Source of the DNA: [Phormidium] sp. ETS-05
Lineage (GTDB): Bacteria; Cyanobacteriota; Cyanobacteriia; Cyanobacteriales; Laspinemataceae
DNA length: 64,000 nucleotides
Direction: 5' to 3'
Assembly: GCF_016446395.1 (NCBI RefSeq)
Contig: NZ_CP051168.1
Coordinates: forward strand, 3,749,579 to 3,813,578
Of the stretch, positions 1 through 64,000 are shown piece by piece. The notes below the pieces were generated by a model, which did not search any database, was not told the DNA's origin, and saw only the letters and a list, made by a program, of their open reading frames with translations. The number at the start of each line of letters is the position of its first letter. Position 1 is the first letter of the stretch. Made by a program: the position numbers and the translations under genes.

Positions 1-761
1 AGTTCTAAAGTGGGAGCGAGAGGGATAGCAAAGCCGGTTTGGGGGCGCTTTTCGTGGATGAGCGAAGCCACTGCTAGAGTCAAGGGCACCCCCTGGGCCA
101 ATTTCGCCGGTTTGGAACCGGGCAATAACCCAATTAATTCTCCCGGCTGGGTGAGTAACCCGGTTTCACCCTGACCAGAAGCCCTCACCCCCAACCCCTC
201 TCCATCCCCCCAACCCCCCTTTGAAAGGGGGGAGGGAGAGGGGAGAGAAAGGGAGAGGGCAATGTCGCCCATTAAATCCCCTACAACGGTGAATTTATCG
301 CTGTATTTGGCGGTAACGGGGGGGATAAGTGCTGGTTTCATCACGGCAAAACAGTCGATTAAACTTTGCCAGCGAGCCTCCCATTCGGCATAAACTATAG
401 TGCGATATCCCAGGCGTTTGCCGATGATGGCGGTAAAAAACTGGTCGCCGCCGAGGAAAATTACGACGCCTTTGGGTCGCCAGTCCCAGTTATCGGCGGT
501 TTTGCCCCAGAGGAGAAATGGCCAGAAATGCTCGGGTTCAAGCACCCGATCGACTTCGGGATAGCCACGGGCGATCGTTCCTTCCCTTCCCGTAGCGTGG
601 GGACAGGGACATAAAACCACTGATATCCTGACTTGGGCGCCATTACCATCCTCCCCCTGGTGTTGTCGCAGTTGTTGCACCACCGGACGCACCCAAGTCA
701 CTACCTCTCCCGGCCCGTTGGACAGGATTAAAATATCAATTTGTCCTTTGTCCTTGGTCAT
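1..761 (-). CDS. lipid-A-disaccharide synthase-related protein (LpxB-like), 3' end outside window; contains an in-frame GC-rich repeat insertion
   Basis: Manual minus-strand translation from ATG 761..759 gives an open frame to position 1: MTKDKGQIDILILSNGPGEVVTWVRPVVQQLRQ...GGDQFF...VVGDLMGD...LPGSKPAKL. The LSNGxGE N-terminus and the later LPGS motif are typical of the cyanobacterial LpxB-related family. The gene is not in the ORF track because no stop lies inside the window. Confidence 0.5.
   Translation of the reverse strand, partial: MTKDKGQIDILILSNGPGEVVTWVRPVVQQLRQHQGEDGNGAQVRISVVLCPCPHATGREGTIARGYPEVDRVLEPEHFWPFLLWGKTADNWDWRPKGVVIFLGGDQFFTAIIGKRLGYRTIVYAEWEARWQSLIDCFAVMKPALIPPVTAKYSDKFTVVGDLMGDIALSLSLPSPSPLSKGGWGDGEGLGVRASGQGETGLLTQPGELIGLLPGSKPAKLAQGVPLTLAVASLIHEKRPQTGFAIPLAPTLE
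181..262. repeat. GC-rich palindromic repeat element (CCCCTTTGAAAGGGG core) inside the LpxB-like CDS, in frame
   Basis: The sequence gccctcacccccaacccctctcc...cccctttgaaagggggg...gagaggggagag is related to elements at 4771-4887, 17960-18185, 19931-20150, 20830-21055, 30590-30790 and 36010-36060. Here it translates as SLSLPSPSPLSKGGWGDGEGLGVRASG with no stop. Confidence 0.6.
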
Positions 762-792
762 TTGTCCTTTGTCCTTTGTCCCTAGTCATTTG
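737..792. repeat. STRR heptamer array (TTGTCCT/TTGTCAT)n
   Basis: ttgtcctttgtccttggtcatttgtcctttgtcctttgtccctagtcatttgtcatttgtc; the 5' codons of the LpxB-like ORF (MTKDKGQ) are read from it. Confidence 0.8.
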
Positions 793-811
793 TCATTTGT
801 CAACAGTCACC

Positions 812-878
812 CAGAAACCGGGTTTCTGAGACAATTTTGGCATCAAAACTGAAATTTAGTTAAGAAACCCGGTTTCTT
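812..878. repeat. pair of GAAACCCGGTTTC hairpin elements
   Basis: cagaaaccgggtttctgag...ttaagaaacccggtttcttctcc; the same motif recurs at 16490-16548, 48430-48516, 49240-49260, 49423-49509 and 59995-60040. Confidence 0.6.
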
Positions 879-951
879 CTCCCAAGCGGACAATGGACAA
901 GCGGACTTGCGGACAAATGACCAAGGACAGTATAAAATAGGAGTTCAGAGA

Positions 952-1431
952 ATGACAGAATTAATCGATGCTGTAAAACAAGGTGATATTACCAAAGTTA
1001 CCGCCCTACTTGATGCTGGCGCTGACCCCAACACCGCCGCAGAAGATAGTACAACAGTATTGATTTTCAGTGCCGAAGCTGGACGGGGAGATATTGTGGC
1101 CAAGTTGCTGGCTGCTGGAGCCGATGTCAATCTATCGGATGAGGACGGCTGGACAGCTTTAATGGGTGCCGCCGCTGCTGGTCAGAGTAGCATTGTTAAA
1201 GACTTGCTTGCTGCTGGTGCTGATGTGAATGCTAAAACTAATTTCGGTTTGACGGCTTTAATGGGTGCTGCTGGGTGTGGACATCAGGAAGTTGTTACCA
1301 TTCTCCTCAACAGTGGTGCTGATTTCACGGCCAAAGATAATAATAACTGGACTGCATTGGTTTGGGCTGCCCAAGAAGGCCATAAACAGGTGATGGAATT
1401 GCTCAAGATGGCACGACAAATAGGTTTGTAG
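952..1431 (+). CDS. ankyrin repeat protein
   Basis: Repeated DGxTALMxAAxxGHxxxVxxLLxAGADVN ankyrin consensus. ATG at 952 follows AGGAG (taggagttcagagaATG). The ORF-track start at 907 lies in degenerate STRR sequence. Confidence 0.8.
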   Translation: MTELIDAVKQGDITKVTALLDAGADPNTAAEDSTTVLIFSAEAGRGDIVAKLLAAGADVNLSDEDGWTALMGAAAAGQSSIVKDLLAAGADVNAKTNFGLTALMGAAGCGHQEVVTILLNSGADFTAKDNNNWTALVWAAQEGHKQVMELLKMARQIGL

Positions 1432-1432
1432 T

Positions 1433-1475
1433 TGGGCTTTAGCCCTCTTTCTCTTAAATTTTTTTGGGCTGAAGC
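1433..1475 (+). terminator. possible intrinsic terminators between convergent genes
   Basis: ttgggctttagccc hairpin followed by tctttctcttaaattttttt, then a second gggctgaagccc hairpin. Confidence 0.35.
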
Positions 1476-1580
1476 CCTACTAAGAACTGGGAAAGATGAG
1501 GCTGTAGCCAAACTACGAGCCGGGAGAGTGCGGAACCCTAGGATAACGCACTCAATTATAGGTCAGAAACCTGATTGAGA

Positions 1581-4536
1581 TTACCGGGCGGCGGTCAATT
1601 TCCCCAGGAGGTCTGCCCAGCGGACACCTTCCAAGTTGGGGAGGACCACGTGAGCAGATCCAACCCGCTCCACTGGCCCGAGTCCTACTGCCAGCATCCC
1701 CGCTGCTAGAGCTGCTTCAATACCGGAGGCAGCATCTTCGACCACCACGCATTCCACAGGGGAAAGTCCCAATTGCTCGGCGGCGTGGAGGAACAGGTCT
1801 GGGGCGGGTTTGGAACGATCGACTGTGTTACCGTCAGCGATCGCATCCACCAAGTGGGCAATATTGAGGCGATCGATGACCATGCGGGCATTTTTACTCG
1901 CCGAGCCGATCGCCACCTTAATTCCCGCTGCGTGCAGCTCCGCTAACAATGAACCCGCCCCAGCGAGTAAATGTTCCGGTCCGATTTGCTCGAGCAAATC
2001 CACATAATAGCGGTTTTTCCGCGCCATAATTTCCACCATCCTGGCTTCTGGGAGGACTTTTCCCCCCAACATCTGCAGCAAAGAATCCCGACGAGACAGA
2101 CCCCGCATGGCTTCATTCGCCTTGCGGTCAAAAGCAATACCCTCCTCATCCGCCACCCGCTGCCAACCTTGGTAGTGGAATTCCGCCGTATCCGTCAGCA
2201 CCCCATCCAAATCAAAAATGACTCCCCGAATCCCTGGCGTCATCGGTGTGGCGGGTATCGCCTCCGTTGGGGCAGAAAAATCAAACTCGTAGCTCTGACC
2301 ACGCCATTTTACCTTATACTTTAGCCGCGTCCAGCCCGGGGGTAAGTGGGCTTTAGCCGTAGGGTGGCTCTCCCCATCGGGCAACTTTAACCCGCCAAAA
2401 CCAAACACCGTTGCCTGCCAAACACCACCAGCAGAAGCCGCATGAATGCCATCCGCCGCATTCTGGTGCACATCTTCTAAGTCAACCATCGCCGCTCGCA
2501 TAAAATGTTCGTAGGCAGCGGCGGGTTGCTCCAAGTCGCAAGCCAAAATCCCATGTATGGCTGGACCGAGACTAGAGCCATAGGTGTGGTCTGTGCGCGG
2601 CGCATAATAATCCCAGTTTTTGGCTAAGATTTTTTCGTCCCAGTTGAGCCTTTGTCCCCCTCCTGGGGAACCGATACTCCGCAGGAGGTACAGGAGCATC
2701 AACACGTCTGGCTGTTTGAGGACTTGGCGTTTATTGGTGCCTTCGATGCCCAAAATTGCCTGCATGGAGCGGCTGCGGGGCTCGTAGTCGGCTAAATTGA
2801 TATCTTCAAGTGCGAAGAAACCCTCGCACTGCTCCACTAAACCAGTTTGCGGGTCGTATAGTACACACAGGCGGCGAGCGATATCTGCCCACCGGTGGCG
2901 TCGGTCTTCTTTCAGGTCTAGCTTGGCCTCCAGCTCGGAGAGCCTTTCTGGGTGGAAGGTTTCCAGCCATTGCCACACCGCTAAGGCTGTTTCCAAGTGC
3001 CACTGCACCATCCGGTTGGTAAAGGTGTTGTTATCTACCCGATCGTGGTATTCATCTGGTCCGATGACGCTTCTAATCTCATACCGTTCGCGTTTACCGT
3101 TCCACTCCACGCGGGTGCCCCAGAAAATGGCGGTATCGAGGATGATTTCGGCGCCATAGTTGCGCATCCATTGGTCATCGCCGGTGGCTCGCCAGTATTG
3201 CCACACGCCATAGGCGACATCGGTGGTGATATGTAGTTCGCGATCGCCACACCAAATTCTAATCGGGTCCGCATCTGGATCCGCTGCCAAAATCCACCGA
3301 GGCGTCACCTCATCCCCAGTCGTGGCACTTTCCCAGGCAATAGCTGCCCCCGGATAGCCGCTAGCTTGCGCCTTGCGCCGACTTCCGGGCAGAGTATGAT
3401 AACGGTAACTCAACAAATTCCGCGCTATCTGTGGTTGGGTGAGGGTAAACAGAGGCAGGATAAATATTTCCGTATCCCAGAAAATGTGACCCTTGTAGGC
3501 AAAACCCGAGAGACTTTTCGCCGGAATGCTCACCCGATCGTCCTGAGTGGGAGCGCTGATCAGCAGTTGAAACAAGTTGTAGCGCACCGCCAGTTGGGCT
3601 CGGATATCCCCTTCGATCGTAATATCGCAGTCTTCCCAAACAGCAGCCCAAGCCTCCTCGTGCGCCGCCCGCAAAACCTGGTAGTCTGGCAGTTGCGCCA
3701 AGTGCTGCTTTGCCGCCATAGCCGGTTTCTGGGTTTCCCGACTGGTAAAAACCGCCACCACCTTTTCCAAAGTCACAGTTTGTCCCGAACGAGCCGAAAA
3801 AGTAGTTGCCAAAGTGGGATAGCCTTCGCACCCCTTCAGCTCCATTTCTGGCGACTCGGCCCCCCGCACCTGCATCCCAATCGCCATCCCCAGTTCAATG
3901 TGGGTTTCCCGAGTGCGCTGGTGCAGCCAAACTCCCTGGGGTTGACCATTCTCACCGCCAATATCTCCCTGGTTCACCCATTCCCAGTGCATCACACCCT
4001 GGTTTTCGGAATAACCGTTGATGCTGGACTGCACCTCAATAACTCCTTGGAAATTGAGCGGTGTCAACTCCACCATGAGAGCGGCGACATGTTCATCTGC
4101 TTTGCTGACAAACCGCTGGAAGTGCAAATCAATCATATGGCCAGCGGGACTGCGCCACCGCACCTGACGCGAGCAAACCCCGGCGCAGGTCAAGTCGCCG
4201 ATCGTAGTTGAGAACCTCCCCGAAGTCCAAGCGGAACTTTTCCCCATTCACTAATAAGGTAGTCGCTAGCCAGTCCGGGCAGTTAACCAGCTCTGTATAA
4301 ACCACCGGTACGTCATCATAGACGCCATTGATAAAAGTCGCCGCCCAAGCTCCGGGATAGCCTTCTTCAAAGCTCCCCCGAGTACAGAGGTAGCCATTGC
4401 CAATAGTAAACACCGTTTCTTTGTGGTGTTGGGTGCGATCGGTTGGCGCCCCTCCGGGGTGGCGGGTCTGAAACTCAGTCTCAGTCAGGAGCCAATCCTG
4501 ATAGATAAAAGGTTGAGGAGGAACTTTTGCATCCAT
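1581..4536 (-). pseudogene. GH65 glycoside phosphorylase (kojibiose/maltose/trehalose phosphorylase family) fused to beta-phosphoglucomutase (HAD); interrupted by a 1-nt frameshift near 4190-4215
   Basis: ORF 4129..4536 encodes the GH65 N-terminus (TIGNGYLCTRGSFEEGYPG...YDRRLDLRRGLL). ORF 1581..4247 continues the GH65 N-domain in another frame (RWRSPAGHMIDLHFQRFVS), then the catalytic domain, then C-terminal beta-PGM motifs (GVIFDLDGVLTDTAEFH...). The frame switches within ccggggtttgctcgcg. Confidence 0.7.
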
Positions 4537-4770
4537 TGCTGCTGGTGCCGTTTACGGGATGTTGTGGGTATATGTCCTAATAATTCAGGATTTTGGTGGT
4601 GGATATCAGGATAAAAACCCAATTCTTCCAATTCTTCCAATTTGATGGAGTCGGTAAAAAATCCTGCAAACCTCAGCCATCAGTAATTTTCAATCCACTA
4701 TTTATTCGATCGCATAACTTTTGGGCAATAATGGCCATACGGCACTTTTTCAAATGATATTGTCCTACTC

Positions 4771-4887
4771 AAAGCCCCTCTCTCCCTTTCTGGGAGAGGG
4801 GTCGGGGGTGAGGGCTTTAGCCCCTCTCCCCCCCTTTCAAAGGGGGGTAGGGGGGATGGAGAGGGGTCGGGGGTGAGGGCTTTAGCC
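4771..4887. repeat. GC-rich palindromic repeat element, two tandem copies
   Basis: aaagcccctctctccctttctgggagaggggtcgggggtgagggctttagcc repeated with a cccctttcaaagggggg core. Confidence 0.7.
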
Positions 4888-4919
4888 ATATTTCAGATTT
4901 TCGGCCAATTATGTAATTT

Positions 4920-7339
4920 TCAGCGCGCCCCATGTTGCTCCAGTAATTTTTCAGAGCGCGGTTTATAAATTAAGTAAAACAACGCCTCCAAATAACGCAA
5001 TAATGGTTCGCGGTTCGCTGACGATCCATAGTTCCAGAAACTGTAAACCTTCCCTAGCAACAGCAATTTTTTACTATGCAGCTTCCAGTTATATTTATCT
5101 TGGACTCCTTGCACCCCCCGCTGGGAAATTTCCCGCCAGTATTCGGGATCTACTTCGCATTTGGAGATAAACGAGAGAATTTTGGCCGCCGTCTCCTCCA
5201 AGTCCGTAGGGTTGATGGTAAACCCATTCTCTCCATCCTGGATAGTTTCCGCCGGTCCGCCAAATTGGGTAACAAACACCGGTAAACCAGACACCATCGC
5301 CTCGAGAATGGTCATCCCAAAGGATTCAAAGCGCGCTGGGTGGACATAAATGCCTCCACGAGCAGCAATGCAGCGATAAACAGCACCCGTATCCGGGGTG
5401 TTGAGGCGCATTGCTATCCAGCGCACTTTCCCTTTTAAATTATATTCTGCCAAAATGTCGTGTAACTTTTCAATTTCCCCCCTTTCTTCCTCGCTGGTAC
5501 TATCTTCGGGCCGCACTTTACCCGCCACTAAAATTAAATTACACTTTTCCTGAATTTGGGGACTGGGCCCAAAACATTCTACTAAACCGGTCAGATTTTT
5601 AACCGGTATCAGGGGGGCTATGGAAAAAATGGGGCGCAAATTGGGGTTGTCCAGATGTCCGATAATCTGCGGGTCTTCTTTAGTAAACAGTAGATCGGCG
5701 ATATGTGCCTTTTCTGCATCAGTAGCTGCATCGCTATCATATGGGAAGAAAATTTTCTCATTCACTCCCGGCGGCATTACGTTAAACTTGGGACTGAAGA
5801 GTTCAATCCCGTTCACCACGTGATATAGTTCCGGCATGGTGAAAAATTGGTAAGATTCGTAATGGCCTACGCTATCCGGCGTCCCCACAATTTCTTGATA
5901 GGTACTGGTCAAGATAAAATCTGCCCCATTCATGGCAATCAAATCCGCAGTGAATTGCAGGGAAAAGTTGTGAAACTCTTCCAGGTCTTGCCAGTAAAGA
6001 TTACTGAATAGATGCCGTGGTTTTTCCAGCACGTGGGCAATGCTCTCGTAGGGAATGTGAAAACGTCGAGACAGCAGGAATGCCACTAAGTTGCCGTCGG
6101 AATAGTTGCCCAGCATTAAATCTGGGTTGCCCTGGAATGCCTCAATGAGGATGGCTTCGGCGTCGATGGCAAAGGTTTCTAAATAGGGCCAAATTTCGGT
6201 TTGAGAAATCCAATTTTGGGTGAGATTGGGATTAAATTCTCGGAAGGGCACCCGCAAAATCCAGGCATTTTCTGCAGCTTCGATTCTTTCTAGGGGTTCG
6301 TGGGCGTTGGTGTCGTCGCTGTTGGCTATCAGTCGGGTCAAAACGATGACTTTTGGCTGAATACCAAATCCGTCGAGTCCGGCGAGTTTGATATCTTCTT
6401 GCAGTTGTTTTTCTAGGTTTCTCGCTTGGTTGAGGACATACACTACCTGACCGCTGGTATCGGGACGCCCCAATACTCCTTTTTGTGCTACCCAACCGTG
6501 GACGGAGACGAGGACGGCGCGAAATATGAGGGGAATATGGCTGATGAAGGCTTCTAAAACTGCTGGGTCTGGATCGTCAATTAGTTTATGGAGAAATTCT
6601 AGTACGGTGCGCACCCGACCGGCGTTTTTACCCCAACCGGGTTCAAAACCTAGCTGTTTCAGTTGTAGGTGAAAGTTTTGGTAAGGTTCATCTGGGGGGA
6701 GGTTGGCAACTATTTTTAACGCCTGTGGTAGCTGCCGGGATAGTTGGGTGATGGAATTAATTTTTTCGCTGAGTAATAGGCTAGTTGTGTTATACTGGTG
6801 TTGGCGCAAGAAGCCTAGGAGTACCTCTAACCAATGCTGGGGTTCTTGAAACAGCTTGCGGGCTAAATGGCGGTTGAGGAACTCTAAACCGTTGCCGACG
6901 TTTCTGGGGTCTGTGATGGTGGGAAAATATCGGGAAAAAGACCCAAAATCGATTTCTAGGAGTCTGCCTTTGGCGGGAAAGTAGGGGCGGTTGACGATCT
7001 GATCGCGCAACTCCAGCAGCTCGCCTACTGGTATCGCCCTCAGTTCTGTGAGGTTTGACCCCAGCCGCCAGATTTCTTGGCTCCCCATTCTCGGTCTGAT
7101 CGCCCACCAGCTTTGTGCTGCTTCCAAGATGATTTCATGGGTATAGTGGATCATTTCTCTCAAACACGAGGATTTGTAAAAGTAAGCGGGCTTATTTTGT
7201 TTAGTGCAGTATTCCGCCAAAAAATGTAAAATTTGATTGCAGAGAAATACCTGTTTCCAGAACCGATTAAGTAACCGATTAATTCCTGTAAGTCTGCTTT
7301 TTCTTCGCTATTCAATACGGCTTTAATTATTTCACTCAT
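4920..7339 (-). pseudogene. susA: sucrose synthase; N-terminal ~40 codons lie in a different frame (frameshift near 7236-7243)
   Basis: The 766-aa ORF carries the sucrose-synthase hallmark GRPDTSGQVVYVLNQARNLE and a GT-B C-domain. Upstream in the -1 frame, ATG 7339..7337 starts MSEIIKAVLNSEEKADLQELIGYL...GNRYF, the expected N-terminus before LAEYCTKQ. Joined length ~807 aa matches full-length enzymes. Confidence 0.75.
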
Positions 7340-7416
7340 AATTTTTCCATGTTTTGATTGAGATGAGTTTGGTATGTGGTAAGTAAATTCAGCTAATTAA
7401 ACAGGATGTCCGTTGG

Positions 7417-7510
7417 GTTCTGTAGGGTGTTCAGTAGGGGCGAATGGCCATTCGCCCCTACTGAACACTGGTGATCACAGGTGACGTCAGGCACTGCCCA
7501 CCCTACTACT
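7417..7510. repeat. long palindromic repeat (GTAGGGTGGGCAGTGCC family)
   Basis: cagtaggggcgaatggccattcgcccctactg is a perfect palindrome, flanked by tagggtg...cactgcccaccctac. Related copies lie at 27541-27660, 34600-34840, 40330-40362, 42826-42860 and 9500-9590. Confidence 0.7.
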
Positions 7511-7841
7511 ATTCTTTCCTGGCAATACGCTGGATAAGATAGGAGGTGTTTGGTTCTAAAACTTGTTGGCTTAAGGTTGAGTTTTCGTCATGGGGGAAAT
7601 TTTAGGGAGAATTTCACTCCCTAAAGAGTAGGGGAATTCTTGGCGACAGCCAGTGCAAAACCAGAAAAGTTCCCCCTTGCGAGCATGGCGCAATAGTGAA
7701 TTGCCGCAGCAAAAACAAGAATTATCACGCATCGTTTATACCTCGTACATTTTGATTGGCAATAGGGAGAAGTTTGGGAACTGGATCTCCTCCCTCGCAC
7801 CCGGCGCCTCTCCCAACTGGGAAGAGGGGGGAGGGTATTGA

Positions 7842-8925
7842 TTAAGCGACTAGCTGGTGACTTTGCATGTGACCATTGCGCTTGCTCATGCTGGCTTCTA
7901 TCACTTCTGCATAGGCGGCTTCGTATCCCTCCACCATTTTCGCCACGCTGAAGTGGTGAAGCACCCGATCACGGCAGGCTTGGCGGTCTAATTCCATAGC
8001 GGCGGGAATAGCGGCGATGATTTCTTCAATGGTGTTGCAGATAAAACCGGTTTCGCCGTGGGCAATTACTTCTGGGACGGAACCCATGTTCAGACCGATA
8101 ACTGGGGTGCCGGTACTCATGGATTCAATCATCACTAACCCAAACGGTTCTCGCCAGGTGATGGGGAAGAGCGTCACCGCTGCATTGCCGATTAATTCCA
8201 CTTTCTGATGGTGGTTGATTTCTCCGAGGTATTCGATTTGTTGGCCGTCGATGAAAGGGTTAATTTCCCGTTCGTAAAATTTCCGATCGACCGCATCGAT
8301 TTTCCCGGCAATTTTCAGGTGCCAGCCGGTGGCGCGAGCAATGGCGATCGCGTGCTGAATCCCCTTCTCTGGCGATAACCTGCCCAAAAATGCTAGGTAG
8401 GGCGGATTTTGCGGTTTCGGGAAAAAGGGATAATTATTCATGTCAATCCCATTATAAACCGTGCGGACATAATTAATTTCCCACTCTGGTTCCCTCTGGG
8501 CATCGCTGATGCTGATATAATTTTGTTTTCGATAACGCTTATACAGCTTCTTCCCGTCTGGTGTAAATGTGCCGTGAATCGTATGTATTACTGGCGTCTG
8601 GATTACCTCTGCCCAAGGAAGCGCCGAGTATCCCGTGTGAAAGTGAATTAAATCGAACTGCAAAGATAGTTCTACCACCCGCTGCAATTGCAGCATCTCA
8701 TACACACCGGGCTCGCGGATGTTGCTGTTAAGGCGAATTGCTTGGCTGACTACAGATTCCAAGCGTGCTAAGGTTTGAGAATCACCAGAAGCAAACAGAG
8801 TCACCTCGTGACCGCGCCGGACTAATTCATCACTCAACAGACCGACAACCAATTCTATCCCGCCATATCCTGGTGGGGGCACTCGCTCCCACAGGGGTGC
8901 AATTTGAGCAATTTTCATCAAATTT
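7842..8925 (-). CDS. glycosyltransferase family 4 (GT-B, group 1)
   Basis: MKIAQIAPLWERVPPPGYGGIELVVGLLSDELVRRGHEVTLFASGDS and C-terminal EPFGLVMIESMSTGTPVIG motif. Start reset to ATG 8925 behind AAGAGGAAAAtttg; the track start at 8981 is a longer upstream start. Confidence 0.8.
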
Positions 8926-9155
8926 TCCTCTTTTAAAGTAAATGCACGAAACAGCATTTTTTTGGACGGTTTCCCGGACAAAAATACTAGAGCCTCCTCT
9001 TAAATAAAGAGATGGTTCTAATTTAGTCCCTTAGCCCAATAAAGGCTAAAGCATAAATATGAACATTTGGTAAAGAGTTAGGAAATAATTGGTAAATAAT
9101 TGGTTAAGGTTTGGTTATCTTCTCAGGTTCAGGAGGCAAATTTGGCCCCCTTCTA

Positions 9156-9184
9156 TTGACAGTGTTGGGGCTCAGTGCTATGAT
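9156..9184 (+). promoter_or_regulatory. near-consensus sigma70-type promoter TTGACA-17-TATGAT
   Basis: ttgaca at 9156-9161, a 17-nt spacer, tatgat at 9179-9184. It lies ~700 nt upstream of chlH on the same strand. Confidence 0.45.
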
Positions 9185-9883
9185 ATTTAGATAATTTTGC
9201 TGGGCAATACTTAGGTCGCCTAGGAGCTGCCCGCAGGCACTCGGTCTCCCGATGCTGGTTTGCGCCGCTCCCTATGGAAGCCACGGCGTTACAGCGTTTT
9301 GCCCGTCTATCTGGTATATGGGTTTTTGCTTTTGGAAATATGATTGGAAAAAGTGCTGTATATAGATTTTTGGTGAAAGCGAGAGATTGATTCAGAACCG
9401 CCCCGACAAATCAAATTTGGCCAAATCAGCAAAAATTCAGGGTAAAAATTAGGGAAAATCGGAAAAATTTAGGTAGTGATTTCAGACTTAGGGTGGGCAT
9501 TGCTTGCCTCAAATGCCTGTGACGATCGAACCGGGCTGATCATCCGCACTACCCACCCCACCCTAGAACTTATCTCCTTAAGTGCAACAATCCCTTCACC
9601 ACCATCCTCAGAATAGAGGACGGGGCATTGCCTTGTCCTGAGTATTGGCACTAAAGGGTGATTGGGAATAGGCCATTATACCGCAAATGTTAATTTTTGT
9701 AAAGTATTGTGAGAGTAATTTTTTCAATATATGTAAAATTCTGTAAAGATAGGGGCGGGTTGTTTATCGAATTGTGTCAAATATGGCCAAAATCTTCCTT
9801 GGGTAAGCGTTTTCTGGTAAAAAAACTTATTAGTGCCAATCCAAAGAGACGAGAACACGGAGCTAAAAGGAGCCAAAGCGCAT

Positions 9884-12800
9884 GTGTTCACCCATGTTAA
9901 GCCCACCATTCGACATATAGCCCCGGATGACTTGCGGGGTCGATCGCTTCTCAAGGTGGTCTATGTGGTGCTAGAAGCCCAGTATCAGAGCGCCTTATCG
10001 GAGGCAGTTCGCACCATAAACCGGGAAAATGAGAATATCGCCATTGAAATCAGCGGTTATCTGATTGAGGAACTGAGGGACCCTCAAAACTGCGAAGACT
10101 TCCAGCGGGATGTGGCAAATGCCAACATCTTTATCGCTTCCCTCATCTTCATCGAAGACCTCGCCCAAAAGGTGGTGGAAGCGGTGCAACCCCACCGGGA
10201 TAATCTGGATGTGGCGGTGGTCTTCCCCTCGATGCCCGAGGTGATGCGCCTGAATAAAATGGGGAGCTTTTCCCTGGCCCAGTTGGGACAGTCTAAGAGC
10301 GCGATCGCCCAATTCATGCGCAAGCGCAAGGAGCAATCCGGCGGTTCCTTCCAAGATGGGATGCTGAAGCTGCTGCAAACTCTGCCCAAGGTCCTGAAAT
10401 ATCTCCCCATCGACAAGGCCCAGGATGCGCGCAACTTTATGCTCAGCTTCCAATATTGGCTGGGTGGTTCGCCGGAAAATTTGCAAAACTTCCTGCTGAT
10501 GTTGGCGGCGAAGTATGTGTTTAAGGATGAAAACAACCGCAAAGGCACCGAAGTGCAATTCGCGGAGCCGGTGGTTTACCCGGATATGGGCATCTGGCAC
10601 CCCTTGGCTCCGAAAATGTTTGAAAATGCCCGGGATTATCTCACTTGGTATAATAGTCGTGATGATATTTCCGATGACCTGAAAGACCCTCTGGCTACTT
10701 GTATCGGCTTGGTTTTGCAGCGGACTCACTTAGTGACTGGTGATGATGCTCACTATGTGGCAATGGTGCAAGAACTGGAGGCGATGGGGGCGCGTCCGAT
10801 CGCGGTGTTTAACGGCGGTTTGGATTTTTCTAAGCCAGTAGATGAATATTTCTGGGATGTGAGCGCTAAAGGTGTAGAACCTTTACCCCTGGTGGATGCG
10901 GTGGTGTCTTTAACTGGTTTTGCCTTGGTGGGCGGACCGGCTCGCCAGGACCATCCCAAGGCTATTGATTCCCTGAAACGCCTCAACCGTCCTTATATGG
11001 TGGCTTTGCCTCTGGTATTCCAAACTACCGAGGAATGGCAGGATAGTGATTTGGGTTTACATCCGATTCAGGTGGCTTTGCAGATTGCGATTCCCGAACT
11101 GGATGGGGCGATCGAACCGATTATCGTTTCGGGACGAGATGGAGCCACGGGGAAAGCTATTGCTCTACAGGACCGGGTAGAGGCGATCGCCACTCGCGCC
11201 ATCAAATGGGCCAACCTCCGCCGCCAACCAAAACTAGATAAGAAAATCGCTATTACCGTTTTCAGCTTCCCCCCAGACAAAGGCAACGTGGGGACCGCCG
11301 CCTATTTAAACGTGTTTGGCAGCATCTTTGAAGTGATGAAAGCACTCAAAGGCAACGGCTATGACATCCAAGATTTACCCGAGTCCGCCGAACAGCTCAT
11401 GCAAGAGGTCATCCACGACGCACAGGCGCAATACGCCAGTCCCGAACTGAATATCGCTTACCGGATGTCCGTGGAAGAATACGAACGCCTCACCCCCTAC
11501 TCGGAACGCCTCCACGAAAACTGGGGACCGCCTCCGGGACACCTGAACAGCGACGGCCAAAACCTGTTAATTTACGGCAAATCCTTCGGCAACCTGTTTA
11601 TCGGCGTGCAGCCGACTTTCGGCTATGAAGGCGACCCGATGCGGCTGCTGTTTAGCCGTTCCGCCAGTCCTCACCACGGTTTCGCCGCCTACTACACCTA
11701 TTTAGAGCATATCTGGGGCGCTGATGCCGTGCTGCACTTCGGTACTCACGGCTCTCTGGAATTTATGCCGGGTAAACAAATGGGGATGTCTGGGGATTGT
11801 TATCCCGATAACTTAATCGGCAATATTCCCAATATCTATTACTACGCGGCAAATAATCCCTCGGAGGCAACCATTGCCAAACGCCGCAGTTATGCAGCGA
11901 CTATCAGCTATTTAACGCCACCGGCGGAAAATGCGGGTTTATACAAGGGTTTGCAAGAACTCAGCGAGTTAATTGGCTCTTATCAAACTCTGAAAGATTC
12001 TGGGCGTGGTATCCCCATTGTCAGCACCATCATAGAAAAATGCCGTCAGGTCAATTTAGATAAAGATATCGCCCTGCCCGAACAAGATGCAGGCGAGCTG
12101 ACGGCGGAGGAACGGGATAATTTAGTTGGTTTGGTTTACCGCAAACTGATGGAAATTGAATCCCGCCTGCTGCCTTGCGGTTTGCACGTGATTGGTAAGC
12201 CACCCACGGCGGAAGAGGCTGTGGCTACTTTGGTGAATATCGCCAGTTTAGACCGGGAAGAGGAGGGTCTCCTCAGCTTACAGCGGATTATCGCCAACAG
12301 TATCGGGCGCAATATTGACGAGATTTACAGCAATAGCGATCGGGGCATCCTCGCCGATGTGGACCTGTTGCAGCAAATCACCCTCGCTGTGCGGGCCGCA
12401 GTGGCTGGTCTGGTGAAAGAACAAACCGACGCTGATGGCCGGGTTTCCCTGGTTTCTAAGCTGAATTTCTTCAATATGGGCAAAAAAGAACCCTGGATCG
12501 TGGCTCTCCACGAACATGGTTTCACCAAAGTTGACCCAGAACCGATTAAACCGCTGTTTGAATATCTGGAATTCTGCTTGCAGCAAGTCTGCGCCGATAA
12601 CGAACTGGGGGCATTATTGCGGGCTTTTGAAGGGGAATATATTCTCCCCGGTCCCGGTGGCGACCCCATCCGCAACCCGGATGTATTGCCCACGGGGAAA
12701 AATATGCACGCTTTAGACCCGCAGTCTATCCCCACGGCGGCGGCGGTGAAATCGGCAAAAGTGGTGGTCGATCGGCTTTTGGAACGGCAACGCCTGGAAA

Positions 12801-13882
12801 ATGGCGGTAAGTATCCCGAGACGATCGCCTGCGTCCTCTGGGGCACCGACAACATCAAAACCTACGGCGAATCCCTCGCCCAAATCATGTGGATGGTGGG
12901 CGCCAAACCCGTCCCCGACGCCTTGGGCCGCGTCAACAAACTAGAACTCATCCCCCTAGAAGAACTAGGACGGCCCCGCATCGACGTAGTAATCAACTGC
13001 TCCGGCGTCTTCCGCGACCTGTTCATCAACCAAATGAACCTCCTGGACAAAGCCGTGAAAATGGCCGCCGAAGCCAACGAACCCCTAGAAATGAACTACG
13101 TCCGCAAACACGCCCTCAAACAAGCCGAAGAACTGGGCATCAACCTGCGGCAAGCTGCCACCCGCGTCTTTTCCAACGCCAGCGGATCCTACTCCTCCAA
13201 CGTCAACCTCGCCGTAGAAAACAGCACCTGGGAAAGCGAATCAGAACTACAAGAAATGTATCTGACCCGCAAATCCTTTGCTTTCTCCTCGGATAACCCC
13301 GGTAGCTTTGCCGAAAGTCGTCAGATTTTTGAATCCACCCTCAAAACCGCTGAGGTGACATTCCAAAACCTCGACTCTTCGGAAATCAGCCTCACCGACG
13401 TATCCCACTATTACGACTCGGACCCCACCAAGGTAATTTCCAGCCTGCGGGGTGATGGCAAAACCCCTGCCTCTTATATAGCAGACACCACCACCGCTAA
13501 CGCCCAAATTCGCACCTTGTCAGAAACCGTGCGTTTAGATTCCCGCACCAAACTGCTTAATCCTAAGTGGTATGAGGGAATGCTCGCCCAAGGTTATGAA
13601 GGCGTTCGCGAGCTGTCCAAGCGTCTGGTGAATACGATCGGCTGGTCTGCCACCGCCGGGGCCGTGGATAACTGGGTTTATGAGGAAACCAACGAAACCT
13701 TTATGAAGGACCCGGAAATGCAGCAGCGGTTGCTGAACCTGAATCCCAACTCTTTCCGCAAAATGGTCGCCAGTTTGTTGGAAGCCAACGGACGCGGCTA
13801 CTGGGAAACCAGCGAAGAAAACCTAGACCGTTTGCGTCAGTTGTACCAAGAAGTTGAAGACCGCATCGAAGGCATAGAATAG
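9884..13882 (+). CDS. chlH: magnesium chelatase subunit H
   Basis: 1333-1349 aa. N-terminus [38 protein letters not shown] resembles ChlH (MFTNVKSTIRR...VVYVVLE); CobN/ChlH family throughout. GTG 9884 follows AGGAG at a 12-nt spacing; the alternative ATG at 9833 would add 17 aa. Confidence 0.9.
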
Positions 13883-13971
13883 CACACAGTCCTTTGTCCT
13901 TTGTCATTTGTCCTTTGTCACTTGGAAATTGGACATTGGACAAATGACATTAATCTGTAAATACAAACGTA

Positions 13972-14003
13972 GGGGTACGGCATTGCCGTGCCCTTTCTTT
14001 TTG
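13972..14003 (+). terminator. intrinsic terminator downstream of chlH
   Basis: ggggtacggc-attg-ccgtgccc hairpin followed by tttctttttg. Confidence 0.55.
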
Positions 14004-14019
14004 TGGTTTCCGTTCTACC

Positions 14020-14048
14020 TTGACAGTGATATCAGATTGTGATATCAT
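14020..14048 (+). promoter_or_regulatory. putative hicAB promoter with duplicated TGATATCA palindromes (candidate operator)
   Basis: ttgaca-gtgatatcagattgtga-tatcat. The palindrome TGATATCA occurs twice, overlapping the spacer and -10. Confidence 0.35.
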
Positions 14049-14213
14049 AATTAGTGGGTAGATGACAAAAGGAAGAAAGGCATATTGTAAATCACTGTAA
14101 TCTATGGCTAGACTGGGTTTGTGGCTTCAAGCCGCAGGCGATCGGGCGTGAGGTGGGTTCCAGCTTTCCCCCATACTGGCGTCACAACCCGGTTCATATA
14201 TGAATAAAAATTT

Positions 14214-14474
14214 ATGGAGCTAAATAATAAGCAGCGTAAAACTTTAGAGCTAATTTTTACCGACCCAATTCCCGCCAATATCAATTGGCAGGATATTGAA
14301 GGTCTATTTACAGCCCTTGGAGGGACGATCGAGCAAGGTAAAGGCTCGCGAATTAGAGTGTTATTAAATGATGTAGCGGCTACTTTTCACAGCCCGCATC
14401 CTCAGAAAGAGACTGAGAAAGGTGCAGTGAAATCAGTGAGAAAATTTTTGCAAACTGCAGGGATTGAACCATGA
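14214..14474 (+). CDS. hicA: type II toxin-antitoxin system HicA-family toxin
   Basis: 86 aa. KQRKTLELIFTDPIPANINWQDIEGLFTALGGTIEQGKGSRIRVL...FHSPHPQKETEKGAVKSVRKFL matches the HicA/YcfA-like mRNA interferase pattern. Confidence 0.7.
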   Translation: MELNNKQRKTLELIFTDPIPANINWQDIEGLFTALGGTIEQGKGSRIRVLLNDVAATFHSPHPQKETEKGAVKSVRKFLQTAGIEP

Positions 14475-14574
14475 TCACGTAACCAAATAACGGGGCGTTG
14501 AACAATAACGCCCCAAACGCAAGAAAACCAGTTTAATTAATTCAGTCAATTTTATTCAGCCATATTGATTAGCC

Positions 14575-15042
14575 ATGTTTACCTATAAGGGGTACACCGG
14601 TCAAGTTGAAGTAGATGTAGAAGCGGGTATTTTATTCGGGGAAGTCCTGGAGATTTATGATGTGGTCACATTTCAGGGCAAAACTGTAGAAGAAGCTCGC
14701 CAAGAATTCCAAAACTCTGTAGATGATTATCTAGAGTTTTGCGCCAAATTAGGGCGACAACCAGATAAACCATTTTCTGGAAGACTGCCCTATCGCACTA
14801 ATTCAGATACCCACCGCAAAATTTTTATCGCCGCCAAAAAAGCCGGTAAAAGCATCAATGCCTGGATGGATGAAGTTTTGCGGGAGGCGGCGGATAAGTC
14901 CATCAATACTAAACGAAAACCGGACAGTGCAGAAGAAAAACCCACTGCTGACAGTACAGAAGAAAAACCCAATGCTGACAGTACAGAAGAAAAACCCATT
15001 GCTGAAGAAACCAAGGTTCTCGTAGAGGCATCTAAGGGATAG
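14575..15042 (+). CDS. hicB: HicB-family antitoxin with RHH-like DNA-binding segment and a repetitive acidic C-terminal tail
   Basis: N-terminal HicB fold (MFTYKGYTGQVEVDVEAGILFGEVLEIYDVVTFQGKTVEEARQEF...DYLEFC), then an RHH-like SGRLPYRTNSDTHRKIFIAAKKAGKSINAWMDEVLRE. The tail is three tandem 27-bp repeats (EEKPxADST) at 14929-15007. Confidence 0.7.
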   Translation: MFTYKGYTGQVEVDVEAGILFGEVLEIYDVVTFQGKTVEEARQEFQNSVDDYLEFCAKLGRQPDKPFSGRLPYRTNSDTHRKIFIAAKKAGKSINAWMDEVLREAADKSINTKRKPDSAEEKPTADSTEEKPNADSTEEKPIAEETKVLVEASKG

Positions 15043-15117
15043 AATCAAGTTATCCCCAAAAAGGGGCAATTGGTCAATTGTCCCTTTTCATAAATTAACC
15101 ATTAAAGAGGTTTAATC

Positions 15118-15426
15118 ATGGCAGAACAAATGCAGACACCAAAAATCGACGTGCGATCGGCAGTGCGAGCCGCAGCTAACTATTTACAATCAATTCAAGA
15201 TTTAATTCCAGCGGAAAACCTAAGATTAGAAGAGGTCGAAATTTCAGAAGATAAAAATTTTGGGCTAATCACTTGGGGATTTAATGAAGCCAAGAAAGCA
15301 CAGCCTAGTCTTAATAATTCTTTGTTTATTGCCGGGATAAAACCTAACGAAACGCGCCAATATAAAATCTTTAGAGCTAATTCTCGCACGGAAGAAGTAG
15401 AAGCAATGGAAATTAGAAATTTATAA
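15118..15426 (+). CDS. hypothetical protein (low-GC island)
   Basis: 102-aa ORF with AAGAGG RBS (aaagaggtttaatcATG). No recognisable family. An AT-rich tract follows. Confidence 0.5.
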   Translation: MAEQMQTPKIDVRSAVRAAANYLQSIQDLIPAENLRLEEVEISEDKNFGLITWGFNEAKKAQPSLNNSLFIAGIKPNETRQYKIFRANSRTEEVEAMEIRNL

Positions 15427-15656
15427 AATTTAAAAATTACATTAAATATTATTTAGAAAATATCAAAACAAAAAATAATTACGAATTGAAATATTCTCAT
15501 GTTCTTGTGTTTATGTGGTTGCCTCAACAAAAACGGATTTTTTATTTATAAAAGCAACATTAAAAAATGTAACTAAATTATTGAACCAAATTATTTAAGA
15601 TGTCAAAATAGGCTACAATCATCAAGGTGAGACGATCGACCAACTAGGGGGATGAG

Positions 15657-16437
15657 ATGCAGCCGACCTATATTCTCTATCACGGGCACTGTTATGATGG
15701 TTTTGGCGCTGCTTGGGCGGCGTGGAAGGCTCTGGGGGATAATGATGCCCAGTATATTGGCGTCAACTACGGAGAACCTCAGCCGGAAATCCCGGATGAT
15801 GCTGCCATTTTTATTGTGGACTTCTCCTATCCTAGAGATGTGCTGATCGAGCTAAAGGAGCGATCGAGTAGCCTGCTGGTACCACCACAAAACTGCCCAA
15901 GAAGATTTGCGGGGATTGGATTTTGCCGTGTTTGATATGCAAAAATCCGGGGCAATGCTGGCGTGGGAGTTTTGGCACCCACAGCAACCGATACCGGAGC
16001 TGATTTCCTATATCCAAGATAGAGATTTGTGGCGGTTTGAGTTGCCCCAGAGTCGGGAAGTGTTTGTGGCTCTGACTTCCTATCCGATGGAGTTTGAAGT
16101 TTGGGATAGTCTGGATGTGGGGTTTTTGAAAACCGAAGGGGCACCGATTTTGCGGTTTCAGCAGCAAACGGTGAAAAATATTTGCCGTAATGCTTTTTAT
16201 CGCGATATTGGCGGCTATACTGTGCCTGTGGTGAATGCCACGGCGTTTTTTTCCGATGTGGCTCACGAACTTTGCTGCCGCTATCCAGAGGCAGCCTTTA
16301 CAGCTTATTATTATGACCGGAAAGATGGGAAAAGGCAATGGGGTTTGCGCTCTGAGGGGGATTTTGATGTGAGTGCGGTGGCGAAAAAGTTGGGGGGCGG
16401 CGGTCATCGCAATGCTGCCGGTTTTGTGGAAGGATAA
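15657..16437 (+). pseudogene. DHH/DHHA1-family phosphoesterase (NrnA-like nanoRNase / pAp phosphatase fold), frameshifted near 15880-15890
   Basis: ORF 15657..15935 gives a DHH-like N-terminus (ILYHGHCYDGFGAAWAAW...IFIVDFS). The +1 frame from ~15885 continues as YHHKTAQEDLRGLDFAVFDM... and ends with the DHHA1 signature GGGGHRNAAGF. Strong RBS AGGGGGAtgagATG. Confidence 0.6.
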
Positions 16438-16440
16438 ACT

Positions 16441-16630
16441 GATATTTGTCCTTTGTCCTTTGTCCTTTGTCCTTGGTCTGCCAGAAACCTTCTGCGAGTT
16501 TGGGTTTTTTCCCGATATTTGGTTAAGAAACCCGGTTTCTCAGACAAAGGACAAGTGACCAAGGACAAATGACAAATGACAAGTGACAAAAGAATCCCTA
16601 CCCAAGGACAAATGACAAATGACAAGTGAT
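16441..16630. repeat. STRR arrays flanking a GAAACCCGGTTTC hairpin element
   Basis: tttgtcctttgtcctttgtccttggtc ... ccagaaacc...ttaagaaacccggtttctcag ... gacaaatgacaagtgacaaaag... Confidence 0.7.
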
Positions 16631-17920
16631 ATCAGAACTAAAATCAGCGAGCAATATGATTTTCGGCCTTATCCAGATAAACCTATAGAGGAGCCTTTGC
16701 CCCCCGATGCGGAGTTGCTGTTTTGGAATAGTTTGGCGACGATTTACTACGTCACCCAAAAACGGGTAATTAACCCGAATGGGAAATTAATCTTGGATGC
16801 GGGATGTGGTACGGGGTGGAAATCTTTGGGGTTGGCGGCGGCGAATCCCGGCGCTAAAGTGGTGGGAGTGGATATTTCCCCGAAGTCGGTAGATTTAGCT
16901 AGACAAAGGCTCCAATACCACGGTTTTACTGAGGCGGAGTTTCATGTATTGGCGATTGAGGATTTGCCAAATTTGGGTTTACAGTTTGATTATATCAATT
17001 GCGATGAGGTGCTGTTTTTTTTGCCGGAGCCGGTGGCGGGGTTACGGGGGATGAAATCGGCCCTCAAGGAATCGGGGATTATTAGAACAAATTTGCATAG
17101 TGCTTTTCAGCGGCAGGCTTTATATCGAGCCCAGGCGGCGTTTAAACTGCTGGGTTTGATGGAGGATAATCCAGAGGATTTGGCAATTGGGATTGCGCTG
17201 GAAATTATGGATAATCTCCGGGATGATGTGGATGTGAAGGTGCGGACTTGGCAGCAGGCTGTAGGGGCGTCGGATGAGTTGAAAAGGAGTTTTATTGCGC
17301 GGGATTTTCTGCTGCAGGGGGATAAGGGTTATACGATTCCAGAGATGTTTGCGATGCTGCATTCAGCGGAGCTGGAGTTTCTGGGTATGGTGAATTGGCA
17401 GGATTGGTTGGTTGAGGATTTGTTTAAGGATGGGGCGGATGATTTGGCGTTTTTGGCGCTGACTTTGCCGGAGCTTTCGGTAGAGGAGCGGCTACATTTA
17501 TGCGAGTTGTGGCATCCGGTTAGTCGCAAGTTGGATTTTTGGTGCGCACATCCGGGGATTGATGTGGGTGAGGCTTGGGATGATGATTCTTTGGGGGATG
17601 GGGACAGGGTGCGGGTATATTTGCATCCGCTGTTGGTGAATGATGAGGTGAAATTGGGGTTTATTGAGAGTATCCAGGGGCAAAAATATTTGGATTTGGG
17701 GGGATGTTTGGGTTTGAGTCTTGGGGATACTTTGGTAATAGATGCAGTGGCGGCGGAGTGTTTGTTTGGTTTGCAAGATGGGCCGCTGTTGTTTTCTGAA
17801 CTGGTGGAACTATGGGTTAGCTTGCATCCAGATATGGAGGTGACGGAGGCGGTGGCGAGTTGGCGGGATTTGCTGCTGGGGTTGGAGTCGGGGATGGTGG
17901 TTTTGTTTGAAGGGTTGTAG
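16619..17920 (+). CDS. class I SAM-dependent methyltransferase with large C-terminal extension
   Basis: LDAGCGTGWKSLGLAAANPGAKVVGVDISPKSVDLAR (motif I) and DYINCDEVLFFL (motif II). The first ATG follows an in-frame stop; no obvious SD. Confidence 0.7.
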   Translation: MTSDIRTKISEQYDFRPYPDKPIEEPLPPDAELLFWNSLATIYYVTQKRVINPNGKLILDAGCGTGWKSLGLAAANPGAKVVGVDISPKSVDLARQRLQYHGFTEAEFHVLAIEDLPNLGLQFDYINCDEVLFFLPEPVAGLRGMKSALKESGIIRTNLHSAFQRQALYRAQAAFKLLGLMEDNPEDLAIGIALEIMDNLRDDVDVKVRTWQQAVGASDELKRSFIARDFLLQGDKGYTIPEMFAMLHSAELEFLGMVNWQDWLVEDLFKDGADDLAFLALTLPELSVEERLHLCELWHPVSRKLDFWCAHPGIDVGEAWDDDSLGDGDRVRVYLHPLLVNDEVKLGFIESIQGQKYLDLGGCLGLSLGDTLVIDAVAAECLFGLQDGPLLFSELVELWVSLHPDMEVTEAVASWRDLLLGLESGMVVLFEGL

Positions 17921-18182
17921 TTTGTCCTTTGTCCTTTGTCATTTGTCCTTTGTCCTTTGTCCCCCCGTCACCCCGTCCCCCCGAAGACAGCCCTCACCCC
18001 CAGCCCCTCTCCCAAGGAGGGAGAGGGGGGAAAGTCCCCCCGTCCCCCCGTCACTCGGTCCAGAAGTCACCCCGAAGACAGCCCTCACCCCCAACCCCTC
18101 TCCCAGGGGGGGAGAGAGGGGAATGGTCCAGAAGTCACCCCGTCACTCGGTCCCCCTGTCCCCCCGTCACCCCGTCCCTCCG
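17921..18182. repeat. STRR plus GC-rich repeat elements
   Basis: tttgtcctttgtcatttgtcc then ccccgtcaccccgtcccc...gccctcacccccagcccctctcccaaggagggagagggggg, duplicated. Confidence 0.7.
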
Positions 18183-19832
18183 TCATCCGGTGGCGCGAGC
18201 TAGAAGGGGTGCGGCTCCGAGGAGGGTTTTGGTGTAGGGGTGTTGGGGGTTGGTGAAGATTTGGCGGGTGGGGCCGATTTCGACGATGCGTCCGCTGTTC
18301 ATTACGGCGATGCGATCGCAGAAAAACCGCGCTACCCACAAATCGTGGGTGATAAACAGATAAGTTAACTCGAATTCCTGTTTGAGTTCTAACATCAACT
18401 CTAGGACTTGAGTTTGGACGCTAGCATCAAGCATACTTACGGGTTCGTCGCAAATCACTAATTTGGGGCGGGTAATGAGCGATCGGGCGATCGCGACGCG
18501 CTGCTGCTGTCCGCCAGATAGCTCGGAGGGATAGCGGCGGGCGAAATCTGCAGCCGGAGTTAATCCCACCCGTTCCAGCATTTTCTCTACTTGGATTTTG
18601 GCTTCTTGAGGAGTGGCTAATTTGTGAATTAATAGGGGGTCGGCGATGCTTTCCCCTACGGTCATCATGGGATTAAGACAAGCGTGGGGGTCTTGAAATA
18701 CCATTTGCATTTCCCGCCGGGATGAGCGCACGGAATGGGCAGATAGTTTGGTTAAATTTCGTCCTAAAAATTCTACTTTACCCCCAGTGGCGGGTATGAG
18801 TTGTAAAATTGTGCGGGATAGGGTACTTTTGCCGCAACCGGACTCGCCCACTAAACCGAGAATTTCGCCGGGATAGAGTTCAAAACTGACGCCATCGACC
18901 GCTTTAATGGTTTGGTTTTTGGCAGAAAATAGCCACCGCTCGATAAAATTGGCTTCTAATGTGTAGTGTTGCTGTAATTCCTGAACTAGGAGGAGGGGGG
19001 CGCCTTCTTTGGGAGTGATTTTGACTTCTTCCTGGACGGCTTGAATATGGAGGGCAGCTTGGAGCAGGGATTGAGTGTATTGGTGTTGGGGGTGATAAAA
19101 TACTTGTTCCGTCGGGCCGGTTTCTACGATTTTGCCGCCGTACATGACGGCGATGCGATCGCAATATTCCCCCACCATCGCTAAGTCATGGGAAATCAAC
19201 AGCATGGCCATTTCCCGATCGCGGCAGAGGCGGGTCAGTTCTTGCAAAATTTCCGCCGAAACCGTCACATCTAAACTGGTGGTGGGTTCATCTGCCACAA
19301 TCATCTTAGGGTTGAGGAGCAACGCCAGAGCGATCGCCACCCGCTGACGCATCCCACCGCTAAACTCATGGGGATACTGAGACCACCGCGCTGCGGGAAT
19401 TTTCACCGTTTCCAACGTAGCAATAGCGATATCTTTTGCCTTCTGGCGGGTCAGTTCCGGTTGGTGCGCCAGGAGAGTTTCCATACAATGTTCTCCGATC
19501 GTCATCAACGGGTCCAAGCGCGTCATCGGGTCCTGAAACACTAGGGCGATCGCCTCTCCCCGAAACCGCCGCATTTCCGTTGGGTTGAGGTCAAACACCG
19601 ACTGACCATTAAAATCTACCTTGCCCTCCACGGTACTCTTGTGAGGGAGCAACCGCATCACAGCGCGTCCTAAAGTAGATTTACCGCAGCCAGACTCCCC
19701 CACAATACCCAACCTTTCCCCTCTTCCCAAAGTCAGGGAAACACCGTCAACCGCCCAGGTAGCCGAGCCGCCGCCACGTCCGTAAGGGTAGGCTACCCGC
19801 AGATTTTCCAGTTTTAATAATTTATCACTCAT
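18183..19832 (-). CDS. ABC transporter ATP-binding protein with two fused nucleotide-binding domains (Dpp/Opp-type ATPase)
   Basis: Two Walker A motifs (GESGCGKST twice), two ABC signatures (LSGGQQQR / FSGGMRQR), two Walker B motifs (ICDEP / VADEP). Start reset to ATG 19832 ([15 protein letters not shown]); upstream track codons derive from the GAYAATT repeat. Confidence 0.8.
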
Positions 19833-19865
19833 CTGAATAATTTTATTTATATGATTGATATTTTT

Positions 19866-20150
19866 CAGGGTGATAATTGACAATTGATAATTGACAATTG
19901 ACAATTGATAATTGATAATTGATAATTGTCAATTATTCCCCTCTCCCCCTCTCCCCCTCTCCCAGTCTCCCAGTCTCCCAGTCCCCCCGTCCCCCCGTCC
20001 CCTAAAGCCCTCACCCCCCTAGCCCGCTGCCGCGTAGGCGTTGCCAGCGCGTAGGCGTTGCCTGCGCATAGCGCATAGCGCTTAGGCGGGGGTCCCCACA
20101 CCCGGCGTCGGGAGAGGGGGGAATCGTCCCCCCGTCTCCCCGGAAGGGCG
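19866..20150. repeat. (GAYAATT)n heptamer STRR followed by GC-rich repeat element
   Basis: gataattgacaattgataattgacaattgacaattgataattgataattg... then ccctctccccctctccc...gccctcacccccctagcccgctgccgcgtaggcgttgcc. Confidence 0.7.
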
Positions 20151-20151
20151 C

Positions 20152-20730
20152 CTACTGGGGTTTGTCAAAGCGGCGCATTAAATAGGCGACACCGAAATCA
20201 CCATAAGGATGACTTTCCAGAATCTCTGCCAGTTCTAAAACTCGATCGGCTGCTTGCCAACCCAATTTTTCCACTAACGCTTCCCGCTCCTTTTCCGCAT
20301 AATGAGCCGATCGGGCTTCTGCTTGCCACTGACCAGAGAAAACCTGCTCGATTTCCAAATCCAATCCCAGAGATTCCAATACCTCCCATTCTCCCGCATC
20401 GCACCATATTCCCCCACAGCCGGGACAGCGTTCTACATAAAAAGGATTCTTCACCATCACCTTGGCGCGGGCGAGATAACGCTTGCACTCTGGACATAAC
20501 CCGGCTTTGGCGTCCTGCTCTGAAGGGACGAAATCTCCCGCGATCGCACCGAGGGGGACGCGATGACGTTGCCTGTGGCGCAATAGCTGCTGGGCATTAC
20601 CCGCCCGCCAAGACTGATAATCATTGGCATTAATCCAATTACCTTTGCATTGGGGACAGCATTTAACCCCCAGGTCCTCTCCGATAACGCCATCTACCAG
20701 CTCGATTTCCCGATGTTTCGCACATTCCAC
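20152..20730 (-). CDS. zinc-ribbon (TFIIB-type double CxxC) domain protein, conserved hypothetical
   Basis: Two CPxC...CPxCGG zinc-ribbon pairs (CCPQCKGNW...CPECKRY...CPGCGGIWCD). GTG start 20730 follows GAGGAG at a 9-nt spacing. Confidence 0.55.
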   Translation of the reverse strand: MECAKHREIELVDGVIGEDLGVKCCPQCKGNWINANDYQSWRAGNAQQLLRHRQRHRVPLGAIAGDFVPSEQDAKAGLCPECKRYLARAKVMVKNPFYVERCPGCGGIWCDAGEWEVLESLGLDLEIEQVFSGQWQAEARSAHYAEKEREALVEKLGWQAADRVLELAEILESHPYGDFGVAYLMRRFDKPQ

Positions 20731-20732
20731 AG

Positions 20733-21125
20733 ATTTGCTCCTCGTTTTTTGTCATTAGTTACTTGTCACTTGTCACTTGTCACTTGTCATTAGTCCCTTG
20801 TCCTTTGTCCTTTGTCCTTTGTCCTTTGACAATTGTCCCCTAGTCCCCCCGTCCAGAAGTCCCCCCGTCCCCCCGTCCAGAAGTCCCCCGTCTCCCCGTC
20901 TCCCCGTCCCCCCCGTCTCCCCGTCCCCCCCGTCCCCCGAAGACAGCCCTCACCCCGTCCCCACACCCGGCGGAGGGAGAGGGGGGAAAGTCCCCCCGTC
21001 TCCCCGTCTCCCCGTCTCCCCGTCTCCCCCCCTTTCAAAGGGGGGTAGGGGGGATTGTCACTTGTCACTTGTCACTTGTCACTTGTTACCAAAGTACAAA
21101 GGACAAAGGACAAAGGACAAAGGAC
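20733..21125. repeat. STRR arrays bracketing GC-rich repeat elements
   Basis: ttgtcacttgtcacttgtcacttgtcattagtcccttgtcctttgtcc...cccgtctccccgtctcccc...cctttcaaaggggggtagggggg...ttgtcacttgtcacttgtcac. ORFs 20777..21520 and 20790..21068 are read-throughs of repeats. Confidence 0.7.
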
Positions 21126-21128
21126 AAT

Positions 21129-21485
21129 CTATCCCAGAGTCTGGCTATAAGCGATCAGAGTTTGGAGGCGGGTTCGCACTTGGGAGAGCCGCTGGGCGAT
21201 CGTCCCTGGTTGCCGAGCCGCTTGCCAAAAATTCAGGTCAGCCGCGAGTAAACGCAACTGCTTATGGGTTTCCGTCTGGAAAGACTGGAACGACGCCATC
21301 AGCTCTGGCGGTAGATCCTCCGGGGATAGACTCAAGATTTGCTCGTGAAATAACTGCTGTAGGGCTTCGGCTTCTCCGAGGAGGACCGATCGGTTGGGCT
21401 CGGTTTCCCCGGCAACGCCTTGTAGTCGGATCAAGGCTTGGTGAAATTCTAGGTATTTCGGCTGGTGGGCGTCTGGGGGCAACAT
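21129..21485 (-). CDS. conserved cyanobacterial hypothetical protein (possibly PatD-like)
   Basis: 118 aa from ATG 21485 (MLPPDAHQPKYLEFHQALIRLQG...). The track start is TTG 21497. The PatD suggestion is a weak recollection, not verified. Confidence 0.45.
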   Translation of the reverse strand: MLPPDAHQPKYLEFHQALIRLQGVAGETEPNRSVLLGEAEALQQLFHEQILSLSPEDLPPELMASFQSFQTETHKQLRLLAADLNFWQAARQPGTIAQRLSQVRTRLQTLIAYSQTLG

Positions 21486-21760
21486 GGATGTCAACAAAAA
21501 TTATTGATATAATAGAGTGAGAGCAAACAAAAATATTCAGAAATCTTAAACAAACCTGTAAAACTTCGCTCGTTCGCGGAATCGCAGGTGAATATTAGTC
21601 TCAGCTATCCGGGGATATTCCAGACAAAGGATGTTTCCCAATGGTAAGCATCAGCTAAAATAGGCCAACTGTATCGCCATATACAATCAATGGCGTAAAC
21701 TTATCATTATCTCTAGCTCCTCCCACCCCTGTTTGTTGCGAACCTTTATGCCTTACTGAC

Positions 21761-24091
21761 ATGAACATAGCCGCCCCCTCCTGTGCCTTTGATATCGAAA
21801 TTCCCGATTGGCTGCAAACCTGCTTGCTGGCAGTGGAGAGCCCTGGTGCTGCCCAGCCACAAACTGGGTTTACTCCATCCACCGGGTATATGGATGAGGA
21901 ATCTGGACAGAGAAACTGGCACACGGATAATCAGTTAGTCTGTCGAGCGTTTGAATTTGCTTATCAGCTCCACGAAGGTCAGCGACGGGCATCAGGCGAG
22001 CCCTATATCTGCCATCCCGTGGCGGTTGCGGGGTTACTGCGCGAGCTTGGCGGTAGTAGTGCCACGATCGCGGCGGGCTTCCTCCATGACATTATCGAGG
22101 ATACCGACACCACCCCGGAACAGCTAGAAGAACTATTTGGCCCGGAAGTGCGCCACCTGGTCGAAGGTGTCACCAAGCTGTCTAAGTTCAATTTTTCCAG
22201 CAAAACTGAGCGCCAAGCGGAAAATTTCCGCCGGATGTTCCTGGCGATGGCTCAGGATATCCGGGTGATTGTGGTGAAGCTGGCCGATCGGCTGCATAAT
22301 ATGCGGACTCTGGAATGCCTCCCAGATTCCAAGCGACAGCGCATCGCTCAGGAAACCCGAGACATTTTCGCCCCCCTCGCTAATCGCTTGGGTATCGGTC
22401 GCTTCAAGTGGGAACTAGAAGATTTAGCCTTTAAATACCTAGAATCGGACGCCTACCGAGAAATGCAGACCTTGGTCTCGGAAAAGCGAGCCGATCGAGA
22501 AGCCCGTCTAGCAGATATGGGGCAAACCCTGCGCTACAGGTTGCAGCAAATGGGGGTCAACTGCATCGATATTAGCTGGCGCCCCAAGCACCTCTACGGT
22601 ATCTACCAAAAGATGCAGCGCCAACAAAAGCAGTTTCACGAAATCTACGACCTAGCGGCGATTCGCATTCTCGTGGAAACCAATGAGGAATGCTACCGCA
22701 CCCTGGCGGTGGTTCACGATGCTTTCCGCCCCATTCCGGGCAGGTTTAAGGACTACATCGGACTGCCAAAACCGAACCGCTACCAGTCCTTACACACCGG
22801 TGTCATCGGCAATACTGGGCGTCCCATAGAAGTGCAAATCCGCACCTTGGAAATGCACCATGTAGCCGAATACGGCATTGCCGCACACTGGAAATACAAG
22901 GAAACTGGCTCTAGTCATGGACCGCTCAGTGGTGCGGATGAAAAGTTTACCTGGTTGCGGCAACTGCTGGAATGGCAGAGCGATTTAAAAGATGCCCAAG
23001 AATATTTGGACAATATTAAGGACAATTTATTTGATGAGGATGTGTATGTGTTCACGCCCCAGGGGGATGTAGTGGCCCTGAAGGCGGGGGCAACGCCGGT
23101 AGATTTTGCTTACCGCATCCACACGGAGGTAGGCAACCACTGTGCTGGTGGCAGGGTAAACGATCGGATAGTGCCTTTGGACACGCGGCTGAAAAATGGC
23201 GATATCGTCGAAATTATTACCCAGAAAAACAGCCATCCTAGTTTAGATTGGTTGAATTTTGCCGTAACAACGGGAGCCAGAACCCGGATTCGCCAATGGT
23301 ATAAGCGTTCTCACCGCGATGAGAATGTCCAGCGGGGTCGGGATTTACTGGAGAAGGAATTGGGTAAAAGCAATTTTGAATCCCTGCTCAAGTCGGAACC
23401 GATGCAGTTGGTGGCTTCCCGATGTAATTACCACACCGTGGAGGATTTGCTCGCGGGTTTGGGTTATGGAGAAGTTACCCTCAATCATGTGGTTAACCGG
23501 CTGCGCGATTTTGTGAAAGCGCAGCAACCGGTGGTAGAAGAAGAAACCCTCCCGCCGCCGCAGGCGATGTTGACGCGGCAGCTGCGCGAGGGCCACAATA
23601 TGACCAATGGTCGATCGGCTACTGGGGGCAAGTCTCCGATCGCTGGGGTGGAAGGGTTGCTCTATCACTTGGCTGGTTGTTGTACTCCTTTACCAGGAGA
23701 ATCAATTATCGGTGTGGTGACAATGGGCTCCCGGGGCATTTCCATTCACCGCCAAGGTTGCGCCAATCTTGATAGTATCCCTGGGGAGCGTCTGGTGCCC
23801 GTGAGTTGGAATCCCACGGACGATCGCGGTGGGCGTCCCATCACTTACCCGATCGAGATTTCCATTGAGGTGATCGATCGTCTCGGTGTACTTAACGATA
23901 TTCTCTCCCGCCTCAAAGACCATAATGTGAATGTGCGCAGTGCCCAAGTGCGCACCTATCCGGGGAAACCGGCGGCCATTGATTTAGGAATTGACGTGCG
24001 CGATCGACACCAGCTCGAGCGTCTCTTCTCCCAGATTAAACAAATGACCGACGTTTTAAACCTCCGTCGTCTCAGCACCGAAGTCGAGTAA
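21761..24091 (+). CDS. spoT: bifunctional (p)ppGpp synthetase/hydrolase RelA/SpoT
   Basis: HD hydrolase domain (YICHPVAVAGLL...FLHDIIEDTD), RelA/SpoT synthetase domain, TGS and ACT regions; 776 aa. N-terminus PDWLQTCL is typical of cyanobacterial SpoT. Confidence 0.9.
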   Translation: MNIAAPSCAFDIEIPDWLQTCLLAVESPGAAQPQTGFTPSTGYMDEESGQRNWHTDNQLVCRAFEFAYQLHEGQRRASGEPYICHPVAVAGLLRELGGSSATIAAGFLHDIIEDTDTTPEQLEELFGPEVRHLVEGVTKLSKFNFSSKTERQAENFRRMFLAMAQDIRVIVVKLADRLHNMRTLECLPDSKRQRIAQETRDIFAPLANRLGIGRFKWELEDLAFKYLESDAYREMQTLVSEKRADREARLADMGQTLRYRLQQMGVNCIDISWRPKHLYGIYQKMQRQQKQFHEIYDLAAIRILVETNEECYRTLAVVHDAFRPIPGRFKDYIGLPKPNRYQSLHTGVIGNTGRPIEVQIRTLEMHHVAEYGIAAHWKYKETGSSHGPLSGADEKFTWLRQLLEWQSDLKDAQEYLDNIKDNLFDEDVYVFTPQGDVVALKAGATPVDFAYRIHTEVGNHCAGGRVNDRIVPLDTRLKNGDIVEIITQKNSHPSLDWLNFAVTTGARTRIRQWYKRSHRDENVQRGRDLLEKELGKSNFESLLKSEPMQLVASRCNYHTVEDLLAGLGYGEVTLNHVVNRLRDFVKAQQPVVEEETLPPPQAMLTRQLREGHNMTNGRSATGGKSPIAGVEGLLYHLAGCCTPLPGESIIGVVTMGSRGISIHRQGCANLDSIPGERLVPVSWNPTDDRGGRPITYPIEISIEVIDRLGVLNDILSRLKDHNVNVRSAQVRTYPGKPAAIDLGIDVRDRHQLERLFSQIKQMTDVLNLRRLSTEVE

Positions 24092-24092
24092 A

Positions 24093-24300
24093 TCATTGGT
24101 CATTTGTCATTTGTCCTTTGTCATTTGTCCTTTGTCCTTTGTCCTTTGTCATTTGTCCTTTGTCCTTTGTCATCATTAGACAAGGGACAAGTGACAAGTG
24201 ACAAGTGACAAGCGGACTTGCGGACAAGTGACAAGGGACAAGTGAAAAATGACAACGGACAAGTGACAAGGGACAAGTGACAAGGGACAAGTGAAAAATG
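24093..24300. repeat. long STRR heptamer array in both orientations
   Basis: cattggtcatttgtcatttgtcctttgtcatttgtcctttgtcc...gacaagggacaagtgacaagtgacaag... Confidence 0.8.
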
Positions 24301-24308
24301 ACCAATAT

Positions 24309-24709
24309 CTACTGCACCCAAAGCTTAACTCGCTCTAATAAACTATCCAAACCCGCATCTTTTGCCCAAAAATCATCTGCCTCTGGGCACATTTGCACCG
24401 CCTTTTTAACATCATTTTTACTAATAAATCCCGAAATCAGCATCATTATTGGAGGCTGATCCACCGTTGATTTAATATACTGAACCAGCTCCCGGCCATT
24501 AGTAAATTTTTCCAGCTTATCAAAAGGCGTGATGGCAAAATCCACTATAACTAACTTGTAGTTATGAATGTTGTTTATCAATGTTTCGCTCTCACCAAAA
24601 TCATCTACCTCAAATTCACTCCTGAAAACCTGAAAAACCGCTTCACTGCCAAACACCAGAATCTATCATCATCTAAAATCGCAATTTTTGGTCTATCCAT
24701 TTTTTTTCT
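24309..24709 (-). pseudogene. CheY-like response regulator receiver, frameshifted at a T5 run near 24640
   Basis: ATG 24709 with GAGGAGA RBS gives MDRPKIAILDDDRFWCLAVKRFF... (beta1/alpha1), then a stop. The -1 frame continues with ...FEVDDFGESETLINNIHNYKLVIVDFAITP...PPIMMLISGF (beta2-beta4). One extra T in cggtttttcagg would join them. Confidence 0.6.
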
Positions 24710-24745
24710 CTCCTCAATCTATTGGTTGATTAATTTTTTTTATTT

Positions 24746-25162
24746 TTAGTTTAGATGTTTTTCCACTTGGCTTTCAATCGCCCCTAACAATGCCTCATAG
24801 TCAGATATAGGCTTTGGCCAAAAATCATCAGCTAGGGAAATCTCCATTAGTTTCTGTCTTTCGCTCACCATCGCATAAGCGCTGATTAAAATAATCGGCA
24901 TATCAGCCATATCTGGGTGATTTTTAATAATTTTAGACAAGTCAGCTCCCGATACTTCTTTGCCATCCCAAACCGCCTCTGGCAAATTCACATCCATTAA
25001 CACAATATCCACAGCTCTCGATTGACATTGCTGGAAAATTTCATCAGGTTTATCCGTAATAGCCACCTGGTGCCCCCCCAAACGTTCAATTAACTTGGCA
25101 GTTCCTTTCGCCAGCAAATAATCATCATCCACCAGTAAAATTTTCAACCGGTTTTTAGACAT
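24746..25162 (-). CDS. response regulator (single receiver domain, CheY-like)
   Basis: KILLVDDDYLLAKGTAKLIERLG...VDIVLMDVNLP...MPIILISAY; 138 aa. Confidence 0.85.
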   Translation of the reverse strand: MSKNRLKILLVDDDYLLAKGTAKLIERLGGHQVAITDKPDEIFQQCQSRAVDIVLMDVNLPEAVWDGKEVSGADLSKIIKNHPDMADMPIILISAYAMVSERQKLMEISLADDFWPKPISDYEALLGAIESQVEKHLN

Positions 25163-25179
25163 AACTTTTACCTTTCCTC

Positions 25180-25320
25180 AAACTATAGTTTTGTCATTTG
25201 TCATTTGTCACTTGTCACTTGTCACTTGTCCTTTGTCACTTGTCCGCTTGTCCCTTGTCCCTTGTCCCTTGTCCCTTGTCATCAATTATCAATTGTCAAT
25301 TGTCAATTATCAAAAGGCAG
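25180..25320. repeat. STRR arrays (TTGTCMT then GAYAATT) between the kinase and receiver genes
   Basis: ttgtcatttgtcatttgtcacttgtcacttgtcacttgtcc...cccttgtcccttgtcccttgtcatcaattatcaattgtcaattgtcaattatc. Confidence 0.8.
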
Positions 25321-27441
25321 TTGTAGTCTCACATTAGTTCCCCTTCCCAACCCCTCACTTTCTAGAAATATGCGTCCTCCCATTAGTTCCACTAAACGCT
25401 TGCAAATGGCTAACCCCAAACCTGTGCCGCCGTAACGGCGTTTGATAGAACCATCCGCCTGCACGAAGGGTTCAAATAAAAGCTCCCGCTGGTTGGGGTC
25501 GATTCCGATACCAGTGTCGGTAACGGCAATCTCCACCCATTCGCCGCTGTCGCTCATCGCTGCTGCCTTTTTTGCGGTGATGCGAATCTCCCCGATCGGA
25601 GTGAATTTCAAGGCATTGGAAAGCAGGTTGGTTAAAATCTGTTTCAGCTTCCCTTGGTCGGCATAAACTTGCTCTACTTCACATTCTAGAATCAGGGGGA
25701 TGCCTTTATGCCTGCTTTCAACATGAAACATCCGAATTTGCTCGGACAGCAAGGGTCGCAAGTCCACCTGGTTCATCTGGACGCTCATGCGACCGGCTTC
25801 GATTTTGGCGATATCGAGAACATCGTTGATAATCGCTACCAAGTTTTCCGCTGATTGATAGGCAACTCCGATATATTCTTTTAGCTCTTCCTCGTTGTCG
25901 TAAAAGCCTTCTTTGAGTAATTTTAGGTAATTGAGGGTGGAAGCTAGGGGGGTACGCAGTTCATGGCTGGTAGAGGACAAAAAATCCGACTTCATGCGGT
26001 TGGCTTCTTCAGCAATATTGCGGGCGGTATCCAGTTCCCGGTTACGCATTTCCACGAGCAAACGGTTTTCCCTTTCCCACTGGTAGAGGCGGTTTTGCAT
26101 CAGAGCCATGCCTAGGTGAGAGCCTACAGCTTGCACCAATTCAATTTCTGCTGGGTGCCATTGGGGTGATTGGCGGAGTTTCAGCTCCCGCCATGCCTCA
26201 AAGCTCTGGCGCACCCGCCGGTTACGATCGTCCGGGTCCAAGCGACCTGCCCAAAGGATTTCAGTATCAATTTCATCTCGAAACAGGGTGAGGCAGCCTA
26301 AAGCTTGTTTGCCGTACCACAGCGGCATTACCAAAATGCTGCGGATGCGGGTGTTGCGGAAGGTGGGGGCAACGGCTGTCAGGAAGGGTTCTTGGTACAG
26401 GTCCGGCACAATATGACAGTTGAGATTAGACAATTGTGCTGACACGGACAATTGCTCGGTGCGGAGGGACTGCCAATCCTCATCATGGGGCCCAACAGGA
26501 TTGGTGTTTGGGGAGAGGTTCGGCTGGCGCATCAATTGCTGCCAGAAGGTTTCGGCTTCCAGGAGCAACGCTTCCCCAGTGGCTGATTTTTGGGGTTGTG
26601 TCCCCCAGAGAAATAGTTGTGGTTGGTCCCCGTAAGTATAAATCTGAGTGGCGGTGGTGGGGTCGGTGGAGTGGATATAGAGCCTCCCCCCAGAGCAACC
26701 GCTAGCTTTGACCAATGTTTTCAGGACATTTTCCAGGATTTGTCCTACTTGTTGCGGGGTATGCAGCAGGGTGGATATCTGATTAATTAATGTCTCCTGG
26801 CGGGTTTTGGCTCTGGCTTCGCTGAGGAGGTGGGACTGGTCTAGCGCTACCGATACTTGGTCCGCGAGCAACTGCACCATCAGCAAATCTTCATCGGTAA
26901 ATGTTTTGGGGGTGGCATGGTGCCCAGCCAACAAACCCCATAGTTTCTCTCCGTGGAATATGGGCACTACCAGAGATGATTGCACTCCCATATTGGTGAG
27001 GTATTCCACATGGCAAGGATCTACCGGTCGCTGCAAAATATCTTCAATTTTTGTTTGTTGCACCTCCTCCACCGTCAAGTCCCCAGTAGTGGCCACATTT
27101 CCCTGGTTATTCAAGGTAATTTGTTGTGCGGGAACGCTCACAATAACGCGAGTTTTGGCCTTGATAAACATCTCGCGGGAGTGGGGCGGAATGTCACTGG
27201 CGGGAAAGTGCAGACCCAGCAGAGAAGGTAGGCGCTGTCCGTCGATTGATTCGGCTATTACCTCCCCGGAGCCGTCGGGTTCAAACCGATATACTTTCAC
27301 TCGGTCTGTTTCCAGGAACGATCGCAGCTCCGCCGCTGTGGTCGTCAAAATCGTTTCCAGTTCCAGGGATTGGCGGATGCGATTTGTCATCCTATATAAT
27401 AAGGCTTCTTTTGTCAGTCCTTTTCTTGACTTATTCGGCAT
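25303..27441 (-). CDS. sensor histidine kinase with tandem GAF domains
   Basis: Two GAF-like segments, then HisKA (SDFLSSTSHELRTPL) and HATPase_c (ITAKK...VTDTGIGI...GGTGLGLAICKRLVELMGG); 712 aa. No receiver domain. Confidence 0.85.
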   Translation of the reverse strand: MPNKSRKGLTKEALLYRMTNRIRQSLELETILTTTAAELRSFLETDRVKVYRFEPDGSGEVIAESIDGQRLPSLLGLHFPASDIPPHSREMFIKAKTRVIVSVPAQQITLNNQGNVATTGDLTVEEVQQTKIEDILQRPVDPCHVEYLTNMGVQSSLVVPIFHGEKLWGLLAGHHATPKTFTDEDLLMVQLLADQVSVALDQSHLLSEARAKTRQETLINQISTLLHTPQQVGQILENVLKTLVKASGCSGGRLYIHSTDPTTATQIYTYGDQPQLFLWGTQPQKSATGEALLLEAETFWQQLMRQPNLSPNTNPVGPHDEDWQSLRTEQLSVSAQLSNLNCHIVPDLYQEPFLTAVAPTFRNTRIRSILVMPLWYGKQALGCLTLFRDEIDTEILWAGRLDPDDRNRRVRQSFEAWRELKLRQSPQWHPAEIELVQAVGSHLGMALMQNRLYQWERENRLLVEMRNRELDTARNIAEEANRMKSDFLSSTSHELRTPLASTLNYLKLLKEGFYDNEEELKEYIGVAYQSAENLVAIINDVLDIAKIEAGRMSVQMNQVDLRPLLSEQIRMFHVESRHKGIPLILECEVEQVYADQGKLKQILTNLLSNALKFTPIGEIRITAKKAAAMSDSGEWVEIAVTDTGIGIDPNQRELLFEPFVQADGSIKRRYGGTGLGLAICKRLVELMGGRIFLESEGLGRGTNVRLQLPFDN

Positions 27442-27469
27442 TTTTTTAAATTTTAGCTTTAAACTTTTA

Positions 27470-27740
27470 ATATTGTCATTTGTCCTTGGTCATTTGTCAT
27501 TTGTCCTTGGTCATTTGTCATTTGTCCTTTGTCCTTTGGTTAGTTCTGTAGGGTGGGCTGTAGTGGCGAATGGTTATTCGCCCGGGCGAATGGCCATTCG
27601 CCCCTACAGAACACTGGTGATCAAAAGAATTACCCGTCAGGCACTGCCCACCCTACTATTGCTCGCTTTTAATTATTATCCTTGGTCATTTGTCATTTGT
27701 CATTTGTCATTTGTCCTTTGTCCTTTGTCCTTTGGTTAGT
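27470..27740. repeat. STRR arrays flanking a long palindromic repeat (GTAGGGTGGGC... family)
   Basis: ttgtcatttgtccttggtcatttgtc... tagttctgtagggtgggctgtagtggcgaatggttattcgcccgggcgaatggccattcgcccctacagaacactggtgatc...gtcaggcactgcccaccctac ... ttggtcatttgtcatttgtcatttgtcc. Confidence 0.75.
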
Positions 27741-27821
27741 CATACAATAATGATTTATCTGATTTTTATATAAATAAAAACTGTCAGATACAAATCACAA
27801 ATGACCAAGGACCAGGGACAA

Positions 27822-28394
27822 TTAAGGATTGATAGCGATTTCTGACCAGGTGCCATCTTGCTGGTACTGGTAAAACCACCGGGATTGAGGTTCGGGGCGC
27901 AATTCCAGCCAATCTACTGTCACCGGTTCCAGCAGCAGCAAGCAAAACTGGGGCAGGGGTTCCGTTCCTGGCTCGATACTGGTGGCAAAGAAGGCAGCTT
28001 CTGATTTAGGTTGACCAGGAGGCGGCCAAGCAAATTGGCTGCGGGCCGCGTCGGAGAGATTTAACCAAGCCTGCTGGCGTGCTGCTGCTAAAAGCTCGGT
28101 GCTGTTTTCTGGGACTAAAATCAGCTTACCGCTGATGCGAAACTGCTCCCGAGTTTTGGGGAAATACCAACAGATCTCGCACCAAGGGGAATGCTGGATT
28201 TGTGCGATTTTTTCCGATCGCCCATCAGCAACGATTTGCAACTGGTCCGTAGCGTCCCGGAAACCCCGAAACACCACCGTGCGGTTAGCGGGCCGACCGT
28301 CGGATCTGACTGTGGCCAATTGGAGGTAGCGTGCTTGGGGTAGGCTACGATTGCGGTGCAGGGCTCTTGCGAGGGGCGATCGCCAAGGTGTCAT
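27822..28394 (-). CDS. pyridoxamine 5'-phosphate oxidase-like FMN-binding protein
   Basis: MTPWRSPLARALHRNRSLPQARYLQLATVRSDGRPANRTVVFRGF fits the PNPOx-like split-barrel family. Start reset to ATG 28394; the track TTG at 28421 lies in repeat sequence. Confidence 0.65.
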   Translation of the reverse strand: MTPWRSPLARALHRNRSLPQARYLQLATVRSDGRPANRTVVFRGFRDATDQLQIVADGRSEKIAQIQHSPWCEICWYFPKTREQFRISGKLILVPENSTELLAAARQQAWLNLSDAARSQFAWPPPGQPKSEAAFFATSIEPGTEPLPQFCLLLLEPVTVDWLELRPEPQSRWFYQYQQDGTWSEIAINP

Positions 28395-28505
28395 TTGTTG
28401 AAAATATACAATAGGGGACAATTGATAATTGATAATTGATAATTGTCAATTATCAATTGTCAATTGTCAATTGTCCATTATCCCCAGTCCCCCTTCGGTT
28501 AAGGA

Positions 28506-29123
28506 TCAGGTATCGTACATCCGAGCCTCGACGGCATCGGGGTTTTCCTCGCAGTATTCCTCAAAAGCAGATTTTTCCGGCTTCTTCGCCTGCTGGTGAG
28601 CCGCCTCTGCTTGCAGCTCTTCCACCGCATCCCACGCCGCCGCACATTCTTTAGATGCCGGTCCTTTGGCCGCGCAGATTGCACGAGCGTCTTCGATCGC
28701 CTTTTGAATTAGCTGCTCTAGGAGCAATGCCTTGGGTTTCTCAACAAAATCACCCTTTGCCAGAATATCCGTCACCGAGATCACTCCCAGCAATCCCCCT
28801 TTAATCACCGGGGCCCGCCGGATACCCGTATTCGCGAACAACCGCGCCACATATTCCACACCCAAGTCGGGATTGACGACGATGCAAGGTTTAGTCATAA
28901 TCTCATACACTCGCACCTTTTTCGGGTCGGTCCCGTAAGCAGTCACCTTATAGACGATATCCGTTTCCGTGACAATACCGTAGGAATCTTGGTCATGGCG
29001 GCGCTCCACAATCAAGGCCCGCAAACCCTTCTCTTTCATCACCTTGACCGCTTCCGCCACCGTCGCCGAGCCGCGAATCGCCACCACATCCGTTGTCATT
29101 ATATCAGATGCTTTCATCATCAT
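28506..29123 (-). CDS. CBS-pair domain protein fused to a C-terminal CP12 domain
   Basis: Two CBS motifs (IMTTDVVAI...; IMTKPCIVVNPD...GVISVTDIL) and a C-terminal CP12 signature AWDAVEELQAEAAH...YCEENPDAVEARMYD. SD GAGGA lies 9 nt before the ATG. Confidence 0.8.
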   Translation of the reverse strand: MMMKASDIMTTDVVAIRGSATVAEAVKVMKEKGLRALIVERRHDQDSYGIVTETDIVYKVTAYGTDPKKVRVYEIMTKPCIVVNPDLGVEYVARLFANTGIRRAPVIKGGLLGVISVTDILAKGDFVEKPKALLLEQLIQKAIEDARAICAAKGPASKECAAAWDAVEELQAEAAHQQAKKPEKSAFEEYCEENPDAVEARMYDT

Positions 29124-29317
29124 AAGTGCCTATCCTCAAATTGTAGGTTTTTCTTTCTTTATCAACAGTCGTCTCTTTATCACATTACCACCAGACGCAC
29201 CTCCAAGTTGCACCCATTACTGAAAATTTTTTTCTTATATCTATCTCTAATTTGTTTAATAAAACTTCACATATACCTATCACTACCCGCTCAACCTATC
29301 CCACATATTACGTTATT

Positions 29318-30517
29318 TTAAAAATTTCTCATCTGCGGGGGATTATCGGGCAGCGGGGCCATGAGCTGACGCTCTACCATTTGCTGTATTACCACATCCG
29401 GGCGCTCTTTGTCAATAGCTGGTAAATCAAACTCATATTCAGATAAAAAAACTATACGTTGGAAGTTTTCGGCAATCAAAGGAGCCAAATTCAGCGCAAA
29501 TGAATCGTGGAACATCACTGCCCGAGGCAATCTTCTATCCCCAGTGGCGATCGCGAATGGCTGCTTATCCTCTGGCAAATCGGGTCTAGCAATTTCTGGA
29601 TCCGCCGCTCGTGCCACAGATGGTATCCGAGGCGAAAACCTCCGCACCTCTTCGCGCAGCACATCCTTTAATCCTAGCATATTCGCCAAATCCCCACCCT
29701 CCCGGTAAACGATTTCCTGCGCAAAATCCGCCACAGTTAATGGCTTTAATTGGGGAAACCACACCCCCAGATACCGGATAATTTCCTGGTATGCTGTAAA
29801 AACACCCGGTTTGTTCCAATGAGAATCAGTCCGGTGATAAATCCGATAATTATTTTTGGCAGACCGCAAAACATCCCTCACATCAATAATTGCTGATGTT
29901 TCCGCCAGAGGCGGCAGCGAATTTACAGAAAACTTAGAATTAAGCTGTAAATGCTCCATGAGCTGGTCTAAGCGGGATTTTTTCCCCACCGGTTGCAGCC
30001 ATTCCGGCAAGTATTCAGGATATATCGATTGCTTCTCTGGCACAAAAACCACCAAATACCTAATCCCCCGCGCCTGTAACCAATCTCTCCTTTCCTCTAA
30101 AACTTGCTGCCAGTGATTTAACTCAGTTTCCGTAAACGGTGTAGTACCACGGTAAGATTCTAAAGCATAGGGATGCCCATAAAACAGCCACCCATCTTTA
30201 CCGATGATAACTTGCTCCGATGGCGATTGTTGCAAAACCTGAAATAGGAAGCGGTTGTGCCAGTATATTAATTCTTGTCTGCCCCCAAAATTATCTTTAT
30301 AGTATTCCTCAAACACCCGGGGAAACTTTTCTATAGATTTTCGATTAAACTCTAAATTAGGCAGGGATGCTAGTTGGCGCTTTTCCCAGGTGCTAGTCTG
30401 GGTAGTGGGACGGAATGACTGCCATAGGGAAACCATCATCGGCGTCCAAATAGCGGCGAAAAATAAGGTGACAATAATTAAATTACTCAGGTAATGAATT
30501 CCAGATTTTTGGCGCAT
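29318..30517 (-). CDS. AlgJ/AlgX-like DHHW-family protein (partner of MBOAT O-acetyltransferase)
   Basis: N-terminal TM helix, then IYHRTDSHWN (DHHW-type motif). Size and architecture match AlgJ/AlgX SGNH-like polysaccharide O-acetylation proteins. Confidence 0.65.
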   Translation of the reverse strand: MRQKSGIHYLSNLIIVTLFFAAIWTPMMVSLWQSFRPTTQTSTWEKRQLASLPNLEFNRKSIEKFPRVFEEYYKDNFGGRQELIYWHNRFLFQVLQQSPSEQVIIGKDGWLFYGHPYALESYRGTTPFTETELNHWQQVLEERRDWLQARGIRYLVVFVPEKQSIYPEYLPEWLQPVGKKSRLDQLMEHLQLNSKFSVNSLPPLAETSAIIDVRDVLRSAKNNYRIYHRTDSHWNKPGVFTAYQEIIRYLGVWFPQLKPLTVADFAQEIVYREGGDLANMLGLKDVLREEVRRFSPRIPSVARAADPEIARPDLPEDKQPFAIATGDRRLPRAVMFHDSFALNLAPLIAENFQRIVFLSEYEFDLPAIDKERPDVVIQQMVERQLMAPLPDNPPQMRNF

Positions 30518-30589
30518 ATTTGATTTATAGTCATTTCAAATTCAATGATGAGACAAGCCAGAGAGTTGCCCTCTATCCCCCAACCCCTT

Positions 30590-30790
30590 TCTCCCAGGTA
30601 GGGAGAAAGGGGAGCAGGAGTTGTCCGCTATCCCTTTCTTCTCCCCTCTCCCCCCTCCTCCCCCCTCTCCCTCCGCCCGGTGTGGGGACGGGGGTGAGGG
30701 CTTTAGGGGTTGGGGGTGAGGGCTTTAGGGGACAGGGGTGAGGGCTTTAGCTCCCCTCTCCCAGGGAGGAAGATGGGGCGGGGGTGAGGG
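30590..30790. repeat. GC-rich repeat element cluster
   Basis: cccaacccctttctcccaggtagggagaaaggggagc...ggggtgagggctttaggggttgggggtgagggctttagggg... with repeated gggtgagggctttag units. Confidence 0.7.
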
Positions 30791-31046
30791 CTTTAGCAGG
30801 GTTTAACCAAAAGACAATTCTCATTCTTAATTGAAATGACTATAATTTATTTTTTGGCTAAAGCCCAAAACCACTTAATTTCCAATCTAGTTGGCGCCTT
30901 GGTAGATTTGATGCCGAGGCTAGGCAGTTGCCCAGTGCAGTGATATAATTATACCAGATAAGGGGGACAGGTCTAAATTTACCCTCGATTAAGGGGTGTC
31001 CCCCGTTACTAAACTTAACACATTCCAGCTTAGTCAGGAGAAAAAC

Positions 31047-31301
31047 ATGAGTCAGCAAATATTAATCGAAGACTTAGAAGAAGCAATTATCGAAAAGCTG
31101 CAAAATCGGGCTCAGCGGCAGGGGCGCACGTTGGCTGAGGAAGTTAAAGCCATTCTCCAAGCTGCTGCCGCTGTTGAGGTAGTCGAGAAAGCGAAGTCCA
31201 GGGAGGATGCTTGGAAAAAAATCGACCAAGCGCGATCAAAGTATGCTGGTAAAATTTTTAGCGACAGTGTAGAACTGTTGCGGGAGGACAGAAACCGGTG
31301 A
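31047..31301 (+). CDS. vapB: antitoxin of a VapBC-type TA pair (FitA-like/RHH family)
   Basis: 84 aa from ATG 31047 with AGGAG RBS (MSQQILIEDLEEAIIEKLQNRAQRQGRTLAEEVKAIL). Its stop overlaps the GTG start of the downstream PIN gene. Confidence 0.7.
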   Translation: MSQQILIEDLEEAIIEKLQNRAQRQGRTLAEEVKAILQAAAAVEVVEKAKSREDAWKKIDQARSKYAGKIFSDSVELLREDRNR

Positions 31302-31684
31302 GCAAATTTGTTGTCGATGCCAGTGTTGCCATTAAGTGGGTAGTGCCAGAGATTCACTCAGCAGCAGCACTCCGGTTGCGCAAGCCCGATTATGAGCTGA
31401 TAGTACCGGACTTTTTCTTTCCAGAAATTGGGAATATTCTGTGGAAGCGAGTCCGGCGGGGTGAAAGTACCCAGGAAAGTGCGCAAGAAGATTTAACCGC
31501 ACTCATGGAATTGACCTTAAATATGCAGCCATCCTTATCACTGATGCCGCAAGCGCTAGAAATTGCTGTCAGAATCGAACAAGCAGTTTATGACTGTGTT
31601 TATTTGGCTTTAGCTGTGAGCAACGATTGCCAGATGGTGACGGCTGACCAGCGGTTTTACAATGCTCTGCGGGGGATACTTTAG
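31298..31684 (+). CDS. vapC: PIN-domain toxin VapC
   Basis: GTG start VSKFVVDASVAIKW...; PIN acidic residues (D at the start; ...TADQRFY at the end); 128 aa. Confidence 0.75.
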   Translation: MSKFVVDASVAIKWVVPEIHSAAALRLRKPDYELIVPDFFFPEIGNILWKRVRRGESTQESAQEDLTALMELTLNMQPSLSLMPQALEIAVRIEQAVYDCVYLALAVSNDCQMVTADQRFYNALRGIL

Positions 31685-31734
31685 CTCCTCATATCTGCTG
31701 GGTTGAGGATTTATCATAACTCAGTAGTAGGGTT

Positions 31735-31925
31735 GCCAGAGCTTGCCAAGGACAAAGGACATTGGACTTAGGACAATCCCCCCTACCCCCCAATGAATCG
31801 GGAGGGGACGGGGTGACGGGGAGACGGGGAGACAATTAACAATTGTCAATTGACAAATGACAAATGACAAATGACAAATGACAAATGACAAATGACAAAT
31901 GACAAATGACAAATGACAAATGATA
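31735..31925. repeat. STRR array (GACAAAT)n plus flanking repeats
   Basis: caattgtcaattgacaaatgacaaatgacaaatgacaaatgacaaatgacaaatgacaaatgacaaatgat. Confidence 0.8.
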
Positions 31926-31927
31926 TT

Positions 31928-33394
31928 CTAAAATCGAAAATAGATAAACGGGTTATAGGTGCCAGCGGCGAGTTTAGCGGCGCAGGCGAGGAAGATGGCG
32001 GCGAGACAGGTGGTGGTGGTAAGAGAAATAATAATTTCGGCAAAAAAAGCGGTTTTTTCCGTGCAGTTACGGGAAAACTTGTGGTAGAGTTTTACTAAAT
32101 ATGGTAAAATCGGGCAAGACCCAATGATGCCTGCTCCCATTGCTAGCCAAATCTCGGCATTAACATAATATCCCAGATAGTAGGCGGTGTTGTTAGTGTT
32201 GCTGGTTAAATTGGCCATAGCCTGGAGAAAAACCCTAGCATCTCCCAGGCGATCGGCTCGGAAAAACACCCACCCTACCATCACCACCAGTAGGGTGTAA
32301 ATATGGCCCAGGGGTGACAGCCACGGGCGTTTTTCTAGAAATTGCAGTAAACCCAGTCTTTCCCAGATGGCAAACAAACCGTGAAATAATCCCCAAACTA
32401 CAAAATTCCAACTGGCACCGTGCCATAAACCACAGAGAAAAAACACCACCACTAGGTTAAAATAAGTCCTCAAGGGAGACAGACGGCTGCCCCCCAAAGG
32501 AATAAATAGGTAATCCCGAAACCAAGTAGATAGAGAAATATGCCAGCGGCGCCAAAAATCCCGAATTGAGGCGGAAATATACGGATAACGAAAATTTTCA
32601 CAAAAATCAAATCCGAACATCTTTCCCAGACCGATCGCCATATCTGAATAGCCAGAAAAATCAAAATAAATCTGCAAAGTATAGCAGCCAACCGCCACCC
32701 AAGCTAAAGGAAAACTCACCTCCCCAGATGGCAGAGCAAAGATTTTATCAACTGGTGCCGCCAGAGTATTGGCAATCAGCATTTTTTTACCCAAGCCAAT
32801 GATAAACCACCGAATCCCTAGCCCAACTTGTGTAAGATTAATATACCTTTGCTGCAATTGTTGCTCTATATTTTCATATCGCACAATTGGCCCTGCAATT
32901 AATTGGGGGAATAAAGCGATGTATAGTCCCAGCCTAAAAACACTAGATTGAGCTTGAACTCGATGGCGATAAACGTCAACAATATAAGATATGGCTTGAA
33001 AAGTAAAAAAAGATATTCCTATGGGTAATTTAATGTCTGTTTGATTAAATTGAAATCTATAAGAAAAATAATTGAAAAATTGGTTCAAATTTTCAATCAA
33101 AAATGTTTGATATTTAAAATAGACTAAAACCGCCAAGTTGACCCCAATTGCAGCGGCTAAGGCGAGAGCTTTGGGTATTTTAGAGGTAATTTTGGCAATG
33201 GCCAATCCCATCCCATAGTTGAAGGTAATGGATGCCAGCATAATTGCGGCAAAAGCGGGCTCACCCCAAGCATAAAAAAACAGGCTGGCGCCCAAGAGCA
33301 ATAAGTTGCGCAATTTGGTTTCCTGTGCCAGCCAGTGCAATGTGAAAACCAGGGGTAAGAATAAAAACAGAAAAACCGGAGAACTAAAAACCAT
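31928..33394 (-). CDS. MBOAT-family membrane O-acyltransferase (AlgI/DltB-like)
   Basis: 488 aa, multi-TM; MBOAT core FWRRWHISLSTWFRDYLFIPLGGSR with the conserved His. ATG 33394. Confidence 0.85.
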   Translation of the reverse strand: MVFSSPVFLFLFLPLVFTLHWLAQETKLRNLLLLGASLFFYAWGEPAFAAIMLASITFNYGMGLAIAKITSKIPKALALAAAIGVNLAVLVYFKYQTFLIENLNQFFNYFSYRFQFNQTDIKLPIGISFFTFQAISYIVDVYRHRVQAQSSVFRLGLYIALFPQLIAGPIVRYENIEQQLQQRYINLTQVGLGIRWFIIGLGKKMLIANTLAAPVDKIFALPSGEVSFPLAWVAVGCYTLQIYFDFSGYSDMAIGLGKMFGFDFCENFRYPYISASIRDFWRRWHISLSTWFRDYLFIPLGGSRLSPLRTYFNLVVVFFLCGLWHGASWNFVVWGLFHGLFAIWERLGLLQFLEKRPWLSPLGHIYTLLVVMVGWVFFRADRLGDARVFLQAMANLTSNTNNTAYYLGYYVNAEIWLAMGAGIIGSCPILPYLVKLYHKFSRNCTEKTAFFAEIIISLTTTTCLAAIFLACAAKLAAGTYNPFIYFRF

Positions 33395-33410
33395 TGCCTA
33401 CCCCAGCAGC

Positions 33411-34433
33411 CTAATTGTTAATCGTGCCATCGGGCATAGTAGCATCAGTGAGGATGGCTTCGCTCCAGTCCACTCCCGTTGTATCCGCGTGGCGGAGGCT
33501 GGCACCGATCAGATTGCAGCGATAAAGTTTGCAGCCATCTAAGCTGGCTTTCCACAGATAGGCACCACGTAAAGAGGCATCGGAGAGGTCGGCATTTTGG
33601 AGATTGGCTAAATTGAGGTTGGCGCCGGTGAGGTCCGCTTCGCTCAAATCGGCATCACTCAAATCGGCTTTGCTCAAATTGGCTTCGCTGAGGGCGGCTT
33701 TTCTTAACTGGGCGCTATTGAGATTGGCGGCCCGCAAGTTGGCGTGGTTGAGGATAGCGAAGCGCATCGCGGCGTGAGAGAGGTTGCTGGCGGTGAGGTT
33801 GGCGCCGCTGAGGTTGGCACCGCTGAGTTTGGCTTCTTCCAGGGAACAGCCTTCGAGGTTAAATCCGCTCAGATCCACACCATTAAGCCATGCACCACTC
33901 AGCTTGATGTTGTTAATGAGAGCCCCAGAGAGGTCGGCGCCGCTCAAGCGAGCCCCAGAAAGGTTTGCCCAATTTAAATTAGCGCCACTCAAGTTAGCAT
34001 TGCGCAGATTGATCCCGCTCAAGTCGGAGCCGCAGAAATTAACACCGCTGAGGTTGGCGGCGGCGAGGTTAACGCCGGTGATAATTGCGCCACTAAATTT
34101 AGCGCCCACAAGACAGGACTTGAGGAGATTGGCGCCTTTGAGGTTGGCTTTAGTCAGGTCGGCTTGCAGGAGATTGGAATTTTGTAGCTTGGCAAAACTG
34201 AGGTCAGTACGGTAGAGAAAGGCGCCGGTGAAGTTGACGTTATTGAGGAAAGCGCGGCTGAAGCAGGCGCCGGTGAGGAAAGCACCGCTGAAGTTGGCAC
34301 CGGTGAGATTGGCATGGGTGAGGTCAGCCCCAATCAGGTTGACGCCAGTAAAATTTCTGTTTCCAGCGGCGTAAAGCTCAAGTAATTCTTTGGCATTCAT
34401 AGGATTGATTTGAACTGATTTGGCATTAGTCAT
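33411..34433 (-). CDS. pentapeptide repeat protein
   Basis: Continuous A(D/N)LSxA(N/D)L pentapeptide repeats across 340 aa. Confidence 0.85.
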   Translation of the reverse strand: MTNAKSVQINPMNAKELLELYAAGNRNFTGVNLIGADLTHANLTGANFSGAFLTGACFSRAFLNNVNFTGAFLYRTDLSFAKLQNSNLLQADLTKANLKGANLLKSCLVGAKFSGAIITGVNLAAANLSGVNFCGSDLSGINLRNANLSGANLNWANLSGARLSGADLSGALINNIKLSGAWLNGVDLSGFNLEGCSLEEAKLSGANLSGANLTASNLSHAAMRFAILNHANLRAANLNSAQLRKAALSEANLSKADLSDADLSEADLTGANLNLANLQNADLSDASLRGAYLWKASLDGCKLYRCNLIGASLRHADTTGVDWSEAILTDATMPDGTINN

Positions 34434-34597
34434 AGAGATAATTTGAAGGGAAATTTTTTAGCTGTAGCACTTGATAGGTTTGAAATGTAGCGGTCACAAA
34501 AGGCTAGGTTTTTTGTTAATCTGGATTTATATCTAGGAAAATGATGGGTAGGTTTTATTTTTAATATTTAATTGGTGAAGGGATATGGGAATAATTA

Positions 34598-34840
34598 CTC
34601 TAATTATTAGAGTAACATTTATCCAGTAGTAGGGTGGGCATTGCCTAACGGAGAATTATTTTTATATCCAGTAGCAGGGCGCTGCTCAACCTACAGAACT
34701 ACAGCACTCTAATTATTAGAGTAACCTTTATCCAGTAGTAGGGTGGGCAGTGCCTAACGGAGAATTATTTTTATATCCAGTAGCAGGGCACTGCCCACCC
34801 TACAGAACTCTAATTATTAGAGTAACATTTATCCAGTAAT
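34598..34840. repeat. ~100-bp tandem repeat (about 2.5 copies) containing the GTAGGGTGGGCAGTGCC palindrome
   Basis: ctctaattattagagtaacatttatccagtagtagggtgggcattgcctaacggagaattatttttatatccagtagcagggc(g/a)ctgc...ctacagaact, repeated. Confidence 0.75.
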
Positions 34841-35025
34841 TATTGCAGTAAATATGTCAATATTTATAAATTTTTGTAATTAGGGTTTAACAAAAAAGAT
34901 GGGCGTGTCGATCGGTTTCGTGGGTGGGGGAAATGAGGGGGAGGGCTGTGGTGGGAGTGGGTTTGATAGTTCCCGGGGCGGGACCGGGAACGAGGGGGCG
35001 TTTCCTAGCTATGATGATGCTGTAA

Positions 35026-35880
35026 TCACGCTTTAGGGGCGCCATCGGGCATGACTGCCCTGAGCAACTTGGCATCGCGCAGGTTAGCTCGATAGAGGTT
35101 GGCATCAATTAAGATGGCTTCCGTGAGGTCGGCGCCGGTGAGGTTGGACCAGCCGAGGTTAGCGCGGTAAAGGCTGGCACCTTGTAAATTGGCGCCGCGC
35201 AAGGTAGTCCAACTGATTTTGGTGCCGCGTAGTTGGGCACTTTTGAGGTTGACCTCAGCCATATTGGAGCCACTGAGGTTGGCACGGCTCAGGTCAGCGC
35301 GGGTGAGGTCGGCGAGGGTGAGGTTGGCGCCGTTGAGGATGGCGTTAGTGAGGTTGACTTCGATCATGGTGGCGTTGACCAGAATCGCTAAAGTGAGGTT
35401 GGCGCCTTCTAATCTGGCGGCAGTGAGATTGCATCCAGTTAAGTTGGAGCGGGAGAGGTTGGCATCTCGGAGTTTGGCTTGGGTGAGGTTGGCGCCGACG
35501 AATCGGCTTTCACTGGCGATCGACTCACTCAAGTCCGCTAATTCCAAATTCGCCCGCTCCATAACAGACCGACTGGCATTAACTGCTTTGAGGTTAGCTT
35601 TCGATAAATTGCAATCGTTCAAATCGGCGCCAATTAAGTTGGCTTCCTGCAGGTCCACCCCTTCCATCGTGGAGCCTGTCAGTTTTACTTCACGTAAGTT
35701 AGCTCCTCTAAGTATAGTACCGGTAAAATTCACTTGTTGGAGGTTAGCGGAGCGGAGGTTGATTTCACTCAAATCCAACCCGGCCAGATTACCTCCGACA
35801 AAGTTGAGGTCACGAAAATCTCTTTCCCCGGCAGCATAGCGCTCTAGAACTTCCCTTAAATCCACAATATACCCCCTCAT
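35026..35880 (-). CDS. pentapeptide repeat protein
   Basis: Pentapeptide repeats throughout. Start set to ATG 35880 (MRGYIVDLREVLERYAAGERDF, parallel to the neighbouring paralog's N-terminus); TTG 35898 is the alternative. Confidence 0.8.
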   Translation of the reverse strand: MRGYIVDLREVLERYAAGERDFRDLNFVGGNLAGLDLSEINLRSANLQQVNFTGTILRGANLREVKLTGSTMEGVDLQEANLIGADLNDCNLSKANLKAVNASRSVMERANLELADLSESIASESRFVGANLTQAKLRDANLSRSNLTGCNLTAARLEGANLTLAILVNATMIEVNLTNAILNGANLTLADLTRADLSRANLSGSNMAEVNLKSAQLRGTKISWTTLRGANLQGASLYRANLGWSNLTGADLTEAILIDANLYRANLRDAKLLRAVMPDGAPKA

Positions 35881-36082
35881 CGGATTCGCTTGTTCCAATT
35901 TATCGTCTCAGATTCAAGCAGATTTGGGAGAATGGAAAGCGTGGGGGTTTCGGGACAGGACGAAAGGCAACGTCTCCCTAGGGTCCGGCAAGCGCTGACC
36001 TATGGTGCGGAATCCCCCATCCCTCCAGCCCCGCCTTTCAAAGGGTTGGGGGGGATGTCACTGAAAACAGTAAGAGGCAAAG

Positions 36083-37765
36083 ATGGCAGAAAATTTGAGA
36101 AGTGCTGTGGTGACTCAGGGAACCCAGCGGGCTCCTAACCGAGCGATGTTGCGAGCCGTGGGTTTTGGTGATGGAGATTTCACTAAACCGATCGTGGGTA
36201 TCGCCAACGGCTACAGCACTATCACCCCGTGCAATGTGGGGTTAAATGATTTGGCACTGCGAGGGGAAGCGGCGGTGCGTCATGGTGGGGGAATGCCCCA
36301 AATCTTTGGCACCATCACCATCAGCGATGGTATCTCAATGGGCACCGAGGGGATGAAGTATTCTTTAGTCTCCCGGGAGGTGATTGCTGATTCCATAGAA
36401 ACGGTGTGCAATGGTCAGAGCTTGGATGGCGTCCTGGCGATCGGCGGCTGCGATAAAAATATGCCTGGGGCGATGATTGCCATTGCCCGTATGAACATCC
36501 CCGCCATCTTCGTCTATGGCGGCACCATCAAACCGGGCAAATACAACGATCGCGACCTCACCGTAGTCAGCGCCTTTGAAGCCGTCGGCGAATATAGCGC
36601 GGGCAAAATCTCCGCCGAAGAACTCCTCGGCATCGAACGCAACGCCTGTCCTGGAGCCGGTTCCTGCGGCGGGATGTACACCGCCAACACCATGTCCTCC
36701 GCCTTTGAAGCGATGGGGATGAGCCTAATGTACTCCTCCACAATGGCAGCCGAAGACGAAGAAAAAGCCGATAGTACCGCCGAATCAGCCAAAGTTCTCC
36801 TCGATGCCATCCGATCGCAAATCCTCCCCCGGCAAATCCTCACCCGCAAAGCCTTTGAAAACGCCATATCCGTCATCATGGCCGTGGGGGGTTCCACCAA
36901 CGCCGTCCTACACCTGCTCGCCATTTCCCGCGCTGCAGGCGTCCCCCTCAACCTCGATGACTTTGAAACCATCCGCCAGCGCGTCCCCGTCCTTTGTGAC
37001 CTCAAACCCAGCGGCAAACACGTCATCACCGAATTTCACGCCGTTGGCGGCGTTCCCCTAGTGATGAAAATGCTCCTGGAACATGGTTTAATCCACGGCG
37101 ACGCCCTCACCATCACCGGCAAAACCATTGCCGAACAATTAGCAGAGGTGCCGTCCCAACCCCCCAGCGGTCAAAACATCATCCGTCCCTGGGATAATCC
37201 CATGTATCGTCAGGGACATTTAGCCATTCTCAAAGGCAACTTAGCCACCGAAGGTGCTGTGGCGAAAATCAGTGGCGTCAAAAACCCCGTCATCACCGGT
37301 CCAGCGCGGGTATTTGAATCCGAGGAAGAATGCCTCCAAGCGATTTTGGATGGCAAAATCAAAGCCGGAGATGTGGTGGTGGTGCGTTATGAAGGCCCCA
37401 AAGGCGGACCGGGAATGCGGGAAATGCTCGCCCCCACTTCGGCAATTATCGGCGCCGGTTTGGGCGATTCCGTAGGCTTGATTACCGATGGCCGGTTTTC
37501 TGGCGGTACTTACGGTATGGTTGTGGGTCACGTGGCACCGGAAGCCGCCGTGGGCGGGACGATCGCCCTAGTGCAAGAAGGCGACACCATCACCATTGAC
37601 GCCCACACCCGTCAGCTCCAGCTCCATATAGAAGACGCCGAGCTGGAACAACGCCGCGCCAACTGGCAACCCCCCAAACCCCGCTACACCGCAGGCGTCA
37701 TGGCCAAATACGCCAAATTGGTCTCCAGTAGCAGCCTCGGTGCCGTCACCGATTTAAATCTCTAG
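36083..37765 (+). CDS. ilvD: dihydroxy-acid dehydratase
   Basis: 560 aa. IlvD/EDD-family motifs ([20 protein letters not shown]; [11 protein letters not shown]; SGGTYG). RBS TAAGAGG. Confidence 0.95.
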
Positions 37766-37789
37766 TATTTCCCCTAGCCCTCTAGGGGA

Positions 37790-37985
37790 TAATTGATAAT
37801 TGATAATTGATAATTGATAATTGATAATTGATAATTGTCAATTGTCAATTATTGATGAACTATGATGCTCCCTTCTCCCGCTCCGGGTGAGGGGCTGCCA
37901 ATCGTGAGGGCTGATTTCTCGATTGATTTAGGATTGCCATATCAATTATCAAGTATCAATTATCAATTATCAATTATCAATTGGA
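37790..37985. repeat. (GAYAATT)n STRR arrays, two blocks
   Basis: gataattgataattgataattgataattgataattgataattgtcaattgtcaattattg ... caattatcaagtatcaattatcaattatcaattatcaattgg. Confidence 0.8.
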
Positions 37986-38288
37986 TATGATAAAGAAAAG
38001 TGAAGAATCATCAAGAATTATCAAGCTGACTACCAAGATAAAAACCCGATCGGGGATACTGGTGTCAACGGGTAAGAGAGCCGACTCGACTCGCAGCCAC
38101 AGGAATCATTAACATCAGTTTTTTTCAGGGCAGTAGGGAAATGGCAATGCCGTGTCCCTACTGCTAACACGCTCTCCATTTTCCCACTCCGCACGGGCGC
38201 AGCTTCATTTTAGAGGCATCCCACCGGAAAGTAGCCAAACCGTGGGGAAGATTTATCATAGATAAAATATCGTAGGGGATTGCCAGCT

Positions 38289-40283
38289 ATGACTTATTGC
38301 CTAAACCCTAATTGCCAAAATCCGCATAACAGCGATTTGGCTGAGACTTGCAAAAGTTGCGGGTCAGAATTGCTGTTGAAAAACCGCTATCGCCCCTTAC
38401 ATCCCCTAGGCGGCGGCGCTCCGGGGGGTTCTTTCCTGGCAGTGGATGAAGATAAACCCTCCAAACCCCTGTGTGTCATCAGCTCATCCCCCATTGCCAA
38501 TAACACTACCGGTAGTCACTTTGGTAGTTTCAGCGCTTTTGCTTCTGGGTTGGATGAGCTGGGAGAACACCCCCAGATTCCCAATCTGCTGGCTTCTTTT
38601 GAAGAAGCAGACCGCTACTATCTGGTGCAAGAGTATATTGAGGGGAAAAATCTGGCGCAGGAATTGGCCGCTAATGGCACTTTCACTGAAGTAAAAATCC
38701 GCAAACTCTTGCAAGATTTGCTACCAGTGTTACAGTTCCTCAGTGGTAACGATGCGATTCACCGGGATATCAAGCCCAGTAATATTATTCGGCCAGTGGA
38801 TGGCGGGCCGCTAGCTTTGGTTGATTTTAGCACCGTCGAACTCCATACCAGTCGCACCAGAGTCAAACCCGGGATACTCAAGGGTTCGGCAGAGTACGCC
38901 GCCCCAGAACAAACCCAAGGCAGGGCGGTTTTTGCTAGCGATATCTATAGCTTGGGTGTCACTTGCTTGCATCTGCTCACAGGTTTGTCTCCGTTTGAGC
39001 TGTTTGATGTGGAGTCTGACCGGTGGGTGTGGTCGGATTATTTGCAAAAGCCGGTGAGCGATCGCCTCAAGACCATCCTCACCAAAATGGTAGAGCGTGA
39101 TCTGAAGCATCGCTACACGATCGCCGCCGACATCCTCAAAGACCTGAAAAAACCAGCTCTGCCAGCTTACACCAAAACCCAAAAGAACACCGCTGCAACC
39201 ATTTTTGGTGGCGCCGCTGTAGCCGTTCTGTCCCTGATGGTGGGTCATCGCGTCCCCAGCCCTGTGCCCTACAGCACATACACCACCACCCCCATCCCCG
39301 TTACCCAGCTAGAGGAAATCCCCTACACCCTCCCGAAACTGGATCAATCCACCCCTCGCAATAACAAACAAGTGCCCCCGATGCGCACTTTGGCGAGTAC
39401 CTCCGGGCCGGTGTGGTCCGTGGCGGTGAGCCCCGACGGCAAAGCGATCGCCTCGGGCAACACCGACGGCACCATCCAAATCTGGCGGGTCAACAGCGGC
39501 GATTTCCAAATCCCCATCCGCACCCTCTACGGTCACTCCGAGCCGATTTGGTCCCTCGCAGTCAGCCCGGACGGCAAACTCCTCGCCAGCGGCAGCGCCG
39601 ACAAAACCATCAAAATCTGGGACCTCGCCAGTGGCCAACTCCTAGACACCCTCAAAGGCCATAGCGCCGGTATTTTCTCCGTCGCCTTCAGCCCCGACAG
39701 CCAGCGCGTCGCCAGCGGCAGTTTTGATAAAACCGTCAAACTCTGGCAAATCAACACCAGCAAAGACTGGCGCTTTGCAGGCAACCTCCTGCACACCTTC
39801 ATCGGTCACACCCAAGAAGTGCAATCCGTCGCCTTCAACAGCGACGGCCAAACCCTCGCCTCTGGCAGCACCGACGGCACCATTAAACTCTGGAACTGGC
39901 GCACCGGCAAGCTGACCCGCACCCTCGTCGGTCACAATGACTCCGTGTGGTCCGTCGCCTTCAGCCCCGATGGTCGTACCCTTGCCTCCGGTAGCTGGGA
40001 TAAAACCATCAAATTATGGGATTTAGAAACCGGCACCTCCTGGCGCACCCTCCGGGGACACGGCCAACAAGTCCACTCCGTAGCCTTCAGCCCTGACGGC
40101 AAGACGATCGCCAGTGGCGACCTCGGCGGCACCATCAAACTCTGGAATTCCTACAGCGGCTGCCAAAAAGGCACCCTCAAAGGTCACTCCGACTGGGTAG
40201 AAGTCGCCTTCGCCGCCGGTGGCAAAGCCCTCGTCAGCGGCAGCTTTGACGACACCATCAAACTCTGGCGTTTGGCTCCATAG
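38289..40283 (+). CDS. serine/threonine protein kinase with N-terminal Cys4 zinc ribbon and C-terminal WD40 repeats
   Basis: CLNPNCQNP...CKSCGS, kinase catalytic loop HRDIKPSNII, APE motif, TM/linker, then seven WD40 repeats (GH...WD). Start reset to ATG 38289; the track start is TTG 38280. Confidence 0.85.
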   Translation: MTYCLNPNCQNPHNSDLAETCKSCGSELLLKNRYRPLHPLGGGAPGGSFLAVDEDKPSKPLCVISSSPIANNTTGSHFGSFSAFASGLDELGEHPQIPNLLASFEEADRYYLVQEYIEGKNLAQELAANGTFTEVKIRKLLQDLLPVLQFLSGNDAIHRDIKPSNIIRPVDGGPLALVDFSTVELHTSRTRVKPGILKGSAEYAAPEQTQGRAVFASDIYSLGVTCLHLLTGLSPFELFDVESDRWVWSDYLQKPVSDRLKTILTKMVERDLKHRYTIAADILKDLKKPALPAYTKTQKNTAATIFGGAAVAVLSLMVGHRVPSPVPYSTYTTTPIPVTQLEEIPYTLPKLDQSTPRNNKQVPPMRTLASTSGPVWSVAVSPDGKAIASGNTDGTIQIWRVNSGDFQIPIRTLYGHSEPIWSLAVSPDGKLLASGSADKTIKIWDLASGQLLDTLKGHSAGIFSVAFSPDSQRVASGSFDKTVKLWQINTSKDWRFAGNLLHTFIGHTQEVQSVAFNSDGQTLASGSTDGTIKLWNWRTGKLTRTLVGHNDSVWSVAFSPDGRTLASGSWDKTIKLWDLETGTSWRTLRGHGQQVHSVAFSPDGKTIASGDLGGTIKLWNSYSGCQKGTLKGHSDWVEVAFAAGGKALVSGSFDDTIKLWRLAP

Positions 40284-40285
40284 TT

Positions 40286-40365
40286 TGTCATTTGTCATTT
40301 GTCATTGGTCATTTGTCATTTGACAACAGGTAGTAGGGTGGGCAGGGTACTGCCCACCCTACATT
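40286..40365. repeat. STRR plus GTAGGGTGGGCAG palindrome
   Basis: ttgtcatttgtcatttgtcattggtcatttgtcatttgac...gtagtagggtgggcagggtactgcccaccctac. Confidence 0.75.
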
Positions 40366-40427
40366 TTTGACACTGTTAAATCTTTACGGTATTGACAAAA
40401 TTATCGCTTTGACCGAGGATAACTGCC

Positions 40428-41666
40428 ATGAATAGTGACAAAAATCATGTCAGCAGAGGCAATATTTTAATTGTGGATGACGAGCCCAACAATTTGCGGG
40501 TATTATTGAATTGTTTAATCGCCAATGGCTATGATGCTCGCGGCGTCTTGAATGGGGAAATGGGGTTAAAAGCTGCCTTATCCGAGCCGCCTGATTTAGT
40601 CTTGCTAGATATTATGATGCCGCACATGGATGGATATCAGGTTTGCCATGAATTTAAAAAAAATGATAATTTAAAAGATATTCCCATCATTTTTATTAGT
40701 GCTAAATACGATAGCCTTGACAAGGTGAAAGCATTTCGGGGGGGTGGGATAGATTACATTCCTAAGCCGTTTCAGATTGAAGAGGTTTTGGCACGCATAG
40801 AAAACCATTTGCGTTTAAGGCAATTGCAGCAGGAACTAGCACAGCAAAATTTATGGCTGCAAGCGGAAATCAGCCAGCGTCAAGCAGCCGAGCAAGCTCT
40901 GCAAGCACAAAATGCCCAGCTACAACGAGAAATCAGAGAGCGGGAGCGGGCGGAAGCGGAGCTGGCTAAGCTGAACGAGGATTTGGCTCGTTCTAATAGC
41001 GAACTGGCACAATTTGTCAGCATTGCCTCTCACGATTTGCGCTCTCCTTTAACGACGATTAAAGGTTATGGTCAATTGTTCAAAATGCGTCACGCCCAGT
41101 CCTTAGAAGCGGAAGGGCTGCGGTATATCGATCGGATTCTCGATGGGTGCGATCGGATGCTGAACCTGATTGACGATTTATTGCAATATTCCCGATTAGG
41201 AAAAGGTGGAGAGCAGTTTAGTCCGGTTAGCACCGCCGAAGCTGTAGAAGAAGCCTGCCAAAATCTCAGTTTAGAAATCAACACCAATCATGCCGAGATT
41301 ATCTGCCGCGACTTACCCGTACTCACGGCGGACTTTTCCCAATTGCGCCAGCTATTTCAAAATTTAATCGGTAATGCCATCAAATACCGAGGCGAAGCCA
41401 ATCCCAGAGTAGAAGTTACCGCCATAGCCGAAACCGAGCAATACTTATTCGCCATTAAAGATAATGGCATTGGCATTGAGCCGGAATCGTTTCCCAAAAT
41501 CTTTCAGATGTTTAAGCGCCTGCACGGTCCGAGCGAATATCCCGGCACTGGTATCGGTTTAGCGATTTGTCAAAAAATTGTTCAACTTCACGGCGGGCGC
41601 CTCTGGGTAGAATCAGCACCTGCTCAAGGTTCGAGTTTCTATTTTACCATCCCGATACTCGGCTGA
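40428..41666 (+). CDS. hybrid response-regulator receiver / histidine kinase (REC-coiled coil-HisKA-HATPase)
   Basis: ILIVDDEPNNLRVL...DLVLLDIMMP (receiver), Q/E-rich coiled coil, HisKA (SIASHDLRSPLTTIKGY), HATPase (GNAIKY...DNGIGI...GTGIGLAICQKIVQLHGG). SD GAGGA. Confidence 0.85.
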   Translation: MNSDKNHVSRGNILIVDDEPNNLRVLLNCLIANGYDARGVLNGEMGLKAALSEPPDLVLLDIMMPHMDGYQVCHEFKKNDNLKDIPIIFISAKYDSLDKVKAFRGGGIDYIPKPFQIEEVLARIENHLRLRQLQQELAQQNLWLQAEISQRQAAEQALQAQNAQLQREIRERERAEAELAKLNEDLARSNSELAQFVSIASHDLRSPLTTIKGYGQLFKMRHAQSLEAEGLRYIDRILDGCDRMLNLIDDLLQYSRLGKGGEQFSPVSTAEAVEEACQNLSLEINTNHAEIICRDLPVLTADFSQLRQLFQNLIGNAIKYRGEANPRVEVTAIAETEQYLFAIKDNGIGIEPESFPKIFQMFKRLHGPSEYPGTGIGLAICQKIVQLHGGRLWVESAPAQGSSFYFTIPILG

Positions 41667-42700
41667 CCCAGCCACTTCCTACCCAGAATCCGATCATTCG
41701 TAGGGGCACGGCATCATCAACCCCCGAGCTGTCACAGAAAATCCCCATAACGCCGTGCCCCTGATTTACACATATGAAAAAAGCCTGCCCCAAAATCCCA
41801 TGATTCGTAGGGGCACGGCATCATCAACCCCCGAGCTGTCACAGAAAATCCCCATAACGCCGTGCCCCTGATTTACACATATGAAAAAAGCCTGCCCCAA
41901 AATCCCATGATTCGTAGGGGCACGGCATCATCAACCCCCAAGCTGTCACGGAAAATCCCGATAACGCCGTGCCCATTATTTACACATATGAGAATACCCT
42001 TGCCCCAAAATCCCATGATTCGTAGGGGCTGTTCTTCATCAACCTCCAAGCTGTCACGGAAAATCCCCATAACGCCGTGCCCCTGATTTACACATATGAA
42101 AAACTCTATACCCCCAAATCCCATCATTCGTAGGGGCACGGCATCATCAACCTCCAAGCTGTCACGGAAAATCTCGATAACGCCGTGCCCCTGATTTACA
42201 CATATGAGCAAATTATAACCCAAAATCCCATGATTCGTAGGGGCTGTTCTTCATCAACCTCCGAACTGTCACGGAAAATCCCCATAACGCCGTGACCCTG
42301 ATTTACACATATGAGCAAATTATAACCCAAAATCCCATGATTCGTAGGGGCTGTTCTTCATCAACCTCCGAACTGTCACGGAAAATCCCCATAACGCCGT
42401 GACCCCCTGATTTACACAGATGAAAGATTCCACACCCCAAAATCCCATCATTCGTAGGGGCTGTTCTTCATCAACCTCCGAACTGTCACGGAAAATCCCC
42501 ATAACGCCGTGCCCCTGATTTACACATATGAGCAAATTATAACCCAAAATCCCATGATTCGTAGGGGCTGTTCTTCATCAACCTCCGAACTGTCACGGAA
42601 AATCTCGATAACGCCGTGCCCTTGATTTATACATATGAGCAGATTATGCCCCAAAATCCCATCATTCGTAGGGGCACGGCATCATCAACCTCTGATATCA
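41655..42700. repeat. tandem array of ~10 copies of a 107-108-bp unit, each with a 10-bp inverted repeat (GGGGCACGGC...GCCGTGCCCC) and a ~15-bp variable segment
   Basis: Unit: cacatatga[variable ~15 nt]ccaaaatcccatgattcgtaggggcacggcatcatcaacc(c/t)cc(g/a)agctgtcacggaaaatccccataacgccgtgcccctgattta. The period measured between equivalent positions (41761 vs 41868) is 107. The first copy overlaps the last codons of the 40428..41666 gene. Confidence 0.85.
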
Positions 42701-43135
42701 AGTCCTACTGCATCGGGATGTGAATAACTGGGGGGGCACGGCATTATGAATATTTCTCGTTCACCCAATATCTTGATGACGCCGTGCCCCTACCAAGATT
42801 AATTTTTATGGGGCAAAAATTAGTTCTGTAGGGTGGGCAGGCACTGCCCACCCTACTACTGGCTGCATCGGGATGTGAATAACTGGGGGGCACGGCATTA
42901 TGAATATTTCTCGTTCACCCAATATCTTGATGACGCCGTGCTACTACCAAGATTAATTTTTATGGGGCAAAAATTAGTTCTGTAGGGTGGGCAGGCACTG
43001 CCCACCCTACTACTGGCTGCATCGGGATGTGAATAACTGGGGGGCACGGCATTATGAATATTTCTCGTTTATTCAATATCTTGATGACGCCATGCCCCTA
43101 CAAATATTAATTTTTATGGGGCAAAAACAGCTACC
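42700..43135. repeat. second tandem array, ~155-bp unit x3, combining a GGGCACGGC/GCCGTGCCC hairpin with the GTAGGGTGGGCAGGCACTGCCCACCCTAC palindrome
   Basis: ctgcatcgggatgtgaataactggggggcacggcattatgaatatttctcgttcacccaatatcttgatgacgccgtgcccctaccaagattaatttttatggggcaaaaattagttctgtagggtgggcaggcactgcccaccctactactgg, repeated at 42708, 42863 and 43017. Confidence 0.85.
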
Positions 43136-43154
43136 GAGTCTAGGACCGCACCCC

Positions 43155-43192
43155 AATAAAAAAAGGTGGGATTGCCTCCCGGCAAACCCACC
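43155..43192 (-). terminator. intrinsic terminator downstream of the RTX gene
   Basis: Minus-strand transcript GGUGGGUUUGCC-GGGA-GGCAAUCCCACC followed by UUUUUUUUAUU. Confidence 0.7.
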
Positions 43193-43244
43193 TCCTGTGA
43201 TGGGGTTGGGTGTGGCCGTAGCTTCACCCAACCGCAGACTGAGT

Positions 43245-45278
43245 TTAGAAAATCACGATGTCGTTGACGTTGACCTGACCTTGCTGGATAACAGCGATGA
43301 CGGAATCTGTACCGTCAGGATTGAGACCGCCATTGTAATCCCAGTACAGGGTGCCGCCACCTGTGGCCGCCGAATCAAAGACGATCGCCGGTATGGTGGT
43401 GCCGCCGGAGAAAGTGCCGGTGTAGTTCTGACCGGAAGCCACCGCGAAGAAGTCCAGACCACTCCGCAGTTGCTGCCCTTGGGTGGCGAGAGCGAAACCT
43501 GTGTCATCGATGTAGATTTTGTCGATACCGGTATCAAAGTCAGTGATGGTATCGTCGCCTTGGTCGGAACCGTTGTAGTAGAAGCCATCGAAGGAGCCGT
43601 CAATCCCGATGAGGAGGTCAGCACCTTTGAAGCCGTAGAGAGTATCATTGCCAGAACGACCGCTCTCGCCACCGAGGGTGTCGGCTTCCGAGCTACCTAC
43701 GAACAGGTCGTTACCCCCACCGCCGATGAGGGTGTCACTGCTATGGCCTGCCACGAGGATATCGTTGCCCGTGCCACCATCCAAGTAGTTGGGACCGCCA
43801 GCAGAAAGAGCAAACAGGGAGTCGTTGCCTTCACCACCTAACAAGGTGTTGCTGCTGGCAACACCGAGGCTAGTGTTGCCGAAGGGGGTGAGGGTGAGGG
43901 TGTCGTTGCCTGCACCGCCATTGAGGGTGCTGCCCGTTCCCCGGGCGGTGAGGGTGTCGTTGCCTTCGCCACCCAACAAGGAAGCGTTATTGTTTACACC
44001 CACATCTAGGCTGTCATCGCCAGCACCGCCCACGAGGGTGGCAGTGCCGCTGCCAATTAGAGTATCACTGCCTTTGCCGCCATCCATCCAGCTACGGCCA
44101 GCAGCGGTTATGGATAAGTAGTCGTTGTCTGTGGCCGCGTCTTCGTCTCCGTCTTTGGTGCCACCAAAGAGGGTATCACCACTGCTGCCGATGAGGCTGT
44201 CGTTGCCCTTGTCACCGTAGAGCCAGTTGGTGCCGCCGCCCACTTCGGTGAAGATAGTGTCGTTACCTTGACCACCGTAGAGGGTGTTGCGTCCGATGCC
44301 GGTGTTGTTAGCCTCATCCAGCGTCAAGCTGTCGTCACCAGTGCCACCGAGCAGATAGCTATCCACACCGATGTAGGTCATGGTGTCTTTGCCGTCGCCG
44401 CCGATGAGGGTGTGGCGTCCCCGATCGCCCCCTTCCGAGTGCAGGCTGTCGTCACCGATGCCACCATCTAGGAAGTTGGCGCGGGGAACACCAGCTAAGG
44501 TAAACGTGTTGGCGTTGGTGGCACCCTGAAGAGAAGTGTTTTGGTTGCCGGGACTGCTCAGAGCGCTGAGCATCATCAGGGTGTCGTTATCTTCGCCACC
44601 CAACAGGGTATCCCTGTCGCCGATGCCAATCACCAAGTCATTGCCCTTATCCCCGGACAAATAGTTATCCCCAGGGTTGGTCGGCGGACCAAAAACACCT
44701 TGCGTGGTGACCACACCTACCGAGCCGGTGCCCGACAAGCCTTGGGTGGTGGAGACTCCCAAGCTAGAGATGGGGGTATTGAAAGGCACGAAGCCACCCG
44801 TACCGCTACTACCACTTCCGGAAAGCTCCACCACCTGGAGGGTGTCATTATCCATCCCGCCGAAGAGGGTATCATCTCCTAAGCCAGAACCGCTGATGAA
44901 GTCGGTGCCGGTGTTACCGAAGGCCAGGTTCCCCCCGCCGCCGTTACCAAAGTTGAAAATATCGTCGTCGCCTAGACCATAGACGATATCGCCGCCCAGG
45001 GTGCCTCTGGACTCAAAGTAGTCATCTCCAAAATCGCCGAAAAACAGGCTGTTGCCCGCCAAGCTGCGCAGGACATCATTATCCTGGCCGCCAAATACCG
45101 TGTCATTGGTGCCAGAAGAAGTGAGGGAGTCATTGTCTCTGTTCCCTGAAATCAGACTGCCGCCCACTGTATCGCTGGTGATGAAGTCAGTGCCATCCAG
45201 GCCAAAAATCGAATCTGGGCCTGCATTGGTAGCACTCATATCCAGCGTGTCGTCGCCAGTAGTTAGGATTCTAACCAT
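43245..45278 (-). CDS. RTX-type calcium-binding repeat protein (hemolysin-type GGxGxDxL repeats), probably secreted
   Basis: Dozens of GGxGNDxL nonapeptides (GGQGNDTIF, GGEGNDTLT, GGAGNDTLT...), 677 aa, acidic, no Cys. GAGGAG RBS. Confidence 0.8.
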   Translation of the reverse strand: MVRILTTGDDTLDMSATNAGPDSIFGLDGTDFITSDTVGGSLISGNRDNDSLTSSGTNDTVFGGQDNDVLRSLAGNSLFFGDFGDDYFESRGTLGGDIVYGLGDDDIFNFGNGGGGNLAFGNTGTDFISGSGLGDDTLFGGMDNDTLQVVELSGSGSSGTGGFVPFNTPISSLGVSTTQGLSGTGSVGVVTTQGVFGPPTNPGDNYLSGDKGNDLVIGIGDRDTLLGGEDNDTLMMLSALSSPGNQNTSLQGATNANTFTLAGVPRANFLDGGIGDDSLHSEGGDRGRHTLIGGDGKDTMTYIGVDSYLLGGTGDDSLTLDEANNTGIGRNTLYGGQGNDTIFTEVGGGTNWLYGDKGNDSLIGSSGDTLFGGTKDGDEDAATDNDYLSITAAGRSWMDGGKGSDTLIGSGTATLVGGAGDDSLDVGVNNNASLLGGEGNDTLTARGTGSTLNGGAGNDTLTLTPFGNTSLGVASSNTLLGGEGNDSLFALSAGGPNYLDGGTGNDILVAGHSSDTLIGGGGNDLFVGSSEADTLGGESGRSGNDTLYGFKGADLLIGIDGSFDGFYYNGSDQGDDTITDFDTGIDKIYIDDTGFALATQGQQLRSGLDFFAVASGQNYTGTFSGGTTIPAIVFDSAATGGGTLYWDYNGGLNPDGTDSVIAVIQQGQVNVNDIVIF

Positions 45279-45759
45279 TCCGTGTTCAACTCCTCATCTG
45301 TTTCTTATCGCTCTTGTCAAGACTGCCCGGAGGCAGCATCCACTTCCAGCCGGAAGACGCATGTTGTCGCCCGGTACTCATGCCAGCAGCAAGTCTAGCC
45401 CAATTCCGTGCTGATGTCCAGTCTAGCGAGATAACAAATTCTTAGATGCTTGCTCCTTCGACTCTGCGGCATGACTTATGATGTTTGTCTTGACACGGCT
45501 CTGATAAAAGACTATAATCACCAGATTGGGGTTCCCCCGCTGGAATTAGCTTGCCGATGTCCGTGTCAATTAATTTTATATTCTATCTGCAGCAATTGAG
45601 ATCTGGTTAAACACCATTATTTTGATTTTCTCCCAATAACAGGTTAATCACCTAGGGATACTGTAGTGGGTGGTGCCCCCTCTACCCCAGGCTGGGCAGT
45701 GCCGGAAATACTTTAACATAGAAGGATGGGTCTGTGTCAGGGAAGAAAAGGCAGCAGCA

Positions 45760-48147
45760 ATGGATGTGAGGATAGCGCAACACGGGAAAGCCGAGGGCGA
45801 GTTAGAAGAGGCCATAACCCGCTACCAGGAGATCCTCGCCACGGAACCGGGGGCGGCTATGGTTCATCACCAACTGGGTGAGGTTTACTTCTCTGTGAGA
45901 AGACTCCCAGAGGCCATAGCCTCAATCCAGCAAGCTATCAAGCTGCAACCAGATTTAGCCGCACCATACAAAACCCTCGGTAACGTCCTCCTCGCTGCTG
46001 GTAATCTAGATGCTGCAGCGAGGTCCTACGCCCAGGCAGTGGCTCTGGCGCCTGATTGGGCTGAGGCTCATGCTAATCTGGGCAGTGCCCTGTACCGCCT
46101 CCTTCAGATGGAGGCAGCCGCTGAATGCTATCAAAAAGCTATTTCCTTAAACCCCAACTTGGCCGGGGTATGGTTAAATTTGGGCAACCTGTGGCGGCAG
46201 CAGGGGCAAATCAATCAGGCATTAGATTGCTGGGAGCAGGCGATAACCCTAAATCCCCAAATTGGCGGCCCCCAGTTACACATCAAGATGGGCAACCTGC
46301 TGTTAGCGCGAGGGGACTATCCAGCCGCCACCGCTAGCTATCAGCAAGCGGTTGACCTTGACCCCAACTCTACAGCCGCTTATTCCAACTTGGGGTCTGC
46401 CCGATTATATCAGGGTCAATTCCAGGAGGCAATAACCGCTTTTCGACAAGCCCTCCAGCTCAACCCTAACTCCGCTGAGGTCCATTGCAACCTGGGTCTG
46501 GCCATAACCCGCCACGGTCAGCAACAGGGTCAGTTATCGGAGGCTACCTTTAATGAAGCCTGCACCTGTTTCCGGCAGGCCATAGAAATCCAAGGGGACC
46601 TGTTCGCAGCGCACCAAGGCATTTTCTATCTTCTCACCACTCCCTATCCGGGTAATTTTGATTTCGAGATTTTAAGAAAATCGGCGGATCAATACCGCCT
46701 GTTTTGCCCGCCAGCATACCAACTCATAGCCACCACCGCTGTGATGATGACCTATCTGGTTTCCGGGTACTATAGGGAGGCAAAAGATATCTTTTTGGAA
46801 ATAGAGCAGAATTTTTCTCAATCAGAACAACTCCCCGACAAAGAAATCATTGCTCAACTCATCTACTCTATGCTGCTGTTCGGCGCCTACCGTCTGCGGG
46901 ATGATTTAAAATCAAACTCCCGCCTATCTTTATTGTTGGGACAAATATATGCCGATTATTTGCGGGAGACCGGATTTAAGACATCACCCACCGAGAATAT
47001 CGTAGGCTGGGCATCTCCCGGGGATAAAAATCGAAATCGTCTATTGAAAATAGGTTTTATTTCCCCAAATTTTTGGCGACATTCCGTTAGCTGGTGCAGT
47101 GCAGATGTTATATCAGAATTAGCCCAAATTTCGCCCCATATTTACTTCTACTACGTCCCGAAAAAGGTTAAAGAGGACGATATGACCGCCAGATTTAAAA
47201 GCATTGGCACCAAGTTTTATCGCCCAAATCAAGCTGCTAATGGTCTGGCTAAAGTTCTGGTTGAAGAAATATTACAAGATGATTTAGATATCCTGGTAGA
47301 TATTGATTCCGCAACCGAACCGTTACACGCTCAAATCCTCTATGGTCAGCCAGCACGAGCCTGCATATCCTGGCTGGGATTTGAAGCGCCATTTATTTCA
47401 GAGCAAAATTACTTTCTGAGTGACTGGCACACTCATCCCCAAGGGGTGGAAAAATATTACCGGGAAAAATTGCTGAGAATGCCGGATTGTTTTGCCGCTG
47501 TAGCTGGATTTAAAAGCCATTCATTGAATCGGGAAGCAGTGCGGACAGCGATGCGCATCGGAGCAGAGCAGGTGGTTTACTTGTGTGCGGCGCCTGCAAC
47601 TAAGCTAAACCCCGAATTAGTCTCGGCACAAATTGCGGTTATTAAGCGTGTCCCTGATAGCGTCCTGATTTATAAAGGACGGGGGGATATTCAGGCAATT
47701 AAGTCACTGTATTGGACGGCTTGCGAGGAGCAATATGTGAGCGCGCATCGGGTGAAGTTTTTAGGCATAACTCCCACAGAAGAGGAACACCGAACTATAT
47801 ACGGTATTGCCGATGTGTTTCTGGATTCTTATCCTTATAATGGCGGCACCCATAATTTAGAGGCTTTGTGGTTTGATTTACCTGTGGTGACGAAAGTGGG
47901 GGAGCAGTTTTTGGCGCGGATGGGTTATTCATTTCTGACCACTCTGGGAATTGCTGAGGGGGTGGCATGGAGTTGGGAGGAATATGTGGAGTGGGGGGTG
48001 AAGTTGGGATTAGATGAGAGTTTGAGGCATCACCTGCGGGAACGGTTGCGAGCATCTAAACAGCCGGATAATTTAGCGCCTTTATGGAATCCCCGCAAAT
48101 TTGCCCGGGATATGTATGGGATATTTGAGCAGTTGATAAATGATTGA
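45760..48147 (+). CDS. TPR-repeat protein fused to an O-GlcNAc-transferase-like (GT41) C-terminal domain
   Basis: N-terminal ~9 TPR units (AxxYxxLGNxLxxxGxxxxAxxxYxxAxxLxP) and a C-terminal GT41-like region (LDSYPYNGGTHNLEALWFDLPVVT). Start uncertain: ATG 45760 (MDVRIAQHG) or GTG 45670. Confidence 0.75.
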   Translation: MDVRIAQHGKAEGELEEAITRYQEILATEPGAAMVHHQLGEVYFSVRRLPEAIASIQQAIKLQPDLAAPYKTLGNVLLAAGNLDAAARSYAQAVALAPDWAEAHANLGSALYRLLQMEAAAECYQKAISLNPNLAGVWLNLGNLWRQQGQINQALDCWEQAITLNPQIGGPQLHIKMGNLLLARGDYPAATASYQQAVDLDPNSTAAYSNLGSARLYQGQFQEAITAFRQALQLNPNSAEVHCNLGLAITRHGQQQGQLSEATFNEACTCFRQAIEIQGDLFAAHQGIFYLLTTPYPGNFDFEILRKSADQYRLFCPPAYQLIATTAVMMTYLVSGYYREAKDIFLEIEQNFSQSEQLPDKEIIAQLIYSMLLFGAYRLRDDLKSNSRLSLLLGQIYADYLRETGFKTSPTENIVGWASPGDKNRNRLLKIGFISPNFWRHSVSWCSADVISELAQISPHIYFYYVPKKVKEDDMTARFKSIGTKFYRPNQAANGLAKVLVEEILQDDLDILVDIDSATEPLHAQILYGQPARACISWLGFEAPFISEQNYFLSDWHTHPQGVEKYYREKLLRMPDCFAAVAGFKSHSLNREAVRTAMRIGAEQVVYLCAAPATKLNPELVSAQIAVIKRVPDSVLIYKGRGDIQAIKSLYWTACEEQYVSAHRVKFLGITPTEEEHRTIYGIADVFLDSYPYNGGTHNLEALWFDLPVVTKVGEQFLARMGYSFLTTLGIAEGVAWSWEEYVEWGVKLGLDESLRHHLRERLRASKQPDNLAPLWNPRKFARDMYGIFEQLIND

Positions 48148-48431
48148 TGATGAAGGAACATCAAGAGCAACAGCATCCCCAGGCGGGCAAAGATAGGGCT
48201 ATAGTTAACAGTTTGTTGCGGGACCCACCCAATGAGTACAATTTGGCGGAATTAGCCCGGTTGCGGATTCGCTATCAGGGGTTTCCTGGCGCCCGAGATA
48301 TTCAAAGGGATTTAGATAAAATTCTCCAGGTTTGGGGTTTGACAGAAGAGGAATTATTTGAGCGCACGCGGGAAATTCACGCCAAAGGTAGAGTGTATCG
48401 CACCCGCACCGAGCAGGAAGATTGGATTTAA
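48147..48431 (+). CDS. small conserved cyanobacterial protein (DUF3288-like)
   Basis: ATG overlaps the upstream TGA (TGATG). NEYNLAELARLRIRYQGFPGARDIQRDLDKILQVWGLTEEELF; the family assignment is from memory. Confidence 0.5.
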   Translation: MMKEHQEQQHPQAGKDRAIVNSLLRDPPNEYNLAELARLRIRYQGFPGARDIQRDLDKILQVWGLTEEELFERTREIHAKGRVYRTRTEQEDWI

Positions 48432-48516
48432 AACTAGAAACCGGGTTTCTGCGGAGAATCGCCGTCTAGGTACGAGGTCCCCCAGAGAAACCCGGTTTCT
48501 TTCCCCGCCGTGCCCC
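48430..48516. repeat. 87-bp repeat element R1 (two GAAACCCGGTTTC hairpins); direct repeat of 49423-49509
   Basis: aaaactagaaaccgggtttctgcggagaatcgccgtctaggtacgaggtcccccagagaaacccggtttctttccccgccgtgcccc, ~98% identical to the second copy. Confidence 0.85.
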
Positions 48517-48528
48517 ACCGCTCCAAGG

Positions 48529-48561
48529 GTAGGTTGGGTTGAGGAACGAAACCCAACCTAC
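48529..48561. repeat. hairpin repeat GTTGGGTTGAGGAACGAAACCCAACCTAC (intergenic copy)
   Basis: 9-bp stem ggttgggtt/aacccaacc; the same element occurs twice in frame inside the 49509..54035 CDS (about 51867-51953). Confidence 0.8.
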
Positions 48562-48651
48562 AGCAGTTTTTCCCCGTTTCCACCGGCGGGATGTCAGCTT
48601 GGCATCCCCCAGAGGCGACGTGAAATCCATTTTGTGCCCTATAATTGAGCC

Positions 48652-48978
48652 ATGTCAGATATATATGTCGTAATTCGCAACCAAAACAATGTAGCCATGA
48701 CATCAGTTGATGGTGAGCCCGTCAGGGTGTTTGTCCTACGAGAAGGGCTGATCTATGATGAGCAACCAGTGGGGCTGAGATTTGCGGACGCCCATTTTTA
48801 TAACTTCCCCTTGGGCAAATGTACTGTAGTAGCCAGACATCCTAGCCTCAATCCTGTGGAAGCTGAGCGAGAAGTGGATCTGGCTGCAGGAGAAGCGTTG
48901 ATAGTAAGATATTTCTACTTAGAACCTGAGAAACAACTGCTGAGAATCCAAGTCACCGCAGAGCGATTAGACACTTAA
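48652..48978 (+). CDS. hypothetical protein
   Basis: 108-aa ORF, ATG start, no recognisable family; lies between the two 87-bp direct repeats. Confidence 0.5.
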   Translation: MSDIYVVIRNQNNVAMTSVDGEPVRVFVLREGLIYDEQPVGLRFADAHFYNFPLGKCTVVARHPSLNPVEAEREVDLAAGEALIVRYFYLEPEKQLLRIQVTAERLDT

Positions 48979-48983
48979 ACTAT

Positions 48984-49190
48984 ATGAAATACGCAGTGGA
49001 TCCGGAATCAATCCAATCTTATAGAATGCGGGTGTTTATGCTGTCCCAAGAATTGCGCCGAGAAACCAACCCGACGCACCGAGCCATGACAGCTTTGTAT
49101 TTAGCAGAGGCGGCAACGACGCTAGCACGAATGGAAGTGCTGGAAGCCCAGAAGGCGGAGACAGCACAGCACAGTGAATCTCCAGTTTAG
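48984..49190 (+). CDS. hypothetical small protein
   Basis: 68-aa ORF 5 nt after the preceding stop (likely co-transcribed); no family recognised. Confidence 0.4.
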   Translation: MKYAVDPESIQSYRMRVFMLSQELRRETNPTHRAMTALYLAEAATTLARMEVLEAQKAETAQHSESPV

Positions 49191-49422
49191 ATAAAGCGGA
49201 TTGTATATCAATCTGCTACAGTCCAGGATTTACAACCGACAGGAAACCGGGTTTCTTCACAGATACAGCATATTACAGTTGATGGGGCACAGATTAATAA
49301 GTGAATCCGCGTAATTAAATCCCAAATAAAATCAGGGACTAAAAAGACTGGATTTCCGCCTGCGCGCTCGGGGGCAGTTTTGATATGTTTTATGGTAACG
49401 CTGCCTGTGTTGAGTTTATTTT

Positions 49423-49509
49423 AAAACTAGAAACCGGGTTTCCGCGGAGAATCGCCGTCTAGGTACGAGGTCCCCCAGAGAAACCCGGTTTCTTTCCCCG
49501 CCGTGCCCC
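49423..49509. repeat. 87-bp repeat element R2, direct repeat of R1; abuts the stop of the giant glycosyltransferase gene
   Basis: aaaactagaaaccgggtttccgcggagaatcgccgtctaggtacgaggtcccccagagaaacccggtttctttccccgccgtgcccc. Confidence 0.85.
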
Positions 49510-52500
49510 TACTGGCGATAAAGTTCCACGGCTCGGTTGTAATTCGGCGTACTAGGGTCGTTGGCTCCGGCTTCTAGGCGATCGAGTAGAGGTTGGAGAA
49601 AACTGTTTTCCTCCTCGGTGAGGGGTTGAGCTAAAAACCCGCTCTTTATCAAGGCTTGATGAGCTTTGCCCACATCGCCATTGTAGAAATCTGGGATTTG
49701 CTCTGGGGACACGACAAGCCAAAAATCAGCTAGTTCTCGGCGTAGTTGGCGCAGTTCGGCGATGATGGGCTGGTCCGTGGGGTCGATGTAATGGAGATTG
49801 GCACAACCGATGAGTTGGTTAATAAATTCTTTCACCCCTCCTTTCAAAGAAGGGACACTTTGGAGTCCCATCTCCCCGTCAAGGGGTTGGGCGAAGCATC
49901 CGCGTACAGACTTCTCCGTTTCACCGAGAGTTTTGGGCGCGGATGCTTCGCCCCTACCGAGTTGCCATTGATGGAAAATTTGCTGGAACAAGTTGCCGAT
50001 TTTGGCGCCATAGGTGCGACTGTCGAGAAATGCTGGGTTGGCTTGCATTTTTGCCAGAATTTGCTGCCGGTATTGCTGGCGCAGTTGGGGGTTATTGCCC
50101 AGGGCAATGGCTAATTTGATATAACTCTCGTCACCAGTGGCGATGAAATCGGTGATTTGCAGTTCTCGCATGAGGGCGGATGCTTGGCGGAACCGCAGGG
50201 CATTCCCTTCCACAACCACTGGAGGGAGTCCCACTTCTAGGGGGTCTAATAGGGATGTGGCGCCGCCATAGGGGTAAGAATCGAGATAAACATCAGCTAG
50301 TTGTAAAACTTGCTTAATTTCCAGGCGGGAAGGCAGGGTATTTAGCACCTTGAGGCGGTTGGGGGCGATGCCATATGTGGCAAATACAGCCTGCATTTGC
50401 TCAATAAAAGTCATTTTCGGATAAGCCTGCATCCATGCGGGGCCGAATGGATATAACACTAAGACGGAATTGGGGACAGCGGCGATAATTTTTGCCCAGG
50501 TTTGCAACAATTCGGGGGTGATTTTATAGAAGTTGGCACCGGAAACGAATACTAAGGCTTCTGGGGCAACGCCGATGCTGTTTCTGTCGGAGAAAGCCAC
50601 CGCCCTTGGAGTCTGGAGGGTAGGCAAACCGTAGTTGGGATAATGGAAGCAAAGACCACTACCAGGAATATTGACTAATAGCTCTCGATATTGGTCTTGA
50701 CATGATGGTGGTGCGGTTAAGTCCCCAGCAATGTAGCAATCAATGTGGGGCATTCCTGTGGTGGTGGGTGAAGATAGGGATGTGACTTGTAAGCGTGCGA
50801 GGCGGTGCATGGGTAGCCAGTCAAAACTGGAGTTACCGGCTGTGAGGTTGGTGCCAATGAAGAGGATATCTAGGTCGTCATTGCGCATTGCTTGCACCTG
50901 GCGGTTTAAATCTGAGGGCAGTTTGATAAATTTATCTGCCAGACGCTGGCAATATTGCTCTAGGGGGTTGCCATTGGCGTGGAGGGTGTAGAGGATAATC
51001 TCAAACTGGTCGCGGTTGAGGTGTTCGATTACGGGAATGGTGACAAAGGTTTCGGTTTTGGGGTTGAAGTGGATGTTAAGGACTCCCAACCGAATTTTGT
51101 TTCGTTGTGGGGAGCGTGGGGGAATTTGCCAATTTAGCTGGCAGCCCCGGGTTTTCAGGGCAAATTCGGCGATGTCAGAGCGCTTTATATAGGTGTCTTT
51201 GAGGTTTCCTGAGCTGAAATATAGGGGGAGGAAAAAGGCGCGCTGGGCAAATAACCATGATATTTCTTGCCAGATGGGGGCGTCGGGGTTCGCTAAAATT
51301 CGCTGGTGGAGATATTCGATTAATCCATGCAGGTAGCTGTAGTATTTTGCGGTTTCGCCGATTTCCTGGAAATATTGGGGTGTGTCTAGAAGAAAGTGGA
51401 GAAAGTCTTTGATGAACCATTTGGGGATGGGGGCGCTTTGGTATTGTAATGGGAGTTTGTAGGCGCGGCGGTAGAGCATTGCTGCGAGAATGGATTGCAG
51501 GGCTAGAGGATGGTTAAAGCCGCTGGCAATTTTGGCTGATATTTCTTGGAATAGGGGCTGCTCCGCTTCGCTGATGGGGATATCTGTGATGCTGTGGTTG
51601 ATTTTCAGGCCGCTGTCAAGTAAGGCGCGTTGTGTTTTGCCTAGGTCTCCTTTGTAGGCGGTTTCTAGGTGTTCTGATGGTGTGGCTAACCAGGCATTGG
51701 CGATTTGCTGCCGTAGTTGGCGGATGTGGGCTAATGTATTGGGGTCGGATGGGTTTTGTTCGTATTTTTGCAGGATATCCGTTAGTCCCTTCGTCTCCCC
51801 ATCCCGGCGTAGGATGGGTTGCTTGGGCTCATCGGGATAAGTCGAAGTGCCCGTCGGGTTGAGTGTTGGGTTTCGTTCCTCAACCCAACCTACGGGAGGG
51901 AGATTGGTAGAGTTGAGTGTTGGGTTTCGTTCCTCAACCCAACCTACGGGAGGAAGATTGGTAGCTTGGATGAGTGCATGGCGGACGGTGGCGGCCATTT
52001 TTGCCCAGGAGAATTTTTGGGCTTGAACGAAACCGGCGGCGATGAGGGGTTGGCGGACTTGAGGGTTTTGGATGTTGATGAGTGCTGTGGTTAGGGCGGG
52101 GATGTCATCATCTTTGATGTAAAGTGCGGCGGTTCCGGCGGCTTCGGGAATGGCGCCGTTGGGTGTGGTGATGACGGGACAACCGCAAGCCATTGCTTCG
52201 ATGATGGGTAAGCCGAAGCCTTCATATTTGGAGGGATAGACGAGGGCAATGGCGCCGGAGTAGGCGGCGGCGAGTTCACTGTCATTGAGGGTGAGGAGGT
52301 GAACTTTGGCATCGGGGGCGCTGGCTTTTAATTGAGGTTCTAGTTGGGGGCGACCGCCAACGCAGATGATTTCTATTTCATGGCTCTGGGGGAGTTGGGC
52401 GAAGGCTTGGAAGAAGAGGATGGTGTTTTTATAGCCGTTGAATCCGGCGCGATCGCCCACGATGACAAAATAAGGTTTGGTGATGTGGTACTTGGCTTTA

Positions 52501-54035
52501 AATTGGTCAATGGCGGCAGCATTGACGGGTTGAAAATGGCTGCTGATGCCGCAATGGGCTACAGTCACCGAGTCTGGGGATATTTCCGGGAAGCATTTTA
52601 CCAAGTCTTTGGCAGTATTTTCAGAAATGGAAATATAGGCGGTGGCGTGGCGGATGGCTTGGTGTTTTTCCTGCCACATGGGGGCGCTGAGGTCGGCTTT
52701 GATGATTTCGGGAATCATATCATAAGCCAGGAAGACGGAGGGGGTGGTGATGGGGGTGGTGTAGTAGGTGGAGATGAATAAGTCGGCTTGTTCGGCGTCG
52801 CAGATTTGTTGAAGCATTGCCCGGTCTGCTTCGGTTTGGTTGTAGTTGTAGGGGTTGATGCAGAGGTATTTGATACCGGGGATGCGGGGAGCGGTTCCGG
52901 CGCGGTCTAACAGGAGGATATTTTGAGCGAATTCACTACCTGCCCATTCGCGCAGCAGAGATGTCCAGACGCGGGCGATACCGCTGTTGTTGATTTGGAA
53001 AAATACGCCATCAATGATGATTTTTTTTACGTTTTTATCTAAACTTTGACTGGTTGGAAAAAACATTTCTTGGCAGATGCTTGCAGATTTATTTAGGTGG
53101 GATGACAATTGATTTAACCTATTGGCATTTTGAGCTTTTAACTGAGCCAATGCCCCTTCTGTTTCCCCGGAGCGCGCCTGTGCTTCTAGAATACCTTTTA
53201 ACACCCACACATATTTCGTCATTATGCAGGCAACGGTGGATATAGTGGCAGCATCTTTTTCTATATCTTTGGTAAAGCGGCTGTTAATTACCTGCAAGTG
53301 AGCCTCAATCATCTGCCACAATAAATCTGGTGCTGATAATTCTGCTGTTGACTTATTGAAGATTTTTTCTAGGTATTTATCCCAACTGCCAAAATCATCG
53401 AGGCGGCGCAGGTGTAATAGTGGTTCTGGCAAGCAAACAAAAGTTCCCCAGGTGGAGAGTTCGGCGAGGATAATATTATCGGGACCGACGACATTTCTGG
53501 CTAAACCGGTTTGACGCAAAGCCGATGCTTTGATAACGCCGTAGATGGGGTAGCAATATCCCAGCCCCCATAAGACTGTATGAAATCGTGATATCACATC
53601 TAATCCCTGGGTGTCAATAGCGCCGGGGATGATTTTTAATGGTTTGCCATTCCCATCAATGGTGACGGCTCTAGGATAGCATAAAACGGCAGATTTATCT
53701 CGTGCAAAACCTGCTAGACAAGCGGAAAGAAAGGTGGGTTGCCAAATATCGTGACCGGCGGCCCAGACGAAATAATCTCCTATGGCTAACTCAAAGACTC
53801 GATTAAAGTTTTTGGTGGCACCTACGTTAGTGGGATGGGAATAGTAACGGATGCGCTGGTCTTTGGCGGCGTATTCGGCGCTGATTTGGGGTGTGGCATC
53901 CGAGGAGGCATTGTCGGAGATAATTAGTTCAAAGTTTTGGTAATCTTGAGCTAGGATAGCATCTATTGTCTGGCGCAGGTAGCGCGCTTCGTTATATACC
54001 GGCATTCCGATGCTAACCAAAGGTTTTGTCTCAGT
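49509..54035 (-). CDS. giant multidomain glycosyltransferase: GT2 + GT4-like + GT41 (O-GlcNAc-transferase-like) modules with a C-terminal domain
   Basis: N-terminal GT2 (VSIGMPVYNEARYL...ISDNASSDAT...DYFVWAAGHDIW), a GT4 module (EGFGLPIIEAMACGCPVITT), a linker with two in-frame PVGWVEERNPTLN hairpin-repeat insertions, then a GT41-like module (YLDSYPYGGATSLLDPLEVGLPPVVVEG). Start set to ATG 54035 with SD AGGAG; the track start GTG 54098 and ATG 54062 lie in STRR sequence. Confidence 0.75.
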   Translation of the reverse strand, partial: TETKPLVSIGMPVYNEARYLRQTIDAILAQDYQNFELIISDNASSDATPQISAEYAAKDQRIRYYSHPTNVGATKNFNRVFELAIGDYFVWAAGHDIWQPTFLSACLAGFARDKSAVLCYPRAVTIDGNGKPLKIIPGAIDTQGLDVISRFHTVLWGLGYCYPIYGVIKASALRQTGLARNVVGPDNIILAELSTWGTFVCLPEPLLHLRRLDDFGSWDKYLEKIFNKSTAELSAPDLLWQMIEAHLQVINSRFTKDIEKDAATISTVACIMTKYVWVLKGILEAQARSGETEGALAQLKAQNANRLNQLSSHLNKSASICQEMFFPTSQSLDKNVKKIIIDGVFFQINNSGIARVWTSLLREWAGSEFAQNILLLDRAGTAPRIPGIKYLCINPYNYNQTEADRAMLQQICDAEQADLFISTYYTTPITTPSVFLAYDMIPEIIKADLSAPMWQEKHQAIRHATAYISISENTAKDLVKCFPEISPDSVTVAHCGISSHFQPVNAAAIDQFKAKYHITKPYFVIVGDRAGFNGYKNTILFFQAFAQLPQSHEIEIICVGGRPQLEPQLKASAPDAKVHLLTLNDSELAAAYSGAIALVYPSKYEGFGLPIIEAMACGCPVITTPNGAIPEAAGTAALYIKDDDIPALTTALINIQNPQVRQPLIAAGFVQAQKFSWAKMAATVRHALIQATNLPPVGWVEERNPTLNSTNLPPVGWVEERNPTLNPTGTSTYPDEPKQPILRRDGETKGLTDILQKYEQNPSDPNTLAHIRQLRQQIANAWLATPSEHLETAYKGDLGKTQRALLDSGLKINHSITDIPISEAEQPLFQEISAKIASGFNHPLALQSILAAMLYRRAYKLPLQYQSAPIPKWFIKDFLHFLLDTPQYFQEIGETAKYYSYLHGLIEYLHQRILANPDAPIWQEISWLFAQRAFFLPLYFSSGNLKDTYIKRSDIAEFALKTRGCQLNWQIPPRSPQRNKIRLGVLNIHFNPKTETFVTIPVIEHLNRDQFEIILYTLHANGNPLEQYCQRLADKFIKLPSDLNRQVQAMRNDDLDILFIGTNLTAGNSSFDWLPMHRLARLQVTSLSSPTTTGMPHIDCYIAGDLTAPPSCQDQYRELLVNIPGSGLCFHYPNYGLPTLQTPRAVAFSDRNSIGVAPEALVFVSGANFYKITPELLQTWAKIIAAVPNSVLVLYPFGPAWMQAYPKMTFIEQMQAVFATYGIAPNRLKVLNTLPSRLEIKQVLQLADVYLDSYPYGGATSLLDPLEVGLPPVVVEGNALRFRQASALMRELQITDFIATGDESYIKLAIALGNNPQLRQQYRQQILAKMQANPAFLDSRTYGAKIGNLFQQIFHQWQLGRGEASAPKTLGETEKSVRGCFAQPLDGEMGLQSVPSLKGGVKEFINQLIGCANLHYIDPTDQPIIAELRQLRRELADFWLVVSPEQIPDFYNGDVGKAHQALIKSGFLAQPLTEEENSFLQPLLDRLEAGANDPSTPNYNRAVELYRQ

Positions 54036-54074
54036 CATTTGCAATAACTCCTGTTTTGTCATCGGGTAGGGATT

Positions 54075-54130
54075 CTTTTGTCCTTGGTCATTTGTCACTT
54101 TTCAAACTACAAAGGACAAATGACAAATGA
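54075..54130. repeat. STRR array
   Basis: ttttgtccttggtcatttgtcacttttcaaactacaaaggacaaatgacaaatgacc. Confidence 0.7.
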
Positions 54131-54138
54131 CCATCTGT

Positions 54139-54915
54139 CTATTTTCTCCTCAACCAAGCGGCAGGCCAATGAGTAATGTTAGCAGTCAATTCGCTTTCAT
54201 TAAACGGCCAAGCGGGTTGCTCTAAGATAAATTCCGGGTGGGTTTCGGCAAAAGCTACTGCTGCTGCTGCTGGATTATCCCATTTCCATTCGGGATTGCC
54301 GCGTGGGACGAGCGAGAGTTCTCTCATAATACCATCAGTGGCAACCAGATAAGAACCGGGAGTCACCAAATCGCAGTAAGCCTCCAACTCGGCTAAAACG
54401 TGTTGTTTAGTATGACAGGAGTCCAAAATCACCATTGCAACTTCTCCTGGTTGCACGAGAGATTTAACCTGACTGACGATTTCTGGGGCGATCGAACTTC
54501 CTTCTACCAAAGTGATGCGGGGAAATAGTTCGTGGTTTTCGATCGCCTGACGGTTGTGGGGTCTAATTTCTATATCGATGCCAATTACTCGTCCCCGGTC
54601 GATCGCCTTGCACAAACTGGCATAATAGATGAGGGACCCCCCATGAGCTACCCCCGTTTCCACGATTACATCTGGTTTCACCCGATATATGACCTCCTGG
54701 ATGCGAATCATATCTTCGGGAAGCTGGATGATGGGGCGTCCCATCCAGCTAAAGGTATAAGTATATTTTTGATTCCATCCCAGTTTTAGCCATGCCTCGG
54801 AAATCAATTCAAAAGCGGCTTTTGAATACAGGTCTATTTCCCTGAATTCACCATCAATCTCTTGGATGAGGATTTGTGCATCAGTATCGATAGTTAATTT
54901 CATAGCTGTTACCAT
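54139..54915 (-). CDS. CmcI/cephalosporin-hydroxylase-family class I SAM methyltransferase (sugar O-methyltransferase-like)
   Basis: VETGVAHGGSLIYYASL... and DSCHTKQHVLAELEAY are typical of the CmcI-like O-methyltransferase family. The start lies next to the upstream stop. Confidence 0.65.
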   Translation of the reverse strand: MVTAMKLTIDTDAQILIQEIDGEFREIDLYSKAAFELISEAWLKLGWNQKYTYTFSWMGRPIIQLPEDMIRIQEVIYRVKPDVIVETGVAHGGSLIYYASLCKAIDRGRVIGIDIEIRPHNRQAIENHELFPRITLVEGSSIAPEIVSQVKSLVQPGEVAMVILDSCHTKQHVLAELEAYCDLVTPGSYLVATDGIMRELSLVPRGNPEWKWDNPAAAAVAFAETHPEFILEQPAWPFNESELTANITHWPAAWLRRK

Positions 54916-55823
54916 TTATTCATTAGTTCTTTTTGCCACCAAGTAATCGTCTGTTCCAGGCCAGCTTCGATAGTAACCTTTGGTTGCCACCCCACTTCCT
55001 CGGTGAGGCGGCGAACATCAGCTACCAGTAAAGGTGGTTCGTTGGCAGCAGCGGGAATAGCTCCCAACTCAATCAAATCTGGCCGATTGATTTGGGATGC
55101 AATTTGATAAATTATATCCTTTAAAGTAACGGGAAAACCGGAAGCGATATTCACCGCGCCTAAAACTTGGCTATCTAATAAGGAAACCAAGGCATCAGCC
55201 ACATCAGTAACGTAGAGAAAATCTCTAATTTGATTGCCGTGGGAACAGCGAGCTGGCTCAGCTTCCAATAGACAACGAATTACGGTGGGGACTAATCTCT
55301 GGGGATGCTCAAAAGGGCCGTAAACAAAGAAAATACGTCCCCAAGCATAACTAAGCCCTGTTTGTCTGGCAAAAGCGGCGAGCATACTTTGCAAAGAGTG
55401 TTTGCAGGTGCCGTAAACTGTGTTTGGTGACAGGGGTGTAATCTGTTCTGAACAGTATCCGTACTGCCAATCATATTCGGCGCAAGTCCCCGCCATCACT
55501 ACTCGCTGTCCTCCATTTTGGGCGAATGCCTGCAACAATTCTAAACTGGCTTGTACCCAGCGAAAATTTTCTGGGGAAGTCCAATATTTTCCAGGCATGG
55601 CATTCCATGCCAAGTGCAGCCAGTGAGTAGGTTGCACTTGGGCGATTAACGGGTGAATTTGGCGGAAGTCTAGTAAATTTGCTTGATGCCAAGATAATCC
55701 CGATGCAGTTTGGATAATTTTTTTGGAGACTACGGCATGGACTTGATACCCTTTGGATAGAAGCAAAGGTAAACATTGCCTACCGATGAATCCCGTTGCC
55801 CCAGATACCAGAACTTTTTTCAT
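54909..55823 (-). CDS. NAD-dependent epimerase/dehydratase family protein (SDR; likely 4-keto-sugar reductase/epimerase)
   Basis: MKKVLVSGATGFIGRQ Rossmann motif, YxxxK (YGTCK); 304 aa. ATG overlaps the rfbC stop (ATGA). Confidence 0.8.
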   Translation of the reverse strand: MKKVLVSGATGFIGRQCLPLLLSKGYQVHAVVSKKIIQTASGLSWHQANLLDFRQIHPLIAQVQPTHWLHLAWNAMPGKYWTSPENFRWVQASLELLQAFAQNGGQRVVMAGTCAEYDWQYGYCSEQITPLSPNTVYGTCKHSLQSMLAAFARQTGLSYAWGRIFFVYGPFEHPQRLVPTVIRCLLEAEPARCSHGNQIRDFLYVTDVADALVSLLDSQVLGAVNIASGFPVTLKDIIYQIASQINRPDLIELGAIPAAANEPPLLVADVRRLTEEVGWQPKVTIEAGLEQTITWWQKELMNKW

Positions 55824-56353
55824 GGGATAAAATCCTCATATGCTGAGTCTCTAGGGGAGATGATGCGGTGGTCAGCCGGTGGCCATTCTATCCCAAAAGC
55901 GGGGTCATTCCACCGGATACCACGGGCTGATTCAGGATGATAAAATTCTGCCATCTGGTAAAATACTTCGCTGTTATCTTCGAGAGTTTGAAACCCGTGG
56001 GCGAATCCTTCGGGGATGTACAACTGGCGGCGGTTGTCGGCGGTCAGCTCGGCGGCGATCCATTGTTTAAATGTGGGCGATTCGGGACGGATGTCTATAA
56101 TTACATCATAAATCGCGCCTTTTGTACAGCGGACGAGTTTGGCTTCTGGGTAGGGGGCAATTTGGTAGTGCATACCCCGCAGGGTGCCTTTTTTGTGGTT
56201 GAAGGATATGTTACACTGGACAAAGCTAGTTTTTAATCCTTTTGCGGCAAATTCTTGCTCGCAAAATGTGCGGGCAAAGAAGCCCCTAGAATCGGTTACT
56301 GGCTCTGTTTCTATGAGATAAGCGCCTGTTAATTTGGTTTCCTTAAAAATCAT
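55820..56353 (-). CDS. rfbC: dTDP-4-dehydrorhamnose 3,5-epimerase-family cupin (RmlC/RfbC-like)
   Basis: GAYLIETEPVTDSRGFFARTF...RGMHYQ...QLYIPEGFAHGFQTL, 177 aa: canonical RmlC motifs. Confidence 0.85.
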   Translation of the reverse strand: MIFKETKLTGAYLIETEPVTDSRGFFARTFCEQEFAAKGLKTSFVQCNISFNHKKGTLRGMHYQIAPYPEAKLVRCTKGAIYDVIIDIRPESPTFKQWIAAELTADNRRQLYIPEGFAHGFQTLEDNSEVFYQMAEFYHPESARGIRWNDPAFGIEWPPADHRIISPRDSAYEDFIP

Positions 56354-56356
56354 ACC

Positions 56357-57589
56357 TCAGATAATTTTTAATTTGGGTATGGGAATGATAAATTTACCTC
56401 CAAGCTGTCGATATTCCGCCTGCTGGGATAGAATTTCATCGGCGAAGTTCCAAGTAAGTAGTAGCACGTAGTCCGGCATTATTTCTAGGAGCTTTTCCGG
56501 CGGATATATGGGTAAGTGGGTGCCGGGAGTATAGCGTCCTTGCTTGACGGTACTGCGGTCAACGACAAAATCTAGGGTTTCTTGGCCAATGCCGAAATAG
56601 TTGAGGAGGGTGCTGCCTTTGGCGGAGGCGCCGTAGGCGGCGATGCGCTGGTTTTGGGTTTTTAATTGACCCAAGATTTCTAGAAGTTCGTGCCGTAATT
56701 GTTCCACATCAGCGGCGAATTTCTGGTAAAATTCTAATAAGTCCATTCCCCATTGGGCTTCTGATTGCAGGATTTGCCGGACGGCTTCTGATGTAGTACC
56801 TTGCTGGCCTGCAAATATGCGCAATGAGCCGCCGTGGATGGGCAATTTTTCCACATCGATGATGCTTAAACCGTGGCGCTGAAAGAGTCTGTCTAGGGCG
56901 GTGAGGGAGAAATAGCAGAGGTGCTCATGGTAGATGGTATCAAATTCTACATTGTCGATCAAGTCTTTGATGTAAGGAACTTCTATGATGGCGATGCCCC
57001 TGGGTTTTAAAAGTTGGCTGATACCAGCAACAAAACCGTTTAAGTCCGGGACGTGAGCGAGGACGTTGTGAGCGTGGATGATATCAGCTTGCTGATCCTG
57101 GTTGCGGAGGTTGATAGCGAGTTTTTCTCCGAAAAATTCGCAGATGGTATTAATCCCTCGCTGTTCTCGGGCGACGTGGGCGATGTTGGCGGCTGGTTCG
57201 ATGCCGAGGACAGGGATGCCTTGCTGCTGATAATACTGGAGGAGATAACCGTCGTTGCTGGCGATTTCTACTACTAAGCTGCTTTGGTTCAAGTGCAGCT
57301 CGGCGGTGAGGCGGTGGGCAATTTGGCGGGCGTTTTCTAAAACTGTGTCGGAGAAGGAGGAGAAGTAAAGGTATTCCCGAAACAGCTTTTCTGGGGGGAC
57401 GGTTTCGGTGATTTGAACGAGGGTGCAGTGGGGACAAAAGGCCAAATCTAGGGGGTATTTTGGCTCTGGGTGGTTGAGCTGCTCTGAGGAGAGCAGGGCG
57501 TTGGCGAGGGGGGTTTTGCCGAGGGAGAGAATTAGTTCTAAGCCTGATTTGCCGCAGGAGCGACAGGGTGGATAGGGGCTGGTGTTCAT
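56357..57589 (-). CDS. NDP-hexose C-methyltransferase-family protein (zinc ribbon + class I SAM MTase + C-methyltransferase C-terminal domain)
   Basis: N-terminal Cx2C...Cx2C (CRSCGKS...CPHCTL), SAM motif VVEIASNDG, and 410 aa match TylCIII/CDP-sugar C3-methyltransferase-like enzymes. The start overlaps the rfbG stop (TAATG). Confidence 0.7.
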
Positions 57590-58587
57590 TATCGGGAAGC
57601 TCCGGCGGTGCTGAAAAAGTCTTTGTACCAGTCGATCGTGCTAGACAAGCCTTCATCTAGGGAGAATAGCGGCTGCCAGTCCAGCATTTTTCTGGCTTTG
57701 GCGGCGCTGAGGGATTGATGGCGGATTTCGTTGCTGGCTTGGGAAAGGATTTCTGGTTCTAGGTGTGAACCCATGAGGTTTAAGATGCGATCGACTAATT
57801 CTAGGACACTGAGGGGGGTTTCGTTGGCAAAGTTGAAGGCATGACCGCGCAGGTCCGGTTTGGCGGCGAGCTGTTCAGCGAGAAGAATGTAGGCGGCGGC
57901 CCCGTCTTCCACATAGAAGTAGTCGCGGATGTATTGTCCGTCGGAGCGGATGATGGGTGGCTTTCCTCGGAGGATGGAGCGGATGGTGCCAGGAACGATG
58001 CGGTTCCAGTTGAGGTCGCCGCCACCGTAGAAGTTGCCACAGCGAGTGATGGCAACGGGGAGGTTGTAGGTGGTGGCGTAGGTTTGGGCGATCGCGTCGG
58101 CACAGGCTTTGCTCACGTCGTAAGGGTGGCGTCCCAACAGGGGGGTTTCCTCATCGTAGGGGAGTTGGGTGGCTTCTCCGTAGGCTTTATCTGAGGAGGC
58201 GAGGACTATTTGCTTAACCGTGGGGTGGTGGCGACAGGCTTCTAAGAGTGCCCATGTACCGGCGATGTTGCTTTGGAAAGTGGGGATGGGGGTGCGGTTG
58301 GCGACGCCGACAATAGTTTGAGCCGCCAAGTGAATTACGGTATCAATTTCATATTCCGAGAGGATGCGTTCCAAAAGTGCTTGCTGTTGGATGTCCCCGT
58401 AGGCAATTTTGATTTGGCTTTGAAGCTGGCCACGTAGCAGGGGGCTTTGGGGGACCCAATCGCGCACCAAGCACACCACATCGGCGCCGAGATTGACCAG
58501 GCGTTTGACCAGCCAGGACCCGACTAAGCCGGTGGCGCCGGTGACGAAGGTGGGGCGGTCTTGCCAGAAGCTGTTGGATGCTGTCAT
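57589..58587 (-). CDS. rfbG: CDP-glucose 4,6-dehydratase
   Basis: [24 protein letters not shown] matches the RfbG N-terminus (FWxGKxVFxTGHTGFKGxWL); SDR YxxxK. ATG 58587 overlaps the rfbF stop (ATGA); ATG 58593 is the alternative. Confidence 0.85.
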
Positions 58588-59354
58588 GCCCATAGTTTCC
58601 AAGGAGGGTTGCCGGTTCCCCAAAGGGTTTCCAGGCGGTGCAAGTCCCGAAGGGTGTCCATGCACTGCCAAAAGCCGTGGTGGCGGTAGGCGGCGAGCTG
58701 GCGATCGCGTGCTAACCGTTCCAGTAAATCTGCTTCCAAGCTGGTATCGTCCCCCTCTAGATAATCAAAAATTTCCGGTTCAAACACCAAGAAACCACCA
58801 TTAATCCAGCCTTCGCCAATTTGGGGCTTTTCGGTAAACTCCGCCACCAAATCCCCATCAAAAATCAAGCCGCCATAGCGCGCCGGAGGTCTCACCGCCG
58901 TTACCGTTGCCATACAACCGCTGCGGCGGTGGAACTCCAGCAAATCCCTGAGATTAATATTACTTACCCCATCGCCATATGTCACCATAAATGTCTCCTG
59001 ATGCAACCAAGGTCTCAGGCGTTTTACCCGTCCCCCGGTGAGGGTGGACAGTCCGGTATCCATCAGGTGAACTAGCCAATCTTCCACGGTTTTTTCCTGC
59101 GCTTGTACCTCCCCGGTGGCGAGGTTGACGCTCATACTGCCGTTGAGGGTGTAGTAGGATAAGAAGTAGCTTTTGATGACTTCGCCTTTGTAGCCCAAGG
59201 CAATGAAAAATTCCTTGAAACCGTAGTGGGCGTAGCACTTCATAATGTGCCACAGAATCGGTCGCTCGCCGATTTCTACCATCGGTTTAGGTTTCACTTC
59301 GGTTTGTTCCGCTAGGCGGGTGCCCAAGCCCCCGGCAAGAATGACAACTCGCAT
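58584..59354 (-). CDS. rfbF: glucose-1-phosphate cytidylyltransferase
   Basis: [38 protein letters not shown]...: canonical RfbF sequence, 257 aa. Start reset to ATG 59354; the track start at 59378 reads STRR sequence. Confidence 0.9.
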
Positions 59355-59378
59355 GGTAATTGCTTTGTCCCTTGTCAT

Positions 59379-59600
59379 TTGTCATTTGTCACTTGTCACT
59401 TGTCACTTGTCCCTTGTCACTTGTCACTTGTCCCTTGTCACTTGTCACTTGTCACTTGTCACTTGACAAATGACCAAGGACAAAGGACAAAGGACAAAGG
59501 AATCCCTACCCAAGGACAAAAGAATCCCTACCCAAGGACAAAAGAATCCCTACCCAAGGACAAATGACAAATGACAAATGACGATTAGCCATATAGAGGG
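59379..59600. repeat. long STRR array (TTGTCAC/TTGTCCC then GGACAAAG) with a 3x repeated aggacaaaagaatccctaccca unit
   Basis: ttgtcacttgtcacttgtcccttgtcacttgtc...gacaaaggacaaaggacaaaggaatccctacccaaggacaaaagaatccctacccaaggacaaaagaatccctaccc. Confidence 0.85.
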
Positions 59601-59608
59601 CGATTATA

Positions 59609-59968
59609 TCAGCTCACTTGCTCTAAATACTGGTTAACATCTTCGATGAGGCGGGTGAGTTCGGCTTCGGTACTGATGCGAATCCGATCGTCCCTTAGTG
59701 TAATCAGCACTTTGGCGGCAAAGGGATTGGGGTAAATGTTGGGGTTGCAAAAAATTTCTAAGAAGACATCGCCAGTATAGCGATACTCCATCGGTTTTTG
59801 GGGTGCGGTTCTGGCACCGCCACCGCCGGGAGCAGCTTTGGCGGCAACTGATTTCAGCTTCTCCATCAGCTCGCTGAGGTGCGATCGCAGCTCGAGAGCC
59901 GCTTGGGGGGTGAAGCTAAAGGCGAGGGAACCTTCGCCGAGATTGAGGGTGAGGTGAGAAAGGGACAT
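59609..59968 (-). CDS. hypothetical protein
   Basis: ORF from ATG 59968 (MSLSHLTLNLGEGSLAFSF...), 119 aa. The N-terminal 37 codons of the track ORF derive from STRR and hairpin repeats. No family recognised. Confidence 0.45.
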   Translation of the reverse strand: MSLSHLTLNLGEGSLAFSFTPQAALELRSHLSELMEKLKSVAAKAAPGGGGARTAPQKPMEYRYTGDVFLEIFCNPNIYPNPFAAKVLITLRDDRIRISTEAELTRLIEDVNQYLEQVS

Positions 59969-59994
59969 GGGGGATTGATTGGGTGATTGGGTTG

Positions 59995-60130
59995 GTCGAG
60001 AAACCGGGTTTCTCGCAGAAACCCGGTTTCTATCCTGGAGAGTCCGCAAGTCCGCTTGTCCCTTGTCCCTAGAGGACAAATGACTAAGGACAAATGACTA
60101 AGGACAAATGACTAGGGACAAATGACTAAG
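59995..60130. repeat. GAAACCCGGTTTC hairpin pair followed by STRR (GACAAATGACTAAG)n
   Basis: gagaaaccgggtttctcgcagaaacccggtttctatcc ... ggacaaatgactaaggacaaatgactaaggacaaatgactagggacaaatgactaagg. Confidence 0.8.
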
Positions 60131-60170
60131 GACTAGAAAAGGATATCATAGAGTTGTCCTAGTTGAGGAC

Positions 60171-61112
60171 ATGAGCGTGGTTAAGGATAATCGCGATCGC
60201 GTCCATCGGGTTCTGGTCCTGACCCTGGGATTGAACTTGGTGGTATTGTCGATCAAGCTGGTGGTGGGATACATCACCGGTTCTCTGAGCCTGTTAGCTG
60301 ACGCTTTGCATAGCATCACGGACAGCGCTAACAACGTCTTGGGCCTGGTGACGAATCACTTGGCAACTCCCCAACCGGACCGGGAGCATCCCTATGGACA
60401 CCAGAAGTTTGACGCGATCGGTGCTTTGGGAATTGCGGCTTTTTTGGGTATGGCTTGTTTTGAAATTTTCACCTCAGCGGTGGAGCGCATCTTGACTCCT
60501 GGGGGGAAAGAGGTACAAGTTTCACCTAGCGAACTGTGGTTGCTGCTCGTGGTGCTGGGGATCAATATTTTCGTGGCCTTTTACGAGCGAAAAGTGGGTC
60601 AGCGTCTGGGCAGCAGCATTCTGGTTGCCGATGCCAAGCATACCATGAGTGATGTCTGGGTGACGATTTTGGTGATTGCAGGGTTGATTGCGGTATGGCA
60701 AGGACGAGTTTGGCATTTACCCCAGCTACAGTGGTTAGATGTGGTACTGGCGTTTCCGGTGGCGCTGTTAGTATTTAAGAGCGGATATGAGGTGATCGGG
60801 GAAAATTTGCCTTGGTTGGTCGATCGCATGGCGGTGGCCCCGGAGGCAATTCACGCCGTTGCTATGAGCGTCCCCGGTATTATCAACTGTCACGATATCG
60901 CTTCCCGAGGCGTCGTGGGACGGCAAGTGTTTATAGAAATGCACGTCATTGTTGATGCTCCCGATGTGGCTACGGCGCACAAAATCACGGAAGAAGTGGA
61001 AGCGCGCCTCGAGGCCAGATTTGCTCCCGTTAGGGTTTTGATTCACATCGAACCGCCGGAATATAAGAGCGATCGCCTCACTTATGATGCGGCTTCGGGA
61101 CAGGAAACATAA
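60171..61112 (+). CDS. cation diffusion facilitator (CDF) family transporter
   Basis: Six TM helices, metal-binding motif LADALHSITDSANN, C-terminal cytoplasmic domain; 313 aa. Confidence 0.9.
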   Translation: MSVVKDNRDRVHRVLVLTLGLNLVVLSIKLVVGYITGSLSLLADALHSITDSANNVLGLVTNHLATPQPDREHPYGHQKFDAIGALGIAAFLGMACFEIFTSAVERILTPGGKEVQVSPSELWLLLVVLGINIFVAFYERKVGQRLGSSILVADAKHTMSDVWVTILVIAGLIAVWQGRVWHLPQLQWLDVVLAFPVALLVFKSGYEVIGENLPWLVDRMAVAPEAIHAVAMSVPGIINCHDIASRGVVGRQVFIEMHVIVDAPDVATAHKITEEVEARLEARFAPVRVLIHIEPPEYKSDRLTYDAASGQET

Positions 61113-61370
61113 TCTTTCATCCTCCAAAATCGGGTTGATTCCGGTGGTCTCCAAAATCCCATAAGTCTTGTGTGGCAAGAATTTGAGCGATTAGATTCTG
61201 GTCATTTGTCTATGAATTTTACCAAACCTATGGGGTGAATAATGACTTTTGTTATCAATTCCAAATAATTTGGCTTGATTTGGGCAAGTATTCGGGTAAA
61301 ATAAAAGGAGTTTAATTAGAGCGAATGAATGCGTGGCCAATAAGCCATCAAAAAACTAGCTTAAATATTT

Positions 61371-61604
61371 ATGAAAAAAATTATCAAAAAATTTTGCGGC
61401 ATCTTATTCAATCCCCGTTTGGCTCCAACTGCTTTGAAAGTTGCCTTGTTTGTCGGCACAGTTTTGTTTTTGATTAATCATGGAACGGCTTTGGTAAAGG
61501 GACAAATGAATAAAGAACGCTGGATGGCTGCGGCTTTATCCTACTGTGTCCCTTACCTGGTAAATCTTCACGGTCAATTGGTGAGTCAATCGGGGAAAAA
61601 CTAA
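61371..61604 (+). CDS. nrtS: NrtS-family small membrane protein (putative nitrate/nitrite transporter NrtS)
   Basis: 77 aa; ALKVALFVGTVLFLINHG...YCVPY resembles the NrtS family (ALVVGTILxxINHG). Confidence 0.55.
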   Translation: MKKIIKKFCGILFNPRLAPTALKVALFVGTVLFLINHGTALVKGQMNKERWMAAALSYCVPYLVNLHGQLVSQSGKN

Positions 61605-62281
61605 GTAGATTCTCGCAAAACATAACCCACCCCTCGCATTGTATGAATCAGGCGTTTGGGGTGACTTGCCTCTAATTTGATGCGGAGGGAGCGAATATAC
61701 ACTTCAATAATATTGGATTCACCCATAAAGTCATAACCCCAAACTGATTCGAGAATGCGATCGCGGCTGATGACTTGACGCGGATGGCGCATGAGAAACT
61801 CTAATAAGTCGAATTCTTTGGCGGTTAATTCAATCAGTTTATTTGTCCGATAAACTTCCCGAGTGAGACGATTTAATTTTAAATCTTCAAACTCCAAAAA
61901 ATCTGGCTCTTCAGCATGATTGCGTCGCAACCGGGCTTTGATGCGGGCTAACAGTTCTTCGACGCTAAAGGGTTTGGTGACATAATCATCGGCTCCAGCA
62001 TTTAGTCCGGCAACCCGATCGGGGATTTCATCTTTGGCGGTTAACATAATAATCGGGATTTCAATTCCTGTTTGCCGCAACCGCAAACATAAATCTAATC
62101 CAGAAATTCCCGGCAGCATCCAGTCTAAAATTACCAGGTCGGGTCCCTGGTTCCTCGCCATTGATAAACCATCCATCCCGTTTTGGGCAACGGTTACTTG
62201 ATATCCTTCTAAACGGAGTTCGCTGGCAATAAATTCGGCCAGTTTGGGATCGTCTTCAACTAACAGAATGCGGTCAGTCAT
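61601..62281 (-). CDS. OmpR-family response regulator transcription factor
   Basis: Receiver (ILLVEDDPKLAEF...DLVILDWMLP) plus winged-helix Trans_reg_C (EVYIRSLRIKLE...IHTMRGVGYVLR). ATG 62281 overlaps the kinase stop (ATGA); the track start is TTG 62299. Confidence 0.9.
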   Translation of the reverse strand: MTDRILLVEDDPKLAEFIASELRLEGYQVTVAQNGMDGLSMARNQGPDLVILDWMLPGISGLDLCLRLRQTGIEIPIIMLTAKDEIPDRVAGLNAGADDYVTKPFSVEELLARIKARLRRNHAEEPDFLEFEDLKLNRLTREVYRTNKLIELTAKEFDLLEFLMRHPRQVISRDRILESVWGYDFMGESNIIEVYIRSLRIKLEASHPKRLIHTMRGVGYVLREST

Positions 62282-63753
62282 AATGTGGGCGGATTCCAAA
62301 GCGGTAAGGTGATAGTAAAGATACTACCTTCTCCGAGTTTAGAGCGGAGTGTAATTCGACCATCCATTGCTTCGATGAGACTTTTGGCGATTGCCAACCC
62401 CAACCCGGTGCCATCTCGGGAGCGAGTCATGGACTCATCCACCCGGTAAAACCGTTCAAAAATCCGATTTTGATGGCTCAGAGGAATGCCAATGCCGCGA
62501 TCGCGCACATGAACCAAGGCAGAGTCTGCTGTTTTTTCTAAAATAACATCAACCGCTGCTTCCGGCTCAGAATATTTTATCCCATTATCCACTAAATTAA
62601 TTAACACTTGTTGTAAGCGGTCCTGGTCGGCACAAACCACCACATCTTCATCTGTTGCTAGCAGATTAATCGAGCGATTACTCACTTTTTGACTCATGGC
62701 CACCACTTCAACAACTAAACTATTCAGCATAATCGGATTGTGGCGAAAATGTAACTGCCCATTGTCTGCCCTGGCTAAATCCAGCAAATCTTGCAACATT
62801 CGGATGGTGCGTTCAGTTTCGGCGGTGGCTGTTTCCAGTGCCTGTTGTTGATATGGATTTAAATTATTGCTCCGACGCAATACACTTTGTAAATAGCCCA
62901 ATACAACTGTTAAAGGTGTGCGTAATTCATGGGAAACGTTTCCCACAAACTGCCGTTGCTGCTCATAAGAACCCGACAAGCGGAATAACATTTCATTGAA
63001 CGCTTCTGCCAACCCCATAATCTCATCGGGGGCTTGATATAATTGAAGTTTTGAATTATGTAAATTTTCGGCTAAATTATCAGCATAAATTGCCCGAGCC
63101 ACTCGACTCATTTCTGCCAAAGGTTGCAGCGCTTTGCCAATGCGGGTAGAAATCGCAAAAGCCAAGATAAAAATCGTCAAAATACTGACGATCATCAACC
63201 GCGACAACCCGGCATTTAATCTTTGTTGATCCTCGGTAATATCTTGAGAAAGATACAGTTTCCCCAATGGCTGCCCATTGAGTAACAAGGGACTCCCGCA
63301 CAAGACAATATCGCGATTGCCAAACCGAATTATTTGGGGCTTTTGCGGCACTTCCGCTAAGGCGGTAATCTGGCTAATTTCCGGGGAATCACTATTTAAA
63401 TCGGGAGAGGTAGCCAGCAGTCTGCCATCATTACTTTTCACCCATACTGCTAAATTCGCTGTCGCCACTTTCTTCACGGTTTTTTCTAACCCCGTTTCCA
63501 GGGAACCCATTTCGCTGTAAAGCTGAATTTGTTCCGGGAAACGCATGGCAATATATTCCAGAGTTTGCTTATGAGCCGCCACTAGATTTTGTTCCATTTG
63601 CCAGCCAGCCCAAACCGCCACGCTCCCCAGTCCCAAAATTGAGAGGGTGACGAGTTCTAACGTCAGGCGGAATTGCAGCGAAGCTGTAGAAAATCGCGGC
63701 TTTTTATTTTTACAAGAGTTAATAAGTTTTTGCAGTGGGCGAATTAATTGCAT
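62278..63753 (-). CDS. sensor histidine kinase (two TM helices, periplasmic loop, HisKA, HATPase_c)
   Basis: HisKA VSHELRTPLTVVLGY; HATPase NLVDNGIKYS...DRGIGI...GTGLGLAIAKSLIEAMDG; 491 aa. Confidence 0.9.
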   Translation of the reverse strand: MQLIRPLQKLINSCKNKKPRFSTASLQFRLTLELVTLSILGLGSVAVWAGWQMEQNLVAAHKQTLEYIAMRFPEQIQLYSEMGSLETGLEKTVKKVATANLAVWVKSNDGRLLATSPDLNSDSPEISQITALAEVPQKPQIIRFGNRDIVLCGSPLLLNGQPLGKLYLSQDITEDQQRLNAGLSRLMIVSILTIFILAFAISTRIGKALQPLAEMSRVARAIYADNLAENLHNSKLQLYQAPDEIMGLAEAFNEMLFRLSGSYEQQRQFVGNVSHELRTPLTVVLGYLQSVLRRSNNLNPYQQQALETATAETERTIRMLQDLLDLARADNGQLHFRHNPIMLNSLVVEVVAMSQKVSNRSINLLATDEDVVVCADQDRLQQVLINLVDNGIKYSEPEAAVDVILEKTADSALVHVRDRGIGIPLSHQNRIFERFYRVDESMTRSRDGTGLGLAIAKSLIEAMDGRITLRSKLGEGSIFTITLPLWNPPTL

Positions 63754-63792
63754 GGGTTGAGCGGGGTAGTTGGGGTATGGGTTAGCAGCAGA

Positions 63793-64000
63793 TTAAAAGT
63801 TTTTGGCACTAGATTGAGTCAGGTCAAATTCAAACCGCTGGGGATAGTTGGTTTCCCCATATAAGTTAAAGCTAATTGTGGGGTCATCGCCGATGGCTTC
63901 TACATGATGGATGGCATCGGGCATGAAGCCAATCAGATCACCGGGCTGCAATTGAATATTGCCCACTTCGGCAATGTGATCGGGTAATTCTGCGGTAGGA
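63793..64000 (-). CDS. cupin-domain protein, C-terminal part (5' end beyond window)
   Basis: Minus-strand translation to stop TAA (63795..63793): ...LPDHIAEVGNIQLQPGDLIGFMPDAIHHVEAIGDDPTISFNLYGETNYPQRFEFD, a cupin (cysteine-dioxygenase-like) motif. Not in the track because it runs off the window edge. Confidence 0.4.
   Translation of the reverse strand, partial: PTAELPDHIAEVGNIQLQPGDLIGFMPDAIHHVEAIGDDPTISFNLYGETNYPQRFEFDLTQSSAKNF

Follow-up and report, generated by a model that had tools for sequence, protein, structure and literature searches.

The repeat locus downstream of the hybrid kinase gene very probably consists of 'long' GTAG-tagged REPs of a cyanobacterial type, clustered in tandem between two convergent genes in an Oscillatoriaceae genome. 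It is a large example of a kind of repeat that is already known and does not constitute a new kind of system. The window, i.e., the whole 64-kb stretch of DNA that was analysed, contained a repeat locus of ~1.45 kb, in which two adjoining tandem arrays lay between the hybrid kinase gene (plus strand) and an RTX gene (minus strand). The tandem-repeat locus proposed in the initial annotation was recovered via Tandem Repeats Finder as 9.4 copies of 107 bp and 2.7 copies of 154 bp. Array 1 (41682–42692) had a period of 107 bp and 89% matches, and unit listing and unit alignment gave unit lengths of 107–110 bp. Array 2 (42708–43127) had a period of 154 bp and 95% matches. A second repeat-finding program concurred with Tandem Repeats Finder on both. 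The units of array 1 were composed, in order, of a 5' flank f1 (CCCAAAATCCCATSATTC), the GTAG tag, a 58-nt hairpin, a 3' flank f2 (TGATTTACACATATGA) and a variable linker of ~12 nt.

The kinase gene (40428–41666, plus strand), which encodes Response_reg, HisKA and HATPase_c domains, converges on the array. The first unit had been described as overlapping the last kinase codons; the stop codon occupies 41664–41666, and the repeat homology begins only at ~41682, 16 nt later. The orthologous kinases of L033 and L040 end at the same place. The RTX gene (43245–45278, minus strand) encodes RTX calcium-binding repeats and is convergent with the kinase gene. Its intrinsic terminator was found by direct reading at 43158–43192 on the minus strand (GGTGGGTTTGCC-GGGA-GGCAATCCCACC, then T7) and was unreported by the automatic terminator scan. 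This terminator is retained in L035–L037 and in L039; it lies outside the array and precedes it in the direction of RTX transcription. Because the RTX gene has its own conserved terminator ahead of the array, the array and the RTX gene are not linked by transcription.

The individual units of array 1 differed in the state of their arms. The unit 1 hairpin was intact on the minus strand according to the arm search, unit listing and folding (41700–41761 as a whole, with the GTAG tag, read on the plus strand, at 41700–41703 and the hairpin at 41703–41761). The unit 2 hairpin (41810–41868) was identical to it, and unit 3 (41917–41975, minus strand) carried a single mismatch in the right arm (GCCGTGCCCA). 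Folding identified the unit 5 hairpin (42133–42191, minus strand) as the best preserved. Unit 4 (42022–42083) was the first broken-arm unit, in which the left arm GGGGCTGTTCTTC replaced GGGGCACGGCATC. The same variant occurred in units 6–9 (starts at 42237, 42344, 42454 and 42561), with an additional right-arm mismatch in units 6, 7 and 9, and it was also present in L039; neither unit 4 nor units 6–9 had a significant fold. Unit 10 (42665–42707) formed the junction, with a left arm only (42671–42680) followed by array 2. Hence, the perfect 10-bp inverted repeat that the initial annotation ascribed to every unit was confined to units 1, 2 and 5. In the unit alignment, units 1 and 2 were identical and units 6 and 8 were 99% identical, linker counted.

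Complementarity of 92% was seen between the arm of unit 10 and the right arm in the first unit of array 2, and the junction between unit 10 and array 2 recurred in L039. In array 2, the unit hairpins belonged to the array 1 family and were inverted, and they were accompanied by an AT-rich flank and by the palindrome GTAGGGTGGGCAG..CTGCCCACCCTAC. Array 2 hairpins were located on the plus strand at 42733–42790 in the first unit, at 42887–42944 with two mismatches in the second and at 43041–43098 with one mismatch in the third. The alignment of the 107-bp units (minus strand) with the 154-bp units (plus strand) gave a mean column identity of 81%; the two sets of hairpins are homologous, in mutually inverted orientation. 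The second array had been said to join a similar hairpin to the palindrome GTAGGGTGGGCAGGCACTGCCCACCCTAC, and this was seen in the 154-bp units, in which this second GTAG-tagged palindrome lies at 42828–42856 with a further copy at 42982–43010. It was scattered over the window, with 12 arms found and 0.04 expected. The final partial unit of array 2 is probably the ancestral copy because it lacks the palindrome and matches the single 154-type copy of L039. The arm GGGGCACGGC, with one mismatch at most, was found 25 times in the 64-kb window versus 5.8 expected, and 19 of these 25 matches were inside the array.

The core of each unit was a hairpin of 57–59 nt, GTAG-GGGGCACGGC...GCCGTGCCCC(TAC), whose 10-bp foot (GGGGCACGGC/GCCGTGCCCC) was nearly invariant across 57 aligned instances. 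The basal stem of 10 bp was followed by an extension of ~8 bp with mismatches and G.U pairs, and by an inner segment of 20–23 nt that was paired only sometimes. The arms (GGGGCACGGCRTYATYRA) were not palindromic in themselves; the element is a single long palindrome. GTAG stood immediately before GGGGC in 10/10 units of array 1, and CTAC stood after the right arm both in array 2 and in 39/39 instances from other genomes. In the hairpin alignment, 86% of the cells were paired, whereas 37–47% were paired in slid controls. Covariation in the same alignment was not above the shuffle control, and the stem is supported by the pairing fraction and by a few always-compensated changes, which may go back to one inherited event. 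The stem of the 107-type units reached ~25 bp on the minus strand via G.U/G.T pairs. The whole of unit 5 was predicted to fold as minus-strand RNA at −49 kcal/mol (z = −5.7), and its hairpin as single-stranded DNA at −16.3 kcal/mol on the minus strand versus −14.0 on the plus strand. The predicted values for the hairpin alone with G.U pairs were −40 (minus) and −27 kcal/mol (plus). The intact units folded at z = −3 to −5.7, whereas the broken-arm units (5/10) had no stem and folded like shuffled sequence, with z values of −0.7 and +0.07. A short form, GTAGGGGCACGGC-ATG-CCGTGCCCCTAC, was found in metagenomic RAYT loci, and a degenerate version of it lies at 13967–13994 of the window.

Such folds would be expected if every 107-bp unit were transcribed separately as a small-RNA gene. 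NsiR1 of Anabaena/Nostoc is a tandem array of this type, whose repeats each comprise a promoter, a structured RNA of ~60 nt and a terminator. The present locus resembles NsiR1 in its tandem units of ~100 bp with a hairpin in each and in its filamentous cyanobacterial host. The intact units beat their shuffles with a clear strand asymmetry, and a variable linker between conserved blocks is what would be expected between gene copies. On the other hand, the scans for sigma-70-type promoters and intrinsic terminators returned no site on either strand over 2.1 kb, whereas shuffles gave 3.3 and 2.6. TATAAT-like strings were seen by direct reading in the linkers of some units only. No Rfam family reached the gathering score, and relaxing the threshold to E up to 10 added nothing beyond chance-level matches; the sole CRISPR-DR match (E = 3.7) was at this level and lay outside the array. 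Furthermore, half of the units are hairpin-less, and copies of the hairpin turn up in many different contexts and orientations and beside transposase genes. An array of NsiR1-like genes is thus highly improbable, and the structured-RNA array suggested in the initial annotation was not borne out.

The relatives of the hairpin indicate what kind of element it is. The exact arm TTGATGAYGCCGTGCCCCTAC was found in 32 stretches from ~10 cyanobacterial genomes (at least 10 with the hairpin), including Microseira, Oscillatoriaceae M33_DOE_052, Xenococcaceae, Nostocaceae, Calothrix, Argonema and Hormoscilla, and it was invariably within a hairpin of the same 57–59-nt length. The related MAG M33_DOE_052 had 12 loci with the exact 21-nt arm, which suggests a high copy number of the hairpin in the source genome as well. 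Outside the array, the window held no complete long hairpin but short or partial relatives at 13967–13994, 38132–38160, 48507 and 49500. The RAYT is a REP-associated tyrosine transposase, that is, an HUH/Y1 single-strand DNA transposase. The hairpin flanked 6/6 of the close RAYT orthologs examined in other genomes (62–100% identity) at a distance of ~200 bp or less, so that the REPtron trait, a RAYT gene flanked by its own palindrome, is seen there. The ORF of L009, with the motifs NHLH..WQ..YIIDNP, matched NCBIfam REP_Tyr_transpos best (E = 4e-16) and Pfam Y1_Tnp weakly, both under the cutoffs (59 bits versus the curated 80 and 22.2 versus 23, respectively); its homologs carry the source name 'REP element-mobilizing transposase RayT'. 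An array of the hairpin (82 bp × 3.7) adjoined this gene at one end, and a lone copy lay at its other end. Five more RAYT orthologs with 62–72% identity (L041, L044, L045/46, L047/48 and L049) had the hairpin on both sides within ~200 bp. A copy was also present within the RAYT gene of Calothrix NIES-2098, and REP copies were inserted in the RAYT gene in L016 and L047. Among the more distant RAYT loci, 56/80 had GGGGC-N5...N5'-GCCCC palindromes with 24 different inner stems, the arms of which always matched. The 64-kb window itself contained no RAYT gene.

Tandem hairpin arrays were also found elsewhere, namely, in L001 (85 bp × 2.8), L045 (82 × 2.6), L009 and L049 (90 × 3.6 and 105/124 × 1.9). 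Tandem arrays with periods of 82–124 bp are typical of the element, and internal copies with one arm destroyed were also present in L001 and L049. The flanks had a different distribution. Both f1 and f2 were restricted to this locus and the orthologous arrays of L039 and L040; they were absent from the other ~445 kb compared, including more than 12 hairpin loci of M33_DOE_052, and a metagenome scan for the f1–hairpin junction found nothing. Hence, the array is a tandem amplification of one element together with local DNA and not the product of repeated insertion of a 107-bp MITE. A MITE, which is dispersed as a whole unit with terminal inverted repeats and target-site duplications, was also rejected on the ground that no target-site duplication was visible; the sample of the source genome was 64 kb. 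The MITE expansion considered initially came nearest among the options in that the core is a non-autonomous hairpin, a RAYT-associated GTAG-REP, but the whole 107-bp unit is not a dispersed mobile element.

The array occupied the same place in three lineages whose kinases were only 83–86% identical. L039 contained ~5 diverged units and one 154-type unit without the second palindrome, and L040 contained at least 2 units before a contig break. M33_DOE_052 shared the synteny, yet its spacer was only ~170 bp and held a degenerate remnant. The copy number and content of the array vary between relatives. These assemblies also bear on the question of whether the repeat was collapsed or expanded in assembly. 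Short-read assemblies break here (L040 inside unit 2, L034 and L038 just past the kinase gene), and the copy number given for the window is that of its assembly. However, the independent assemblies L039 and L040 show the array at the same junction, and its many diagnostic substitutions and block variants in non-periodic order are unlike an artefactual expansion. The probability of an assembly artefact is accordingly close to negligible.

The linker was the most variable part of the unit. The initial annotation had pointed to a hypervariable segment following CACATATGA, and the alignment upheld it: columns 81–92 had a mean pairwise difference of 0.47 (overall mean, 0.12), which was not attained in any of 5000 column permutations (p < 1/5000). 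Pairwise differences between units were 5–8% for f1, the hairpin and f2 and 37–47% for the linker; f1, the hairpin and f2 were conserved between units 4–6 times better than the linker. The linkers are diverged versions of one sequence, all of which end in CC and pairs of which agree at 8–11 of 12–13 positions. An identical linker, GCAAATTATAACC, stood at the junctions after units 5, 6 and 8, in agreement with the shared segment previously noticed in these copies. A CRISPR array, with repeats of 24–48 bp and unique spacers of similar size, was rejected, as it had been in the initial annotation: here ~95 nt are conserved, and the ~12-nt 'spacers' recur, three of them identical, as diverged copies of each other.

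Sharply variable linkers between conserved units might also be read as target-site or donor-flank footprints left by serial insertion of a mobile element of 95–107 bp, either a MITE or an IS200/IS605-like miniature. IS200/IS605-type elements insert by a short specific target, which may lie inside the element itself (PMC6006769), and the hairpin of the Xenococcaceae MAG formed part of a larger repeated element, which had terminal inverted repeats of its own (ATACCAAGTTGC...GCAACTTGGTAT). By contrast, unrelated target sites would not give linkers diverged from one sequence, the near-identity of units 1/2 and 6/8, linker included, is a signature of unit duplication, and f1 and f2 are confined to the orthologous arrays. 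Serial insertion is therefore extremely doubtful. The f2 motif TTTAYACATATGAA was retained even by the diverged units of L039. This persistence, together with the contrast between linker and unit, makes pure neutral amplification inadequate and indicates that some constraint or biased homogenisation is acting. A maintained, RAYT-serviced cluster would be one such arrangement. Selection or RAYT-dependent homogenisation would preserve the 95 nt of f1–hairpin–f2, the linker would be the site of cleavage and rejoining, the array would grow by transposase-driven unit addition instead of slippage, and strand-specific hairpins would insulate convergent transcription in an organism without Rho. This arrangement seems very unlikely.

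The tandem GTAG-REP cluster was compared with known systems. In the BIMEs of E. coli, up to about a dozen REPs are arrayed in an intergenic region and joined by conserved linkers; REPs of opposite orientation (Y and Z types) alternate, and binding of gyrase, IHF and Pol I is documented. Their REPs are reportedly recognised by a RAYT, TnpA-REP (Ton-Hoang, 2012, cited in PMC12642595). The likeness is that of a multi-REP intergenic array; here the REPs run head to tail within each array, and the two arrays are mutually inverted. A REPIN, i.e., an inverted REP doublet with a palindromic core in each REP, was rejected given that the arms are not palindromic. The element was REPIN-like in behaviour, being a hairpin unit that forms tandem clusters and adjoins RAYT genes. 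Tandem REP/REPIN clusters share the head-to-tail series, in which the element sits between two flanks and a short non-repeated stretch sets each unit apart from the next. For Pseudomonas fluorescens SBW25, the legend of Fig. S7 (PMC3116915) describes tandem clusters of f1–REPIN–f2 units separated by short non-repeated DNA. The account of these clusters (Bertels and Rainey, 2011; PMC3116915) matches the present locus in the 5' flank f1, the hairpin, the shorter 3' flank f2 and the extragenic position. It also matches in the tie to RAYT, whose gene is often adjoining, as seen here in L009, L045/46 and L049. The present element is a single long palindrome and not a doublet of two REPs, half of the units are one-armed, and the host is a filamentous cyanobacterium. 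Moreover, 13 hairpin units in 1.45 kb compare with four REPINs and one REP in ~700 bp for the largest ordered SBW25 cluster in that account (PMC3116915).

The GTAG superfamily was compared by the features of the hairpin itself. Shared traits were a basal stem that is GC-rich and 7 bp or longer (here 10 bp) and GTAG within 0–2 nt of its foot. Further traits in common with the superfamily as described (Di Nocera et al., 2013; PMC3733652) are G.T pairs in the stem, a preference for positions between convergent or unidirectional ORFs and tandem clusters reiterated with flanking DNA. The cyanobacterial families GTAG-12, -15 and -16 were the nearest candidates by description (PMC3733652). The element is longer than the REP criterion (57–59 nt versus 20–40 bp with a loop of 2–5 nt). 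It comes nearest to the 'long' form, which has a basal stem, a 1–3-nt bulge and a second stem, but its partly paired 'loop' of ~38 nt exceeds the stated size, and GTAG often occurs at both ends. Long REPs with GT[AG]G at the 5' end are found with the cyanobacterial RAYT subclasses 2.4, 2.7 and 2.8, whose genes also contain REP insertions (Quentin et al., 2018; PMC6006769), a trait shared here by L016 and L047. In the data of Di Nocera et al. (PMC3733652), the head-to-tail arrangement was under-represented among REP dimers, which counts against reading the locus as a REP cluster.

A sequence of events can be proposed for the origin of the cluster. If the RAYT acts like E. coli TnpA-REP and members of the IS200/IS605 family, its target would be the hairpin and GTAG in single-stranded form, and it would spread the hairpin as a non-autonomous selfish element, presumably without host function. 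One or two hairpins may have landed between the convergent kinase and RTX genes. A hairpin with ~45 bp of local flank would then have been amplified head to tail into the 107-bp array, by replication slippage or unequal recombination between repeats. The recombination hotspot listed among the first possibilities would fit as this mode of growth, a step that we infer. In a second, later event, the inverted neighbour hairpin and a newly gained GTAGGGTGGGCAG palindrome may have been duplicated to give the 154-bp array. The one-armed units would be dead copies carried along by the amplification and may even have been favoured, being less cruciform-prone.

A cluster of selfish origin could also have come to serve the host, as a transcription stop or insulator, a stabiliser of RNA 3' ends or a protein-binding site of the BIME type (gyrase/IHF). 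This exaptation would add to the tandem REP cluster and does not exclude it. No terminator belonging to the kinase gene itself could be recognised, and the first GC-rich hairpin lies 37 nt past the kinase stop codon. The good preservation of f1 and f2 relative to the linker, the survival of f2 in L039 and the persistence of the array in three lineages point in the same direction. However, the syntenic M33_DOE_052 copes with its array-less spacer, and a single hairpin would suffice for termination or stabilisation, so that thirteen are unneeded. In addition, half of the units are unable to form the hairpin, terminator-like sites were missing from both strands in the scan, and the RTX gene is served by its own terminator. 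A host function of the cluster is thus unlikely.

The tandem REP cluster is of use mainly for annotation, in that a conspicuous 1.45-kb repeat is explained. Clusters of this type differ among close relatives and interrupt short-read assemblies, so that the locus could be a strain-typing marker. It also illustrates cleanly two open questions on ordered REP clusters, namely, why the short inter-unit linker escapes homogenisation and why independent arrays repeatedly contain copies in which an arm has been destroyed. Furthermore, a hairpin that is widespread in cyanobacteria (GTAGGGGCACGGC...GCCGTGCCCCTAC, 57–59 nt) is now tied to a specific RAYT clade.

The locus is a large tandem cluster of a hairpin of the RAYT-type GTAG-REP class (a RAYT is a tyrosine transposase associated with REPs; REP stands for repetitive extragenic palindrome; GTAG is the tetranucleotide tag at the hairpin foot), together with its local flanks. 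Two adjoining arrays were delimited by Tandem Repeats Finder at 41682-42692 (period 107, 9.4 copies, 89% matches) and 42708-43127 (period 154, 2.7 copies, 95% matches), the copy numbers being those assembled in the window, and both were also recovered by a second, separate repeat search. The arm GGGGCACGGC was found 25 times in the window with at most one mismatch, compared with 5.8 expected, and 19 of these 25 occurrences were inside the array. Two genes converge on a spacer of 1,578 bp, and the arrays took up the greater part of it. On the plus strand (40428-41666) lies a hybrid kinase gene, whose product has the domains Response_reg, HisKA and HATPase_c; on the minus strand (43245-45278) lies a gene whose product contains RTX calcium-binding repeats. 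An intrinsic terminator of the RTX gene itself (43158-43192, minus strand) is kept in relatives and precedes the array along the direction of RTX transcription. The arrays described in the initial annotation were real, and two details had been misdescribed. The first unit was said to overlap the last codons of the kinase gene; the homology begins only near 41682, 16 nt past the stop codon at 41664-41666, and the same stop codon is used by the orthologous kinases. Moreover, a perfect 10-bp inverted repeat was ascribed to every unit, which held for units 1, 2 and 5 only, with one mismatch in unit 3. The array was rejected as a protein-coding region: a period of 107 cannot be divided by 3, the units varied in length (107, 108 and 110), and the ORFs (74, 116 and 75 aa) crossed the units in different frames.

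Each 107-bp unit was composed of a 5' flank (f1, CCCAAAATCCCATSATTC), GTAG plus a hairpin of 58-59 nt, a 3' flank (f2, TGATTTACACATATGA) and a linker of approximately 12 nt. The left arm was replaced as a block in units 4 and 6-9, where GGGGCTGTTCTTC occurred instead of GGGGCACGGCATC, and unit 10 consisted of the left arm alone. The hypervariable segment noticed earlier was borne out: the mean pairwise difference in columns 81-92 was 0.47, whereas that of the whole unit was 0.12, and none of 5000 column permutations reached 0.47. According to the unit alignment, the linkers, which diverged 4-6 times as much as the remaining unit, were diverged forms of a single sequence rather than unrelated spacers. 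A CRISPR locus was ruled out by the architecture.

The folding of the units was evaluated with RNA and DNA parameters. In the intact units, G.U pairs lengthened the stem to about 25 bp on the minus strand. Unit 5 folded as RNA with -49 kcal/mol (z = -5.7), and the hairpin alone reached -40 on the minus strand versus -27 on the plus strand; the strand difference was small with DNA parameters (-16.3 versus -14.0). Across all instances of the hairpin, the strand asymmetry was strong in the GGCG..ATGCC subtype, to which the 107-bp units belong, and mixed or reversed in the GGCA..ACGCC subtype. Hence, no general functional strand can be claimed. The broken-arm units folded no better than shuffled sequences. 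An array of small-RNA genes, in which each unit would be transcribed, was not supported: no promoters, terminators or Rfam matches were found, and half of the units were unstructured. Rfam gave no match at the gathering score in the whole window, and for the array only chance-level miRNA, snoRNA and CRISPR-DR matches at E values up to 10. A consensus scan of both strands from 41300 to 43400 found no promoter- or terminator-like site; this negative is weak evidence because the same scan overlooked the evident RTX terminator, perhaps owing to mismatches within its stem.

The 154-bp hairpin on the plus strand was homologous to the 107-bp hairpin on the minus strand, with a mean column identity of 81%. 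Therefore, the same element is present in both arrays in opposite orientations. The 154-bp unit also held a second GTAG-tagged palindrome, GTAGGGTGGGCAGGCACTGCCCACCCTAC, whose type was dispersed through the window (12 arms versus 0.04 expected).

The distribution of the REP hairpin was explored with the shared arm TTGATGAYGCCGTGCCCCTAC, using exact matches and one genome per species. The arm occurred in 32 stretches, which came from about 10 genomes belonging to several orders of cyanobacteria, and all of these arms belonged to hairpins of one architecture with a strikingly constant length of 57-59 nt. In the alignment of 57 distinct instances, the 10-bp foot was almost invariant; its sole frequent change, at pair 4-56 from G-C to A-U, was found in 8 sequences and was compensated every time. 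The pairing of the 18-bp stem was 86% in these instances, compared with 37-47% in slid controls, and its covariation was not above the shuffle control, a few compensated positions at most lending support. The near-invariant foot and the pairing without excess covariation show that the element is conserved in sequence and folds into a hairpin as well, as would be expected for an element recognised by a protein rather than for a purely structural RNA. In a Xenococcaceae MAG (L006, L009, L013, L016, L022, L025, L032), the hairpin was located within a larger repeat of ~150 bp that has terminal inverted repeats of its own, ATACCAAGTTGC...GCAACTTGGTAT, and in Microseira and the MAG PMM_0008 it had another conserved context, ATTATTATGCTAATGTTCA...AGCATATTTAACC. 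Different composite repeats thus use the same hairpin as a module.

A crude HUH pattern applied to the ORFs of the comparison loci returned no transposase. The motifs published for cyanobacterial RAYT subclasses (Quentin et al., 2018, PMC6006769) revealed two RAYTs at the same loci. The first, at the Xenococcaceae locus L009, carried NHLH..WQ..YIIDNP, and its best NCBIfam match was the REP-associated tyrosine transposase (E = 4e-16, 59 bits, with a family cutoff of 80); the Pfam Y1_Tnp match was weak, and its database homologs carried, in their sources, the name 'REP element-mobilizing transposase RayT'. This gene was bordered by an 82-bp x 3.7 array of the hairpin on one side and a single copy on the other. 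Furthermore, five more orthologs (62-72% identity), from three JGI metagenomes, Cyanobacteria bacterium UBA11369 and Calothrix sp. NIES-2098, had the same hairpin on both sides, all within about 200 bp. Tandem arrays of 82, 90 and 105/124 bp were located beside the RAYT in UBA11369 and at locus L049, and the Calothrix RAYT gene (L047, 3001-3621) contained an in-frame long hairpin of the GGGGCACGGC type at 3274-3331. The second RAYT, from the same Xenococcaceae MAG (L016, 42% identical), served as a specificity control: another palindrome, GTAGGGGCAATTCATGAATTGCCCCTAC, lay on its flanks and interrupted it. The interruption of this gene (133-879) by its own flanking palindrome was in frame; in-gene REP copies are known for RAYT subclass 2.4 (Quentin et al., 2018, PMC6006769). 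Around more distant RAYTs, palindromes of the form GGGGC-N5-loop-N5'-GCCCC were present at 56 of 80 metagenomic loci, with 24 different inner stems and matching arms in every case. The flanking of the RAYT orthologs by the hairpin, together with the other palindrome at L016, indicates that one RAYT clade has this hairpin as its cognate REP. Within the GTAG-REP superfamily (Di Nocera et al., 2013, PMC3733652), the hairpin counts as a 'long' member. Searches with the sequence strings gave no relevant literature match, the supplements of PMC3733652 (families GTAG-12, -15 and -16) included.

The origin of the array was evaluated by comparison with relatives of the source organism, which is an Oscillatoriaceae cyanobacterium. 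The flanks f1 and f2 were confined to orthologous arrays and absent from the other ~445 kb compared, including 12 hairpin-bearing stretches of the related Oscillatoriaceae MAG M33_DOE_052, and the f1-hairpin junction ATCCCATSATTCGTAGGGGC had no match in the metagenome scan. The 107-bp unit thus consists of a single REP with local DNA attached and is not itself a dispersed element. These locus-specific flanks contradict the serial insertion of a 107-bp MITE, as do the linkers, which are homologous to one another. The kinase was 95% identical to that of MAG GCA_054682715, in which other genes follow the kinase, and 87% identical to that of M33_DOE_052, in which the gene order was kept, with a kinase-RTX spacer of only about 170 bp that contained the same RTX terminator and, in degenerate form, a remnant (GGTAGGGGCAGGGGATGATGAGGAG). 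One relative (L039, kinase 86% identical) had a 763-bp spacer with about five diverged units, a broken-arm variant among them, and one 154-type unit without the second palindrome; the f2 motif TTTAYACATATGAA was retained even in its diverged units. In another (L040, kinase 83% identical), the junction was the same, and two units or more preceded the contig break, which fell inside the repeat. An assembly artefact is unlikely, with the same junction in independent assemblies and the unit variants in a non-periodic order.

In the unit alignment, units 1 and 2 were identical and units 6 and 8 were 99% identical, linkers counted, which is the signature of whole-unit duplication. In the most economical history, a REP would have landed in the kinase-RTX spacer, and slippage or unequal recombination would then have amplified it with its flanks. 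An adjoining inverted REP would have gained the GTAGGGTGGGCAG palindrome, copies of which now lie near the boundaries of the 154-bp units, and would have been duplicated later. Independent arrays of the same REP were seen at L049 (2207-2527) and in Microseira (L001, 2763-3003), where the internal copies were one-armed and only an end copy was intact, much as with the five broken-arm units of the window. Given these broken-arm copies in Microseira and beside the L049 RAYT, the loss of one arm seems to be a recurrent property.

Several other repeats were observed in the window and its relatives. A second tandem cluster at 34597-34838 (109 bp x 2.3, 90% matches) had the arms GTAGGGTGGGCAG...CTGCCCACCCTAC with a ~40-nt insert between them; therefore, REP-type tandem clusters are not unique to the 41682-43127 locus. 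In relatives (L033 6073-10011, L035 6070-10017), one or two PAS/HisKA histidine-kinase genes, over about 3.9 kb, separated the WD40 Ser/Thr kinase from the hybrid kinase. The same interval in the window (40284-40427) had only 144 bp, made up of heptamer repeats (TTTGTCA) and a palindrome, GTAGGGTGGGCAG..CTGCCCACCCTAC; it resembles a deletion or a replacement with repeats at its borders. The repeat GGTACGAGGTCCCCCAGAGAAACCCGGTTTCTTTCCCC was joined to a half REP arm GCCGTGCCCC twice in the window (48470-48516 and 49460-49509). Its small hairpin AGAAACCSGGTTTCT was also located in the M33_DOE_052 kinase-RTX spacer (L035 11290-11310) and, in two other relatives (L038 6360-6385, L039 1820-1845), inside a 14-25-aa C-terminal extension of the kinase orthologs, so the repeat lies within coding sequence there. 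At 27548-27656, the GTAGGGTGGGC palindrome arms were about 85 nt apart around an insert with a tandem GGCGAATGGCCATTCGCCC palindrome (TRF period 20 x 2.0), which looks like a nested insertion into a REP loop. A 54-bp x 2.0 repeat at 51858-51964 (98% matches) contained GTTGGGTTTCGTTCCTCAACCCAACCTAC, and with the related palindrome GTAGGTTGGGTTGAGGAACGAAACCCAACCTA at about 48530 (48530-48560) it may represent a third family of CTAC/GTAG-ended palindromes. Dozens of intergenic heptamer tandem repeats (TTTGTCC, TTGTCAC, GACAAAT, GATAATT) and the C/G-rich octamer repeats GTCCCCCC and GACGGGGA, also intergenic, occurred window-wide, for example at 740-809, 16445-16629, 20749-21127, 24093-24302, 31831-31923 and 59365-59582; similar heptamers lay beside REP hairpins in M33_DOE_052. 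The small dispersed repeats (SDR) of Nostoc punctiforme, reportedly described by Elhai in 2008, were considered as an identity for the palindromes.

Tandem REPIN clusters have been noted beside RAYT genes (Bertels and Rainey, 2011, PMC3116915), and most REPs were found to lie between ORFs that are convergent or unidirectional (Di Nocera et al., 2013, PMC3733652). The locus fits these published cluster descriptions (PMC3116915, PMC3733652) point by point, the 'hypervariable' linker included. It differs from them in size, with 13 hairpin units over 1.45 kb, and, unlike in published clusters, the REPs run head to tail within each array and one arm is lost in half of the units. Moreover, the element is a single long palindrome, whereas the published REPIN is a REP doublet; in the strict sense, therefore, it is no REPIN. 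The array may secondarily serve the host, for example by stabilising the 3' end of, or insulating, the terminator-less kinase gene; such a function is not required because one syntenic relative is without the array. This type of cluster is already known, and the locus adds one large example. Its use is chiefly in annotation and possibly as a strain marker, and its general interest is low.

Follow-up and report, generated by a model that had tools for sequence, protein, structure and literature searches.

A candidate surface-glycan locus in [Phormidium] sp. ETS-05 that may join synthesis of a methylated CDP-deoxyhexose to glycan assembly on a secreted protein

What sugar is made by the gene cluster at 49509-59354 on the minus strand of [Phormidium] sp. 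ETS-05, and onto what is it assembled? Within the 64,000-nucleotide stretch of DNA that was analysed (the window), all seven predicted ORFs are present and co-directional (Table 1), in the 5' to 3' order rfbF, rfbG-like, C-methyltransferase, RmlC, SDR, CmcI-family and GT2-GT4-GT41 giant glycosyltransferase. Profile searches bear out every family named in the original prediction, with the dehydratase falling under the curated CDP-glucose cut-off. The tight coupling claimed for these genes can likewise be read from the sequence: ATGA overlaps join rfbF to rfbG and RmlC to SDR, a TAATG overlap joins rfbG to the C-methyltransferase gene, and the latter lies 3 nt from RmlC. SDR and CmcI overlap by 7 nt, or are 5 nt apart if the second ATG is taken as the start; the spacing between CmcI and the giant glycosyltransferase varies from 40 to 100 nt with the start codon chosen, and is partly occupied by heptamer repeats. 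A promoter and terminator scan returned sites no more numerous than in shuffled sequence.

Table 1. Features of the locus and its neighbourhood, in window coordinates.
Feature	Coordinates	Strand	Basis or remark
119-aa ORF	59609..59968	-	upstream of rfbF, same strand; kept in relatives
rfbF, glucose-1-phosphate cytidylyltransferase	58584..59354	-	TIGR02623 equivalog, PF00483
rfbG-like extended SDR	57589..58587	-	TIGR02622, 1rkx
NDP-hexose C-methyltransferase, SAM-dependent	56357..57589	-	PF08421 + PF13489 + PF08484
RmlC-type 3,5-epimerase of 4-keto-6-deoxyhexose	55820..56353	-	TIGR01221, PF00908
Extended SDR	54909..55823	-	PF01370, 151 bits
CmcI / rhamnosyl O-methyltransferase family enzyme	54139..54915	-	PF04989, 247.7 bits
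Giant soluble glycosyltransferase, 1509 aa	49509..54038	-	GT2-GT4-GT41
GT2 (GT-A) module	53319..54014	-	PF00535, 105.6 bits
GT4 (retaining GT-B) module	51969..53006	-	PF13692 78.9 bits, PF00534 69.3 bits, PF13439
In-frame 54-bp x 2 tandem duplication, GT4-GT41 linker	51858..51964	-	Tandem Repeats Finder score 207
All-helical domain before GT41 catalytic domain	51150..51803	-	model residues 51-268
GT41 catalytic GT-B domain, OGT/SPINDLY type	49944..51095	-	PF13844, 99.5 bits
C-terminal helical domain	49524..49835	-	model residues 707-810
DUF3288 protein, 95 aa	48144..48431	+	PF11691, E 8e-40; overlaps TPR-GT41 stop codon
TPR + GT41 protein, 825 aa, convergent	45670..48147	+	TPR families, PF13844 96 bits
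RTX (haemolysin-type calcium-binding) protein, 677 aa	43245..45278	-	PF00353, 110.7 bits

The first enzyme, RfbF, matches its profile end to end (354.5 bits, cut-off 300.25). Although the second misses the curated cut-off of TIGR02622 (216.6 bits against 278.45), it is probably a CDP-glucose 4,6-dehydratase; its best solved relative is the Yersinia enzyme of that function (1rkx, E 5e-43), its SSDKAY aligns with TSDKCY of 1rkx, preserving the D-K pair, and a YxxxK motif is present. The third protein combines a zinc ribbon, a class I methyltransferase domain and a C-terminal domain, and has the predicted SAM-binding and C-methyltransferase motifs: both CxxC pairs, motif I (EIASNDG) and the YHEH active-site motif are kept and are conserved across the clade. 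It aligns over its full length with MtmC, KijD1 and TcaB9 (E 1e-92 to 1e-84), the first two of which were named 3-C-methyltransferases by the structure depositors, and the third of which is a sugar 3-C-methyltransferase as well. The RmlC-type protein scores well above the TIGR01221 cut-off (201.1 bits against 155.75; PF00908, 234.8 bits). The solved relatives of the SDR are UXS, MoeE5 and epimerases, with the GDP-6-deoxy-4-hexulose reductase 2pk3 at E 6e-15, so that the nearest of them are decarboxylases and epimerases rather than 4-ketoreductases; its role as a C4-ketoreductase is a presumed one. A sugar O-methyltransferase is likewise the likely identity of the CmcI-family enzyme, which matches the CmcI structure 2bm8 at E 8e-6 and reaches only 90 bits against NF045824 (cut-off 400).

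Reading the chemistry from these enzyme families, the order originally proposed holds, from CDP activation through 4,6-dehydration, C-methylation, epimerisation and reduction to O-methylation. RfbF would supply CDP-D-glucose, which the RfbG-like dehydratase would convert to CDP-4-keto-6-deoxy-D-glucose. The TylC3/TcaB9-type enzyme would then place a methyl group on a carbon beside the keto group, most likely C3, and if so the RmlC-type enzyme could act at C5 only, since C3 is already methylated, its inversion leading to the L series. The SDR would reduce the C4 keto group, and the CmcI-family enzyme would O-methylate a hydroxyl group before or after the sugar is transferred from the nucleotide. 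The predicted product is thus a CDP-6-deoxy-3-C-methyl-O-methyl-L-hexose. CDP-vinelose, described from Azotobacter vinelandii, is 6-deoxy-3-C-methyl-2-O-methyl-L-talose, and to our knowledge it is both the only CDP-linked sugar that is C- and O-methylated and the only CDP-linked methyl-branched sugar of any kind. The predicted sugar matches vinelose, and the enzymes needed to make CDP-vinelose would be exactly those of the cassette. Yersiniose, named as an analogue in the original prediction, is a poor one: the thiamine-dependent YerE adds its two-carbon branch, with no SAM-dependent methyltransferase involved, whereas a SAM-type C-methyl is predicted here.

Could the methyl group be placed at C5 instead? 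Both C3 and C5 flank the C4 keto group, so that the same methylation chemistry is possible at either and gene content cannot decide, and NovU, a C5-methyltransferase, belongs to the same methyltransferase family. Moreover, the epimerase, C-methyltransferase, ketoreductase and O-methyltransferase of the cassette correspond to the noviose set NovW/NovU/NovS/NovP. The product would then be a 5-C-methyl (gem-dimethyl, noviose-like) O-methylated 6-deoxyhexose, with the logic of assembly unchanged. We consider this unlikely, given that the closest solved relatives, which have YHEH in common with the enzyme, are 3-C-methyltransferases, and that the one CDP-linked methyl-branched sugar known to us is 3-C-methylated.

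The locus is found again in other cyanobacteria, namely an Oscillatoriaceae MAG (L082, the closest relative) and two Laspinema genomes (L085 and L086). In all of these and in the window the order is CDF, 119-aa ORF, rfbF, rfbG, C-methyltransferase, RmlC, tailoring genes, CmcI and giant glycosyltransferase, followed by DUF3288, TPR-GT41 and then RTX. Between the window and the MAG, rfbF and rfbG are both 98% identical, the C-methyltransferase 96% and the glycosyltransferase modules 89-96%, while CmcI is just 45% identical and the SDR has no orthologue there. In the MAG and L087, genes for a DegT aminotransferase and an acyltransferase (an acetyltransferase in the MAG) stand in place of the SDR, a swap that fits action of the SDR at C4. 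A frame that is kept while its tailoring genes are exchanged is what diversifying selection on an exposed epitope would be expected to produce. Furthermore, the six-gene sugar cassette is not rare in genomes, with more than 590 relatives among species representatives and conserved synteny in Acidobacteriota, Planctomycetota, Chloroflexota, Proteobacteria and Cyanobacteria.

The three glycosyltransferase modules of the giant enzyme are real. Its length would be 1529 aa if the start were GTG 54098; the 88% identical orthologue P0001 begins at the same MTETKPL as the 1509-aa form. Of 80 loci in other phyla, about 32 have a stand-alone GT2 gene after the cassette, 40-49% identical to the GT2 module, and we propose that this module is the transferase for the CDP-sugar. 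The GT4 module shows the EX7E motif as EGFGLPIIE. In the linker behind it, the tandem duplication encodes NLPPVGWVEERNPTLN twice; it carries a dispersed element (three copies in the window against zero expected), is missing from P0001 and is disordered in the structure model. For the GT41 module, phmmer returned SPINDLY (E 6e-26) and OGT (E 1e-23), with NGT at just E 6e-3, and the lysine of its FYKIT aligns with SPINDLY LAKIT. A structure model of the C-terminal 814 aa (pLDDT 84.6, pTM 0.75) agrees, its best Foldseek matches being SPY, TtOGT, hOGT and XcOGT, then NGT, with alignments to SPY/OGT of 600-750 columns. As such, the top relatives of the C-terminal module in both sequence and structure are all protein glycosyltransferases. 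Where OGT and SPINDLY have a TPR region, the giant enzyme has an all-helical domain, with helices mostly above pLDDT 85; the C-terminal helical domain resembles the start of this domain, and both match one stretch of a 555-aa GT2 protein in genome L010. Nor is the enzyme a one-off: 518 proteins were found at E <= 1e-30, mostly in filamentous cyanobacteria, and these GT2/GT4/GT41 proteins are a large, uncharacterised family of that group.

From this architecture and the gene neighbours, the reading we favour, tentatively, is a surface-glycan module in which the methylated CDP-deoxyhexose is synthesised and a short glycan is built on a secreted protein, with the adjacent RTX protein as the probable acceptor. 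The giant soluble enzyme would be an assembly line in one polypeptide: its OGT/SPINDLY-like helical and GT41 module would start the glycan on protein Ser/Thr in the cytoplasm, the GT4 module would extend it, and the GT2 module would add the CDP-derived sugar as an outer residue. No transmembrane segments were predicted in the operon proteins checked (giant glycosyltransferase, C-methyltransferase, SDR and CmcI). The acceptor, which the original prediction had left unknown, is not wholly so, in that an oscillin-like RTX protein, singled out by the conserved gene neighbourhood, is the most likely candidate. Oscillin is a highly glycosylated, 646-residue RTX protein found on the S-layer of Phormidium uncinatum (PMC3034196, PMC12475490). 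The 677-aa RTX protein of the window, whose sequence is that of the ETS-05 protein WP_199245543.1 (100% identity), is likened to it; with a 663-aa Limnospira protein, which may be the oscillin homologue named in the literature, it shares only 32% identity. It is rich in G (21%), D (12%) and S+T (19%), has 16 NxS/T sequons and has no N-terminal signal peptide; once glycosylated, it would leave via a type I system. The separate TPR-GT41/DUF3288 pair may act on the same substrate. This TPR-GT41 protein shares the architecture of bacterial OGT homologues (OGT E 4e-81, SPINDLY E 1e-64), and its gene adjoins the giant glycosyltransferase in the MAG, both Laspinema genomes and L010, with DUF3288 alongside in the MAG and the Laspinema genomes; in L089 its neighbours are an RTX gene and an ABC/HlyD pair for type I secretion.

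The RTX gene is a conserved neighbour in five genomes. Its syntenic counterparts are 80% identical in the MAG, 43% in both Laspinema genomes and 33% in L010, and in Oscillatoria PCC 10802, where the locus is rearranged, the RTX gene, the TPR-GT41 gene and the cassette remain neighbours. The genomes that show this adjacency are for the most part fairly closely related, so common ancestry may account for some of it. In Microcoleus, the gene for a more distant RTX relative has no glycosyltransferase genes beside it, and some homologues of the giant enzyme (L097) lack RTX, GT41 and sugar genes in their vicinity.

In other phyla the cassette often lies behind Wzm/Wzt exporters, which indicates that the sugar is not protein-bound as such. 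A less probable reading is a lipid-linked polysaccharide, O-antigen-like or a component of sheath or EPS, polymerised by the giant enzyme on a polyprenol carrier in the manner of multidomain enzymes of the WbdA/WbbB type, with the methylated branched sugar as a chain-end cap and export genes elsewhere in the genome. The cassette comes straight after Wzm and Wzt genes in Pyrinomonadaceae and in other phyla, and this Wzt bears a Wzt_C domain, which binds carbohydrate and in known systems reads the modified chain terminus. Like terminator enzymes, many homologues of the giant enzyme also have additional methyltransferase domains, and an MBOAT/AlgX-like O-acetylation pair lies within the window. 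ETS-05 itself makes abundant sulfated EPS, though its analysis lists ten common sugars only, by a method that identifies just those sugars for which standards were run (PMC7226003). Against a polysaccharide, the window ORFs that were scanned include no Wzm/Wzt, Wzx/Wzy, priming phosphoglycosyltransferase or ligase, and the protein glycosyltransferase kinship of the C-terminal module argues for assembly on a protein.

If the acceptor is a protein, must it be the RTX protein? Other giant-enzyme homologues adjoin type IV pilin genes instead: Leptolyngbya ohadii and Nostoc sp. DSM 114159 each have such a homologue, together with a convergent GT41 gene, beside pilin genes. Furthermore, ogtA, a TPR-GT41 gene, is needed for motility of Nostoc punctiforme and has been grouped with type IV pilus components (PMC6495340). 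However, no pilin gene was detected in the window, and it is the RTX gene that is the kept neighbour; OGT-like regulation of many cytoplasmic proteins is moreover hard to square with a dedicated, elaborate sugar pathway and strain-level swapping. We thus regard as improbable both a different surface or secreted acceptor, for instance a type IV pilin, and a cytoplasmic set of targets.

Returning to the unit as a whole, the 119-aa ORF may be its eighth gene. It matches no Pfam family, and heptamer repeat arrays fill the roughly 250 nt between it and rfbF; identity is 93% with the MAG and about 70% with Laspinema, and in these genomes too it has the CDF transporter gene on one side and rfbF on the other.

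Seven open reading frames run in the same direction on the minus strand within 49509-59378 of the window, where the ORF listing gives no frame of similar length on the opposite strand. The seven genes that the original prediction had placed at 49509-59354 are indeed present, and the families to which it assigned them are matched by both Pfam and NCBIfam (Table). Six of these genes form a sugar cassette, and the seventh encodes a 1509-aa fused glycosyltransferase (giant GT). From rfbF onwards, the junctions consist of an ATGA overlap with the rfbG-like gene, TAATG, a 3-nt gap, ATGA, a 7-nt overlap, and finally 40-100 nt before the giant GT, depending on its start codon; an 88%-identical orthologue begins at the ATG at 54038. 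The proposed stop-start coupling thus holds for most of the junctions, but not between the C-methyltransferase (C-MT) and RmlC genes, nor ahead of the giant GT. Sites from a promoter and terminator scan were no commoner than in shuffled sequence, and co-transcription of the operon genes is only implied. The 250 nt between rfbF and a 119-aa ORF are packed with heptamer arrays (TTGTCAC, GACAAAG, GACAAAT) and a 22-mer, and such arrays recur at two further places. In each of the four syntenic genomes, this ORF has rfbF on one side and a divergent CDF transporter gene on the other; it is 93% identical to its counterpart in L082 (the closest relative, an Oscillatoriaceae MAG) and about 70% to those in Laspinema.

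Features of the window with their positions, strands and profile matches
Feature	Position	Strand	Match or remark
rfbF	58584-59354	-	TIGR02623 equivalog, 354.5 bits (cut-off 300.25)
rfbG-like SDR	57589-58587	-	TIGR02622, 216.6 bits (below cut-off 278.45)
C-methyltransferase	56357-57589	-	PF08421, PF13489, PF08484
RmlC	55820-56353	-	TIGR01221, 201.1 bits (cut-off 155.75)
SDR	54909-55823	-	PF01370
CmcI family	54139-54915	-	PF04989, 247.7 bits (gathering score 23.2)
Giant glycosyltransferase	49509-54038/54098	-	GT2 105.6 bits, GT4 79/69 bits, GT41 (PF13844) 99.5 bits
Tandem 54-bp duplication	51858-51964		GT4-GT41 linker
Third copy of dispersed element	48529-48557		intergenic, downstream of DUF3288
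TPR-GT41 and DUF3288 pair	45670-48431	+	stop/start overlap
RTX protein	43245-45278	-	PF00353, 110.7 bits
119-aa ORF	59609-59968	-	no family match
Heptamer array	59365-59582		between 119-aa ORF and rfbF
Heptamer array	60042-60133		CDF/119-aa-ORF intergenic
Heptamer array	54109-54131		just ahead of giant-GT start
AlgX-like SGNH protein	29318-30517	-	
MBOAT protein	31928-33394	-	
GH65-HAD fusion, sucrose synthase, GT4	1581-8981	-	in a row

With its residues 1-255, RfbF covers positions 1-255 of its profile and scores above the equivalog cut-off. The rfbG-like dehydratase stays under the cut-off of TIGR02622 and likewise under that of the dTDP-glucose dehydratase model (183 bits). Its top PDB match is 1rkx, the CDP-glucose 4,6-dehydratase of Yersinia (E 5e-43), with SSDKAY aligned to TSDKCY, and the YxxxK motif is present as YDVSK. 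An Asp-Lys pair (SDK) marks CDP-glucose dehydratases, whereas an Asp-Glu pair marks the dTDP enzymes. C-MT has a three-part architecture, made up of the PF08421 zinc ribbon (83.5 bits), a SAM domain (75.4 bits) and PF08484 (203.7 bits), all above their cut-offs, and aligns over its full length with three enzymes of solved structure, MtmC, KijD1 and TcaB9 (E 7e-92 to 1e-84). MtmC and KijD1 are labelled sugar 3-C-methyltransferases by the structure depositors, and TcaB9 is one as well. The translation carries two CxxC pairs (the first being CRSC), SAM motif I as EIASNDG, and the Tyr-His-Glu-His cluster within IYHEH; in the C-MT cluster from related loci, YHEH is found in 71 of 80 ORFs and motif I as E[IV]ASNDG in 61. 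As such, the SAM and C-methyltransferase motifs on which the predicted function hinged are in place, and the assignment stands. The solved structures matching C-MT are exclusively 3-C-methyltransferases, and the enzyme would methylate a carbon adjoining the 4-keto group, most likely C3. Were it to act at C5 instead, a 5-C-methyl, noviose-like sugar would result; next to the 3-C-methyltransferases that align with it, we consider this quite improbable.

For the remaining tailoring enzymes, the assignments are less direct. The SDR matches the RmlD model (E 8e-4) and the Rmd structure 2pk3 (E 6e-15), with UXS, MoeE5 and epimerases scoring higher, and none of the characterised 4-ketoreductases is a close relative. 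It is predicted to be a 4-ketoreductase because a DegT aminotransferase and an acyltransferase occupy the same position in L082 and in Oscillatoria SIO1A7 (L087). The CmcI protein scores 90.1 bits against NF045824, the equivalog of the mycobacterial rhamnosyl O-methyltransferase, well under the cut-off of 400, and by its profile scores it is a member of the PF04989 family and not an orthologue of that enzyme.

So what sugar would these six enzymes make? Following established deoxysugar biochemistry, CDP-glucose would be converted to a CDP-4-keto-6-deoxy sugar, which would then undergo C-methylation beside the keto group, 5-epimerisation, 4-reduction and O-methylation, giving by analogy a CDP-6-deoxy-3-C-methyl-O-methyl-L-hexose. 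In composition, this presumably matches CDP-vinelose (CDP-6-deoxy-3-C-methyl-2-O-methyl-L-talose) of Azotobacter vinelandii, reportedly the work of Okuda, Suzuki and Suzuki in the late 1960s: the predicted product, like vinelose, is a CDP-activated, O-methylated 6-deoxyhexose of the L series with a C-methyl branch. The likeness is one of composition, leaving aside the stereochemistry at C3 and C4 and the position of the O-methyl group. The six cassette enzymes would be the minimal set for making vinelose from glucose-1-phosphate, and the cassette would probably give genes to a nucleotide sugar known for more than fifty years. Our literature search returned no published description of the window cassette and no paper with the word vinelose, and we know of no characterised genes for a CDP-dependent, SAM-methylated branched-sugar pathway.

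Other close comparisons are antibiotic and O-antigen pathways. In dTDP-L-mycarose-type pathways (TylC3/TylK/TylC2), the C-methyltransferase has the same fold and motifs as the window enzyme, and C-methylation next to the 4-keto group is likewise followed by 5-epimerisation and then 4-ketoreduction. However, antibiotic deoxysugar pathways use dTDP, act on 2,6-dideoxy or 3-amino substrates and decorate secondary metabolites, whereas the window cassette is CDP-dependent by its RfbF equivalog, lacks 2-deoxygenation genes, and belongs to a C-MT clade with E[IV]ASNDG as motif I (EIASNDG in the window), in place of the EIGSNTG of the aligned dTDP-type MtmC. With the CDP-3,6-dideoxyhexose rfb pathway of Salmonella and Yersinia it has the first two steps in common (glucose-1-phosphate cytidylyltransferase and CDP-glucose 4,6-dehydratase), but not the E1/E3 genes for 3-deoxygenation, and its dehydratase remains under the TIGR02622 cut-off. 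The analogy to yersiniose drawn in the original prediction was mistaken, as the branch of that sugar is a two-carbon unit added by a thiamine-dependent enzyme and not a SAM-derived methyl.

Nor is the cassette rare in genomes. When C-MT was used as a query against species-representative genomes, at least 600 stretches matched, and at least 591 of them code for a relative. Of these at least 591 loci, the best 80 (58-73% identity) come from Pyrinomonadaceae, Planctomycetota, Chloroflexota, Rokubacteria, Proteobacteria and Sericytochromatia, together with two cyanobacteria. Their common core runs rfbF, rfbG, C-MT, RmlC, and is followed by one of three tailoring variants: SDR plus CmcI (the window, Laspinema, Planctomycetaceae, Oscillochloris, Fuerstiella), an FkbM methyltransferase plus short SDR plus CmcI, or DegT plus CmcI. 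About 32 of the 80 loci have, after the cassette, a GT2 gene whose product shares 40-49% identity with the N-terminal module of the giant GT, and this module is therefore the likely transferase for the cassette sugar. A single characterised member would annotate at least 591 loci in many soil and aquatic phyla. Sinorhizobium meliloti pSymB (SMb21416-18) encodes a cytidylyltransferase and a 53%-identical C-methyltransferase, and the gene between them is listed as a CDP-glucose 4,6-dehydratase (PMC4053727). Lacking RmlC, SDR and CmcI of the window type, this locus was set aside as a different variant.

The surroundings of these loci bear on the acceptor. In Acidobacteriota, the cassette usually comes after Wzm and a Wzt whose Wzt_C domain binds carbohydrate. 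The same placement directly after Wzm/Wzt was observed in Pyrinomonadaceae and other non-cyanobacteria (e.g. loci L002, L006, L008, L012, L013, L030, L034, L036 and L059), where the branched methyl sugar may be a chain-end signal of an O-polysaccharide. This position beside Wzm/Wzt in other phyla lends weight to the main rival of a protein-bound glycan, namely a lipid-linked polysaccharide whose export genes lie elsewhere in the genome. Multidomain O-antigen enzymes such as WbdA/WbdD and WbbB also resemble the giant GT in joining several GT modules in one soluble protein, and their methyltransferase modules are paralleled in giant-GT homologues; in such systems, where Wzt_C reads a modified terminus, a methylated sugar could plausibly end the chain. 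Conversely, unlike ABC-transporter-dependent O-antigen systems, the window ORFs scanned include no Wzm/Wzt transporter or lipid-priming transferase, and the giant GT contains a GT41 module, which to our knowledge no system of the WbdA/WbdD/WbbB type has. Overall, we consider a lipid-linked polysaccharide somewhat unlikely. The published EPS composition of ETS-05 comprises common sugars only, identified against standards, and so speaks neither for nor against the cassette sugar (PMC7226003).

The giant GT is not unique either. At E <= 1e-30 it has 518 homologous proteins, nearly all from filamentous cyanobacteria (among them Laspinema, Microcoleus, Kamptonema, Phormidium, Okeania, Trichodesmium, Planktothrix, Nostoc, Anabaena and Leptolyngbya), which makes the fusion a trait of the family and not a peculiarity of the window. 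These homologues span 1200-2600 residues and combine GT2, GT4, methyltransferase and GT41 modules in varying number. A metagenome scan with the GT41 alignment confirmed four loci, its patterns being dominated by a generic GT4 motif. Of the three glycosyltransferase folds proposed, the GT41 fold was recovered in a structural model, while GT2 and GT4 are assigned by sequence profiles, with the EX7E motif kept in the GT4 module. The model covers the C-terminal 814 residues (45-sequence alignment; pLDDT 84.6, pTM 0.75) and starts with a disordered linker, after which a helical domain (51-268) leads to a two-lobed GT-B domain (287-670); a further disordered stretch separates this from a second helical domain (707-810). 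Foldseek ranked SPINDLY first, followed by T. terrenum OGT, human OGT, Xanthomonas OGT (XcOGT) and then NGT, with a probability of 1.00 for the top hits. A helical repeat domain thus precedes the two-lobed catalytic domain, as in OGT, SPINDLY, XcOGT, T. terrenum OGT, N. punctiforme OgtA and HMW1C/NGT. The lysine of FYKIT aligns with a conserved lysine of SPINDLY that binds the nucleotide sugar in GT41 enzymes. What sets this module apart from known GT41 enzymes is its fusion behind GT2 and GT4 in one chain, which would imply the building of an oligosaccharide and not the addition of a single sugar.

N-glycosylation of NxS/T sequons in the neighbouring RTX protein, in the manner of HMW1C, was set aside: in phmmer searches the GT41 module is far nearer to SPINDLY (E 6e-26) than to NGT (E 6e-3), so that its resemblance to the N-glycosylating branch is weak. 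Furthermore, NDT and NDS are a general feature of RTX repeats, which counts against reading them as sequons. The GT4-GT41 linker contains a 54-bp unit, tandemly duplicated in frame, that encodes NLPPVGWVEERNPTLN twice. A dispersed palindrome, GTTGGGTTTCGTTCCTCAACCCAACCTAC, sits within this unit and has a third, identical copy in intergenic DNA (three copies against none expected); the duplication is absent from the 88%-identical orthologue, and the model shows the segment as disordered.

The operon belongs to a longer conserved neighbourhood. The whole block, which the original prediction suggested looking for in other cyanobacteria, is found in L082 and in the two Laspinema genomes L085 and L086, with swapped tailoring genes in L082. 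The window and these three genomes have in common the order CDF transporter, 119-aa ORF, rfbF, rfbG, C-MT, RmlC, tailoring genes, CmcI, giant GT, DUF3288, convergent TPR-GT41 and RTX, the RTX protein measuring 674-705 aa. The TPR-GT41 gene, with the canonical layout of TPR and GT41, is kept together with DUF3288 in all three relatives. In Oscillatoria PCC 10802 the locus is rearranged, with RTX, rfbF-rfbG-C-MT, TPR-GT41, a GT2 with the same helical domain, CmcI-SDR-RmlC, GT4 and a sulfotransferase still clustered. In L089, a further genome, a 47%-identical RTX gene adjoins TPR-GT41 as well as an ABC/HlyD pair for type I secretion, and in Limnospira a related RTX gene comes after GT4 and a sulfotransferase-methyltransferase; a related RTX gene in Microcoleus L090 has no such glycosyltransferase or sulfotransferase neighbours. 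C-methyltransferase genes adjoin giant-GT homologues in Microcoleus L084 and Oscillatoria SIO1A7, and the homologue in L097 has no relevant neighbour genes.

The RTX protein itself (677 aa; 100% identical to WP_199245543.1 of [Phormidium] sp. ETS-05, the strain of the window) begins with MVRILTTGDD, has 13 GxGxD motifs and no signal peptide, and consists of 21% Gly, 12% Asp and 19% Ser+Thr. Relatives of 640-720 aa occur in Laspinema, Microcoleus, Okeania and Limnospira. SwmA is a known glycosylated cyanobacterial RTX surface protein, and oscillin-type proteins have reportedly been linked to gliding motility since 1997. In Phormidium uncinatum, fibrils on the S-layer are formed by oscillin, a highly glycosylated RTX protein of 646 residues (PMC3034196; PMC12475490). 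The window protein, of 677 residues and from a gliding Oscillatoriales strain, likewise abounds in Gly/Asp repeats and lacks a signal peptide; this likeness is one of size, repeats and composition at the level of description, and glycosylation is a feature of oscillin. An Arthrospira homologue of oscillin has been reported (PMC2853384; NIES39_A01430). The window protein is 32% identical to a 663-aa Limnospira RTX protein, which is not tied to NIES39_A01430. In Nostoc punctiforme, the TPR-GT41 gene ogtA is needed for motility (PMC6495340).

The window and L082 differ mainly in their tailoring genes. Identity is high for rfbF (98%), rfbG (98%), C-MT (96%), RmlC (87%), the GT2, GT4 and GT41 modules (94%, 96% and 89%), TPR-GT41 (82%) and RTX (80%), but drops to 45% for CmcI, and the SDR has no orthologue. 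In place of the window SDR and CmcI (54139-55823), L082 carries a hexapeptide acetyltransferase, a divergent CmcI and a DegT aminotransferase (7449-9962); for the window SDR and CmcI, the nearest counterparts are in Laspinema (63% and 80%) and PCC 10802 (67% and 77%). This looks like a recent swap of a sugar-tailoring module between near-identical frames, from which we infer a 4-hydroxy sugar in the window strain and a 4-acetamido sugar in L082. Such a swap is the pattern to be expected of an exposed epitope, by analogy to O-antigen serotype switches.

Taken together, we tentatively propose, at somewhat less than an even chance, that a vinelose-type CDP sugar is used by a soluble fused enzyme building a protein glycan, with the RTX protein as the most likely acceptor. 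The OGT-like module would start the glycan on the protein, the GT4 module would extend it and the GT2 module would cap it, after which the RTX protein, glycosylated in the cytoplasm, would leave by type I export. No transmembrane-like segments were found in the giant GT, C-MT, SDR, CmcI, TPR-GT41 or RTX. The earlier functional reading was largely right, and the acceptor it left blank has a candidate in the RTX protein of the conserved neighbourhood. A more specific version, which we regard as unlikely, holds that the locus serves specifically to glycosylate the oscillin-type RTX surface fibrils of gliding Oscillatoriales, placing an oligosaccharide of defined structure on the RTX protein while it is still unfolded in the cytoplasm, before type I secretion, with a vinelose-type cap altered by tailoring swaps (reductase versus aminotransferase/acetyltransferase). 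If true, this would identify genes for CDP-vinelose-type sugars along with a single-polypeptide, GT41-seeded pathway for protein O-oligosaccharides.

All parts come from known families and nothing here is categorically new, yet the literature searched yielded no characterised member of either the CDP branched-sugar pathway or the GT41 fusion family. Fusions of GT2/GT4 with OGT-like modules are abundant in filamentous cyanobacteria and unstudied, and suggest that bacterial GT41 can seed oligosaccharides, not only single sugars. The conserved neighbourhood offers a concrete, testable candidate for glycosylation of an oscillin-type surface glycoprotein, in a cultured strain whose surface polymers have already been studied.

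Some further observations concern related loci and the rest of the window. In Leptolyngbya ohadii (L091 17977-24197) and Nostoc sp. DSM 114159 (L092 16922-19865), a giant-GT homologue and a convergent GT41 gene adjoin type IV pilin genes, which suggests that this pair may serve different secreted filament proteins in different lineages. In Limnospira indica (L088 6628-11992), a PF12000-type GT4 and a sulfotransferase lie near an oscillin-like RTX gene, and the same families occur in the PCC 10802 locus (L010 18116-20253), a hint at sulfated glycans on or near such proteins. The remaining window genes are those of an ordinary cyanobacterial chromosome (Mg-chelatase ChlH, sucrose synthase, pentapeptide-repeat proteins, phytochrome-like kinases, CP12), and Rfam and tRNA scans of the window gave no matches. 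About 20 kb from the operon, and with no obvious link to it, about 1.4 kb separates the gene for an AlgX-like SGNH protein from a co-oriented MBOAT gene, a pairing that serves polysaccharide O-acetylation (AlgI/AlgX type). Lastly, a fusion of GH65 glycoside phosphorylase with a beta-phosphoglucomutase-like HAD domain stands in a row with sucrose synthase and a GT4, which may be a compatible-solute or sucrose-turnover cluster.
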